From contig OZ024744.1 in NCBI GenBank assembly GCA_964016885.1, positions 125,364,001 to 125,428,000 of the forward strand: DNA of 64,000 nucleotides. The letters run 5' to 3'. This document shows positions 1-64,000 of the stretch, in pieces. The DNA comes from Eledone cirrhosa (taxonomy: Eukaryota). The notes below the pieces were generated by a model. That model made no database searches. It was not told the DNA's origin and saw only the letters and a program-made list of their open reading frames with translations. Numbering within the stretch: the first letter of the stretch is position 1; the number at the start of each line of letters is the position of its first letter. The translations under genes and the position numbers were made by a program.

Positions 1-200
1 GGCAATCAAAGTTGATGGAAGTTATGAAGGCGGAAGACCCAGGATGACCTGGGATGAGGTGATAAAAGATGACTTTGCACAATTGCAACTCTCAAAGACA
101 ATGACACAGGATAGAGATCTTGAGATGTATGCAGCAATACAGAAGGCCTGCTTTCCAATGTGCACGGACTCAAACATACATCTAGTAGGCCCCTCCTAAC
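1..200 (+). mobile_element. RTE-clade LINE ORF2 C-terminal remnant
   Basis: Same sequence as 39835-40033, whose frame reads SRLHWYGHVM...GRPRMTWDEVIKDD, the typical RTE C-terminal RLxWxGHV/GRPxxTW motif. Confidence 0.75.
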
Positions 201-254
201 CACTATACTCCTTTCCAAACTCCCACACTCCCACTTCTGTACACACCACCTTTA

Positions 255-820
255 GACTGTAAAGTGGTAGTGTACAAGTCACAACAAAAGCACCCAGTCC
301 ACTCTGTAAAGTTGATGTGTTGGTGTCATAACAAAAGGCACTCAGTCCACTCTGTAAAGAGGTTGTGTAAGTGTCACAACAAAGACATCTAGTCCACACT
401 GTAAAGTGGTCATGTAGGTGTCACAACAAAAAGTACCAGTCATTATTGTAAAGTGGTTGTATAGGTGTCATAACAAAAAGCACCCAGTCGACACTGTAAA
501 GTGGTTGTGTAGGTGTCAGAACCAAAAGCACCCAGTCCACCCTGTAAAGTGGTTGTGTAGGTGTCATGATAAAAAGCACCCAGTCCACACAGTAAAGTGG
601 TCATGTAGGTGTCACTAAAAAAGCACCCAGTCTACTCTGTAAAGTGGTCATGTAGGTGTCATGACAAATAGCACCCAGTCCACCCTGTAAAGTGTTCATG
701 TAGGTGTCATGATGGAGAGTAACCAGTCCACAATGTAAAGTAGCCATGTAGCTGTCACAACAAAGCACCCAGTCCACACTGTAAAGTGGTCATGTAGGTG
801 TCATTTCAAAAAGCACCCAG
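255..820 (+). repeat. ~42-bp minisatellite (aaaagcacccagtccactctgtaaagtggtcatgtaggtgtc), probably derived from an RTE 3' region; also at 40089-40655
   Basis: About 13 diverged tandem units directly after the RTE ORF end. The reverse complement of the core (acagagtgtactgggtgctttt) occurs dispersed at ~7412, 17690-17835 and 39162. Confidence 0.8.
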
Positions 821-899
821 GTCCATGGCTTGGCCTGCTAACCGACGCTATACCCAAGTCGGTCGCCATGCTTTCCAGCATAGAGTTACGTCTCTTTAT

Positions 900-1010
900 G
901 GTCTGAGTTCAAATCACGCCGAGGTTAACTTTGCCTTTCATCCTTACGGGGTCGATAAAATAAAGCACCAGTAATGTACTGGGGTCGATTTAATCGACTT
1001 TCCCCTCCTC
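900..1010 (+). mobile_element. tRNA-derived SINE (octopus-type); copy B at 40734-40845
   Basis: B-box-like gagttcaaatc followed by gccgaggttaactttgcctttcatccttacggggtcgataaaataaagcaccag...tactggggtcgatttaatcgact. Related fragments lie at ~8805-8875, 18045-18130, 29445-29503 (minus) and 29731-29787. Confidence 0.75.
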
Positions 1011-1050
1011 TGCCAAATGACACACACATGCATGGTTCGGGGGAACCTAC

Positions 1051-1086
<36 letters not shown>

Positions 1087-2248
1087 GTAGGTCACTGGTT
1101 GAGTCGGTATTAACCACAGTAACTAAGGTACTCAATACATATTAGATATAGGTGTCTTTCTAATTGCTGGCCTTGTTCATAAGGTATACACAAGTATGAT
1201 GTGTGTCTGTTTAACTGTACGTGTGAAAACATCGCGAAATTGCGCCTTTTAATATTTGAATATAAACAGTTAAAAAATAATTATTTTAGTAATTTTTAAA
1301 TATCGATAATGTGTATATAAATATTAGAAATCAATTTAATTAGTTCAGTAACATTACTCGGAGTTAAGATAAACCTTCATTTGAAGAAATTCGAGATTTG
1401 ACCAAATAAATAGATTATGTGATCAATAAAAAAAATATGTATACGCGCTTGAACGACGGGTTGCAGACAGTCAGGCATACAGACACATATTTTAAAGCGT
1501 GCGACGTTAAAAGTGTTACTCTCTCTCTTTTTAGATAGATAGACTTAATTAAAGCAGTTTCACTCTCTCTATATTTCATCAGCTCTCTCTCTCTTAAATT
1601 GAAAGATTCATTAAGGCTGAAATAATCTAAACAGTAACATCATTTTTCGCCAGCTCTAGCTTGCGTCCAGAGATATACACACACATATATATATATTTTT
1701 TTTGTTATCGAGTTGAGCTTTGCCAAGCATAGAATTCCAAATTTGACCATCTCCACTGAAAATGTTCGTGAAATAGTCTTTAAGAAGCAATTTAATTTTT
1801 TCCAACTGAAACTGTAAGTATTTTAAAATTTATTTCAACATGGTCTTAAAAGATTGTTGGCTTTTTTTAAATTCATAACTATTTACTATGAAATATAAAT
1901 TATTAAATCCAATTTATTTGATAACCATGATTTGATTTTATAATTACCTGAATCACGTTAACATGTATGTATATATATACACACACACGTGTGTGTATAT
2001 ATATATATATATAATAATTGTTTCTACGTTACGCAGTGTATTACTGGTACTGTATTTTACGATATTAAATATTAAATATTAACTATTAGATATTAAATAT
2101 TAAATATTAGATATTAGATATTAAATATTAAATATTAAATATGATATCCCTGAAATATATATAATGAAATAAATATGGTTTTATAAATGTAATTTCCATT
2201 TGTTTAATATCAAATATATATATATATATATATATGTATTTATGTATA

Positions 2249-2309
<61 letters not shown>

Positions 2310-2539
2310 GAGGCAGACACAGACACAGAATATCGTATATATCACACACACACAATTAAGACTTGACGTGTTGCAGACAGCCAGACATACAGAGAGATAT
2401 TTTAAAGCGTGCGACCTTAAATGCCTTACTCTTTCTCTTATCAAAAGAGAAAGAGTAATGCTAACACTTACGTCTACTTCACGCTCTCTTGAACCGTTAC
2501 AGAAATTGCATCACATCTAATTATAACTTTGTACGTTTG

Positions 2540-2618
<79 letters not shown>

Positions 2619-2624
2619 GCACAC

Positions 2625-2657
<33 letters not shown>

Positions 2658-2660
2658 CAC

Positions 2661-2704
<44 letters not shown>

Positions 2705-2741
2705 GTGTATATATATATATATATATACACACACACGTGTG

Positions 2742-2774
<33 letters not shown>

Positions 2775-2795
2775 GTGTGTGTATATATATATATA
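2540..2795. repeat. Compound (TA)n/(CA)n-CGTG-(TG)n self-complementary microsatellite
   Basis: Repeated tatatacacacacgtgtgtgtatata units, expanded in copy B at 42427-43054 and 46181-46452. Confidence 0.95.
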
Positions 2796-3117
2796 TCTGT
2801 CTCTCTCCCTGTCTCTCACTCTGCCTCTATCCCCCCTCTCTCTCTCTGTCTCTCCCCCCCCCCTCTCTCTCTCTAGTAGTAGAGAGAGAGAGAGATATAA
2901 ACGTATAACCCTAAACCTAACCCATCTCTCTCACTCTCTCTCTCCCCCTCTCACTCTCCCTCTACCCCTCCCTCTCTCTATTTCTCTCTCTCTCCAGTAG
3001 TAGAGAGAGACAAAGAGAGAGAGAGATATAAACGTATAACCCTAACCAAACCCTAACCCAACTCTAACCCAACCCTAACCCTAACCCCAACCCTAACTCT
3101 AACCTAACCCTAACCCA

Positions 3118-3148
<31 letters not shown>

Positions 3149-3388
3149 ACCCCCTCTCTCTCTCTCTAGTAGTAGAGAGAGAGACAAAGAGAGAGAGAGA
3201 GATATAAACGTATAACCCTAACCCATCTCTCTCTCTCTATTTCTCCCCCCCTCTCTCTCTCTCTAGTAGTAGAGAGAGAGAGACAAAGAGAGAGAGAGAT
3301 ATAAACGTATAACCCTAACCCAACCCTAACCTCTCTCTCTCCCCCCTCTCTCTCTCTATTCCCCCCCTCTCTCTCTCTCTCTAGTAGT

Positions 3389-3421
<33 letters not shown>

Positions 3422-3485
3422 TAGATATAAACGTATAACCCTAACCCAACCCTAACCCATCTCTCTCTCTCTCTCTCTCTCTCTT
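2796..3485. repeat. Composite minisatellite: (CT)n-agtagt-(AG)n-gatataaacgtataa-(CCCTAA-like); copy B at 46453-46936
   Basis: Five units contain the fixed motifs ctctagtagtagagagag and gatataaacgtataaccctaa. Confidence 0.85.
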
Positions 3486-3625
3486 TGTTTTTAACATTGT
3501 TTTGTTTTTCTTTTCTTTTCTTATTCAGATGACAAACGGCAGAGGATACAACAGAAGAAAAGAACAAAGATAATTATTATTATTATTACTATTATTATTT
3601 GTTTTATTATAATCAAAATATGCTG

Positions 3626-4345
3626 TTAGTTAGATCTGCATTGCGTACATTTTATATAATTTATGCCAGTTCCTTTTCTGCATATCGAACATGGCCATTT
3701 CCCTGACGGAATAGAGTTTTGTCCTCTTTCGTGACACAAAGTACAGCCAGCGGCATCATTGCGGACAGACTTAATCCCGAATTGCACTGACACACTGCCT
3801 CGCAATACGGAACACCGCACGTCTTTGATCTTCTTCCCGTCGATCAGCCTCCTTGCCATGCTAAGTACACCTGACGTCTAGCTTCTCTCTTAGCGGCGGC
3901 TTTATATTCTTCTCTACTCCCACTAATTTTCCAAGCATTCCATGCTAGCCTTTAGTCTCCAATGGCCCGATCTACCGTGCTGTCCCACCACCATGTCACT
4001 CTCTGTCTGGTTGGAACTCTGATCCAGCCACAAGTTTAATCAGTAGCCTGCAATAAGTTGTCACATAAGAAAATCGAGTTCTCATGTATGTCATACGACT
4101 GTGAATCGTCTTCTTTTTCGTCATACACATATTGAAGGGCTTTCCTAAATTTCTATTTTAGTGAAATCTCTTTTAGCTTCCAGACCTTTCTTTTTTCCAC
4201 ATCTTCCTGTATGTCTCAATCATACCTGGAGCTGTCCAACATGACCATTGAAATCCCCTGCTAGCATAACGATGTCTCCGTCCTGTCATTGTGGCTGTTT
4301 GTAAAAATTGCTTGTAAATGAAGTCTTTCTTTTCTTTACCTAGCA
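3626..4345 (-). mobile_element. Degenerate RTE-clade LINE fragments
   Basis: The minus strand gives PSGKWPCSICRKGTGINYIKCTQCRS, the same Cys-rich motif as the RTE at 17269-17478, plus endonuclease-region remnants homologous to 36000-36200. Confidence 0.65.
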
Positions 4346-5055
4346 GAAGCAATTAACACTAACCCAACTGTAACACTAACCCTAACACTAACTTATGCAG
4401 GCCTAGGTAAAGACAAGAAAGATAAAACAAGGAGTGATGCTTCTTGAATTTTGTGATGCAAGTGTTTTAACCATTTGCAAAACCAACTTCCACAAACCTG
4501 CCTCACTGCCGCCTAATAACCTACAAATCAGGCAAGCACAGAAGCCGGATTTCTCGGTAGTTAGGCAGCGAGACAGACAGATGGGGTGTGAAGTACCAGG
4601 GTGTGCCCCGGGGAGGAATGTTTCCCACAGCGTGGGTTGGTTGTTGGTGATGTCTCGGTTATCTTGAGACGGAGTGAGACGTGCAGGAATACTCTCACGG
4701 AATCGCCAAATGAGGTTTATTTTTCAACATAGTCCCTGGAATGAAACAATGTGGTTATTAAGAAGAATTGAAATTAATGTAAGATTTCACAGATCTATGA
4801 TCAATCCTTCACAGTCAGCTTACAAAGTTTTCAGCCAAACCTTGTGTATTTCCAACATTTCAAACCCTATCTAGGACTACATTATCTAATGTACAGTACA
4901 GTAGTTAGTATTAGTGGCTATCAGACATAGTGTATCTAAATGCAACATTTTTAACATTGTTTTTTTTTTCTTTTCTTTTCTTTTCTTATTCAGATGACAG
5001 ACGGCAGAGGATACAATAGAAGAAAAGAACAATGATAATTATTATTATTATTATT

Positions 5056-5444
5056 GTTGTTATTCCTTGAATCTCAGTCATTGATGTTGGTTAACTGGAA
5101 AGTCCGTTGGAATGAATATCAAGCCACTACCTGCAGCCTCAGATATTCAGGACGTATCGGAGGGTTCTTGCTGTTCCAAGCAAGCATGCCTTTTGAAGCG
5201 TTCCAGCCGATTTTCTTTAACCATCCCTGGAAACTTTTGGAGATGGACAAAAAACTGGAACACAATAGACCTGACCTGGTGGTTGTGGACAAAGAAAAAA
5301 GATCGTGTCTGATTGTGGATGTGGCCTGCCCGTTCAACACGAGAGTGCAAGAGAAGGAGAGGGAGAAAATTAACCGATACCAGGACCTAAAGTGGGAGGT
5401 GAAAAGGATTTGGAACTGCCATGAAGTCAAAGTGATCCCGATTG
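5056..5444 (-). mobile_element. 5'-truncated, 5'-inverted R4/Dong-like (restriction-like endonuclease) non-LTR element inside (ATT)n; copy B at ~48508-48910
   Basis: Plus strand 5245-5444 reads HNRPDLVVVDKEKRSCLIVDVACPF...EKINRYQDL...KVIPI (PD-(D/E)xK RLE). The minus strand (intact in copy B) reads ISKSFQGWLKKIG...LQKACLLGTARTLRYVLNI*, the C-terminus of the same ORF type. Both sides are (ATT)n. Confidence 0.75.
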
Positions 5445-5485
<41 letters not shown>

Positions 5486-5889
5486 TATTATTTGTTTTAT
5501 TATAATCAAAATATGCTGTTAGTTAGATCTGCATTGTGTACATTTTATATAATTTATGCCAGTTCCTTTTCTACATATCGAACATGGCCATTTCCCTGAC
5601 GGAATAGAGTTTTGTCCTCTTTTCTACTCATCAACACTCATTCGTGACACAAAGTACAGCCAGCGGCATCATTGCGGACAGACTTAATCCTGATTTGCAC
5701 TGACACACTGCCTCGCAAAACGGAACACCGCACGTCTTTGATCTTCTTCCCGTCGATCAGCCTCCTTGCCATGCAAAGTACACCTGACGTCTAGCTTCTC
5801 TCTTAGCGGCGGCGGCTGTATATTCTTCTCTACTCCCACTAATTTTCCAAGCATTCCATGCTAGTCTTTAGTCTCCAATGGCCCGATCT

Positions 5890-6045
5890 ACAGTTTCTGT
5901 CTCAACTCGTCTATGCTTGGTCGTTCCCGCACATTGACATTGCACATCCAACGGAGCATGCTTGCTTCATTTCTCTCCAGCCGTCGCATGTCCTCTGCAG
6001 TTGCTGCCCGTGTCTCACTACCATGCAGCATCGCGCATCTAAACC
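5890..6045 (-). mobile_element. RTE-clade LINE fragment
   Basis: AMLHGSETRAATAEDMRRLERNEASMLRWMCNV is a classic RTE post-RT motif. Confidence 0.75.
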
Positions 6046-6054
6046 TGGCCCTTA

Positions 6055-6920
6055 CCCTAACCCCAACCTCTTTGGTTTTCGTTTTCTCGACGGCTAGCCG
6101 CATTTCGTGATCCGCCTTTCGATTGCGCTTCCGTCGCGGCAAAAGAATTGCCTTTCCAGACCGCCGTCGCCCGACCGGACCCATGATAGAAGACGTTCGT
6201 TACCGTTGGAGCAACGCAAATTACTCCTCGGTTGACGCCAAAAACGAACGCCTTCCCGCCTCGCGCCGCCTTCTCCTCGCCGACCCTCGGCCTCGACGAT
6301 TAGCCACTTTCCGTCACAGCAGTAGATACGCGTCCGTCGTAATAGCCGTCATTTTAACGCAGGAGAAACGCCTAATTGCCCTGCACCGCGTTTGACGGCG
6401 ATCTACGACGGCGACGATGCGCGCACTCTTCCTTGCTGCGACGAAGGTTTCGGCTTTTCGTCGTGGACCCGGTCAGGTCATGCCGCTGACCTCGCGTTAC
6501 GGCGACGCGAGAAGACGTTCGTTACCGCTGGAGCAACGCAAATTACTCCTCGGTTGACGCCAAAAACGAACGCCTCGCGCCGCCGCTTCCTCCTCGGCCT
6601 CGACGATTAGCCGCTTTCCGTCACAGCAGTAGATACGCGTCCGTCGTAATAGCCGTCATTTTAACGCAGGAGAAACGCCTTGACGACGATATACGACGGG
6701 TCGACGACGCGCGCACTCTTTCTGCTGCGACGAAGGTTTTGGCTTTTCGTTGTGGACCCGGTCGGGTCATGCCTCTGACCTCGCGTTGCGTCGCCACCGC
6801 CGCGGCGGGCTTGGGTTTAGCCGTAGCTACCCTCGTTTTGCCAACGGCGACGCGAGAAGACGTTCGTTACCGCTGGAGCAACGCAAATTACTCCTCGGAT
6901 GAGGCCAAAAACGAACGCTG
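6055..6920 (+). repeat. Diverged orphan copy of the GC-rich rDNA-spacer-like repeat family; copy B at 49521-50387
   Basis: Contains gaagacgttcgttaccgctggagcaacgcaaattactcctcgg three times plus blocks shared with 18851-20090. Preceded by ccctaaccccaacc. No 18S sequence follows. Confidence 0.85.
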
Positions 6921-6997
6921 AAGAGATATTGTCCATGGATATCGGGAATTTTACCCGCCCTAGATAGATAGATAGATAGGGATGTATGTATGTATGT

Positions 6998-7051
<54 letters not shown>

Positions 7052-7430
7052 GTATGTATCTTTCTCATTCTCTCTGTATGTATGTATGTATGTATATATA
7101 TATAATTATATATTTATAGACATCCTGAAAGCTTTTTAAATGTCTGAGAGATTGGCTAAATATGTTTTGCAGGTATGACCAGTAAGAGAGAGGTAAGTTA
7201 TTTCAAAACAATTCTTTGACCATTATTTTAAGGTACTATCTCAGTGTATTTTTAAATTGACCTCTTGATAGGATGAAATGACCTGTATAATTTTTTTCAT
7301 ATTTAGATGGAATAGAAGAAAAACAAGAAAAATGAAATGAATTCAAACAGAAAATATACACCAATGCCAATGGAGGTATGATTTCAGTTTAATCTTAACC
7401 TAATGACCACTTTACAGAGTGTACTGGATA

Positions 7431-7499
<69 letters not shown>

Positions 7500-7957
7500 A
7501 GGAAGCTCCAACCGTTAAGGTTGTCTTTCCATTTATTAATATATTGTGTATTTACTCCACTAAACTGTTGAGTGCTTTATATCAGTTATAAAAAAATTTC
7601 AGCTTGTTGAATCCCAAAATAGTTGTTGAAACAGCCACAGCTCAGCCGTCGGGGTCCTGAATATTTATCATATATATATACGTATGAGTGTGTGTGTTTT
7701 GAGAATTAATAATTATATAAACAAGTTTGTAATGAACAATTTATTTCTTATCAAAACTGTATAAACATGATATTATTTACAGTAAGAATAACAATAATAA
7801 TGATGGTTTCTAGTAAAGGTGGAAGGCCAGTAATTTGGGGGAGGGGAAAGTTGATTAAATCGAAGAGAGAAAGAAAGAAAAAACAGAACGGGAAGGAGAG
7901 GGGATGGCAAGAGGTCCGGTGTCGCAGGAGAGAGGGGAGGGTGGTTGAGCTTTGAGT

Positions 7958-8440
7958 CTAGGGCAAGAGGGCAGAAATGCTGCGCCCCACGGATAAGACG
8001 GCAAAAATATTCTCGCGGACGATGGCCAGAGATACCCAATGCAACAACCACCCAACCTCGCGGTGTTCCCTCCTCAGATGGGCTGCTGACTCTCCGATCT
8101 TTTGGAGGAGCTCGGCAGTACAAGGTCCAAGTACTCCTGGGGTCTCGACGTTGACTGGTGCAGAGAGGAAGTGGCCGGACAATCCTCGGTATTTGTTTAT
8201 TTTACGTTCTTCTGCGAGGTGGGCTGCGATGCCGGGGTTTGTGACCGAAACGACTTGGAAACGAAGTTGTAGGCGGAGATTGTGTCGTAGCTGGTGGTGT
8301 CCCAGATGAGGGACCTACGTCCTTCGAATGGGAAGAGAGTGATTCCGTCGGGGCGCTTGCCATCTCCGGGACCTGTTGGCCCCAGTTGTGATGGGAAGCC
8401 AGCTGCGTCCAGGCTTCTTCTCAATATGTCGTTGACAACG
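7958..8440 (-). mobile_element. Decayed CRE-like non-LTR retrotransposon 3' fragment (RLE domain); copy B at 51426-51908
   Basis: GKRPDGITLFPFEGRRSLIWDTT ... VETPGVLGP ... VSLAIVRENIFAVL resembles the RPDG..W D / VETxGxxG / SxAIQRGN motifs of CRE-type RLE elements. It is frameshifted. Confidence 0.65.
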
Positions 8441-8974
8441 ACGTGTATCTATTCAATAATTATTTGAATATTGAAATTTTAGGTTTAACTACCTTTTAAA
8501 CCAAATACATTAAGAAAGGCATGACCAACACCACATCATTTTTATTTCTATTTTGAAAGTAGGTTTATAAGTATTAAATTTCAGTAGATTCTTATATCCT
8601 TCATGGTGGTCTGGTGGGAGATACGAGAGATGGTGGAGGTTCTGGTCTGGGGTTCAATCCTGCTCAGGAGATACTCTAAGGGGGTTCATACTAAACTTCT
8701 TCAGTGTTTCTTATCTCTAGAGACAAATATATATACATAAGGTAATCTGGTAAAGTTGTTAGAACATCACATAGAATTCTTTGTAGTATTTTTTCCAGTT
8801 CTTCAATCTGAGTTCAACTTTACTTTTCTTCCATTCGGGGTTGATAATAACGTACCAGTCAAATACTAGGGGTTAATTCTTCCTCTATATCTCTTTCTCA
8901 CTCTCTGTCTGTTTTATTAAGACCTGGAGAGGTGATGTACTCTACCAGGTTTTATAATGAGTGATGGGGTCACT

Positions 8975-9302
8975 ACACCTCTGTGTACTAAGTGTAGCAT
9001 ATTATATCCTTGTTCAGGCCTTCCTGACATTACTGTGTACTAAGGGTAGCATTTTATATCCTTGTTCAGGGCCATCTTAACATTGCTGTGTACTAAGTGT
9101 AGCATATTATATCCTTGTTCGGGGCCTTCCTGACATTAGTGTGTACTGAGTGTAGATTTTAACATCCTTGTTCTGGGCCTTCCTAACATTACTGTGTACT
9201 GAGTGTAGATTTTAACATCTTTGTTCAGAGCCTTCCTTACATTACTGTGTACTAAGTGTAGCATTTCATATACTTGTTCTGGGCCTTCCTAACGTTACTG
9301 TG
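8975..9302. repeat. ~53-bp minisatellite (ctgtgtactaagtgtagcatattatatccttgttcagggccttcctgacatta), about 6 units
   Basis: Direct periodicity (units at 8981, 9033, 9086 and onward). Also at ~52455-52781. Confidence 0.9.
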
Positions 9303-10080
9303 GAAATAGTAGTTTATATCCAATATGTAATATAGATATGGATTCTACAGGACTAAAACTCATTAATATGAGGGGTATTAGTAGATTATATGCCATATTT
9401 AATAGAGAAATGGCTTCTACAAGACTAAAACTCATTAATATGAGGGGTATTACAGTTTATATGCCATATTTAATACAGAAATGGCTTCTAAAGGACTAGA
9501 ACTCTTTAAATTGAATAAAATAGTAGTATATATCCTATGTTTAATACAGAAATGCCTTCTAAAGGACTCATTAATATGAGGGTATTAGTAGATTATATAA
9601 CATATTTAATACAGAAATGGCTTTTAAATTCAGGGACTCGTTAATTTGATGGAAATAGTAGTGTCTATGCAATATTTAATACAGAAATAGCTTCTACAGG
9701 ACTAAAACTAATTAATATGAGGGGTATTAGTAGTATATGTGCCATATTTAATACAGAGATGGCTTCTAAATGGAGGTATCTCATTAATTCGATTGAAATG
9801 GTAGTGTATATGCAATATTTAATACAGAAATAGCTTCTACAAGAATAAAACTCATTAATATGAAGGTTATTATTACATTATATGCCATATTTAATACAGA
9901 AATCGGTTCTAAAGGACTAGAACTCTTTAATTCAAATCAAATAGTAGTATAAAGCAATATTTACTACAGAAATGGCTTCTACAAGACTAAAAATCCTTAA
10001 TATGAGGGGTATTGTTAGATTATATACCATATTTAATACAGAAATGGCTTCTAAATGAAGAAATCTCTTTAATTCGATAG
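9303..10080. repeat. ~65-71-bp AT-rich minisatellite (catatttaatacagaaatggcttcta...taatatgaggggtatta)
   Basis: About 11 diverged tandem units. Also at ~52782-53560. Confidence 0.9.
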
Positions 10081-10457
10081 TAATAGTAATAATAATAATA
10101 GTAATAGTAATAATACAGCCAATTTTCCACGCAATACTTTTAGTTAGCACCCCGAACGCATAATTGGGAATATAATCACTTATTTCCTAATGTTTGTTGA
10201 GTGAGTTGGGAAAAAAAACTTGGGAAATATATTTTCAGGGTCTCAAAATCTTAAAGAGAAAAAAAAGTCCTGTGGAAGGTAGCAAAACAATTAGGAAGAA
10301 AATGGTTTGAAGTTGGTTGGTGAGTATAAGATTACAGTATCTTGTTGATTTCTATAAAGTTTACTTTTAACTGAATTGGTAAAAATGGATAAATTAGAAG
10401 ACACAATATAATAACTAATATTGTCTTCTAAAACAGGGAATAAAAATATGTTGGTGT

Positions 10458-10491
<34 letters not shown>

Positions 10492-10749
10492 AAACATGTG
10501 AGTTAATGGGAATGTTTTTGTTTGTTTTTATTGAAACATATTCAATCTACAGATAGGTTGTTATAGTTATTTAGTCTCGGGTCTGCCATTATCTGCAGAT
10601 TTATAATTGAGGGGTGTTCCAGGTGTGACCACCCTACATTATTCCTAGAGATTGTTACTCCTTCATTCTTCAGTCATCTTGGTCTTCTTATGAGATGGTG
10701 GTGTAGTCTTATTTATTGTTAAGGTTATGGTCTTCCTTTGTCCACACTC

Positions 10750-10787
<38 letters not shown>

Positions 10788-11029
10788 AAAGGCTCCAAAT
10801 CTAGCTGTCGTCTGTTCTACAGTGTGGATGTCATTCACTTCGCACAGAAGTTTTGTTCAAATTTATTGAGGAAATTTTGTGAGTTCAAACTTAATTTTGA
10901 TACAATTGTGTAGCTTGACCCTCCGTCTGAACTGTCAGGCGGTGGGTCAGCTCATCTTTACCCCTCCTAGAGGTGAAAAACCTGTTTTAAAAAAAATTTT
11001 ATGTAAAAAATTTCAATCGTCTAACAGAA

Positions 11030-12908
11030 ATGTTAAACGCAGCGAACGAAAATAGTGGTGGGGGGACAGCGGTAAGAGTTGTAAGCTCGCACGCTTTAGT
11101 CCTCCCTTCCTTCCCAACTAACGTCATAGAGAAGGAAGGAAAAATGAAAATAAAAACGGACGAATCTGCGGAGAAAAAATTAAATGTCGAAAACAACGAA
11201 GAAAAAAAATTTGAAAAATTGCATGACAATACTAATAACACAAACAAAGACACAACAAACAAAAAAATAACAGTTGAAAATAACATAATATCAGAAAACA
11301 AAGCAGACGACAAGACTTCATTTGCACAGAAAACAAAGAAATCTTTGACTTATATAGCGGAAAACATTTCAGATGTGGTACGAAGGATCACGGACGCAAA
11401 ACAATACATAAGTGAAGGTGAGAATGGTATTTTATTGGTAAAAATGCCTCAAGAATTCACGAAAGACATTGAAAGCCGAACGGTCAAGTTTCGGACCATC
11501 AACAACAGTACAAAAAAACCTGAACAGCCTTCTCAAGCAGATATCAAAACAGTACTCGCAGAAGTACTGAATGAAACAACTTTCATAAGAAAAGACAGAC
11601 TGTATGGAAGCCTAGCAATTATCATGAAGAACGAATCGGCGGCAAAAAAAATGTGCTTTGTCACCGATTCGTTCGAAAAATTTCACCTTTTATCCATCTT
11701 ATATGGGAAAAAAAACTCAACGCATATGGCTGGATGCAATGATGCCAGATGTGGACTACTGCTGGCTCATAGCTGGCTTCATCGATCCAGTGAATGACAA
11801 CGTGATTTCCATTGGGAAAACCACAGGCAATGCGTTCAGTGGAACAGGTATAGAGCTGGTAGTACAAATGAAGCCTGAACGCATCGCCCAAATACCCGAC
11901 AGAATCCTATTAGAGGACCACGGGTATATAAACATTAGCGTGGAGGGGAGAAGGCCGTCCTGCCATATCTGTGCAGGCAGAGGGCACCTGAAGGCCGCTT
12001 GTCCCCAGCTCAACAAAAAGAAAACCCTGCTACCAACACCAGCTCCACCACCACCACCACAACAGATAAACAAACAACAAAACTCAGTCCCACCCAACCC
12101 GTCCCTCAGTAACACCACAACACCACCACAACACAAACAGTCACAACACATTACCCCAAAACAAAATACAGGCCCACCCAACCTCTCACTCAATAAAACA
12201 ACACAACCACCGCAGACACAACACACAACACAGTCTAACATAGTGACATCCATCTCCCCCACAAAGAAAACCAACACGGAAACATTACCAGCAAACATAC
12301 CTCTTCCCTCCAACACTGAAGATAACCCAACGAATTCGGAGGAAGAAACGGAGTCCTTCAGACAGATTAAAAGGAAAAAAAGAAAACATGTGCAAAACAC
12401 ACAAGGACAAACAACCCCCACCCAAATCGCAACACAATCTAACAAAACAGAAAACACCCCTCCAGCAACAAACAAAACCAAACCTGCCCCTCCCCTCTTC
12501 GAAACACTCACACCATCGGAAAAAAAGACATTACACTATACTTACATCAACAGAAACAATAATAAATTAAATGAACTCATATACAATAATCCTTCGGTAC
12601 AAACCGAAGGTGTAAACTTTGTTTCATCAGAAAACCACCCACATTTAAAACTAATAAAAATCCCAATGAACCTCTACCAAAAACTAAAAAAGGATTTTAA
12701 GGAGGACGTAGGACCACCCTCTGTCAAACCCATAAACCGCGTCCTACTAAAAAGCTTTCCCCCTCCCCTTCCCCTCCCCAACACAACTCCAAACACCCCA
12801 ACCCCACCACACACCGACGACCCCACACCACCACAAGACACCCCTTCACCCAACACCCCCGACCCCATGGAAGTCGTGCAACCCGAACCCCGGGAAGCGG
12901 AAAGGTAG
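11030..12908 (+). CDS. LINE ORF1 (gag-like, CCHC zinc knuckle), split by a +1 frameshift near the A8 run at 11644-11651
   Basis: Overlapping ORFs 11030-11797 and 11658-12908. CHICAGRGHLKAAC fits CX2CX4HX4C, followed by a Pro/Thr/Asn-rich tail. Removing one A gives ...AAKKCALSPIRSKNF... Confidence 0.8.
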
Positions 12909-12941
12909 GTCTCTACACTCTCCTTTGGCTCTGCCGCCCAC

Positions 12942-15900
12942 ATGGATGTGTTAAGAGTAGGATGTTTGAATGCACGTGGCCTGGGCTCAACTTGGAAGCA
13001 AGCAAAGCTTCTAAATGACCTCAGGTCATGTAGTATAAATGTAATGGTTATCTGTGAGACTCGAATCAGCGTCATGCGGCAGCTGGCCCCCACCTTCGAT
13101 GACTTTGAGGTGCATGCATCTCTCTGTCAACCTGGAGGTGGGGGTGGGGTTGTCGTGCTGATGCAAAAACACCTGGGTCTTGCCGTACAGGTTGTGCACT
13201 CGGACCCGGAGGGTCGTTTGTTGGTGCTAGACGTTGGCAGTAGTGAAAGTGCGGCCTTGAGACTGGTCGCCGTCTACTCCCCTTTCGGAGCTGAACGGCC
13301 CGACTTCTTCCAGCGTTTGGAGACTTTTCTGGGAACGTCGCGTTCCCTGCTTCTAGCGGGGGATTGGAATGACATCCTAGATGCACGTTGGGACTATGCA
13401 GGAGCATGTCCTAATAGAGGGGGGTGTAACAGCCTCAAGGGGTTACTCGACCGTTTTAACTTGGTCGATAGATATCGACTAGATTTTCCAACTGTGCCTA
13501 CCTGGACTTGGAGAAACCACAGTGGTCAATCTAGATCGTACTTAGATAGATTCTTAGTTAGAAGTAAGGATAGGGACATATTAAGCTGTCCAGAAATGCG
13601 CACGGTTGGCTACACGGATCACAAATTAGTGACCTGCGTGGTCAATCTCGAGAAAACACATAGACAGGGTCCCGGTTACTGGAAACTTAATTTGTCTTTA
13701 CCGGCAAAAGAGACTTACAGAAACCGGATTAGCAGATTAGTTAAGGAGAGGTTGACGGGTGCAATCGTCAACAACCGATGGTGGGCATCTCTCAAAAGAG
13801 AGATTAGAACAGAATCAATAAGTTATAGCAAGATGTTAGCTGCCAATAGGAATAGAAACGAGAAAGAATTAACAGGTAAATTAGAAGAGGCAATCAAGAG
13901 CGAAGATGTGGCCAGAGTGCTGGCATCGAGGACGGCCTTGAACCAGTTTTTCGATGCAAAGCATGAAGGCTGCGTCATTCGAAGTAAAATACGTGCTCTA
14001 GGTAATGAGGGGGCCAAAGCCGTTGGATGGGCCCGCGTGACAGAAGCTAAAAGTGGAAATCGATCCACCATCCGGTCGTTGCAAGACGAAGATGGACGAG
14101 TGATCCGGGAGCCTAAGCAGATGTGCGAGGCCTTTCAAAAGCACTTTGCCCGATTGTTCGGGGGAGGCGAGGGTCCGGGCCGGGGCGTGGATTTCGGTCC
14201 ATACCTCGACGGCCTGCCGCGTCTCTCGAACAAAGAGGCAGAGTCCTGCGAGGGACCAATCTCGGCTGATGAGATCGGAGATGCGCTGAGCCAATGCAGC
14301 AGACGCAAATCTCCAGGTCTCGATGGTATACCTTACGAACTTTATTTAGCAATGCCGGTCTTCTTCTCCGAACTCCTCGAAGCGGTCTACTGCAATTGGC
14401 AGCAGAACGGGAGAATTCCTTGTTCTGTAGCCAAGGGCGTAGTCACGCTGGTGAGGAAGGACGAGAACAAGGGGGATAGTATAAATAATTTTCGGCCCAT
14501 AACCCTGCTAAACACAGAGTTAAAGATTTTGGCCAAGGTGTTAGCAAAGAGGTTGGCGCTTGTCGTGGGTGGCCTGGTGGGAGATGCGCAGACATGTGCT
14601 ATCCCATCCAGGTCCATTCACGATAACCTCCACCTCATGCGATACATCATAGAGAGGGTTGGCAACAAACCCGGCTTCGGTGGGGCCCTGATCAACTTGG
14701 ATCAGTCTAAGGCCTTCGATAGGGTCGACCATGGTTACCTGGATGCGGTGCTAGCGGCGGCTGGGTTCGGTCCTGTTTTCAGAGGCTGGATCACTGCCCT
14801 ACATAGCAACCACATCTGTTCTAGGATCAAGGTGAACGGCTACCTTTCGAAGCCGTTCGAAATCACACGATCCATTCGACAGGGGTGCCCTCTCTCCTCC
14901 CTTCTGTACGTATTGACTCTCGAGCCTTTACTGAGGAAGTTGGAGTTGTTGCAGGGTATCCCCCTGGAACCAGGATTGAGCAAAGCGGTGTCGGCCTACG
15001 CCGATGACGTAACAGTAATGGTATCAACCGACTCGGAGATCGAGGCGATCGGTACCTTACTGGAGGAGTACGAAAGGTTGTCAGGAGCGAAACTGAACCG
15101 GGAAAAATCCATCGGGCTGCAACTCGGAACGTGGAGAGGCAGACCGATGCCTCCCGATGGTGTCGTCGGACACTGGACGGAGGGCCCGGTAAAGTTGCTT
15201 GGGGTCTGGTTTGGACCGGACCTCCAGGTGGAAAAGAACTGGAACGAGGTTACGAACAAGGTGTTTGCACTAACCCAGAAATGGGCCAAGTGTAAGCTGT
15301 CCCTAAAAGGCCGGGCGGAGGTGGCGAACATTTATATAGCGTCCGTCACTTACTACCGCCTGACTGTCGTGCCTTGCCCTAAGGAAACACTCACCACCAT
15401 GGAACGCATGCTCTTCCAATTTCTTTGGAAGAAGCGTCCTCCTATGGTGAGAAGATCCATCTGCTGCCAACAACCTTCGAAAGGAGGGCTGGGGATGCCG
15501 TGGTTGATGATGCGTAGGCACGCATTAAGGCTACGGCACCTACAGGTATTCCTCACTGGTCAACCGGTGTGGGCTCCGTTCGTGAAACGAGCCTTTCCGA
15601 GACTCGTCTCACTCACCGAGCTACAATCCTGGGTCAAGCAAAGATCCGGAAAACTGGGAGACTGGCACACTGAGTGTGCTCAGGCGCTCAGGGCTCTCTG
15701 GCAAGCGGGCCGGGCCATCGGTGGAGAATCCACCTCATCATTCTATAGAGGGCTGGTGGCTAGCAGGGGCGATGACACCCTTGGAGAGTCGCTGGACATG
15801 GAAGAAGACGAACTGGCCAGCCTGTTCGGTAGGACTTTCGGCCCAGGACCAATGGACAACTTCCAGAAGTCACTGGCCTGGCAGTGCTACCGAGGGGCTC

Positions 15901-16379
15901 TACCCGTTCGAGAGAGGCTCTACAGACACGGGCGCCCGGGCAGGGATCCCTCAAAAAAGATTTGCCCTAGATGCGTGCGTCACGAAGAAACCGTGGCGCA
16001 CGCATTGGTGCAATGTCCGGGCGTGGCTGATCTGTGGGGCTACGCCGAACAACTGCTGTCGCGGGTGGCGCCGATTAAATTGACAGCCGAGTCCGTGATG
16101 ACAATCAAACCGCCTCCCCTCTTCACAAAGGAAGCAAAGGCGGTTTTTCTGTGCGTAATAGCCATGTTGAAAGAGGTTGTTTGGTGGACACGATTGAAAG
16201 GTCTGAGGTCAGGCAACTTCCTCTCTGGCCATAGTCTGGTCTACTTCTTCCGATATCACTTCGGAAGAAGGATAAGAATGGAGAGAGAGGTGCTTGGCCA
16301 CAGGCAGTTTTATGAAAGGTGGGTGATAGTGGCGAGAATGGCTCGTGTAAATGGGCCTTCTCTGTATACCATCCTGTAG
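12942..16379 (+). CDS. LINE ORF2: APE endonuclease + reverse transcriptase + C-terminal Cys/His finger (Tx1/L1 group), 1145 aa, intact
   Basis: LNARGL, ICETR, LAGDWN, SYLDRF and TDHK (APE); GPGYWKLN; KSPGLDG, FRPITLLN, LDQSKAFDRV, RQGCPLS and AYADDV (RT); GGLGMP; CPRC..EETVAHALVQC. Confidence 0.95.
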   Translation: MDVLRVGCLNARGLGSTWKQAKLLNDLRSCSINVMVICETRISVMRQLAPTFDDFEVHASLCQPGGGGGVVVLMQKHLGLAVQVVHSDPEGRLLVLDVGSSESAALRLVAVYSPFGAERPDFFQRLETFLGTSRSLLLAGDWNDILDARWDYAGACPNRGGCNSLKGLLDRFNLVDRYRLDFPTVPTWTWRNHSGQSRSYLDRFLVRSKDRDILSCPEMRTVGYTDHKLVTCVVNLEKTHRQGPGYWKLNLSLPAKETYRNRISRLVKERLTGAIVNNRWWASLKREIRTESISYSKMLAANRNRNEKELTGKLEEAIKSEDVARVLASRTALNQFFDAKHEGCVIRSKIRALGNEGAKAVGWARVTEAKSGNRSTIRSLQDEDGRVIREPKQMCEAFQKHFARLFGGGEGPGRGVDFGPYLDGLPRLSNKEAESCEGPISADEIGDALSQCSRRKSPGLDGIPYELYLAMPVFFSELLEAVYCNWQQNGRIPCSVAKGVVTLVRKDENKGDSINNFRPITLLNTELKILAKVLAKRLALVVGGLVGDAQTCAIPSRSIHDNLHLMRYIIERVGNKPGFGGALINLDQSKAFDRVDHGYLDAVLAAAGFGPVFRGWITALHSNHICSRIKVNGYLSKPFEITRSIRQGCPLSSLLYVLTLEPLLRKLELLQGIPLEPGLSKAVSAYADDVTVMVSTDSEIEAIGTLLEEYERLSGAKLNREKSIGLQLGTWRGRPMPPDGVVGHWTEGPVKLLGVWFGPDLQVEKNWNEVTNKVFALTQKWAKCKLSLKGRAEVANIYIASVTYYRLTVVPCPKETLTTMERMLFQFLWKKRPPMVRRSICCQQPSKGGLGMPWLMMRRHALRLRHLQVFLTGQPVWAPFVKRAFPRLVSLTELQSWVKQRSGKLGDWHTECAQALRALWQAGRAIGGESTSSFYRGLVASRGDDTLGESLDMEEDELASLFGRTFGPGPMDNFQKSLAWQCYRGALPVRERLYRHGRPGRDPSKKICPRCVRHEETVAHALVQCPGVADLWGYAEQLLSRVAPIKLTAESVMTIKPPPLFTKEAKAVFLCVIAMLKEVVWWTRLKGLRSGNFLSGHSLVYFFRYHFGRRIRMEREVLGHRQFYERWVIVARMARVNGPSLYTIL

Positions 16380-16869
16380 GTAAAGAAGTAAAGGAGAGGG
16401 GAGCACCTTCTCCATGTGCTCCCCGGGCAAAGGATTGCACACTTTTTCGGGGGTGTGTGCAACCCCCATCACGTCCCCTCCCTTTTGAGGTTATTTTCGA
16501 TTATTTTCATGTTACACCCTTTTTACTCGATTATATGTAAACTCCCCCTTTGTATTTGTCCTTTCTTTTTATGCCTTTATGGTAAATAAAGAAATCTATC
16601 TATCTATCAAAGGCTTCCTTCTCTGGAAAAAGATGATTTAATATTCACAACCATCTGTCTAATTGTTTTCTGATGAGAATAAAGTTAATCTTGCTTGTAT
16701 GTCTACCTGATCAAATGACTGGCTGATATCTTGAAGTCATTTACACCACAGAACTGTAGGAGTCTTGATCCCTCAAGCCATACCTCTAGCCATCATGTAC
16801 TCCAAAAGAGTCTCACCTTGGTGCTACTCAACATGTCCATTAAATTTAGCAGCAAGGATGCCCTCTTCT

Positions 16870-17620
16870 TAGTGAGAGACAACTACAAGAGAGGTTCTTA
16901 GAGAAGAATAAGCCACTATAGTTAACTTTTGTTGACATAGAGAACCCCGATCTGTCATCTGGTGGTCCTTAAGGAAACTAGGTGTAGGGGAATGGCTTGT
17001 GAGGACAGTGCAAGCTATGTACAAGGGTGCTGTCAGTAAAGTGAGAGGAGGAATTCCAGAAACAAAGTAGGTGTACATCAGGGTTCGGTCCTCAGTCCGC
17101 TCTTGTTCATTATAGTCCTCCCTCCCTCCCTCCAAGCCATAACAGAGGAGGAGTAGTTTAAGACTGGATGCCCATGGGAACTTCTCTATGCTGACGATCT
17201 GGTTCTTATAGCAGAATCAGTAGAGGAGCTAGCTAGAGAATAAATTCTGGCTATGGAAACAGCAGTAGTTGGAATCAAGAAGACTGAGAGTGAACCTAGC
17301 TAAGACAAAAGTGTTTATAAGTAGAAGAGAGGACAAAACTCTGATTCTGTCAGGGAAATGGCCATGTTCGATATGTAGGAAAGGAGTTGGCATAAATTCT
17401 ATGAAATGTAGTACGCAATGCAGATCTTGGCTACACAAGAGATGTAGTGGGATAGCAGGAAAACTGACTGACAGGTAGGGAGAAATACGTATGCAGTAGA
17501 TGTACAGGGAAATTTGACAGAGATTGCAGTGATAGACACATTTTTCAAATGCAGGTGGGATCTATAGAGGGAGTTGATAGCTTCTGATACCTAGGTGATC
17601 AGATTAGTAAGGGAGGAGGG
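16870..17620 (+). mobile_element. Degenerate RTE-clade RT fragment; copy B at ~54510-55277
   Basis: Remnants of VHQGSVLSPLLF, LLYADDLVL, LRVNLAKTKV and GKWPCSICRKGVGINSMKC, interrupted by stops and frameshifts. Confidence 0.8.
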
Positions 17621-18160
17621 TGATATAAAATATATTGTTATCATGACTGTCTTTATTATTTAAATTACCTCTGTCTATTTACAGATTTTACAGAGTGTAC
17701 TGGGTGCTTTTATGATGGGAGCAGCAACTCTATACGATTTTACAGAGTGTACTTGGTGCTTTTATCATGGCACATGGCAGCAGCAGCAGCAGCAGCAGCA
17801 GCAACTACGATTTTACAGAGTGTACTTGGTGCTTTTTACTCTGACATCAGCACTGAGGAAGTTGTCATATTTTCAGCTAAATTAATGAGTAGAAAAACCA
17901 AGTTTCTGCTACAAAAAATTCTCAGATTCAAGGGAGACATTCAGTTTAAGTATGGTATACTGTCACTAAGGCAGCAAATTGGCAGAGTCGCTAGAATATC
18001 AGATAGCATTCTTTACATTATTTGTTTCAGCTCTCTGTTCTCTCAATTCAAATCCTGCTCAGGTCAACTTTGCCTTTCATCCATACAAAATAGATTAATA
18101 AAAGTACCAGTGTATTACTGGGGTCAATTCTTCTTCTAACTCTTCTGCACTTCCATTCTC

Positions 18161-18197
<37 letters not shown>

Positions 18198-18439
18198 GCT
18201 TCTTTAGAACACATCTGCTGTATTCAGACCTGGAGCGGAGATGGGCTCCACCAAGTTTTAAAAATTGCCCTTTAAGCGCTGTATGTCAATATGGTGCCCC
18301 TATGATTCCCTCCCTCAGGAGTTATGGGACCATAGATACTGTCAATTGTAAAGAATAACAGAGATATTCAGTGCTAGTGTGGTGTTCTGTCAGTTGTGGA
18401 GATTGATGAATCTAAACAGAAATATCAACAGCACTTTTC

Positions 18440-18620
18440 ATTTCTGAGTAACACATTTGTTACCAAGTGCTGCATGGCTGGAATGAAAATCAGTGCTGTG
18501 AAAACCAAGACATTCATCCTCTCAAGGAAGCTTGTGCAGTGCACTCTACATGTAAATGGAGTCCCACTGAAGCAGGTAGAAAAGTTCATGTATCTCGAAG
18601 CTGTGTTCACGAGTGATGAC
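18440..18620 (+). mobile_element. Short LINE RT fragment
   Basis: GMKISAVKTK...NGVPLKQVEKFMYL resembles the RT domain 6/7 motif (GLxINxxKTK...FxYLG). Confidence 0.6.
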
Positions 18621-18667
18621 AGAGACGGCAAAGGCACAACACACAACAGAAGAAAAGAACAATGACA

Positions 18668-18700
<33 letters not shown>

Positions 18701-18763
18701 TGTTTTATTAGTTTTATTATAATAAAAATTGTGCTGTTAGTTTGCTTGCTATACCATCATGTA

Positions 18764-18850
18764 CCCTAACCCTAAACCTAACCCCAACTCCAACTCTGAC
18801 CCTAAACCTAACCCCAACCCCAACCCCAACCCTAACCCTAACCCTAACCC
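18764..18850 (+). repeat. Interstitial telomere-like (CCCTAA/CCCCAA)n; copy B at 56416-56514
   Basis: ccctaaccctaaacctaaccccaa...ccctaaccctaaccc directly abuts the 169-bp repeat. Confidence 0.85.
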
Positions 18851-19773
18851 ACGATAGAAGACGTTCGTTACCGCTGGAGCAACGCAAATTACTCCTCGGT
18901 TGACGCCAAAAACGAACGCCTTCTCGACGGCTAGCCGCATTTCGTGATCCGCCTTTCGATTGCGCTTCCGTCGCGGAAAAAGAATTGCCTTTATAGGCCG
19001 CCGCCGCCCGACCGGACCCACGATAGAAGACGTTCGTTACCGCTGGAGCAACGCAAATTACTCCTCGGTTGACGCCAAAAACGAACGCCTTCTCGACGGC
19101 TAGCCGCATTTCGTGATCCGCCTTTCGATTGCGCTTCCGTCGCGGAAAAAGAATTGCCTTTATAGGCCGCCGCCGCCCGACCGGACCCACGATAGAAGAC
19201 GTTCGTTACCGCTGGAGCAACGCAAATTACTCCTCGGTTGACGCCAAAAACGAACGCCTTCTCGACGGCTAGCCGCATTTCGTGATCCGCCTTTCGATTG
19301 CGCTTCCGTCGCGGAAAAAGAATTGCCTTTATAGGCCGCCGCCGCCCGACCGGACCCACGATAGAAGACGTTCGTTACCGCTGGAGCAACGCAAATTACT
19401 CCTCGGTTGACGCCAAAAACGAACGCCTTCTCGACGGCTAGCCGCATTTCGTGATCCGCCTTTCGATTGCGCTTCCGTCGCGGAAAAAGAATTGCCTTTA
19501 TAGGCCGCCGCCGCCGCCCGACCGGACCCACGATAGAAGACGTTCGTTACCGCTGGAGCAACGCAAATTACTCCTCGGTTGACGCCAAAAACGAACGCCT
19601 TCTCGACGGCTAGCCGCATTTCGTGATCCGCCTTTCGATTGCGCTTCCGTCGCGGAAAAAGAATTGCCTTTATAGGCCGCCGCCGCCGCCCGACCGGACC
19701 CACGATAGAAGACGTTCGTTACCGCTGGAGCAACGCAAATTACTCCTCGGTTGACGCCAAAAACGAACGCCTT
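18851..19773 (+). repeat. 169/172-bp GC-rich tandem repeat (5 full units + 1 partial), rDNA spacer-like
   Basis: Units start at 18851, 19020, 19189, 19358, 19530 and 19702. The length difference is one extra GCC. The array ends ~360 bp upstream of an 18S 5' end. Confidence 0.92.
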
Positions 19774-20131
19774 CCGGTTCGGGCGACGTAAAAGTCTGTA
19801 GCCTTTTCGCCGATCCTCGACGATTATCCGCCTTCCGAACAACCGCCTTTCCGCCGTCACAGCAGTAGGTACTCGTCCGTCGTAATAGCCGTCATTTTAA
19901 TGCAGGAGAAACGCCTAAATGCACTGCGATTGACGACGATCTACGACGCGCTTACTCTTCCTTGCTGCGACGAAGGTTTCGTTCGGCTTTTCGTCGTGGA
20001 CCCGGTCAGGTCATGCCTCTGATCTCGCGTTGCGTCGTTACCGCTGGAGCAACGCAAATTACTCCTCGTTTAACGCCAACATCGAACGCGCTTCGGTTCT
20101 CGGTCGTCGTTGTTTTGTTTCGTGCGGAAGA

Positions 20132-20315
20132 TACCTGGGTGATCCTGCCAGTAGTCATATGCTTGTCTCAAAGCTTAAGCCATGCAAGTGGAAGTTCATG
20201 CCGTAAACGAAAATGGTGAAACCGCGAATGGCTCAGGAACCGGATCTAATCCTCGGGACCGTATTCCTCACCGCGAGGAGAGGATAACTGTGGCAATTCT
20301 AGAGCTAATACATGC
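20132..20315 (+). pseudogene. 18S rRNA 5'-terminal fragment
   Basis: tacctgggtgatcctgccagtagtcatatgcttgtctcaaagcttaagccatgca, gaaaccgcgaatggctca and ggataactgtggcaattctagagctaatacatgc match the universal eukaryotic 18S 5' end. Collinearity stops at ~20315. Confidence 0.93.
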
Positions 20316-20320
20316 AATTG

Positions 20321-23300
20321 AGATCGGAGAGGGAGCGATCCGTCTGCTTGATTCCGATAACGAACGAGACATTCGTATCCGAAAGAACGTTTGTCTGGAA
20401 ACTGGTGCAGTCAGTGAGTCGAAAAAAAAATATCTCGGTGGTAGTAGCAAATATTCGAACGAGACATTCGTATGCGAAAGAACGTTTGTCGGTGGTAGTA
20501 GCAAATATTCGAACGAGACATTCGTATGCGAAAGAACGTTTGTCTGGAAGTGGCGATCCATGCCCGGTGGATAGTTGGTTCCGGGTTTTACTATGATTGT
20601 TGCAAAACAGAAACTTAAAGGGATTGACAGAATTTGCGATTCCGGAGAGGGGGCGATCCGTCTGCTTGATTCCGATAACGAACGAGACATTCGTATCCGA
20701 AAGAACGTTTGTCTGGAAACTGGTGAGTCAGTGAGTCGAAAAAAAAAATATCTCGGTGGTAGTAGCAAATATTCGAACGAGACATTCGTATGCGAAAGAA
20801 CGTTTGTCGGTGGTAGTAGCAAATATTCGAACGAGACATTCGTATGCGAAAGAACGTTTGTCGGTGGTAGTAGCAAATATTCGAACGAGACATTCGTATG
20901 CGAAAGAACGTTTGTCTGGAAGTGGCGATCCATGCCCGGTGGATAGTTGGTTCCGGGTTTTACTATGATTGTTGCAAAACAGAAACTTAAAGGAATTGAC
21001 AGAATTTGCGATTCCGGAGAGGGGGCGATCCGTCTGCTTGATTCCGATAACGAACGAGACATTCGTATCCGAAAGAACGTTTGTCTGGAAACTGGTGAGT
21101 CAGTGAGTCGAAAAAAAAATATCTCGGTGGTAGTAGCAAATATTCGTATGCGAAAGAAAAGATCTCGGTGGTAGTAGCAAATATTCGAACGAGACATTCG
21201 TAGGCGAAAGAAAAATATCTCGGTGGTAGTAGCAAATATTCGAACGAGACATTCGTATTCGAAAGAACGTTTGTCTGGAAGTTGCGATCCATGCCCGGTG
21301 GATAGTTGGTTCCGGGCTTTACTATGATTGTTGCAAAACAGAAACTTAAAGGGATTGACAGAATTTGCGATTCCGGAGAGGGGGCGATCCGTCTGCTTGA
21401 TTTCGATAACGAACGAGACATTCGTATCCGAAAGAACGTTTGTCTGGAAACTGGTGAGTCAGTGAGTCGAAAAAAAAAATATCTCGGTGGTAGTAGCAAA
21501 TATTCGAACGAGACATTCGTATGCGAAAGAACGTTTGTCGGTGGTAGTAGCAAATATTCGAACGAGACATTCGTATGCGAAAGAACGTTTGTCTGGAAGT
21601 GGCGATCCATGCCCGGTGGATAGTTGGTTCCGGGTTTTACTATGATTGTTGCAAAACAGAAACTTAAAGGGATTGACAGAATTTGCGATTCCGGAGAGGG
21701 GGCGATCCGTCTGCTTGATTCCGATAACGAACGAGACATTCGTATCCGAAAGAACGTTTGTCTGGAAACTGGTGAGTCAGTGAGTCGAAAAAAAAAATAT
21801 CTCGGTGGTAGTAGCAAATATTCGAACGAGACATTCGTATGCGAAAGAAAAATATCTCGGTGGTAGTAGCAAATATTCGAACGAGACATTCGTATGCGAA
21901 AGAACGTTTGTCTGGAAGTGGCGATCCATGCCCGGTGGATAGTTGGTTCCGGGTTTTACTATGATTGTTGCAAAACAGAAACTTAAAGGGATTGACAGAA
22001 TTTGCGATTCCGGAGAGGGGGCGATCCGTCTGCTTGATTCCGATAACGAACGAGACATTCGTATCCGAAAGAACGTTTGTCTGGAAACTGGTGAGTCAGT
22101 GAGTCGAAAAAAAAATATCTCGGTGGTAGTAGCAAATATTCGAACGAGACATTCGTATGCGAAAGAAAAATATCTCGGTGGTAGTAGCAAATATTCGAAC
22201 GAGACATTCGTATGCGAAAGAACGTTTGTCTGGAAGTGGCGATCCATGCCCGGTGGATAGTTGGTTCCGGGTTTTACTATGATTGTTGCAAAACAGAAAC
22301 TTAAAGGGATTGACAGAATTTGCGATTACGGAGAGGGGGCGATCCGTCTGCTTGATTCCGATAACGAACGAGACATTCGTATCCGAAAGAACGTTTGTCT
22401 GGAAACTGGTGAGTCAGTGAGTCGAAAAAAAAATATCTCGGTGGTAGTGGCAAATATTCGAACGAGACATTCGTATGCGAAAGAACGTTTGTCGGTGGTA
22501 GTAGCAAATATTCGAACGAGACATTCGTATGCGAAAGAACGTTTGTCTGGAAGTGGCGATCCATGCCCGGTGGATAGTTGGTTCCGGGTTTTACTATGAT
22601 TGTTGCAAAACAGAAACTTAAAGGGATTGACAGAATTTGCGATTACGGAGAGGGGGCGATCCGTCTGCTTGATTCCGATAACGAACGAGACATTCGTATC
22701 CGAAAGAACGTTTGTCTGGAAACTGGTGAGTCAGTGAGTCGAAAAAAAAATATCTCGGTGGTAGTAGCAAATATTCGAACGAGACATTCGTATGCGAAAG
22801 AACGTTTGTCGGTGGTAGTAGCAAATATTCGAACGAGACATTCGTATGCGAAAGAACGTTTGTCTGGAAGTGGCGATCCATGCCCGGTGGATAGTTGGTT
22901 CCGGGTTTTACTATGATTGTTGCAAAACAGAAACTTAAAGGGATTGACAGAATTTGCGATTACGGAGAGGGGGCGATCCGTCTGCTTGATTCCGATAACG
23001 AACGAGACATTCGTATCCGAAAGAACGTTTGTCTGGAAACTGGTGAGTCAGTGAGTCGAAAAAAAAATATCTCGGTGGTAGTAGCAAATATTCGAACGAG
23101 ACATTCGTATGCGAAAGAACGTTTGTCGGTGGTAGTAGCAAATATTCGAACGAGACATTCGTATGTGAAAGAACGTTTGTCTGGAAGTGGCGATCCATGC
23201 CCGGTGGATAGTTGGTTCCGGGTTTTACTATGATTGTTGCAAAACAGAAACTTAAAGGGATTGACAGAATTTGCGATTCCGGAGAGGGGGCGATCCGTCT

Positions 23301-26300
23301 GCTTGATTCCGATAACGAACGAGACATTCGTATCCGAAAGAACGTTTGTCTGGAAACTGGTGAGTCGAAAAAAAAATATCTCGGTGGTAGTAGCAAATAT
23401 TCGTATGCGAAAGAAAAGATCTCGGTGGTAGTAGCAAATATTCGAACGAGACATTCGTAGGCGAAAGAAAAATATCTCGGTGGTAGTAGCAAATATTCGA
23501 ACGAGACATTCGTATGCGAAAGAACGTTTGTCGGTGGTAGTAGCAAATATTCGAACGAGACATTCGTATGCGAAAGAACGTTTGTCTGGAAGTGGCGATC
23601 CATGCCCGGTGGATAGTTGGTTCCGGGTTTTACTATGATTGTTGCAAAACAGAAACTTAAAGGGATTGACAGAATTTGCGATTCCGGAGAGGGGGCGATC
23701 CGTCTGCTTGATTCCGATAACGAACGAGACATTCGTATCCGAAAGAACGTTTGTCTGGAAACTGGTGAGTCAGTGAGTCGAAAAAAAAAATATCTCGGTG
23801 GTAGTAGCAAATATTCGAACGAGACATTCGTATGCGAAAGAACGTTTGTCGGTGGTAGTAGCAAATATTCGAACGAGACATTCGTATGCGAAAGAACGTT
23901 TGTCGGTGGTAGTAGCAAATATTCGAACGAGACATTCGTAGGCGAAAGAAAAATATCTCGGTGGTAGTAGCAAATATTCGAACGAGACATTCGTATTCGA
24001 AAGAACGTTTGTCTGGAAGTTGCGATCCATGCCCGGTGGATAGTTGGTTCCGGGTTTTACTATGATTGTTGCAAAACAGAAACTTAAAGGGATTGACAGA
24101 ATTTGCGATTCCGGAGAGGGGGCGATCCGTCTGCTTGATTCCGATAACGAACGAGACATTCGTATCCGAAAGAACGTTTGTCTGGAAACTGGTGAGTCAG
24201 TGAGTCGAAAAAAAAAATATCTCGGTGGTAGTAGCAAATATTCGAACGAGACATTCGTATGCGAAAGAACGTTTGTCGGTGGTAGTAGCAAATATTCGAA
24301 CGAGACATTCGTATGCGAAAGAACGTTTGTCGGTGGTAGTAGCAAATATTCGAACGAGACATTCGTATGCGAAAGAACGTTTGTCTGGAAGTGGCGATCC
24401 ATGCCCGGTGGATAGTTGGTTCCGGGTTTTACTATGATTGTTGCAAAACAGAAACTTAAAGGGATTGACAGAATTTGCGATTCCGGAGAGAGGGCGATCC
24501 GTCTGCTTGATTCCGATAACGAACGAGACATTCGTATCCGAAAGAACGTTTGTCTGGAAACTGGTGAGTCAGTGAGTCGAAAAAAAAATATCTCGGTGGT
24601 AGTAGCAAATATTCGTATGCGAAAGAAAAGATCTCGGTGGTAGTAGCAAATATTCGAACGAGACATTCGTAGGCGAAAGAAAAATATCTCGGTGGTAGTA
24701 GCAAATATTCGAACGAGACATTCGTATGCGAAAGAACGTTTGTCGGTGGTAGTAGCAAATATTCGAACGAGACATTCGTATGCGAAAGAACGTTTGTCGG
24801 TGGTAGTAGCAAATATTCGAACGAGACATTCGTATGCGAAAGAACGTTTGTCTGGAAGTGGCGATCCATGCTCGGTGGATAGTTGGTTCCGGGTTTTACT
24901 ATGATTGTTGCAAAACAGAAACTTAAAGGGATTGACAGAATTTGCGATTCCGGAGAGGGGGCGATCCGTCTGCTTGATTCCGATAACGAACGAGACATTC
25001 GTATCCGAAAGAACGTTTGTCTGGAAACTGGTGAGTCAGTGAGTCGAAAAAAAAATATCTCGGTGGTAGTAGCAAATATTCGAACGAGACATTCGTATGC
25101 GAAAGAACGTTTGTCGGTGGTAGTAGCAAATATTCGAACGAGACATTCGTATGCGAAAGAACGTTTGTCTGGAAGTGGCGATCCATGCCCGGTGGATAGT
25201 TGGTTCCGGGTTTTACTATGATTGTTGCAAAACAGAAACTTAAAGGGATTGACAGAATTTGCGATTCCGGAGAGGGGGCGATCCGTCTGCTTGATTCCGA
25301 TAACGAACGAGACATTCGTATCCGAAAGAACGTTTGTCTGGAAACTGGTGAGTCAGTGAGTCGAAAAAAAAATATCTCGGTGGTAGTAGCAAATATTCGA
25401 ACGAGACATTCGTATGCGAAAGAACGTTTGTCGGTGGTAGTAGCAAATATTCGAACGAGACATTCGTATGCGAAAGAACGTTTGTCTGGAAGTGGCGATC
25501 CATGCCCGGTAGATAGTTGGTTCCGGGTTTTACTATGATTGTTGCAAAACAAAAACTTAAAGGGATTGACAGAATTTGCGATTCCGGAGAGAGGGCGATC
25601 CGTCTGCTTGATTCCGATAACGAACGAGACATTCGTATCCGAAAGAACGTTTGTCTGGAAACTGGTGAGTCAGTGAGTCGAAAAAAAAAATATCTCGGTG
25701 GTAGTAGCAAATATTCGAACGAGACATTCGTATGCGAAAGAAAAATATCTCGGTGGTAGTAGCAAATATTCGAACGAGACATTCGTATGCGAAAGAACGT
25801 TTGTCTGGAAGTGGCGATCCATGCCCGGTGGATAGTTGGTTCCGGGTTTTACTATGATTGTTGCAAAACAGAAACTTAAAGGGATTGACAGAATTTGCGA
25901 TTCCGGAGAGGGGGCGATCCGTCTGCTTGATTCCGATAACGAACGAGACATTCGTATCCGAAAGAACGTTTGTCTGGAAACTGGTGAGTCAGTGAGTCGA
26001 AAAAAAAAATATCTCGGTGGTAGTAGCAAATATTCGAACGAGACATTCGTATGCGAAAGAACGTTTGTCGGTGGTAGTAGCAAATATTCGAACGAGACAT
26101 TCGTATGCGAAAGAACGTTTGTCGGTGGTAGTAGCAAATATTCGAACGAGACATTCGTATGCGAAAGAACGTTTGTCTGGAAGTGGCGATCCATGCCCGG
26201 TGGATAGTTGGTTCCGGGTTTTACTATGATTGTTGCAAAACAGAAACTTAAAGGGATTGACAGAATTTGCGATTCCGGAGAGAGGGCGATCCGTCTGCTT

Positions 26301-28200
26301 GATTCCGATAACGAACGAGACATTCGTATCCGAGAGAACGTTTGTCTGGAAACTGGTGAGTCAGTGAGTCGAAAAAAAAATATCTCGGTGGTAGTAGCAA
26401 ATATTCGAACGAGACATTCGTATGCGAAAGAAAATTATCTCGGTGGTAGTAGCAAATATTCGAACGAGACATTCGTATGCGAAAGAACGTTTGTCTGGAA
26501 GTGGCGATCCATGCCCGGTGGATAGTTGGTTCCGGGTTTTACTATGATTGTTGCAAAACAGAAACTTAAAGGGATTGACAGAATTTGCCATTCCGGAGAG
26601 GGGGCGATCCGTCTGCTTGATTCCGATAACGAACGAGACATTCGTATCCGAAATAACGTTTGTCTGGAAACTGGTGAGTCAGTGAGTCGAAAAAAAAATA
26701 TCTCGGTGGTAGTAGCAAATATTCGAACGAGACATTCGTATGCGAAAGAACGTTTGTCTGGAAGTGGCGATCCATGCTCGGTGGATAGTTGGTTCCGGGT
26801 TTTACTATGATTGTTGCAAAACAGAAACTTAAAGGGATTGACAGAATTTGCGATTCCGGAGAGGGGGCGATCCGTCTGCTTGATTCCGATAACGAACGAG
26901 ACATTCGTATCCGAAAGAACGTTTGTCTGGAAACTGGTGAGTCAGTGAGTCGAAAAAAAAATATCTCGGTGGTAGTAGCAAATATTCGTATGCGAAAGAA
27001 AAGATCTCGGTGGTAGTAGCAAATATTCGAACGAGACATTCGTAGGCGAAAGAAAAATATCTCGGTGGTAGTAGCAAATATTCGAACGAGACATTCGTAT
27101 TCGAAAGAACGTTTGTCTGGAAGTTGCGATCCATGCCCGGTGGATAGTTGGTTCCGGGCTTTACTATGATTGTTGCAAAACAGAAACTTAAAGGGATTGA
27201 CAGAATTTGCGATTCCGGAGAGGGGGCGATCCGTCTGCTTGATTTCGATAACGAACGAGACATTCGTATCCGAAAGAACGTTTGTCTGGAAACTGGTGAG
27301 TCAGTGAGTCGAAAAAAAAAATATCTCGGTGGTAGTAGCAAATATTCGAACGAGACATTCGTATGCGAAAGAACGTTTGTCGGTGGTAGTAGCAAATATT
27401 CGAACGAGACATTCGTATGCGAAAGAACGTTTGTCGGTGGTAGTAGCAAATATTCGAACGAGACATTCGTATGCGAAAGAACGTTTGTCTGGAAGTGGCG
27501 ATCCATGCCCGGTGGATAGTTGGTTCCGGGTTTTACTATGATTGTTGCAAAACAGAAACTTAAAGGGATTGACAGAATTTGCGATTCCAGAGAGAGGGCG
27601 ATCCGTCTGCTTGATTCCGATAACGAACGAGACATTCGTATCCGAAAGAACGTTTGTCTGGAAACTGGTGAGTCAGTGAGTCGAAAAAAAAATATCTCGG
27701 TGGTAGTAGCAAATATTCGAACGAGACATTCGTATGCGAAAGAACGTTTGTCTGGAAGTGGCGATCCATGCTCGGTGGATAGTTGGTTCCGGGTTTTACT
27801 ATGATTGTTGCAAAACAGAAACTTAAAGGGATTGACAGAATTTGCGATTCCGGAGAGGGGGCGATCCGTCTGCTTGATTCCGATAACGAACGAGACATTC
27901 GTATCCGAAAGAACGTTTGTCTGGAAACTGGTGAGTCAGTGAGTCGAAAAAAAAATATCTCGGTGGTAGTAGCAAATATTCGTATGCGAAAGAAAAGATC
28001 TCGGTGGTAGTAGCAAATATTCGAACGAGACATTCGTATGCGAAAGAAAAATATCTCGGTGGTAGTAGCAAATATTCGAACGAGACATTCGTATTCGAAA
28101 GAACGTTTGTCTGGAAGTTGCGATCCATGCCCGGTGGATAGTTGGTTCCGGGCTTTACTATGATTGTTGCAAAACAGAAACTTAAAGGAATTGACAGAAT
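20321..28200 (+). repeat. rRNA-mosaic satellite: 23 units of 263 bp plus a variable number of 54/55/41-bp subrepeats
   Basis: Unit spacings run from 263 to 467 bp (mode 317-319). Contains 18S-like gattccggagaggg, gattccgataacgaacgagac, attcgtat, gcgaaag and ttgcaaa..gaaacttaaagg(a/g)attgac, plus 28S-like atctcggtggtagtagcaaatattcgaacgaga. Confidence 0.9.
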
Positions 28201-28240
28201 TTTCGAATCGACATCAACTCGGCTACGGCTATCCCGTCGA

Positions 28241-28574
28241 GTACGAGAGTATCGCGGGATCAGAGCAACGGTTTGCTAGGCTGCCTCTGAGCGATAACGG
28301 CTGAACGCCTCCTCTAAGCCGGAACCCTAGCCGGACCCGAGTTGTTTTTCGACAAGCGTCTCGACCTTCTTAAGGCCCATGCCTTAGTTTGGCGATTGCC
28401 GTCCGTTCGCCGACGGCGGCAGCGTCAGCGGAAATGCCATTCTGTGACGACTACGACGATTCGTCGTCGTCGTCGTCCATTCGATTTCCTGAAAGAGATA
28501 GAGACTAAAGTGATCAAATTGTTCGGAGTTACGTGCTTAGTAGAGCAGCTACCACACTGCAATCTATTGAGAGT
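28241..28574 (+). pseudogene. 28S rRNA 3'-terminal relic
   Basis: gtacgagag, ggctgaacgcct(cct)ctaagccggaaccc, ccattctgtgacgact and agtagagcagctaccacactgcaatctattgagagt correspond in order to conserved 28S 3' motifs (GACTGAACGCCTCTAAGTCAGAATCC; AGCAGAGCAGC..CTGCGATCTATTGAAAGT). Confidence 0.75.
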
Positions 28575-29309
28575 TTTCTGACGAACGATACAATCCGCCC
28601 ACGTGGCGCCAGAAAGGGAGAAGAAAAGAAAAGTTAGACGCCGCCGATCGATCGGTTCGTTGTTTTACGTGTACACAGCTTGTGTGTGTGTCTGTATGTG
28701 ATACAAGCCGCCTATCCGTCTTCCAAGTAAGTTTTGTGTGTAGACTGCGGAAAGAAATCCAATCCGCCGTCTAGGCGGTTCTGCCGCCGACCCATACTTT
28801 TGCGAGTCGCTCCCGGGAAAGACAGGCGGCAAGACGGCGTGTATACACGACGCCTTCCGTCTTCCGCCTCGAACCCGGGCAAACGTTCCTTTATTCGTCC
28901 ACGCCTTCCCGCTTCGATCGCGAGAAAGTAATCAATCTGTTTTGTGTGTGTGTCTGTGTGTGATACAAATTTGTTTTCTTAATTTGATAACCATGAATTG
29001 TTTCAACACCGGCCCTTTTAAGGGCCACTTATATTTTCAATAATCAGTTTAAATGGGTTGCACCGTAGCCACTTGGTAATACACTGCAAATCTCCCGTCA
29101 ATCTATGAAGGTTTTGTAGTAGATTAGATCAAAACACAATCAGCAAGACAGTAATGGAATGAATAATATAAACATTTGTTTATAATTAAAGCCTTAAGAT
29201 GTCCCTCCCTCCCTCCCTTCCTTCCTTCCTTCCTTCCTTCCTTACGATATACACTTTAATAACATTGAAACTTATTTAATAAGTTTAAATTTTAAACACT
29301 TTTTATTCA

Positions 29310-29443
29310 GACGTACCGCGATAAGTAACTAGATATGTTCTAACGAATAATCCGCGATGTGGCGAGGATTACCGCGATAGGAAATTAGATACGTTCCAAA
29401 GAAATATCCGCGAAAAGTGAACCGCGATATAGCGGGTTCACCA
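29310..29443. mobile_element. Possible DNA-transposon (Tigger/pogo-like) end fragment with repeated ccgcga motifs
   Basis: Five ccgcga motifs ending in gtgaaccgcgatatagcgggttcac (hairpin). The family assignment is from recalled similarity only. Confidence 0.35.
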
Positions 29444-29597
29444 GCCAGTGTATTACTGGTACTTTATTTTATCGACCCCCATAAGGATGAAAGGCAAAGT
29501 TAACTGTGCAATAACAAAGGGAGATAACCTCGTCTTTTTTTTTTTACGGAGTTATTTCCCTTTAAATTTTATCTATTACTTATGATGATACAATTTA

Positions 29598-29731
29598 ATC
29601 AGTTCTTAGCTGTCGAGACACTGCATCCTTTAAAACCTCCATGGAACAAGCTACCTGCAACAGTTGTTAGCTGTCGAGACACTGCATCTTTTAAAACCTC
29701 CATGGAACAAACTACCTGCATCAGTTGTTAG
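29598..29731 (+). repeat. 61-bp tandem duplication derived from the CR1 ORF2 C-terminus; copy B at ~62448-62581
   Basis: catggaacaagctacctgcaacagttgttagctgtcgagacactgcatc (WNKLPATVVSCRDTASFK) matches the reverse complement of 43241-43300. Confidence 0.8.
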
Positions 29732-29999
29732 GGTCTGAGTTCAAATCACGCCGAGGAGGTTAACTTTGCCTTTCATCCTTACGGGGACGGTCGGAAAACG
29801 AACCATTACCGGTTCGCTTTCGAAGCGGGTTTCCGAAAACAGCGCTTCTCTCGACCGGGCCCGTCGTCCGCTCGGCGGTGGTTTTCATCGTCCCAGGCAC
29901 GGCTAACAGGCGGAGACGGGACAAACGCGCGTGTTCCTTTTTTTATCAGCCGCAGCGCCGTTCGTATATATGCTTAGGTTGTTTTTTTTTTAAATATCC

Positions 30000-30230
30000 T
30001 AAGTTAAGTTGGGGCTAAGTTAAGTTGGGGCTAAGTTAAGTTGAGGTTAAGTTGAGTTGGGGTTAAGTTAAGTGGGGGTTAAGTTAAGCTGGGGTTAAGT
30101 TAAGTTGAGGTTAAGTTAAGTTGGGGTTAAGTCAAGTTGGGGTTAAGTTAAGTTGGGGTTAAGTTAGGTTGGGGTTAAGTTAGGTTGGGGTTAAGTTAAG
30201 TTGGGGTTAAGTTAGGTTGCGGTTAAGTTA
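30000..30230 (+). repeat. 16-bp G-rich tandem repeat (ttaagttaagttgggg); copy B at 62850-63080
   Basis: About 14 units visible directly. Confidence 0.92.
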
Positions 30231-33200
30231 CATTCGCCGCCGGACTTCAGCTTCCTCATTTAGCATGGGCAGTTTTTCTTGAAAATCACACCACACACAG
30301 CAAATGTGTGTCCGCACATGTACCAGTAATTACAGATCGATTCCGGTGAAAATTCACTGAAAACGGGCCATCCGGCCCTGTGCGTCGATCGTGGGCCGGC
30401 CGGATGTTGACGGATCGATGTGTAATTAGAAGTACATGTGCGGACACTCATTGGCTGTGCGTGGTATGCATTTCAGCAAGATATCTCCGTAACATCAAGA
30501 GTTATGGCTGTGGAGGCACACCTAGTCAAACGTAAACAAGGTCTGGAGCGTTTACGCTTCGCGATTTTGTTTACGTTTGACTAGGTGTGCCTCCACAGCC
30601 ACAACTCTTGATTTTACGGAGATATCTTGCTGAAATGCATACCGCGCACAGCCAATGAGTGTCCGCACATGTACTTCTAATTACACATCGATCCGTCAAC
30701 ATCCGGCCGGCCCACGATCGACGCACAGGGCCGGATGGCCCGTTTTCAGTGAAATTTCACCGGAATCGATCTGTAATTACTGGTACATGTGCGGAGACAC
30801 ATTTGCTGTGTGTGGTGTGATTTTCAAGAAAAACTGCCCATGCTAAATGAGGAAGCTGAAGTCCGCCGGCGAATGGTGTGCTTCGAAGAAAACTAATTCG
30901 AAAATGACCGTTTGCAGGCGGAGTAACCTTTTCGATCGTGGGCCAGCCGCCCGTGGTGGGATCCATCTGTAATTACTGGTACATGTGCGGACATACATTT
31001 GCTGTGTGTGGTGTGATTTTCAAGAAGAACTGCCCATGCTAAATGAGGAAGCTGAAGTCCGCCGGCGAATGGTGTGCTTCGAAGAAAACTAATTCGAAAA
31101 TGACCGTTTGCAGGCGGAGTAACCTTTTCGATCGTGGGCCAGCCGCCCGTGGTGGGATCCATCTGTAATTACTGGTACATGTGCGGACATACATTTGCTG
31201 TGTGTGGTGTGATTTTCAAGAAGAACTGCCCATGCTAAATGAGGAAGCTGAAGTCCGCCGGCGAATGGTGTGCTTCGAAGAAAACTAATTCGAAAATGAC
31301 CGTTTGCAGGCGGGGTAACCTTTTCAATCGTGGGCCAGCCGCCCGTGGTGGGATCCATCTGTAATTACTGGTACATGTGCGGACACACATTTGCTGTGTG
31401 TGGTGTGATTTTCGAGAAAGACTGCCCATGCTAAATGAGGAAGCTGAAGTCCGCCGGCGAATGGTGTGCTTCGAAGAAAACTAATTCGAAAATGACTATT
31501 TGCCGGCGGAATCACCTTTTCGGTCCTGGTCCGGCCGGATCTTGCCGGATCGATCGGAAATTTGTGGACCATGTTCGGAAGACCATTGTGCATGTGTGGT
31601 GAAAAAAATTTGTGTCGAAATCTTCTCGGAAAATAACGGATCGCCGGCGGAGATTGCCATTTCGATCGTGGGCCGGCCGGATCTTGTCGGATCGATTCGG
31701 ACATATGTGCATCGTGTTCGCAAGGCCCTTGTCTATGTGTGGTGTGATTTTCATAAAGAAATTCCGAAAAACCCAGTTTTAAATCTGATTTCGCCAAAGA
31801 ATTTTGGCTATCAGATCGGGTTGAAAGGTATGGTTTCAGGTCGATCTGAAAGTCTAAAATGGGATTCACTCGGTTAGCTAACTTTTGATATATCGGAGAT
31901 ATCTTTCTGAAAATCACACCACACACTCCCAATGAGTGTCTGCACATGTACCAGTAATTACAGATGGATCCCACCACGGGCGGCCGGCCCACGATCGAAA
32001 AGGTTACTCCGAAGCACACCATTCGCCGGCGGAATTCATTTAGCATGGGCAGTTTTTCTCGAAAATCACACCACACACAGCCAATGAGTGTCCGCACATG
32101 TACCAGTAATTACAGATGGATCCCACCACGGGCGGCTGGCCCACGATCGAAAAGGTTACTCCGCCTGCAAACGGTCATTTTCGAATTCGTTTTCTTCGAA
32201 GCACACGATTCGCCGGCGGACTTCAGCTGCCTCATTTAGCATGGGCAGTTTTTCTCGAAACTCACACCACACACAGCAAATGTGTGTCCGCACATGTACC
32301 AGTAATTACAGATCGATTCCGGTGAAAATTCACTGAAAACGGGCCATTCGGCCCTGTGCGTCGATCGTGGGCCGGCCGGATGTTGACGGATCGATGTGTA
32401 ATTAGAAGTACATGTGCGGACACTCATTGGCTGTGCGTGGTATGCATTTCAGCAAGATATCTCCGTAACATCAAGAGTTATGGCTGTGGAGGCACACCTA
32501 GTCAAACGTAAACAAGCTCTGGAGCGTATACGCTTCGCGATTTTGTTTACGTTTGACTAGGTGTGCCTCCACAGCCACAACTCTTGATGTTACGGAGATA
32601 TCTTGCTGAAATGCATACCACGCACAGCCAATGAGTGTCCGCACATGTACTTCTAATTACACATCGATCCGTCAACATCCGGCCGGCCCACGATCGACGC
32701 ACAGGGCCGGATGGCCCGTTTGCAGTGAATTTTCACCGGAATCGATCTGTAATTACTGGTACATGTGCGGACACACATTTGCTGTGTGTGGTGTGATTTT
32801 CACGAAAAACTGCCCATGCTAAATGAGGAAGCTGAAGTCCGCCGGCGAATGGTGTGCTTCGAAGAAAACTAATTCGAAAATGACCGTTTGCAGGCGGAGT
32901 AACCTTTTCGATCGTGGGCCAGCCGCCCGTGGTGGGATACATCTGTAATTACTGGTACATGTGCGGACACACATTTGCTGTGTGTGGTGTGATTTTCGAG
33001 AAAGACTGCCCATGCTAAATGAGGAAGCTGAAGTCCGCCGGCGAATGGTGTGCTTCGAAGAAAACTAATTCGAAAATGACTATTTGCCGGCGGAATCACC
33101 TTTTCGGTCCTGGTCCGGCCGGATCTTGCCGGATCGATCGGAAATTTGTGGACCATGTTCGGAAGGCCATTGTGCATGTGTGGTGAAAAAAATTTGTGTC

Positions 33201-33870
33201 GAAATCTTCTCGGAAAATAACGGATCGCCGGCGGAGATTGCCATTTCGATCGTGGGCCGGCCGGATCTTGTCGGATCGATTCGGACATATGTGCATCGTG
33301 TTCGCAAGGCCCTTGTCTATGTGTGGTGTGATTTTCATAAAGAAATTCCGAAAAACCCAGTTTTAAATCTGATTTCGCCAAAGAATTTTGGCTATCAGAT
33401 CGGGTTGAAAGGTATGGTTTCAGGTCGATCTGAAAGTCTAAAATGGAATTCACTCGGTTAGCTAACTTTTGATATATCGGAGATATCTTTCTGAAAATCA
33501 CACCACACACTCCCAATGAGTGTCTGCACATGTACCAGTAATTACAGATGGATCCCACCACGGGCGGCCGGCCCACGATCGAAAAGGTTACTCCGAAGCA
33601 CACCATTCGCCGGCGGACTTCATTTAGCATGGGCAGTTTTTCTTGAAGATCACACCACACACAGCCAATCAGTGTCCGCACATGTACCAGTAATTACAGA
33701 TGGATCCCACTACGGGCGGCTGGCCCACGATCGAAAAGGTTACTCCGCCTGCAAACGGTCATTTTCGAATTCGTTTTCTTCGAAGCACACCATTCGCCGG
33801 CGGACTTCAGCTGCCTCATTTAGCATGGGCAGCTTTTCTCGAAAATCACACCACACACAGCCAATGAGTT
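30231..33870. repeat. Fold-back satellite: 196-bp monomers in alternating inverted blocks, palindrome centres at 30553 and 32529
   Basis: Mirror-image ORFs 30260-30451(-)/30655-30846(+) and 32236-32427(-)/32631-32822(+). Period of 196 bp (30893 to 31089). A linker repeats at an offset of 1584 (1976 minus 2x196). Confidence 0.92.
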
Positions 33871-33914
33871 TAAAATACTCACCGTTTGATTTGGAAAAAC
33901 TTAAAATGCTCACA

Positions 33915-33940
33915 TATATATGTGTATGTATTTATCTATG

Positions 33941-33988
<48 letters not shown>

Positions 33989-34466
33989 TATATGTATTTA
34001 TCTATGTATTTATCTATATGCATGGATATATATATATATATATATATATTTATCTATGTATTTATCTATATGCATGGATATATATATATATATATATATA
34101 TGTATTTATCTATGCATGTATGAATATATAAAATATATATATATATATATGTGTGTATGTATTTATCTATGCATGTATGAATATATAAAATATATATATA
34201 TATATATATGTATGTATTTATCTATGCATGTATATATATATAAAATATATACATAAATATATATATATATGTATTTATCTATGCATGTGTGCATACATAT
34301 ATATATATATATGTATTTATCTATACATGTATGTATATATATATATATACATATATAAGTATTTATCTATACATGTATGTATATATATATATACATATAT
34401 ATGTATTTATCTATACATGTATGTATATATATATATATGTATATAAGTATTTATCTATACATGTAT

Positions 34467-34499
<33 letters not shown>

Positions 34500-34990
34500 A
34501 GTATTTATCTATACATGTATGTATATATAAAATATTGTCATGTTTACAAAAATATTTTTCTAATATCGTGTTTAATATTTTATATTGTCGTCTGCTTCTC
34601 TTCTCACGTGGTTACTTACTCTCTCACCCTCTCTCTCTTTCCCCTCTCATACAACCCCTTCTTTCTCTTTCTTTCCCCTCTCACACAACCTCTTCTTTCT
34701 CTCTCTTTTTGCCAGTCCCTTCTCTCACTCTCTCTCCCTCTTCCTTTTTTATCTCTTTCTTTCTGTCTCTGTTTCCCTCCTATAGACATTCTCTCTCTCT
34801 CTTTCTGCTCTCACTCAGCCTTCTCTCTCTTTCCCCTCTCACACAGTCTTCTCTCTCTCTCTTTCCCCTCTCACACAGCATTCTCTCTCTCTCTCTCTCT
34901 CTTTCCCCTCTCACACAGCATTCTCTCTCTCTCTCTCTCTTTATTTCCCCTCTCACACAGCCTTCTCTCTCTATCTATCTATCTCTCTCT
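33915..34990. repeat. AT-rich compound microsatellite (gtatttatctat(g/a)catgt-(ta)n) followed by a CT-rich low-complexity tract
   Basis: Directly visible. Confidence 0.9.
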
Positions 34991-35994
34991 CTGGAGATTT
35001 TTTAACACAAAGTCACACAAGGATTAGAAAAATGGCGATAATCACTTTGAAAGTAACAATTATGCAATAAATAGTTGTTATTGCCACGTCTCGTATCCTC
35101 CTTTGGCAATGTGTAAAATGTTAGCGAGATCGAGTGAACAATACACAAGTTATAATACTTTACAGACGGGACTTATATAGTAGATGTAGCAAAATGCGTA
35201 GATTACGATTCTTGAGACGAGATTAAAATATACGATTAGGGGATACTTTAAGAAGACGAGTAGATGTTTGAGTAGATTTAGCTGCTTTTTCTAGCATTTT
35301 TAGTTATACTTTGAAGCACATTTTTTTTGTTACTATTATATTAAAAGTTATCTGGTTACGTTATTTGACTGGTATTTCTAGCATTTTACAAGGACCACGT
35401 GTGTGTTTTATTTAAGGAAGATCTAGTTGTTATTTCTGATATTTTCTTCATCAAGTTAGTTGCTATTTCCTGCATCCTCTTGAAGACAAGAAATAATAAT
35501 GAATTAGCTGCTGTTTCTAGTAGGTTCTATGGTAGTGATGAGCGTGGGAGGGGGGTTTGACTGCTATTTTTAGCAGGTTCTAAGGCATTGAGGTTTATGT
35601 TTTACGAGAGATTTGGCTGTTATTTCTAACATGTTATAATGGAGAGAGAGAGAGAGAGAGTATAAGATATACAGAGAGAGGGAGTATAAGATATAGAGAG
35701 AGGGGAAACGGCCGATGTTTACGTTGAGAAAACCTAATAAAATGTTATAAATGGGTTTATAAAGAATAGAATGAGATAAACAAGACAAAGTTAGATAAAA
35801 TAAATCAGCTGTAAGGATATTATACGATATATTTATAATATTTTAATATATTTTTCCTGGTCGTCTGCTGCCATTGATAGAGAGAGGAGTGGTGGGAGGT
35901 AGCCATAACAACCGTGGTAGCAGCACTGAGGTTTGTTTTTAAAGAAGTGAATACAAGAAAAACAAGCAACTAAGAATATTAATCTCTTAAACCC

Positions 35995-36600
35995 TTCAAG
36001 ATGTGTATGACAAGAAAGAAGACGTTTTAGAGTCGTATGACATAGATGATAACTGGAAATTCTTACGTGACAACTTACTGCAGGCTACTGAAGAAACTTG
36101 TGGCTGGAGCAGAGCTCCGACCAGACAGAGAGTGACCTGGTGGTGGGACAACACGGTAGATAAGGCCATTAGAGACAAAAGACTAGCATGGAACACTTGA
36201 AAAAATGGTGGGAGTAGAGACCGATACACAGCTGCTAAGAGAGAAGCTAGACGTCAGATGTACTTAGCACGCACGGAGGCTGAGAGTAGGAGGTTTGCCA
36301 ATGTTCTGTGATGGGAAGATCAGAGGCGTGCGGTGTTCCACATTGCAAGGCATGGTGTCAGTGTAAATCAGGATGTTGTTGGAGATAAGTGTATCCGGAA
36401 TGATGCCAGTGTACTTGGTGTCACGAATGATCAAAAAAAGGAGGCCTGGAAATATCATTATGAGAGGCTGATGAATTGTGGAGAATGAATGGGAGAGAGG
36501 GAAACTATCCCCAGTAGACTCAACAGAGGGACCAGCTATTGAGATTGGGGAATATAGGGTACAAGAGGCAATTAAGGAAATGAAGAATGGCAAGGCTACA
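35995..36600 (+). mobile_element. Degenerate RTE LINE ORF2 fragment
   Basis: NWKFLRDNLLQATEETCG...TWWWDNTVDKAIRDKR...VQEAIKEMKNGKA corresponds to the RTE EN-RT linker. Confidence 0.75.
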
Positions 36601-37129
36601 TTTAACCCTTTAGCATTTAAACCAGCCATACCTAGCCAGAATACTCTCACATCTTTCTGTTCAAACCAGCCATAACTGGCCACTCATACTGACGTTAAGG
36701 TATTGTTCTCAATATAAATAATATCAAAATCTCATAGATTCGATATTATATGAGATAATTATGTAAGATAAAGCCTTTACCACAAAAATACAATAGTATA
36801 TATAGAGTAATAAAAATGCTAAAGGGTAAAAGTAGCTTATTATTTTGTGAGCTCTTGCTACTTATTGCTCTTGTGCATCAAGAACATACACAGCTTACAT
36901 TTTGTTGCTAATCTCACTGAGATCCAACTACATCTCTTGTTTATCCATAGTTTGGAATTTCTACCTACTCCTTTCCTTTAGAATGATCAAGGCCATTTTC
37001 TTGTGGGGATCTAGGCCCTGTTTTCCTTTCTATTTTGCCAAGTTATCTTACATCACTTTCATTCTAGACCATGCTTCCAGGTTTGGAATTTCTCCTCTAA
37101 TTTTACCACAGATTAAGTGACAAGGGTTC

Positions 37130-38640
37130 AATCATGTGCATACAGGAGTTCCCATGGACAGCCAGTAATATGTAATAGCCTGCAGGATGATAATAAACAG
37201 AAGAGGGTTAATTACAGAGCCCTGATAGAGGGTTAATAACAGAGCCCTGATAGACTTGTTCACTCAACTCCTCACTATAGCCATCATTACTTTTAACCTT
37301 ACTGACTGCTCCTCCATACATGGCTTTTACTGCTCTCACAAGCCACTCATATACCCCTAGTTTTCTAAGTTATACACCAGATTAGGGAAGGGGGAAGTCT
37401 CACAGAAGCTCTCTCTGGGTCAACAAATGCCAAGTAGAGGGGCTTATTTTAGCTAGGTACTACTCTTGCAGTTGCCACACAAGGAAGAGGACATCAGTGG
37501 TACTTTTACCTGGCACAAATCCAAACTTCATCTCATCTAGGTTAACTTGGTCCCTAATCAGCTGTGTTATAAATCTAACACCTTCATGAAGTGGTCCATC
37601 TAATATCTCTATAGTTTTCTAGCTCTAGTACATCTCCTTTGCCCTTGTAGCAGTTGATGATGATGATACTACACCATTTATTTGGTATGACACCATTTTG
37701 TATTACATGCTGTACGATACCAGTGGTTAAGATGTGACCCACCATCCCAGATACTTTCAGTATCTCAGCAACTATCACCAATGGACAAGATACTTTCTCT
37801 GTCTTCATATCCTTAATTACCTTACTTCATATCCTTAATTACCTTACTGCTTACTTGTATGGCTGGACCCTCTGTTGGGCCCACTTTCCGTAGACTATCT
37901 TCCTCCCATGCATTCTCCTCATTCAGTAATCTTTCATAAAGGCATTTCCATGTTACAAAGGTTGGCTGAAAAGTTCATAGACTATCAATGATAGCATGAT
38001 GCTAGAGCTGTGAAATCTTGCCTGCATTAATTTCAACTCTTCTTATTAATAACTGCATTGTTTCCTTCCAGGGACTATGTTGAAAAATAAACCTCATTTG
38101 GTCATTCCATGAGTGTATCTTGGTCTGCCTATGAACTTTTCAGCTGACCCTATTCAGCATCAGTGAGCCCAAATGCCCCATTATCATCCTGGACACACTT
38201 TACCCCAACATCACAATTTGCCCTCACACACTGCCTCACAATCCTGAACATCTCATGTATTTCATCCTCACATCATAAAACCAACTGAAATTATATATTC
38301 TCTGCTTCCCTCCTTGCAAAGAATACTTCTTGCCTAGCTTCCTGTAGTGTACCCTCCAGCTGCCTCCATTCTGCCATTATTCCATGCCTGTCTCTTGGCC
38401 TTAACTGTCTCATCTACCCTAGTGTTTCACCACCAAGATACTCTCCTCTCTGAAGCCCTGCTCCAGCCACAGATCTAGTTTGACACCTTCAGCAAAGGTT
38501 CTTTAAGGAACTCCCACTGTTCCCCTATATTGTATGTTTCTATTTGTTCTTCCTTACTGTTGTAAAGATCAAACAAAATATCTCTAAATTTGGAACTGGC
38601 TGAGGGGTCCTTTAACTTCCATATCCTTCTCCTCCAAGTT
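37130..38640 (-). mobile_element. Degenerate RTE LINE ORF2 fragment
   Basis: VAEILK...GVIPNKWCSIIIINCYKGKGDVLELENYRDI corresponds to RT domain 0/1. Many disruptions. Confidence 0.75.
37954..38154. mobile_element. Mariner-type MITE inserted in the RTE remnant
   Basis: Inverted termini ggttggctgaaaagttcatag ... ctatgaacttttcagctgacc about 190 bp apart. Confidence 0.65.
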
Positions 38641-38864
38641 GCCCTCAGTCTTCAAGTTCATCTAAGTCTATGAAATCACTAACTACTGGGTTATGTTGGG
38701 AGGTGCATTCTTCCCCAGGGGGTGGGGATTGTGTGTTTACAAATGTCAATATCTCATCTTCTGGTGAGGATAAAAATCTGACTGGCATGCTCCTCTGACC
38801 AATAGGTGTTGAAGTGGTTGTCGGGTAAACGTTAAGACCCTCTGATATACATATATATATATAT

Positions 38865-38900
38865 ACTAGCAGTGGTACCCGGCGTTGCACGGGATAACGT
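38865..38900 (+). mobile_element. Possible non-autonomous Helitron/Helentron-like terminus
   Basis: actagcagtggtacccggcgttgcacggg: an ACTAG end with a nearby cccg..cggg hairpin after a (TA)n tract. Confidence 0.4.
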
Positions 38901-39199
38901 ATTTCGGAACGCGGGCCGCCATCTTCCACTTCAGCCGGTCGCCCTAAAGTGTTGGCTATTCAGTCTACTTGAGGCCAGTTGGTGAGGGGGGGTAAAGCTT
39001 TCAGTGTGCTACTACCCTCACGGTCAAATAGAAAGGGAGAGGAAGAAAAGTCAGCGTTAATATCGTGCTACACGTTTGAAAGGTTGGATGACCTTAGAGT
39101 TCACCAGGGTGGGGGGTTCTAAAAGTATCTATCTTGGTATTTTATCTTAGAAGTAATCATTACAGAGTGTACTGGGTGTATTTTAGTGGGCAGTAATTC

Positions 39200-40033
39200 C
39201 ATAAAGAACACAGTATAATCTGTGGACACAAGCCTTGCAGTGTGATTACAGGCAGGTTAATGGGAAAGATAGATTATATATGTGACATGATGTACATGAG
39301 AAGTGAGGACACAGACCACACATGAAATAGATTCCTACAACTGTCAGGGAGGCTCCCTAGAATTACAGATGACATATTTCAATATCTCGGTGATCAAGTT
39401 AGCAGTGGAGGAAGAATCTCTAAAAGTGTAATACCCAGGATAAGGACAGGCTGGAAGAAGTTTAGAGTACTGTTCCATCTGTTGACAACAAAGGGCTTCT
39501 CTCTCAGAATGGAGGCTAGACTGCTTGATACTTATGTGTGGTCTGCAATCTACACCCCAGCCATGCCCCTTCCACTACCACTCCTTAGCTATTTCTCTCC
39601 ATTAATACTCCTCACATTTCAAGCAGTTTTCTCATCTCAATGAAAGAAAAATATTGGGCTCAAGAGAAGTCTTCAGTTATGCCATGGTGTGGCAACCTCC
39701 CTAGGGTTGGGCAGAGTGTAAATGAGAGTGAAATTAGGTATGAGAGGGATCATATGCAGTATACAAGAGAGTAGATTACATTGGTATGGTCATGTGATGG
39801 GTATAAAGGATGACAGCTGTATAAAAATGTGCTGGGCAATCAAAGTTGATGGAAGTTATGAAGGCGGAAGACCCAGGATGACCTGGGATGAGGTGATAAA
39901 AGATGACTTTGCACAATTGCAACTCTCAAAGACAATGACACAGGATAGAGATCTTGAGATGTATGCAGCAATACAGAAGGCCTGCTTTCCAATGTGCACG
40001 GACTCAAACATACATCTAGTAGGCCCCTCCTAA
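39200..40033 (+). mobile_element. Degenerate RTE LINE 3' portion
   Basis: FQYLGDQVSSGG...RIRTGWKKFR and RLHWYGHVM...GRPRMTW motifs. Confidence 0.75.
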
Positions 40034-40884
40034 CCACTATACTCCTTTCCAAACTCCCACACTCCCACTTCTGTACACACCACCTTTAGACTGTAAAGTG
40101 GTAGTGTACAAGTCACAACAAAAGCACCCAGTCCACTCTGTAAAGTTGATGTGTTGGTGTCATAACAAAAGGCACTCAGTCCACTCTGTAAAGAGGTTGT
40201 GTAAGTGTCACAACAAAGACATCTAGTCCACACTGTAAAGTGGTCATGTAGGTGTCACAACAAAAAGTACCAGTCATTATTGTAAAGTGGTTGTATAGGT
40301 GTCATAACAAAAAGCACCCAGTCGACACTGTAAAGTGGTTGTGTAGGTGTCAGAACCAAAAGCACCCAGTCCACCCTGTAAAGTGGTTGTGTAGGTGTCA
40401 TGATAAAAAGCACCCAGTCCACACAGTAAAGTGGTCATGTAGGTGTCACTAAAAAAGCACCCAGTCTACTCTGTAAAGTGGTCATGTAGGTGTCATGACA
40501 AATAGCACCCAGTCCACCCTGTAAAGTGTTCATGTAGGTGTCATGATGGAGAGTAACCAGTCCACAATGTAAAGTAGCCATGTAGCTGTCACAACAAAGC
40601 ACCCAGTCCACACTGTAAAGTGGTCATGTAGGTGTCATTTCAAAAAGCACCCAGGTCCATGGCTTGGCCTGCTAACCGACGCTATACCCAAGTCGGTCGC
40701 CATGCTTTCCAGCATAGAGTTACGTCTCTTTATGGTCTGAGTTCAAATCACGCCGAGGTTAACTTTGCCTTTCATCCTTACGGGGTCGATAAAATAAAGC
40801 ACCAGTAATGTACTGGGGTCGATTTAATCGACTTTCCCCTCCTCTGCCAAATGACACACACATGCATGGTTCGGGGGAACCTAC

Positions 40885-40932
<48 letters not shown>

Positions 40933-41811
40933 GTAGGTCACTGGTTGAGTCGGTATTAACCACAGTAACTAAGGTACTCAATACATATTAGATATAGGTG
41001 TCTTTCTAATTGCTGGCCTTGTTCATAAGGTATACACAAGTATGATGTGTGTCTGTTTAACTGTACGTGTGAAAACATCGCGAAATTGCGCCTTTTAATA
41101 TTTGAATATAAACAGTTAAAAAATAATTATTTTAGTAATTTTTAAATATCGATAATGTGTATATAAATATTAGAAATCAATTTAATTAGTTCAGTAACAT
41201 TACTCGGAGTTAAGATAAACCTTCATTTGAAGAAATTCGAGATTTGACCAAATAAATAGATTATGTGATCAATAAAAAAAATATGTATACGCGCTTGAAC
41301 GACGGGTTGCAGACAGTCAGGCATACAGACACATATTTTAAAGCGTGCGACGTTAAAAGTCTTACTCTCTCTCTTTTTAGATAGATAGACTTAATTAAAG
41401 CAGTTTCACTCTCTCTATATTTCATCAGCTCCCTCTCTCTTAAATTGAAAGATTCATTAAGGCTGAAATAATCTAAACAGTAACATCATTTTTCGCCAGC
41501 TCTAGCTTGCGTCCAGAGATATACACACACATATATATATATTTTTTTTGTTATCGAGTTGAGCTTTGCCAAGCATAGAATTCCAAATTTGACCATCTCC
41601 ACTGAAAATGTTCGTGAAATAGTCTTTAAGAAGCAATTTAATTTTTTCCAACTGAAACTGTAAGTATTTTAAAATTTATTTCAACATGGTCTTAAAAGAT
41701 TGTTGGCTTTTTTTAAATTCATAACTATTTACTATGAAATATAAATTATTAAATCCAATTTATTTGATAACCATGATTTGATTTTATAATTACCTGAATC
41801 ACGTTAACATG

Positions 41812-41852
<41 letters not shown>

Positions 41853-42105
41853 GTGTGTGTATATATATATATATATAATAATTGTTTCTACGTTACGCAG
41901 TGTATTACTGGTACTGTATTTTACGATATTAAATATTAAATATTAACTATTAGATATTAAATATTAAATATTAGATATTAGATATTAAATATTAAATATG
42001 ATATCCCTGAAATATATATAATGAAATAAATATGGTTTTATAAATGTAATTTCCATTTGTTTAATATCAAATATATATATATATATATATATGTATTTAT
42101 GTATA

Positions 42106-42199
<94 letters not shown>

Positions 42200-42426
42200 G
42201 CAGACACAGACACAGAATATCGTATATATCACACACACACAATTAAGACTTGACGTGTTGCAGACAGCCAGACATACAGAGAGATATTTTAAAGCGTGCG
42301 ACCTTACATGCCTTACTCTTTCTCTTATCAAAAGAGAAAGAGTAATGCTAACACTTACGTCTACTTCACGCTCTCTTGAACCGTTACAGAAATTGCATCA
42401 CATCTAATTATAACTTTGTACGTTTG

Positions 42427-42460
<34 letters not shown>

Positions 42461-42463
42461 TAC

Positions 42464-42559
<96 letters not shown>

Positions 42560-42592
42560 GTGTGTGTGTGTATATATATACACACACACGTG

Positions 42593-42654
<62 letters not shown>

Positions 42655-42705
42655 AATACACACACACGTGTGTGTGTATATATATATATATATACACACA
42701 CACAC

Positions 42706-42788
<83 letters not shown>

Positions 42789-42878
42789 CACACACACGTG
42801 TGTGTGTATATATATATATACACACACACACGTGTGTGTGTATATATTTATATATATATATATACACACGTGTGTGTG

Positions 42879-42923
<45 letters not shown>

Positions 42924-42927
42924 GTGA

Positions 42928-42958
<31 letters not shown>

Positions 42959-43054
42959 CACGTGTGTGTGTGTATATATATATATATACACACACACGTG
43001 TGTATATATATATATATACATATATATATATACACACACACGTGTGTGTGTATA

Positions 43055-46000
43055 TAATAATAATAATAATAATGAAATGATTGTGTACAGTGCTCAGGTG
43101 CACTACAACTCATCAAAGGTGCATGTATAGTACATAGAATAATGTACAAACATCAGTAAAATGAACAGTGCACACATGTGTGCATGTGTATGGAAGGGGC
43201 ACATCAGGTGTAGTTTTGGCGTATTTCGGGAAGCATGAGTGTCTTAAAGGATGCAGTGTCTCGGCAGCTAACAATTGACGCAGGCAGTTTGTTCCATGTT
43301 TCAGCAACTCTGAGCGTGAAAAAATGTCTGCGAAAGTCATGGGAGCTGTGCTGTTTTCTTATCTTGTAGGCATGTCCACGTGTGTTAGACACATGGAGAT
43401 CAAAGAGGCGCTCAGGGTTGCAGTTGGCGAGATGGTTAAAAACTTTGTGGGTATTCACCAAGTCCACTGCCAGATGTCGGAGCTTCAATGAATCCATGCC
43501 CAGGGAAGCAAGGCGTTCAGAGTATGGTAGGTGTCTGATGGAGGGTATGCGCTTGGTTGCACGTCTCTGAACAGCTTCCAGGAGGTCAATGTTCCGAGCA
43601 AGATAGGGGTTCCAGACTGATGATGCGAATTCCAAGTGTGGTCGCACCATAGCTGTATACAGTTTTAAATAGATGGCTGGAGAGCGGCTAACAAAGGTCT
43701 TGCTGAGTGATGCCAAGACACCCTCGGCCTTCTTGACAATCTTAGAGACATGCTTTGTCCAACGCAATTCGTTGCCGACAGTAATGCCCAGGTCACGTTC
43801 ACAAGAGGACTTTTTGATGTCAGTGTTGTGGAGGGAGTATGTGGACGCTGGATTTTTCCTTCCAAAATGCATGGTAGTACACTTGTCCACAGCCAGCTTC
43901 AGTTGCCAGTCTGTGATCCATTGCTGCATTGTGTCCAGGTCTGATTTTAGGAAAGAGTTGTAAATTTCAGGATCAGTCCTTTTGATTTCAAGGTACAGCT
44001 TGATGTCATCTGCATATTTTAGTACCGTGGCATTCTGTAAGTTGGCATCTATGTCATTAATATATGCCACAAACAAAAGAGGACCAAGAACAGATCCCTG
44101 TGGTACACCAGATGACATCTCATATGGTGAAGAATGCTGTCCTAGAACCGTGACTACTTTCCTTCGGCTGAGAATGAAGGATTTCAGCCAGTCGAAAAGA
44201 TCATCCCTCACACCCATTGCAGAGAGTTTTGCCATAAGTCTTTTGTGTGGCACAGAATTAAAAGCCTTAGCAAAGTCAAGGTAAACAACATCCACCCATG
44301 AGCCGCTGTCAGTGATCCGGGTGATGTCCTCAAGGAACTCGATAAGCTGATCACAGCAGCTGGAGTTAGGGATAAATCCAAACTGTGAGGGCCGGATGAG
44401 GCTGTGAGAGCTCCAGAAGTTCCAAAGTGTTTCTCTGACACAGGATTCCATCAGTTTGGCCATACAGCTAGTAAGACTGACTGGACGATAGTTGACAGGT
44501 GACATGCGGTTGCCCTTTTTGAACAGGGGAATGACACTGGCAGTTTTCCACTGCTCCGGAGTAGCACCATTGCTGAGACAGTATTGAAAGAAAAAAGAAA
44601 GCTGGCGCAAAAGGAAATCCCCGCCACGTTTGAGAAGCAGGTATGTCACACCATCAAGACCAGGGGAGGCATAGTTGCGCTTATTCTTAAGGTGACGTCG
44701 CAACATTGCAGGTGTAAATTCCATAGTTGTTATGGAATTTGATGTTAGAGATGGTGGAGATGGTACATTCTGGTTTTCAACAGTAAAAATACTTGCATAG
44801 CACTCAGCAATGAGTTCTGCGCATTCCTTGGGATCGTCAGTGATCTGGCTTGTGTGGGGATTGCGAAGAGGACCAACTGGAGAGTGAGGTCTCTGCTTTG
44901 AATGAACATATTTCCAGAACACCTTACTGTCAGGATTGGTTGCGATGCACTGTTCAAATTCAAGCACTGCCTTCTTTGTCACTTGCTTGAGATGGTTAGA
45001 AGATTTATTCCGCTTTTTTCTGTTGGCATCTGATCTATGCAGTTTATATTCCCGTTCAGCGTTCCGACGTTCTTTCCTGGCAAGTCGGACTGCTGAAGTT
45101 TCCCAGATTGCACTTTTGGGGTGGTTATTTTTCCGCTTCCGTGGCACTGATGCTGCACACGCTATCCATATTGAGTCCAGGATGCTCTGGAGTATAGAGT
45201 TCACATCTCCAGAGTTATACATCTCATGCCAGTTTGGGCGCTGTAGCTCAGTGCAGTACAAGTTCCAATCCGCCCTCTTCCAATCAAAGCAAGCAGATTG
45301 GAGATGGCTCTGGTTTTTGTTGCTGCCCTCAAGTGCCAGATTGGCAATGATCATAGCATGATCAGAGTCGCCTAGAGGTTCCTCAGTAGTACAACTGATA
45401 ACCACTTCAGGAGTAGTGGTGAAGATCAGGTCCAAAGTGTTGTCACCTCTTGTTGGAGAGGTGACTACTTGTGACCAGTTTGAGTCCAGCACTAGTTCAA
45501 GGAAATCGTTTGCACCCTGTGGCCAACGAAAGGTTTCCCAATCGATCTCAGGATGATTGAAGTCACCTGCAATAAACACATAAGTGGCTGTTTTCTTGGC
45601 AGCAACTCTGAGGATATCGCAAAGCTGTGTGTCCTGATGGTAGTTTGGGGGGCGATAAACAACACCAAGCAGAAGTGTTGACATGGTCATACGTATGTCA
45701 CAGAAAAAAACTTCTTCCTGTGATTCGTTCAAATCAACGCAAGGAATTACCGAAAAGTTTGAACGAACGTAGACCATCACACCACCACCACGGCGGTTAA
45801 TGCGGTCCTTGCGGAAAAGGTTGTACCCAGTAATGGTGAAAACCCCATCACAGAGTAAGGAATGTGCCCATGTTTCCGTGACTGTGATGAAGTCAGGGTC
45901 GATGCTTCTGACGTAGGATTCGAACAGATGTATCTTGTTGCATAAACTGCGAGCATTTAAGGACAACAATTTGTACCCTGCTCGCAGTCTATGATGGTGT

Positions 46001-46180
46001 GTAGAGGGTGGCAGGTTGTTCTGGTTTAGTTTCCCAGAGTTGTAGCAGTTTTTACATTGCCAGTTATTGTGGGTAGATCACACTCAGACCAGCTGGTATC
46101 TCTCTTCCACGTTTCACCCGCCTTGACAAACCTCCAGATCTGCCCATCATCACGCAGACTGAAACTTTCATCTTGTGCTG
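43055..46180 (-). mobile_element. 5'-truncated CR1-clade LINE private to copy B, with an (ATT)n 3' tail
   Basis: Absent from the equivalent microsatellite of copy A (2540-2795). The minus-strand tail reads catttc(att)n at 43055-43078. It carries an ORF1 tail and a complete ORF2. Confidence 0.9.
43204..45969 (-). CDS. CR1-type ORF2 (APE endonuclease + RT), open for 921 codons or more, no ATG at the start
   Basis: LNARSL, VTETW, GGGV, YRPP, AGDFN, LDL and SDH (APE); SPGLDG, NYRPVSLTS, QFGF, YLDFAKAFNSV, SGVPQGSVLGPLLF and YADD (RT); ERDLG, RPHLE, VQRRATK, TRGH and WNKLP (CR1 C-terminus). Confidence 0.93.
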   Translation of the reverse strand: MLSLNARSLCNKIHLFESYVRSIDPDFITVTETWAHSLLCDGVFTITGYNLFRKDRINRRGGGVMVYVRSNFSVIPCVDLNESQEEVFFCDIRMTMSTLLLGVVYRPPNYHQDTQLCDILRVAAKKTATYVFIAGDFNHPEIDWETFRWPQGANDFLELVLDSNWSQVVTSPTRGDNTLDLIFTTTPEVVISCTTEEPLGDSDHAMIIANLALEGSNKNQSHLQSACFDWKRADWNLYCTELQRPNWHEMYNSGDVNSILQSILDSIWIACAASVPRKRKNNHPKSAIWETSAVRLARKERRNAEREYKLHRSDANRKKRNKSSNHLKQVTKKAVLEFEQCIATNPDSKVFWKYVHSKQRPHSPVGPLRNPHTSQITDDPKECAELIAECYASIFTVENQNVPSPPSLTSNSITTMEFTPAMLRRHLKNKRNYASPGLDGVTYLLLKRGGDFLLRQLSFFFQYCLSNGATPEQWKTASVIPLFKKGNRMSPVNYRPVSLTSCMAKLMESCVRETLWNFWSSHSLIRPSQFGFIPNSSCCDQLIEFLEDITRITDSGSWVDVVYLDFAKAFNSVPHKRLMAKLSAMGVRDDLFDWLKSFILSRRKVVTVLGQHSSPYEMSSGVPQGSVLGPLLFVAYINDIDANLQNATVLKYADDIKLYLEIKRTDPEIYNSFLKSDLDTMQQWITDWQLKLAVDKCTTMHFGRKNPASTYSLHNTDIKKSSCERDLGITVGNELRWTKHVSKIVKKAEGVLASLSKTFVSRSPAIYLKLYTAMVRPHLEFASSVWNPYLARNIDLLEAVQRRATKRIPSIRHLPYSERLASLGMDSLKLRHLAVDLVNTHKVFNHLANCNPERLFDLHVSNTRGHAYKIRKQHSSHDFRRHFFTLRVAETWNKLPASIVSCRDTASFKTLMLPEIRQNYT

Positions 46181-46243
46181 TATATATATATATATACACA
46201 CGTGTGTGTGTATTTATGTATATATATATATATACACACACAC

Positions 46244-46285
<42 letters not shown>

Positions 46286-46402
46286 GTGTGTGTGTGTATA
46301 TATATTTATATATATATACACACACGTGTGTGTATATATATATATATATATATACACGTGTGTGTGTATTTATATATATATATATATACACACACACGTG
46401 TG

Positions 46403-46433
<31 letters not shown>

Positions 46434-46821
46434 GTGTGTGTATATATATATATCTGTCTCTCTCCCTGTCTCTCACTCTCCCTCTATCCCCCCTCTCTCT
46501 CTCTGTCTCTCTCTCCCCCCCCCTCTCTCTCTCTAGTAGTAGAGAGAGACAAAGAGAGAGAGATATAAACGTATAACCCTAACCAAACCCTAACCCAACC
46601 CTAACCCCAACCCTAACCCTAACCTAACCCTAACCCATCTCTCTCTCTCTCTCACCCCCTCTCTCTCTCTCTAGTAGTAGAGAGAGAGACAAAGAGAGAG
46701 AGAGATATAAACGTATAACCCTAACCCAACCCTAACCTCTCTCTCTCTTCTCTCTCTCTCTCTCCCCTCTCTCTCTCTATTCCCCCCTCTCTATTTCCCC
46801 CCCCCCTCTCTCTCTAGTAGT

Positions 46822-46852
<31 letters not shown>

Positions 46853-48910
46853 TATAAACGTATAACCCTAACCCAACCCTAACCCTAACCCAACCCCAAC
46901 CCTAACCCATCTCTCTCTCTCTCTCTCTCTCTCTCTTTGTTTTTAACATTGTTTTGTTTTTCTTTTCTTTTCTTATTCAGATGACAAACGGCAGAGGATA
47001 CAACAGAAGAAAAGAACAAAGATAATTATTATTATTATTACTATTATTATTTGTTTTATTATAATCAAAATATGCTGTTAGTTAGATCTGCATTGCGTAC
47101 ATTTTATATAATTTATGCCAGTTCCTTTTCTGCATATCGAACATGGCCATTTCCCTGACGGAATAGAGTTTTGTCCTCTTTCGTGACACAAAGTACAGCC
47201 AGCGGCATCATTGCGGACAGACTTAATCCCGAATTGCACTGACACACTGCCTCGCAATACGGAACACCGCACGTCTTTGATCTTCTTCCCGTCGATCAGC
47301 CTCCTTGCCATGCTAAGTACACCTGACGTCTAGCTTCTCTCTTAGCGGCGGCTTTATATTCTTCTCTACTCCCACTAATTTTCCAAGCATTCCATGCTAG
47401 CCTTTAGTCTCCAATGGCCCGATCTACCGTGCTGTCCCACCACCATGTCACTCTCTGTCTGGTTGGAACTCTGATCCAGCCACAAGTTTAATCAGTAGCC
47501 TGCAATAAGTTGTCACATAAGAAAATCGAGTTCTCATGTATGTCATACGACTGTGAATCGTCTTCTTTTTCGTCATACACATATTGAAGGGCTTTCCTAA
47601 ATTTCTATTTTAGTGAAATCTCTTTTAGCTTCCAGACCTTTCTTTTTTCCACATCTTCCTGTATGTCTCAATCATACCTGGAGCTGTCCAACATGACCAT
47701 TGAAATCCCCTGCTAGCATAACGATGTCTCCGTCCTGTCATTGTGGCTGTTTGTAAAAATTGCTTGTAAATGAAGTCTTTCTTTTCTTTACCTAGCAGAA
47801 GCAATTAACACTAACCCAACTGTAACACTAACCCTAACACTAACTTATGCAGGCCTAGGTAAAGACAAGAAAGATAAAACAAGGAGTGATGCTTCTTGAA
47901 TTTTGTGATGCAAGTGTTTTAACCATTTGCAAAACCAACTTCCACAAACCTGCCTCACTGCCGCCTAATAACCTACAAATCAGGCAAGCACAGAAGCCGG
48001 ATTTCTCGGTAGTTAGGCAGCGAGACAGACAGATGGGGTGTGAAGTACCAGGGTGTGCCCCGGGGAGGAATGTTTCCCACAGCGTGGGTTGGTTGTTGGT
48101 GATGTCTCGGTTATCTTGAGACGGAGTGAGACGTGCAGGAATACTCTCACGGAATCGCCAAATGAGGTTTATTTTTCAACATAGTCCCTGGAATGAAACA
48201 ATGTGGTTATTAAGAAGAATTGAAATTAATGTAAGATTTCACAGATCTATGATCAATCCTTCACAGTCAGCTTACAAAGTTTTCAGCCAAACCTTGTGTA
48301 TTTCCAACATTTCAAACCCTATCTAGGACTACATTATCTAATGTACAGTACAGTAGTTAGTATTAGTGGCTATCAGACATAGTGTATCTAAATGCAACAT
48401 TTTTAACATTGTTTTTTTTTTCTTTTCTTTTCTTTTCTTATTCAGATGACAGACGGCAGAGGATACAATAGAAGAAAAGAACAATGATAATTATTATTAT
48501 TATTATTGTTGTTATTCCTTGAATCTCAGTCATTGATGTTGGTTAACTGGAAAGTCCGTTGGAATGAATATCAAGCCACTACCTGCAGCCTCAGATATTC
48601 AGGACGTATCGGAGGGTTCTTGCTGTTCCAAGCAAGCATGCCTTTTGAAGCGTTCCAAAAAGCGTGAAGGGGCCGATTTTCTTTAACCATCCCTGGAAAC
48701 TTTTGGAGATGGACAAAAAACTGGAACACAATAGACCTGACCTGGTGGTTGTGGACAAAGAAAAAAGATCGTGTCTGATTGTGGATGTGGCCTGCCCGTT
48801 CAACACGAGAGTGCAAGAGAAGGAGAGGGAGAAAATTAACCGATACCAGGACCTAAAGTGGGAGGTGAAAAGGATTTGGAACTGCCATGAAGTCAAAGTG
48901 ATCCCGATTG

Positions 48911-48951
<41 letters not shown>

Positions 48952-50463
48952 TATTATTTGTTTTATTATAATCAAAATATGCTGTTAGTTAGATCTGCAT
49001 TGTGTACATTTTATATAATTTATGCCAGTTCCTTTTCTACATATCGAACATGGCCATTTCCCTGACGGAATAGAGTTTTGTCCTCTTTTCTACTCATCAA
49101 CACTCATTCGTGACACAAAGTACAGCCAGCGGCATCATTGCGGACAGACTTAATCCTGATTTGCACTGACACACTGCCTCGCAATACGGAACACCGCACG
49201 TCTTTGATCTTCTTCCCGTCGATCAGCCTCCTTGCCATGCAAAGTACACCTGACGTCTAGCTTCTCTCTTAGCGGCGGCGGCTGTATATTCTTCTCTACT
49301 CCCACTAATTTTCCAAGCATTCCATGCTAGTCTTTAGTCTCCAATGGCCCGATCTACAGTTTCTGTCTCAACTCGTCTATGCTTGGTCGTTCCCGCACAT
49401 TGACATTGCACATCCAACGGAGCATGCTTGCTTCATTTCTCTCCAGCCGTCGCATGTCCTCTGCAGTTGCTGCCCGTGTCTCACTACCATGCAGCATCGC
49501 GCATCTAAACCTGGCCCTTACCCTAACCCCAACCTCTTTGGTTTTCGTTTTCTCGACGGCTAGCCGCATTTCGTGATCCGCCTTTCGATTGCGCTTCCGT
49601 CGCGGCAAAAGAATTGCCTTTCCAGACCGCCGTCGCCCGACCGGACCCATGATAGAAGACGTTCGTTACCGTTGGAGCAACGCAAATTACTCCTCGGTTG
49701 ACGCCAAAAACGAACGCCTTCCCGCCTCGCGCCGCCTTCTCCTCGCCGACCCTCGGCCTCGACGATTAGCCACTTTCCGTCACAGCAGTAGATACGCGTC
49801 CGTCGTAATAGCCGTCATTTTAACGCAGGAGAAACGCCTAATTGCCCTGCACCGCGTTTGACGGCGATCTACGACGGCGACGATGCGCGCACTCTTCCTT
49901 GCTGCGACGAAGGTTTCGGCTTTTCGTCGTGGACCCGGTCAGGTCATGCCGCTGACCTCGCGTTACGGCGACGCGAGAAGACGTTCGTTACCGCTGGAGC
50001 AACGCAAATTACTCCTCGGTTGACGCCAAAAACGAACGCCTCGCGCCGCCGCTTCCTCCTCGGCCTCGACGATTAGCCGCTTTCCGTCACAGCAGTAGAT
50101 ACGCGTCCATCGTAATAGCCGTCATTTTAACGCAGGAGAAACGCCTTGACGACGATATACGACGGGTCGACGACGCGCGCACTCTTTCTGCTGCGACGAA
50201 GGTTTTGGCTTTTCGTTGTGGACCCGGTCGGGTCATGCCTCTGACCTCGCGTTGCGTCGCCACCGCCGCGGCGGGCTTGGGTTTAGCCGTAGCTACCCTC
50301 GTTTTGCCAACGGCGACGCGAGAAGACGTTCGTTACCGCTGGAGCAACGCAAATTACTCCTCGGATGAGGCCAAAAACGAACGCTGAAGAGATATTGTCC
50401 ATGGATATCGGGAATTTTACCCGCCCTAGATAGATAGATAGATAGGGATGTATGTATGTATGT

Positions 50464-50505
<42 letters not shown>

Positions 50506-50884
50506 GTATGTATCTTTCTCATTCTCTCTGTATGTATGTATGTATGTATATATATATAATTATATATTTATAGACATCCTGAAAGCTTTTTAAATGTCTG
50601 AGAGATTGGCTAAATATGTTTTGCAGGTATGACCAGTAAGAGAGAGGTAAGTTATTTCAAAACAATTCTTTGACCATTATTTTAAGGTACTATCTCAGTG
50701 TATTTTTAAATTGACCTCTTGATAGGATGAAATGACCTGTATAATTTTTTTCATATTTAGATGGAATAGAAGAAAAACAAGAAAAATGAAATGAATTCAA
50801 ACAGAAAATATACACCAATGCCAATGGAGGTATGATTTCAGTTTAATCTTAACCTAATGACCACTTTACAGAGTGTACTGGATA

Positions 50885-50967
<83 letters not shown>

Positions 50968-53900
50968 AGGAAGCTCCAACCGTTAAGGTTGTCTTTCCAT
51001 TTATTAATATATTGTGTATTTACTCCACTAAACTGTTGAGTGCTTTATATCAGTTATAAAAAAATTTCAGCTTGTTGAATCCCAAAATAGTTGTTGAAAC
51101 AGCCACAGCTCAGCCGTCGGGGTCCTGAATATTTATCATATATATATACGTATGAGTGTGTGTGTTTTGAGAATTAATAATTATATAAACAAGTTTGTAA
51201 TGAACAATTTATTTCTTATCAAAACTGTATAAACATGATATTATTTACAGTAAGAATAACAATAATAATGATGGTTTCTAGTAAAGGTGGAAGGCCAGTA
51301 ATTTGGGGGAGGGGAAAGTTGATTAAATCGAAGAGAGAAAGAAAGAAAAAACAGAACGGGAAGGAGAGGGGATGGCAAGAGGTCCGGTGTCGCAGGAGAG
51401 AGGGGAGGGTGGTTGAGCTTTGAGTCTAGGGCAAGAGGGCAGAAATGCTGCGCCCCACGGATAAGACGGCAAAAATATTCTCGCGGACGATGGCCAGAGA
51501 TACCCAATGCAACAACCACCCAACCTCGCGGTGTTCCCTCCTCAGATGGGCTGCTGACTCTCCGATCTTTTGGAGGAGCTCGGCAGTACAAGGTCCAAGT
51601 ACTCCTGGGGTCTCGACGTTGACTGGTGCAGAGAGGAAGTGGCCGGACAATCCTCGGTATTTGTTTATTTTACGTTCTTCTGCGAGGTGGGCTGCGATGC
51701 CGGGGTTTGTGACCGAAACGACTTGGAAACGAAGTTGTAGGCGGAGATTGTGTCGTAGCTGGTGGTGTCCCAGATGAGGGACCTACGTCCTTCGAATGGG
51801 AAGAGAGTGATTCCGTCGGGGCGCTTGCCATCTCCGGGACCTGTTGGCCCCAGTTGTGATGGGAAGCCAGCTGCGTCCAGGCTTCTTCTCAATATGTCGT
51901 TGACAACGACGTGTATCTATTCAATAATTATTTGAATATTGAAATTTTAGGTTTAACTACCTTTTAAACCAAATACATTAAGAAAGGCATGACCAACACC
52001 ACATCATTTTTATTTCTATTTTGAAAGTAGGTTTATAAGTATTAAATTTCAGTAGATTCTTATATCCTTCATGGTGGTCTGGTGGGAGATACGAGAGATG
52101 GTGGAGGTTCTGGTCTGGGGTTCAATCCTGCTCAGGAGATACTCTAAGGGGGTTCATACTAAACTTCTTCAGTGTTTCTTATCTCTAGAGACAAATATAT
52201 ATACATAAGGTAATCTGGTAAAGTTGTTAGAACATCACATAGAATTCTTTGTAGTATTTTTTCCAGTTCTTCAATCTGAGTTCAACTTTACTTTTCTTCC
52301 ATTCGGGGTTGATAATAACGTACCAGTCAAATACTAGGGGTTAATTCTTCCTCTATATCTCTTTCTCACTCTCTGTCTGTTTTATTAAGACCTGGAGAGG
52401 TGATGTACTCTACCAGGTTTTATAATGAGTGATGGGGTCATACCTGCCTGCTACACCTCTGTGTACTAAGTGTAGCATATTATATCCTTGTTCAGGGCCT
52501 TCCTGACATTACTGTGTACTAAGGGTAGCATTTTATATCCTTGTTCAGGGCCATCTTAACATTGCTGTGTACTAAGTGTAGCATATTATATCCTTGTTCG
52601 GGGCCTTCCTGACATTAGTGTGTACTGAGTGTAGATTTTAACATCCTTGTTCTGGGCCTTCCTAACATTACTGTGTACTGAGTGTAGATTTTAACATCTT
52701 TGTTCAGAGCCTTCCTTACATTACTGTGTACTAAGTGTAGCATTTCATATACTTGTTCTGGGCCTTCCTAACGTTACTGTGGAAATAGTAGTTTATATCC
52801 AATATGTAATATAGATATGGATTCTACAGGACTAAAACTCATTAATATGAGGGGTATTAGTAGATTATATGCCATATTTAATAGAGAAATGGCTTCTACA
52901 AGACTAAAACTCATTAATATGAGGGGTATTACAGTTTATATTCCATATTTAATACAGAAATGGCTTCTAAAGGACTAGAACTCTTTAAATTGAATAAAAT
53001 AGTAGTATATATCCTATGTTTAATACAGAAATGCCTTCTAAAGGACTCATTAATATGAGGGTATTAGTAGATTATATAACATATTTAATACAGAAATGGC
53101 TTTTAAATTCAGGGACTCGTTAATTTGATGGAAATAGTAGTGTCTATGCAATATTTAATACAGAAATAGCTTCTACAGGACTAAAACTAATTAATATGAG
53201 GGGTATTAGTAGTATATGTGCCATATTTAATACAGAGATGGCTTCTAAATGGAGGTATCTCATTAATTCGATTGAAATGGTAGTGTATATGCAATATTTA
53301 ATACAGAAATAGCTTCTACAAGAATAAAACTCATTAATATGAAGGTTATTATTACATTATATGCCATATTTAATACAGAAATCGGTTCTAAAGGACTAGA
53401 ACTCTTTAATTCAAATCAAATAGTAGTATAAAGCAATATTTACTACAGAAATGGCTTCTACAAGACTAAAAATCCTTAATATGAGGGGTATTGTTAGATT
53501 ATATACCATATTTAATACAGAAATGGCTTCTAAATGAAGAAATCTCTTTAATTCGATAGTAATAGTAATAATAATAATAGTAATAGTAATAATACAGCCA
53601 ATTTTCCACGCAATACTTTTAGTTAGCACCCCGAACGCATAATTGGGAATATAATCACTTATTTCCTAATGTTTGTTGAGTGAGTTGGGAAAAAAAACTT
53701 GGGAAATATATTTTCAGGGTCTCAAAATCTTAAAGAGAAAAAAAAGTCCTGTGGAAGGTAGCAAAACAATTAGGAAGAAAATGGTTTGAAGTTGGTTGGT
53801 GAGTATAAGATTACAGTATCTTGTTGATTTCTATAAAGTTTACTTTTAACTGAATTGGTAAAAATGGATAAATTAGAAGACACAATATAATAACTAATAT

Positions 53901-54207
53901 TGTCTTCTAAAACAGGGAATAAAAATATGTTGGTGTATTGGGGGGGGGTAAACATGTGAGTTAATGGGAATGTTTTTGTTTGTTTTTATTGAAACATATT
54001 CAATCTACAGATAGGTTGTTATAGTTATTTAGTCTCGGGTCTGCCATTATCTGCAGATTTATAATTGAGGGGTGTTCCAGGTGTGACCACCCTACATTAT
54101 TCCTAGAGATTGTTACTCCTTCATTCTTCAGTCATCTTGGTCTTCTTATGAGATGGTGGTGTAGTCTTATTTATTGTTAAGGTTATGGTCTTCCTTTGTC
54201 CACACTC

Positions 54208-54249
<42 letters not shown>

Positions 54250-55808
54250 AAAGGCTTCCTTCTCTGGAAAAAGATGATTTAATATTCACAACCATCTGTC
54301 TAATTGTTTTCTGATGAGAATAAAGTTAATCTTGCTTGTATGTCTACCTGATCAAATGACTGGCTGATATCTTGAAGTCATTTACACCACAGAACTGTAG
54401 GAGTCTTGATCCCTCAAGCCATACCTCTAGCCATCATGTACTCCAAAAGAGTCTCACCTTGGTGCTACTCAACATGTCCATTAAATTTAGCAGCAAGGAT
54501 GCCCTCTTCTTAGTGAGAGACAACTACAAGAGAGGTTCTTAGAGAAGAATAAGCCACTATAGTTAACTTTTGTTGACATAGAGAACCCCGATCTGTCATC
54601 TGGTGGTCCTTAAGGAAACTAGGTGTAGGGGAATGGCTTGTGAGGACAGTGCAAGCTATGTACAAGGGTGCTGTCAGTAAAGTGAGAGGAGGAATTCCAG
54701 AAACAAAGTAGGTGTACATCAGGGTTCGGTCCTCAGTCCGCTCTTGTTCATTATAGTCCTCCCTCCCTCCCTCCCTCCCTCCCTCCCTCCAAGCCATAAC
54801 AGAGGAGGAGTAGTTTAAGACTGGATGCCCATGGGAACTTCTCTATGCTGACGATCTGGTTCTTATAGCAGAATCAGTAGAGGAGCTAGCTAGAGAATAA
54901 ATTCTGGCTATGGAAACAGCAGTAGTTGGAATCAAGAAGACTGAGAGTGAACCTAGCTAAGACAAAAGTGTTTATAAGTAGAAGAGAGGACAAAACTCTG
55001 ATTCTGTCAGGGAAATGGCCATGTTCGATATGTAGGAAAGGAGTTGGCATAAATTCTATGAAATGTAGTACGCAATGCAGATCTTGGCTACACAAGAGAT
55101 GTAGTGGGATAGCAGGAAAACTGACTGACAGGTAGGGAGAAATACGTATGCAGTAGATGTACAGGGAAATTTGACAGAGATTGCAGTGATAGACACATTT
55201 TTCAAATGCAGGTGGGATCTATAGAGGGAGTTGATAGCTTCTGATACCTAGGTGATCAGATTAGTAAGGGAGGAGGGTGATATAAAATATATTGTTATCA
55301 TGACTGTCTTTATTATTTAAATTACCTCTGTCTATTTACAGATTTTACAGAGTGTACTGGGTGCTTTTATGATGGGAGCAGCAACTCTATACGATTTTAC
55401 AGAGTGTACTTGGTGCTTTTATCATGGCACATGGCAGCAGCAGCAGCAGCAACTACGATTTTACAGAGTGTACTTGGTGCTTTTTACTCTGACATCAGCA
55501 CTGAGGAAGTTGTCATATTTTCAGCTAAATTAATGAGTAGAAAAACCAAGTTTCTGCTACAAAAAATTCTCAGATTCAAGGGAGACATTCAGTTTAAGTA
55601 TGGTATACTGTCACTAAGGCAGCAAATTGGCAGAGTCGCTAGAATATCAGATAGCATTCTTTACATTATTTGTTTCAGCTCTCTGTTCTCTCAATTCAAA
55701 TCCTGCTCAGGTCAACTTTGCCTTTCATCCATACAAAATAGATTAATAAAAGTACCAGTGTATTACTGGGGTCAATTCTTCTTCTAACTCTTCTGCACTT
55801 CCATTCTC

Positions 55809-55849
<41 letters not shown>

Positions 55850-56319
55850 GCTTCTTTAGAACACATCTGCTGTATTCAGACCTGGAGCGGAGATGGGCTC
55901 CACCAAGTTTTAAAAATTGCCCTTTAAGCGCTGTATGTCAATATGGTGCCCCTATGATTCCCTCCCTCAGGAGTTATGGGACCATAGATACTGTCAATTG
56001 TAAAGAATAACAGAGATATTCAGTGCTAGTGTGGTGTTCTGTCAGTTGTGGAGATTGATGAATCTAAACAGAAATATCAACAGCACTTTTCATTTCTGAG
56101 TAACACATTTGTTACCAAGTGCTGCATGGCTGGAATGAAAATCAGTGCTGTGAAAACCAAGACATTCATCCTCTCAAGGAAGCTTGTGCAGTGCACTCTA
56201 CATGTAAATGGAGTCCCACTGAAGCAGGTAGAAAAGTTCATGTATCTCGAAGCTGTGTTCACGAGTGATGACAGAGACGGCAAAGGCACAACACACAACA
56301 GAAGAAAAGAACAATGACA

Positions 56320-56352
<33 letters not shown>

Positions 56353-56514
56353 TGTTTTATTAGTTTTATTATAATAAAAATTGTGCTGTTAGTTTGCTTG
56401 CTATACCATCATGTACCCTAACCCTAAACCTAACCCCAACTCCAACTCTGACCCTAAACCTAACCCCAACCCCAACCCCAACCCTAACCCTAACCCTAAC
56501 CCTAACCCTAACCC

Positions 56515-57102
56515 ACGATAGAAGACGTTCGTTACCGCTGGAGCAACGCAAATTACTCCTCGGTTGACGCCAAAAACGAACGCCTTCTCGACGGCTAGCC
56601 GCATTTCGTGATCCGCCTTTCGATTGCGCTTCCGTCGCGGAAAAAGAATTGCCTTTATAGGCCGCCGCCGCCGCCCGACCGGACCCACGATAGAAGACGT
56701 TCGTTACCGCTGGAGCAACGCAAATTACTCCTCGGTTGACGCCAAAAACGAACGCCTTCTCGACGGCTAGCCGCATTTCGTGATCCGCCTTTCGATTGCG
56801 CTTCCGTCGCGGAAAAAGAATTGCCTTTATAGGCCGCCGCCGCCGCCCGACCGGACCCACGATAGAAGACGTTCGTTACCGCTGGAGCAACGCAAATTAC
56901 TCCTCGGTTGACGCCAAAAACGAACGCCTTCTCGACGGCTAGCCGCATTTCGTGATCCGCCTTTCGATTGCGCTTCCGTCGCGGAAAAAGAATTGCCTTT
57001 ATAGGCCGCCGCCGCCGCCCGACCGGACCCACGATAGAAGACGTTCGTTACCGCTGGAGCAACGCAAATTACTCCTCGGTTGACGCCAAAAACGAACGCC
57101 TT
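56515..57102 (+). repeat. 172-bp GC-rich tandem repeat (3 full units + 1 partial), copy B
   Basis: Units start at 56515, 56687, 56859 and 57031. Confidence 0.92.
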
Positions 57103-57460
57103 CCGGTTCGGGCGACGTAAAAGTCTGTAGCCTTTTCGCCGATCCTCGACGATTATCCGCCTTCCGAACAACCGCCTTTCCGCCGTCACAGCAGTAGGTA
57201 CTCGTCCGTCGTAATAGCCGTCATTTTAATGCAGGAGAAACGCCTAAATGCACTGCGATTGACGACGATCTACGACGCGCTTACTCTTCCTTGCTGCGAC
57301 GAAGGTTTCGTTCGGCTTTTCGTCGTGGACCCGGTCAGGTCATGCCGCTGATCTCGCGTTGCGTCGTTACCGCTGGAGCAACGCAAATTACTCCTCGTTT
57401 AACGCCAACATCGAACGCGCTTCGGTTCTCGGTCGTCGTTGTTTTGTTTCGTGCGGAAGA

Positions 57461-57644
57461 TACCTGGGTGATCCTGCCAGTAGTCATATGCTTGTCTCAA
57501 AGCTTAAGCCATGCAAGTGGAAGTTCATGCCGTAAACGAAAATGGTGAAACCGCGAATGGCTCAGGAACCGGATCTAATCCTCGGGACCGTATTCCTCAC
57601 CGCGAGGAGAGGATAACTGTGGCAATTCTAGAGCTAATACATGC
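57461..57644 (+). pseudogene. 18S rRNA 5'-terminal fragment, copy B
   Basis: Same sequence as 20132-20315. Confidence 0.93.
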
Positions 57645-57649
57645 AATTG

Positions 57650-60600
57650 AGATCGGAGAGGGAGCGATCCGTCTGCTTGATTCCGATAACGAACGAGACA
57701 TTCGTATCCGAAAGAACGTTTGTCTGGAAACTGGTGCAGTCAGTGAGTCGAAAAAAAAATATCTCGGTGGTAGTAGCAAATATTCGAACGAGACATTCGT
57801 ATGCGAAAGAACGTTTGTCGGTGGTAGTAGCAAATATTCGAACGAGACATTCGTATGCGAAAGAACGTTTGTCTGGAAGTGGCGATCCATGCCCGGTGGA
57901 TAGTTGGTTCCGGGTTTTACTATGATTGTTGCAAAACAGAAACTTAAAGGGATTGACAGAATTTGCGATTCCGGAGAGAGGGCGATCCGTCTGCTTGATT
58001 CCGATAACGAACGAGACATTCGTATCCGAAAGAACGTTTGTCTGGAAACTGGTGAGTCAGTGAGTCGAAAAAAAAATATCTCGGTGGTAGTAGCAAATAT
58101 TCGAACGAGACATTCGTAGGCGAAAGAAAAATATCTCGGTGGTAGTAGCAAATATTCGAACGAGACATTCGTATGCGAAAGAACGTTTGTCGGTGGTAGT
58201 AGCAAATATTCGAACGAGACATTCGTATGCGAAAGAACGTTTGTCGGTGGTAGTAGCAAATATTCGAACGAGACATTCGTATGCGAAAGAACGTTTGTCT
58301 GGAAGTGGCGATCCATGCCCGGTGGATAGTTGGTTCCGGGTTTTACTATGATTGTTGCAAAACAAAAACTTAAAGGGATTGACAGAATTTGCGATTCCGG
58401 AGAGAGGGCGATCCGTCTGCTTGATTCCGATAACGAACGAGACATTCGTATCCGAAAGAACGTTTGTCTGGAAACTGGTGAGTCAGTGAGTCGAAAAAAA
58501 AATATCTCGGTGGTAGTAGCAAATATTCGAACGAGACATTCGTATGCGAAAGAACGTTTGTCGGTGGTAGTAGCAAATATTCGAACGAGACATTCGTATG
58601 CGAAAGAACGTTTGTCTGGAAGTGGCGATCCATGCCCGGTGGATAGTTGGTTCCGGGTTTTACTATGATTGTTGCAAAACAGAAACTTAAAGGGATTGAC
58701 AGAATTTGCGATTACGGAGAGGGGGCGATCCGTCTGCTTGATTCCGATAACGAACGAGACATTCGTATCCGAAAGAACGTTTGTCTGGAAACTGGTGAGT
58801 CAGTGAGTCGAAAAAAAAATATCTCGGTGGTAGTGGCAAATATTCGAACGAGACATTCGTATGCGAAAGAACGTTTGTCGGTGGTAGTAGCAAATATTCG
58901 AACGAGACATTCGTATGCGAAAGAACGTTTGTCTGGAAGTGGCGATCCATGCCCGGTGGATAGTTGGTTCCGGGTTTTACTATGATTGTTGCAAAACAGA
59001 AACTTAAAGGGATTGACAGAATTTGCGATTACGGAGAGGGGGCGATCCGTCTGCTTGATTCCGATAACGAACGAGACATTCGTATCCGAAAGAACGTTTG
59101 TCTGGAAACTGGTGAGTCAGTGAGTCGAAAAAAAAATATCTCGGTGGTAGTGGCAAATATTCGAACGAGACATTCGTATGCGAAAGAACGTTTGTCGGTG
59201 GTAGTAGCAAATATTCGAACGAGACATTCGTATGCGAAAGAACGTTTGTCTGGAAGTGGCGATCCATGCCCGGTGGATAGTTGGTTCCGGGTTTTACTAT
59301 GATTGTTGCAAAACAGAAACTTAAAGGGATTGACAGAATTTGCGATTACGGAGAGGGGGCGATCCGTCTGCTTGATTCCGATAACGAACGAGACATTCGT
59401 ATCCGAAAGAACGTTTGTCTGGAAACTGGTGAGTCAGTGAGTCGAAAAAAAAATATCTCGGTGGTAGTAGCAAATATTCGAACGAGACATTCGTATGCGA
59501 AAGAACGTTTGTCGGTGGTAGTAGCAAATATTCGAACGAGACATTCGTATGCGAAAGAACGTTTGTCTGGAAGTGGCGATCCATGCCCGGTGGATAGTTG
59601 GTTCCGGGTTTTACTATGATTGTTGCAAAACAGAAACTTAAAGGGATTGACAGAATTTGCGATTACGGAGAGGGGGCGATCCGTCTGCTTGATTCCGATA
59701 ACGAACGAGACATTCGTATCCGAAAGAACGTTTGTCTGGAAACTGGTGAGTCAGTGAGTCGAAAAAAAAATATCTCGGTGGTAGTAGCAAATATTCGAAC
59801 GAGACATTCGTATGCGAAAGAACGTTTGTCGGTGGTAGTAGCAAATATTCGAACGAGACATTCGTATGCGAAAGAACGTTTGTCTGGAAGTGGCGATCCA
59901 TGCCCGGTGGATAGTTGGTTCCGGGTTTTACTATGATTGTTGCAAAACAGAAACTTAAAGGGATTGACAGAATTTGCGATTCCGGAGAGGGGGCGATCCG
60001 TCTGCTTGATTCCGATAACGAACGAGACATTCGTATCCGAAAGAACGTTTGTCTGGAAACTGGTGAGTCGAAAAAAAAATATCTCGGTGGTAGTAGCAAA
60101 TATTCGTATGCGAAAGAAAAGATCTCGGTGGTAGTAGCAAATATTCGAACGAGACATTCGTAGGCGAAAGAAAAATATCTCGGTGGTAGTAGCAAATATT
60201 CGAACGAGACATTCGTATGCGAAAGAACGTTTGTCGGTGGTAGTAGCAAATATTCGAACGAGACATTCGTATGCGAAAGAACGTTTGTCTGGAAGTGGCG
60301 ATCCATGCCCGGTGGATAGTTGGTTCCGGGTTTTACTATGATTGTTGCAAAACAGAAACTTAAAGGGATTGACAGAATTTGCGATTCCGGAGAAGGGGCG
60401 ATCCGTCTGCTTGATTCCGATAACGAACGAGACATTCGTATCCGAAAGAACGTTTGTCTGGAAACTGGTGAGTCAGTGAGTCGAAAAAAAAATATCTCGG
60501 TGGTAGTAGCAAATATTCGAACGAGACATTCGTATGCGAAAGAAAAATATCTCGGTGGTAGTAGCAAATATTCGAACGAGACATTCGTATGCGAAAGAAC

Positions 60601-61055
60601 GTTTGTCTGGAAGTGGCGATCCATGCTCGGTGGATAGTTGGTTCCGGGTTTTACTATGATTGTTGCAAAACAGAAACTTAAAGGGATTGACAGAATTTGC
60701 GATTCCGGAGAGGGGGCGATCCGTCTGCTTGATTCCGATAACGAACGAGACATTCGTATCCGAAAGAACGTTTGTCTGGAAACTGGTGAGTCAGTGAGTC
60801 GAAAAAAAAATATCTCGGTGGTAGTAGCAAATATTCGTATGCGAAAGAAAAGATCTCGGTGGTAGTAGCAAATATTCGAACGAGACATTCGTATGCGAAA
60901 GAAAAATATCTCGGTGGTAGTAGCAAATATTCGAACGAGACATTCGTATTCGAAAGAACGTTTGTCTGGAAGTTGCGATCCATGCCCGGTGGATAGTTGG
61001 TTCCGGGCTTTACTATGATTGTTGCAAAACAGAAACTTAAAGGAATTGACAGAAT
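57650..61055 (+). repeat. rRNA-mosaic satellite, copy B (10 units)
   Basis: Same monomer; spacings 426, 317 x5, 405, 318 and 359. Confidence 0.9.
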
Positions 61056-61095
61056 TTTCGAATCGACATCAACTCGGCTACGGCTATCCCGTCGA

Positions 61096-61429
61096 GTACG
61101 AGAGTATCGCGGGATCAGAGCAACGGTTTGCTAGGCTGCCTCTGAGCGATAACGGCTGAACGCCTCCTCTAAGCCGGAACCCTAGCCGGACCCGAGTTGT
61201 TTTTCGACAAGCGTCTCGACCTTCTTAAGGCCCATGCCTTAGTTTGGCGATTGCCGTCCGTTCGCCGACGGCGGCAGCGTCAGCGGAAATGCCATTCTGT
61301 GACGACTACGACGATTCGTCGTCGTCGTCGTCCATTCGATTTCCTGAAAGAGATAGAGACTAAAGTGATCAAATTGTTCGGAGTTACGTGCTTAGTAGAG
61401 CAGCTACCACACTGCAATCTATTGAGAGT
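61096..61429 (+). pseudogene. 28S rRNA 3'-terminal relic, copy B
   Basis: Same sequence as 28241-28574. Confidence 0.75.
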
Positions 61430-63080
61430 TTTCTGACGAACGATACAATCCGCCCACGTGGCGCCAGAAAGGGAGAAGAAAAGAAAAGTTAGACGCCGCC
61501 GATCGATCGGTTCGTTGTTTTACGTGTACACAGCTTGTGTGTGTGTCTGTATGTGATACAAGCCGCCTATCCGTCTTCCAAGTAAGTTTTGTGTGTAGAC
61601 TGCGGAAAGAAATCCAATCCGCCGTCTAGGCGGTTCTGCCGCCGACCCATACTTTTGCGAGTCGCTCCCGGGAAAGACAGGCGGCAAGACGGCGTGTATA
61701 CACGACGCCTTCCGTCTTCCGCCTCGAACCCGGCAAACGTTCCTTTATTCGTCCACGCCTTCCCGCTTCGATCGCGAGAAAGTAATCAATCTGTTTTGTG
61801 TGTGATACAAATTTGTTTTCTTAATTTGATAACCATGAATTGTTTCAACACCGGCCCTTTTAAGGGCCACTTATATTTTCAATAATCAGTTTAAATGGGT
61901 TGCACCGTAGCCACTTGGTAATACACTGCAAATCTCCCGTCAATCTATGAAGGTTTTGTAGTAGATTAGATCAAAACACAATCAGCAAGACAGTAATGGA
62001 ATGAATAATATAAACATTTGTTTATAATTAAAGCCTTAAGATGTCCCTCCCTCCCTCCCTTCCTCCCTTCCTTCCTTCCTTCCTTCCTTCCTTACGATAT
62101 ACACTTTAATAACATTGAAACTTATTTAATAAGTTTAAATTTTAAACACTTTTTATTCAGACGTACCGCGATAAGTAACTAGATATGTTCTAACGAATAA
62201 TCCGCGATGTGGCGAGGATTACCGCGATAGGAAATTAGATACGTTCCAAAGAAATATCCGCGAAAAGTGAACCGCGATATAGCGGGTTCACCAGCCAGTG
62301 TATTACTGGTACTTTATTTTATCGACCCCCATAAGGATGAAAGGCAAAGTTAACTGTGCAATAACAAAGGGAGATAACCTCGTCTTTTTTTTTTTACGGA
62401 GTTATTTCCCTTTAAATTTTATCTATTACTTATGATGATACAATTTAATCAGTTCTTAGCTGTCGAGACACTGCATCCTTTAAAACCTCCATGGAACAAG
62501 CTACCTGCAACAGTTGTTAGCTGTCGAGACACTGCATCTTTTAAAACCTCCATGGAACAAACTACCTGCATCAGTTGTTAGGGTCTGAGTTCAAATCACG
62601 CCGAGGAGGTTAACTTTGCCTTTCATCCTTACGGGGTCGGTCGGAAAACGAACCATTCCCGGTTCGCTTTCGAAGCGGGTTTCCGAAAACAGCGCTTCTC
62701 TCGACCGGGCCCGTCGTCCGCTCGGCGGTGGTTTTCATCGTCCCAGGCACGGCTAACAGGCGGAGACGGGACAAACGCGCGTGTTCCTTTTTTTATCAGC
62801 CGCAGCGCCGTTCGTATATATGCTTAGGTTGTTTTTTTTTTAAATATCCTAAGTTAAGTTGGGGCTAAGTTAAGTTGGGGCTAAGTTAAGTTGAGGTTAA
62901 GTTGAGTTGGGGTTAAGTTAAGTGGGGGTTAAGTTAAGCTGGGGTTAAGTTAAGTTGAGGTTAAGTTAAGTTGGGGTTAAGTCAAGTTGGGGTTAAGTTA
63001 AGTTGGGGTTAAGTTAGGTTGGGGTTAAGTTAGGTTGGGGTTAAGTTAAGTTGGGGTTAAGTTAGGTTGCGGTTAAGTTA

Positions 63081-64000
63081 CATTCGCCGCCGGACTTCAG
63101 CTTCCTCATTTAGCATGGGCAGTTTTTCTTGAAAATCACACCACACACAGCAAATGTGTGTCCGCACATGTACCAGTAATTACAGATCGATTCCGGTGAA
63201 AATTCACTGAAAACGGGCCATCCGGCCCTGTGCGTCGATCGTGGGCCGGCCGGATGTTGACGGATCGATGTGTAATTAGAAGTACATGTGCGGACACTCA
63301 TTGGCTGTGCGTGGTATGCATTTCAGCAAGATATCTCCGTAACATCAAGAGTTATGGCTGTGGAGGCACACCTAGTCAAACGTAAACAAGGTCTGGAGCG
63401 TTTACGCTTCGCGATTTTGTTTACGTTTGACTAGGTGTGCCTCCACAGCCACAACTCTTGATGTTACGGAGATATCTTGCTGAAATGCATACCGCGCACA
63501 GCCAATGAGTGTCCGCACATGTACTTCTAATTACACATCGATCCGTCAACATCCGGCCGGCCCACGATCGACGCACAGGGCCGGATGGCCCGTTTTCAGT
63601 GAATTTTCACCGGAATCTATCTGTAATTACTGGTACATGTGCGGAGACACATTTGCTGTGTGTGGTGTGATTTTCAAGAAAAACTGCCCATGCTAAATGA
63701 GGAAGCTGAAGTCCGCCGGCGAATGGTGTGCTTCGAAGAAAACTAATTCGAAAATGACCGTTTGCAGGCGGAGTAACCTTTTCGATCGTGGGCCAGCCGC
63801 CCGTGGTGGGATCCATCTGTAATTACTGGTACATGTGCGGACATACATTTGCTGTGTGTGGTGTGATTTTCAAGAAGAACTGCCCATGCTAAATGAGGAA
63901 GCTGAAGTCCGCCGGCGAATGGTGTGCTTCGAAGAAAACTAATTCGAAAATGACCGTTTGCAGGCGGAGTAACCTTTTCGATCGTGGGCCAGCCGCCCGT
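63081..64000. repeat. Fold-back satellite, copy B (centre 63403, truncated by the window)
   Basis: Mirror ORFs 63110-63301(-) and 63505-63696(+). Confidence 0.92.

Follow-up and report, generated by a model that had tools for sequence, protein, structure and literature searches.

In tomato, recombination, sub-repeat amplification and the loss of most rRNA coding sequence turned dead rDNA units into a satellite; its monomer is an IGS sub-repeat, and the coding DNA was eliminated (PMC2679016). For human, degraded rDNA orphons have been described as giving an 'rDNA-like signal', where displaced units decay to short recognisable strings (PMC5381670). Two further systems are the SINE28-type rRNA-derived SINEs, repeats that carry 28S fragments (PMC10946416), and short interstitial telomeric sequences, which were inserted where breaks had been repaired (PMC7215372).

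The locus described here lies in a window of 64,000 nucleotides from Eledone cirrhosa (contig OZ024744.1, positions 125,364,001 to 125,428,000) and shares features with each of these systems. Like the tomato satellite, its cassette is amplified dead rDNA; however, its monomer is a new 18S/ITS1/28S mosaic between retained gene ends, within a higher unit of ~38 kb. As with the human orphons, decaying rDNA strings are found off the functional arrays, but those orphons are described as degrading single units, whereas the strings of the cassette have been reordered and have gone through two amplifications, one of the monomer and one of the macro-unit. The cassette resembles SINE28 in carrying 28S fragments, yet it is tandem, belongs to one array family and measures 5-20 kb, and neither poly(A) nor target duplication is seen. 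An earlier note on this DNA had set it apart from dispersed rRNA-derived SINEs, and the distinction holds, as copies are confined to seven contigs and all those sampled have common flanks. Its telomere-like run stands at a rearrangement junction, as interstitial telomeric sequences do, but the run is degenerate, and a similar run at 3037-3116 of the macro-unit has no rDNA neighbour.

As in rDNA-derived satellites, there is homology to host rDNA (six of seven modules and the 169-bp repeat), a tandem array off the canonical loci, and homogenised, diverging monomers. The monomer sources are ITS1, 18S, 28S and 5'ETS, unlike the IGS monomers of described plant rDNA satellites. The cassette lacks the predicted Pol I promoter block of a functional 45S unit, and complete 18S, 5.8S and 28S genes as well (it holds 18S nt 1-190, the 28S end and scraps of 12-60 bp); true rDNA units elsewhere in the genome are complete. 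The dispersal, 3' tail and target duplication of an rRNA-derived SINE or processed pseudogene are not seen either.

Layout of the cassette and its rDNA sources

The cassette contains, in order and on the forward strand, a telomere-like repeat, 5'ETS-derived 169/172-bp repeats, a deleted 5'ETS, 18S nt 1-190, 23 mosaic monomers, a 28S 3' end and an IGS tail. Every assigned part originates from host rDNA and is 0-9% diverged from it, and six mosaic pieces compared with the host unit each score above all 40 shuffled controls, so the rDNA likeness of the cassette is not due to chance. The telomere-like run, 169/172-bp repeats, ETS-like DNA, rRNA-fragment array and GC-rich tail of the earlier note are all present (TRF, host alignments), and alignment to the host unit agrees with its statement that the parts are sense-oriented and the outer parts in rDNA order. 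The matches to host ETS, ITS1 and IGS rule out a foreign (parasite) source of the rDNA.

In particular, the degenerate telomere-like (TAACCC-type) run at 18763..18850 (TRF period 6, 14.7 copies) overlaps the rDNA piece by 4 bp at their junction, and its register and orientation are those of telomere addition; no telomere-like run was present in a further 294 kb of sampled DNA. It is followed by 5.5 tandem 169/172-bp repeats (18847..19774; 99% matches) that derive from a 5'ETS sub-repeat, with 93-95% identity to host loci L019:7291-7470 and L075:1137-1317. Across ten sampled loci, some truncated by the locus end, there are at least 3-7 such repeats per cassette copy. The 5'ETS remnant (19775..20037) aligns to L019:7820-8205 with 255 matches and 22 mismatches, and all gaps are on the cassette side (deletions of 12, 70, 5 and 9 bp, plus smaller ones). 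Host alignment resolves 20035..20131 into a duplicated 60-bp ETS-repeat piece, which spans an ~830-bp ETS deletion, and the 3'-most ~45 bp of the 5'ETS; 20035-20094 is 90% identical to L019:7767-7826, and 20088-20138 is 90% identical to L019:9030-9080. The region 18851-20131, put forward earlier as possible IGS or 5'ETS, is 5'ETS and contains neither IGS nor the predicted promoter.

The first 190 nt of 18S rRNA occupy 20132..20322 (~95% identity to the host gene). The earlier note called 20132 the exact 18S 5' start, which is right as to position and wrong as to exactness: 20088-20325 differs from the host unit by 11 mismatches and two 2-bp gaps, and one mismatch falls at 18S position 8. Rfam SSU matched 20135-20773 under the gathering score (E 1.6e-8), and Rfam LSU matched above the gathering score on copy 2 only (61068-61450). 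The mosaic satellite fills 20325..28199 (TRF periods 54, 263, 317 and 372; module strings in ten copies). Beyond it, 28211..28631 holds the last ~400 nt of 28S and the first ~30 nt past its end, with deletions of 26, 33 and 15 bp and ~9% mismatches; the relic had been noticed, but its earlier limits of 28241-28574 were too narrow by host alignment. The tail (28661..28968) is IGS-derived and nearest to an older spacer variant (C3 orphon), its source being spacer 0.9-2.5 kb beyond the 28S end. Comparison with the host unit yielded no 5.8S piece in the cassette, as had been reported; the accompanying report of no recognisable ITS fails on an ITS1 19-mer in every monomer. By eye, neither a poly(A) or other 3' tail nor a target-site duplication is seen at the cassette ends (18756-18763 and 28968-28980), where decay could have erased them. 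No tRNA genes were found, and protein coding in the array is unlikely, its ORFs being read-throughs of repeats.

The window contains a second, forward-strand cassette copy at 56415..61822, close to the 56416-61785 first proposed, with 3.4 ETS repeats; its unique parts are 99.8% identical to those of the first.

The mosaic monomer

The monomer has the grammar a-b-c-d-(e-c)n-f-g and a length of 263 bp, plus ~54 bp for each additional e-c, with 23 monomers in copy 1 and 10 in copy 2. Of its seven modules, three are scraps of 18S and two of 28S, and the other two are an ITS1 19-mer and a piece with no assigned source; the six assigned pieces are all sense, and 5 of the 6 donor segments are within rRNA coding sequence. 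In the first monomer, modules a (18S nt 575-592, here cut to nt 581-592) and b (18S nt 2042-2080) occupy 20325..20370 and share a 5-mer at their join, while module c (20372..20390) is an exact 19-mer from ITS1 nt 289-307 (score 38 versus a maximum of 24 in 40 shuffles). Module d (20391..20431) is a piece of ~40 bp with an A-run and no assigned source, its best matches being reached by 1/40 and 7/40 shuffled controls; 5.8S and 28S were rejected as its origin on scores not above shuffles. Module e (20432..20465) matches 28S nt 2083-2116 exactly over 34 bp, and its final 10-mer is also that of module b. At 20548..20632 come modules f (28S nt ~1392-1413) and g (18S nt ~1843-1900), with scores of 32 and 67 versus control maxima of 27 and 26. 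An additional 18S piece (nt 1976-1986) after g is unnecessary, as point changes suffice.

The rRNA form of module a occurs in first monomers only (8/8 5' edges, 0 internal), and the rRNA form of module g occurs at 10/10 3' edges and once internally. The f-g cores are within 2 mismatches of the commonest in 22 of 23 cases, and derived states are fixed internally. Since ancestral rRNA bases are kept by edge monomers only, the monomer was tandemly duplicated and homogenised. The earlier proposal that the core of an rDNA unit became an rRNA-mosaic satellite is supported. A search of junction patterns found no monomer intermediate (100 of 476 places were listed in one search). The monomer's folding z of -0.70, with 19/100 shuffles folding equally well, rules out a structured monomer RNA. 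Further, preferential keeping of unpaired or AT-rich rRNA segments is unsupported (P 0.62 and 0.12 versus random windows of the unit), and the purine excess of the donors (P 0.02) is a post hoc result among three tests.

Promoter, erosion and amplification

The candidate Pol I promoter is a 40-bp block before the true 5'ETS, in the region of C12:25066911, and every ~710-bp spacer repeat has a further copy. This role is suggested by where the block lies, by its duplication and by a supporting consensus published for arthropod Pol I promoters (PMC2590618). The best match to the block has 18 mismatches in 40 within the window, compared to 17, 18 and 17 in shuffled DNA, and 18-22 mismatches in 19 further cassette-array loci. 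Of the 20 places in the assembly with the exact promoter core, none is on any of the seven contigs that carry the cassette. The beginning of the cassette lies ~215 bp or more downstream of the candidate promoter, and its other end falls short of the first spacer promoter copy by 294 bp as measured on the C12 unit or by ~90 bp on the C3 orphon. The 169/172-bp repeats map within the 5'ETS, roughly 380 to 560 bp past the predicted start. With the predicted block at shuffled-DNA level and the upstream repeats past the predicted start, the earlier claim of a retained promoter region would not stand. In every sampled cassette, two derived substitutions in the ETS repeats create a TATA-like word on the minus strand, which is absent from all true rDNA units. 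Sense pieces, and both ends within a possible Pol I read-through transcript, would be expected from an RNA origin too.

C2, C3, C4, C7 and C10 carry dispersed rDNA units with internal deletions; 7 aligned segments show 24 clean deletions, and the C7 copy also lacks the promoter stretch. Orphons that retain the promoter and upstream spacer erode likewise by deletion and, since they kept these parts, were DNA-borne. Microhomology of at least 3 bp accompanies 1/4 cassette deletions and 6/24 orphon deletions versus 6% at random, but two of the six orphon cases reflect differences between repeat units, and there is noise at alignment edges. None of the 18 insertions of at least 12 bp in five other orphons mapped well to distant rDNA, and these gave no second example of scrambling. 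There is no excess of CpG decay (8/245 versus 12/352) and therefore no sign of methylation silencing or of methylation-driven decay.

Overall, the genome contains 59-61 cassette copies on seven contigs at 98-100% identity, so the last amplification was recent; the telomere-like/rDNA junction is found at 61 places. C28 has 43-44 copies in a 1.73-Mb array of ~38-kb units, with a median spacing of 37.8 kb (range 28-91 kb, 43 copies) that fits the ~33-40-kb repeat unit recognised earlier. Across these 43 copies, the length of the mosaic array varies from about 0.7 to 19 kb, and C28 alone holds ~256 kb of sense rRNA scraps. Its array has no promoter cores and, among the matches listed, no 5.8S match; its left end is a scaffold gap, and five small unplaced contigs carry more copies. 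Among ten copies compared, the 18S start is missing from one and the 28S end from one. The sampled cassettes all share macro-unit flanks, have no individual insertion sites, and have non-rDNA neighbours amplified to the same degree. A large spacer in common with true rDNA arrays was rejected, scattered repeats alone being shared, as was direct contact of the array with a 16-bp satellite block, that join being a scaffold gap. A histone 3' stem-loop 70 bp past the cassette (Rfam 36.6 bits) was rejected as a 3'-end signal; it is a dispersed repeat found at 129 places, with many inverted pairs 69 bp apart among the 100 of 129 listed.

Origin of the cassette and rival explanations

These sequence comparisons make it probable that a promoterless, deletion-eroded rDNA copy was converted by DNA-level deletions and two backward jumps into a ~300-bp mosaic, and then into a satellite that is likely an inert passenger in a ~38-kb macrosatellite. 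One rDNA unit would have left its array, as many others in this genome appear to have done, and would have lost its promoter at a break inside the 5'ETS, capped by the telomere-like run. The founder would read 18S-a-b-c-d-e-c-f-g-28S, with five forward joins, a return from e to c via the shared 10-mer, and a return from f to g without clear homology. The tandem duplication and homogenisation of the monomer, shown by the edge/internal pattern, would have preceded multiplication of the cassette, with adjacent LINE debris and satellites, to its present places. The cassette would then be neither a Pol I template nor have a selected function. Read as dead DNA, the cassette records satellite birth from rDNA in one genome: the parent unit, an edge-kept founder state, monomer expansion and megabase amplification. 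The seed of a satellite may be rRNA coding scraps, and not spacer repeats alone. In this animal, ~256 kb of conserved 18S/28S words off the true rDNA could confound rDNA FISH, the mapping of rRNA fragments and estimates of copy number.

Alternatively, the founder may have been reverse-transcribed pre-rRNA, where an R2- or LINE-type enzyme jumped among rRNA or pre-rRNA fragments and pasted in a chimera that was amplified later. R2 reverse transcriptase performs template jumping, an element occupies the 28S R2 site in 10/12 loci checked, and intact-looking LINE ORFs are carried in the window. The assembly contains a single 28S site free of an insertion and has probably been collapsed there. The all-sense pieces, a 5' end inside the predicted transcript, a 3' end short of the first spacer promoter, and a few untemplated bases at some joins (by eye) also agree with it. 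We nevertheless regard this origin as unlikely: the ends show no poly(A) or target duplication, the tail comes from far past the 28S end, the donors are neither less paired nor clearly lower in GC than random unit windows, and DNA-borne orphons with promoter and upstream spacer erode by deletion too. The chance also appears small that, whatever its origin, Pol II read-through or a new promoter now drives transcription of the array into a long rRNA-like RNA or small RNAs with effects on rDNA or nucleolar factors, which would make the array a candidate regulator of rDNA. The abundance of sense scraps on C28, the predominance of rRNA coding donors and the TATA-like word would fit, but internal monomers are fixed for changes away from rRNA, the monomer has no stable fold, the downstream stem-loop provides no dedicated 3' signal, and the TATA-like word, noticed post hoc, points away from the array. 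A combination of both, with the monomer a fossil of template jumping on pre-rRNA and the ~60-copy array transcribed into RNA acting on dispersed insertion-bearing rDNA units or nucleolar factors, would be very improbable.

The earlier note read the locus as a mini-rDNA with a kept Pol I promoter, whose transcripts might parasitise the nucleolar machinery or serve as decoys for it. The ordered, sense outer parts, the retained ETS/18S boundary and 28S end, and tandem amplification like that of an rDNA array suggested as much; the absence of the predicted promoter and of every spacer copy, and the deletion of most of the 5'ETS, make it highly doubtful. It is barely conceivable that chimeric rDNA reads were built into a false array as an assembly or library artefact. 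The scaffold gap and the unplaced contigs might hint at this, but one fixed grammar is shared by ten copies on five contigs, each with lengths, variants and edge states of its own, the relics are 5-9% diverged from true rDNA, and LINE insertions are specific to copies, one with a clean empty site.

Two separate rDNA relics lie on the forward strand of the window outside the cassettes. A promoterless 5'ETS-derived relic, preceded by a short telomere-like stretch, is located at 6083..6918 (second copy 49549-50384), and a 28S fragment (nt ~691-895; 87-93% identity to host 28S) occupies 29795..30000 (second copy 62645-62850) and is followed by a 16-bp satellite.

The cassette and its host counterparts

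Within the 3.0 Gb assembly, the window was located on contig C28 (125364001-125428000), and true rDNA units were traced via 5.8S, for which 40 candidates were scored and 29 matches listed, and fetched from contigs C12, C4 and C25. One C12 unit, annotated by Rfam with complete 18S, 5.8S and 28S genes, provides the numbering for rRNA positions; its 28S contains a 1.2-kb insert. The functional rDNA array is probably collapsed in the assembly. An insert of ~1.2 kb at the 28S R2 site, matching no Rfam family, was seen in 10 of the 12 loci checked (L020:6971-8207, a stretch fetched from C12, and other rDNA units); the single uninserted R2 site in the assembly is at C12:25175781. True 28S also has the 8-base H88 break word, which the accessible text of PMC13321053 describes as specific to incirrate octopuses; the source animal therefore probably belongs to that group.

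All the parts listed in the earlier note are present in the window. Identity to the host unit is 93-95% for the 169/172-bp repeats and 95% for 18S nt 1-190; for the ETS remnant, and for the 28S end, which has lost stretches of 26, 33 and 15 bp, it is about 91% of aligned bases. The tandem repeats are identified as 5′ETS-derived, because the cassette begins downstream of the predicted Pol I start and ends before the first spacer copy; the tail matches host spacer, with its closest resemblance to an orphon on contig C3. From the predicted start to the beginning of the cassette it is about 215 or 480 bp, since two ETS sub-repeats fit the first 80 bp of the cassette equally well, and the distance from its end to the first spacer copy is 294 bp in the C12 unit and about 90 bp in the C3 orphon.

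True units carry, ~2.16 kb upstream of 18S, a 40-bp block that ends in the TATATAGGG word and is found again in every ~710-bp spacer repeat; this arrangement is that of a gene promoter with spacer promoters, and the block is taken as the predicted promoter. By eye, the TATATAGGG word agrees at 7 of 8 positions after the start with the arthropod consensus as quoted in PMC2590618, and general core promoter features, as outlined in the accessible text of PMC6730533, are TATA and GGGG boxes. The best match to the block has 18/40 mismatches in the window; three shuffled controls give 17, 18 and 17, and the range over 19 further loci of the array family is 18-22. Moreover, the exact core occurs at 20 places across the assembly and at none on C28, C18, C178, C398, C760, C1185 or C1204. 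The idea of a retained promoter region therefore fails: the predicted block is missing, and the cassette lies between the predicted start and the spacer copies.

The true spacer (fetched stretches L019:485-6904, L021, L024, L028 and L032) consists of ~600-900-bp repeats, mostly ~710 bp, and the predicted Pol I promoter recurs almost exactly in every one of them. This is a clear array of predicted spacer promoters in rDNA of the mollusc type.

The mosaic monomer and its history

The monomer follows the grammar a-b-c-d-(e-c)n-f-g in 10/10 decomposed copies, with modules occasionally missed or dropped. Modules a (18S 575-592), b (18S 2042-2080), c (ITS1 289-307, exact), e (28S 2083-2116), f (28S ~1392-1413) and g (18S ~1843-1900) each outscore all 40 shuffled controls; the score of module d against the host unit is not above all 40. 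Every assigned piece is in sense orientation, as reported earlier, and 5.8S is indeed unrepresented among them; the reported absence of ITS is corrected by module c. An identical 10-mer ends both module b and module e and accounts for the presence of c after each. The a-b join has a 5-mer common to both modules, one g-a join variant is exact at 476 places, and the f-g join runs backward in rDNA order without clear homology.

The rRNA form of module a is found at 8/8 5′ edges and in no internal copies, hence in first monomers only, and that of module g at 10/10 3′ edges and in one internal copy. This edge pattern suggests that one founder, ordered 18S-a-b-c-d-e-c-f-g-28S, would have been tandemly duplicated before its internal monomers were homogenised. 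Dispersed rDNA units that have lost internal stretches are common here, on C2, C3, C4, C7 and C10 (20 stretches examined), with 24 clean deletions across 7 segments; scrambling was not seen in them, as 0/18 insertions mapped well to distant rDNA. Most retain the promoter and upstream spacer and therefore moved as DNA.

At the 5′ border, the ETS meets the telomere-like run via a 4-bp overlap, oriented as in telomere addition. No such run was found in 294 kb of other sampled DNA. Telomerase healing may be considered a lead only, because a second run in the macro-unit adjoins no rDNA.

Many whole or partial dispersed rDNA copies occur on C1, C2, C3, C4, C7, C10 and C25 (L053-L072), about 2-7% diverged and several with a predicted promoter. 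Isolated 5.8S copies of ~140 bp occur on C1 and C4.

Amplification of the macro-unit

The assembly has 59 exact occurrences of the 18S/mosaic join (C28, 43; C178, 7; C1185, 5; C18, C398, C760 and C1204, one each), and the telomere-like/ETS join is found at 61 places; these copy counts are lower bounds because a scaffold gap bounds the C28 array on its left. The C28 copies span 1.73 Mb at a median spacing of 37.8 kb, in agreement with the large repeat unit noticed earlier, and their mosaic arrays measure about 0.7 to 19 kb each (median 5.8 kb, ~256 kb summed). Unique parts of sampled copies are 0-2 substitutions or an 8-bp gap apart. The whole macro-unit has been amplified, including LINE debris, microsatellites, a 16-bp satellite, a 196-bp satellite and two further rDNA scraps. 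The 16-bp satellite fills every sampled stretch over about 90 kb beside the C28 array gap, and the 196-bp array every sampled stretch over about 100 kb adjoining the lone C18 cassette.

In the window, the telomere-like 16-bp satellite (30000-30230) follows a 28S scrap, and it recurs beside the left scaffold gap (C28:124.60-124.69 Mb; L078-L080, L094, L099). The 196-bp repeats (30231-33866) form long inverted blocks there, and ~1.8-kb higher-order units at C18:6.75-6.85 Mb (L090, L091, L100, L101). A full-length LINE (10788-16593), presumably L1/Tx1-like, has an intact 1145-aa endonuclease-RT ORF and interrupts a (TCTA)n tract; a short duplication accompanies the insertion, and the second macro-unit has the empty site. 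Another LINE (43054-46180) lies within a (TA)n tract, has a minus-strand endonuclease-RT ORF of 857 aa, and is present only in the second of the window's two macro-units. Two cassettes are rearranged. The one in L092 (C28:125599001-125609000) has 11 ETS repeats, and its ETS remnant is joined directly to module e at an A-run. The C18 cassette (L036-L037) has lost its 28S end, where the macro-unit restarts.

Function and related elements

Among the features examined, the sequence gives no sign of selection on the cassette: monomers fold no better than shuffles, internal monomers have fixed changes away from rRNA, and array length is unconstrained; the 18S start is missing from one copy and the 28S end from one copy. 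The element is real, host-derived and, as judged by the predicted promoter, promoterless; it is most likely inert, a reading we consider probable. Counted against a purely inert reading are the absence of CpG decay (8/245 CpG positions versus 12/352 others) and a minus-strand TATA-like word, present in every sampled cassette and in none of the true units sampled. Two derived substitutions in the ETS repeats give rise to this word at window 18990-18998 and in each 169-bp repeat, where it follows a GC run and faces the telomere-like repeat. The combination of a monomer that is a fossil of RT template jumping with an array that is now transcribed into an RNA acting on dispersed rDNA or nucleolar factors seems very improbable.

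The cassette behaves as an rDNA-derived satellite with the general features of that family. It differs from the tomato rDNA satellite, as far as the accessible text of PMC2679016 describes it, in its make-up, coding and ITS scraps enclosed by retained gene ends, and in its amplification at two levels. It is like the decaying rDNA orphons portrayed in the accessible part of PMC5381670, a resemblance placed at an earlier step. As characterised in the available text of PMC10946416, SINE28 is another type of element, consistent with the earlier view that the cassette is unlike rRNA-derived SINEs. No look-alikes were listed for the other scanned genomes, and neither a comparable mosaic nor an rDNA satellite from a cephalopod appeared in the literature listings searched, which include few subscription papers.

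A histone-like stem-loop downstream, considered as a cassette signal, was rejected as a dispersed repeat. Its Rfam Histone3 matches lie at window 29006-29050 and 61848-61892; among the matches listed, the repeat is concentrated on C18, and it often occurs as inverted pairs 69 bp apart.
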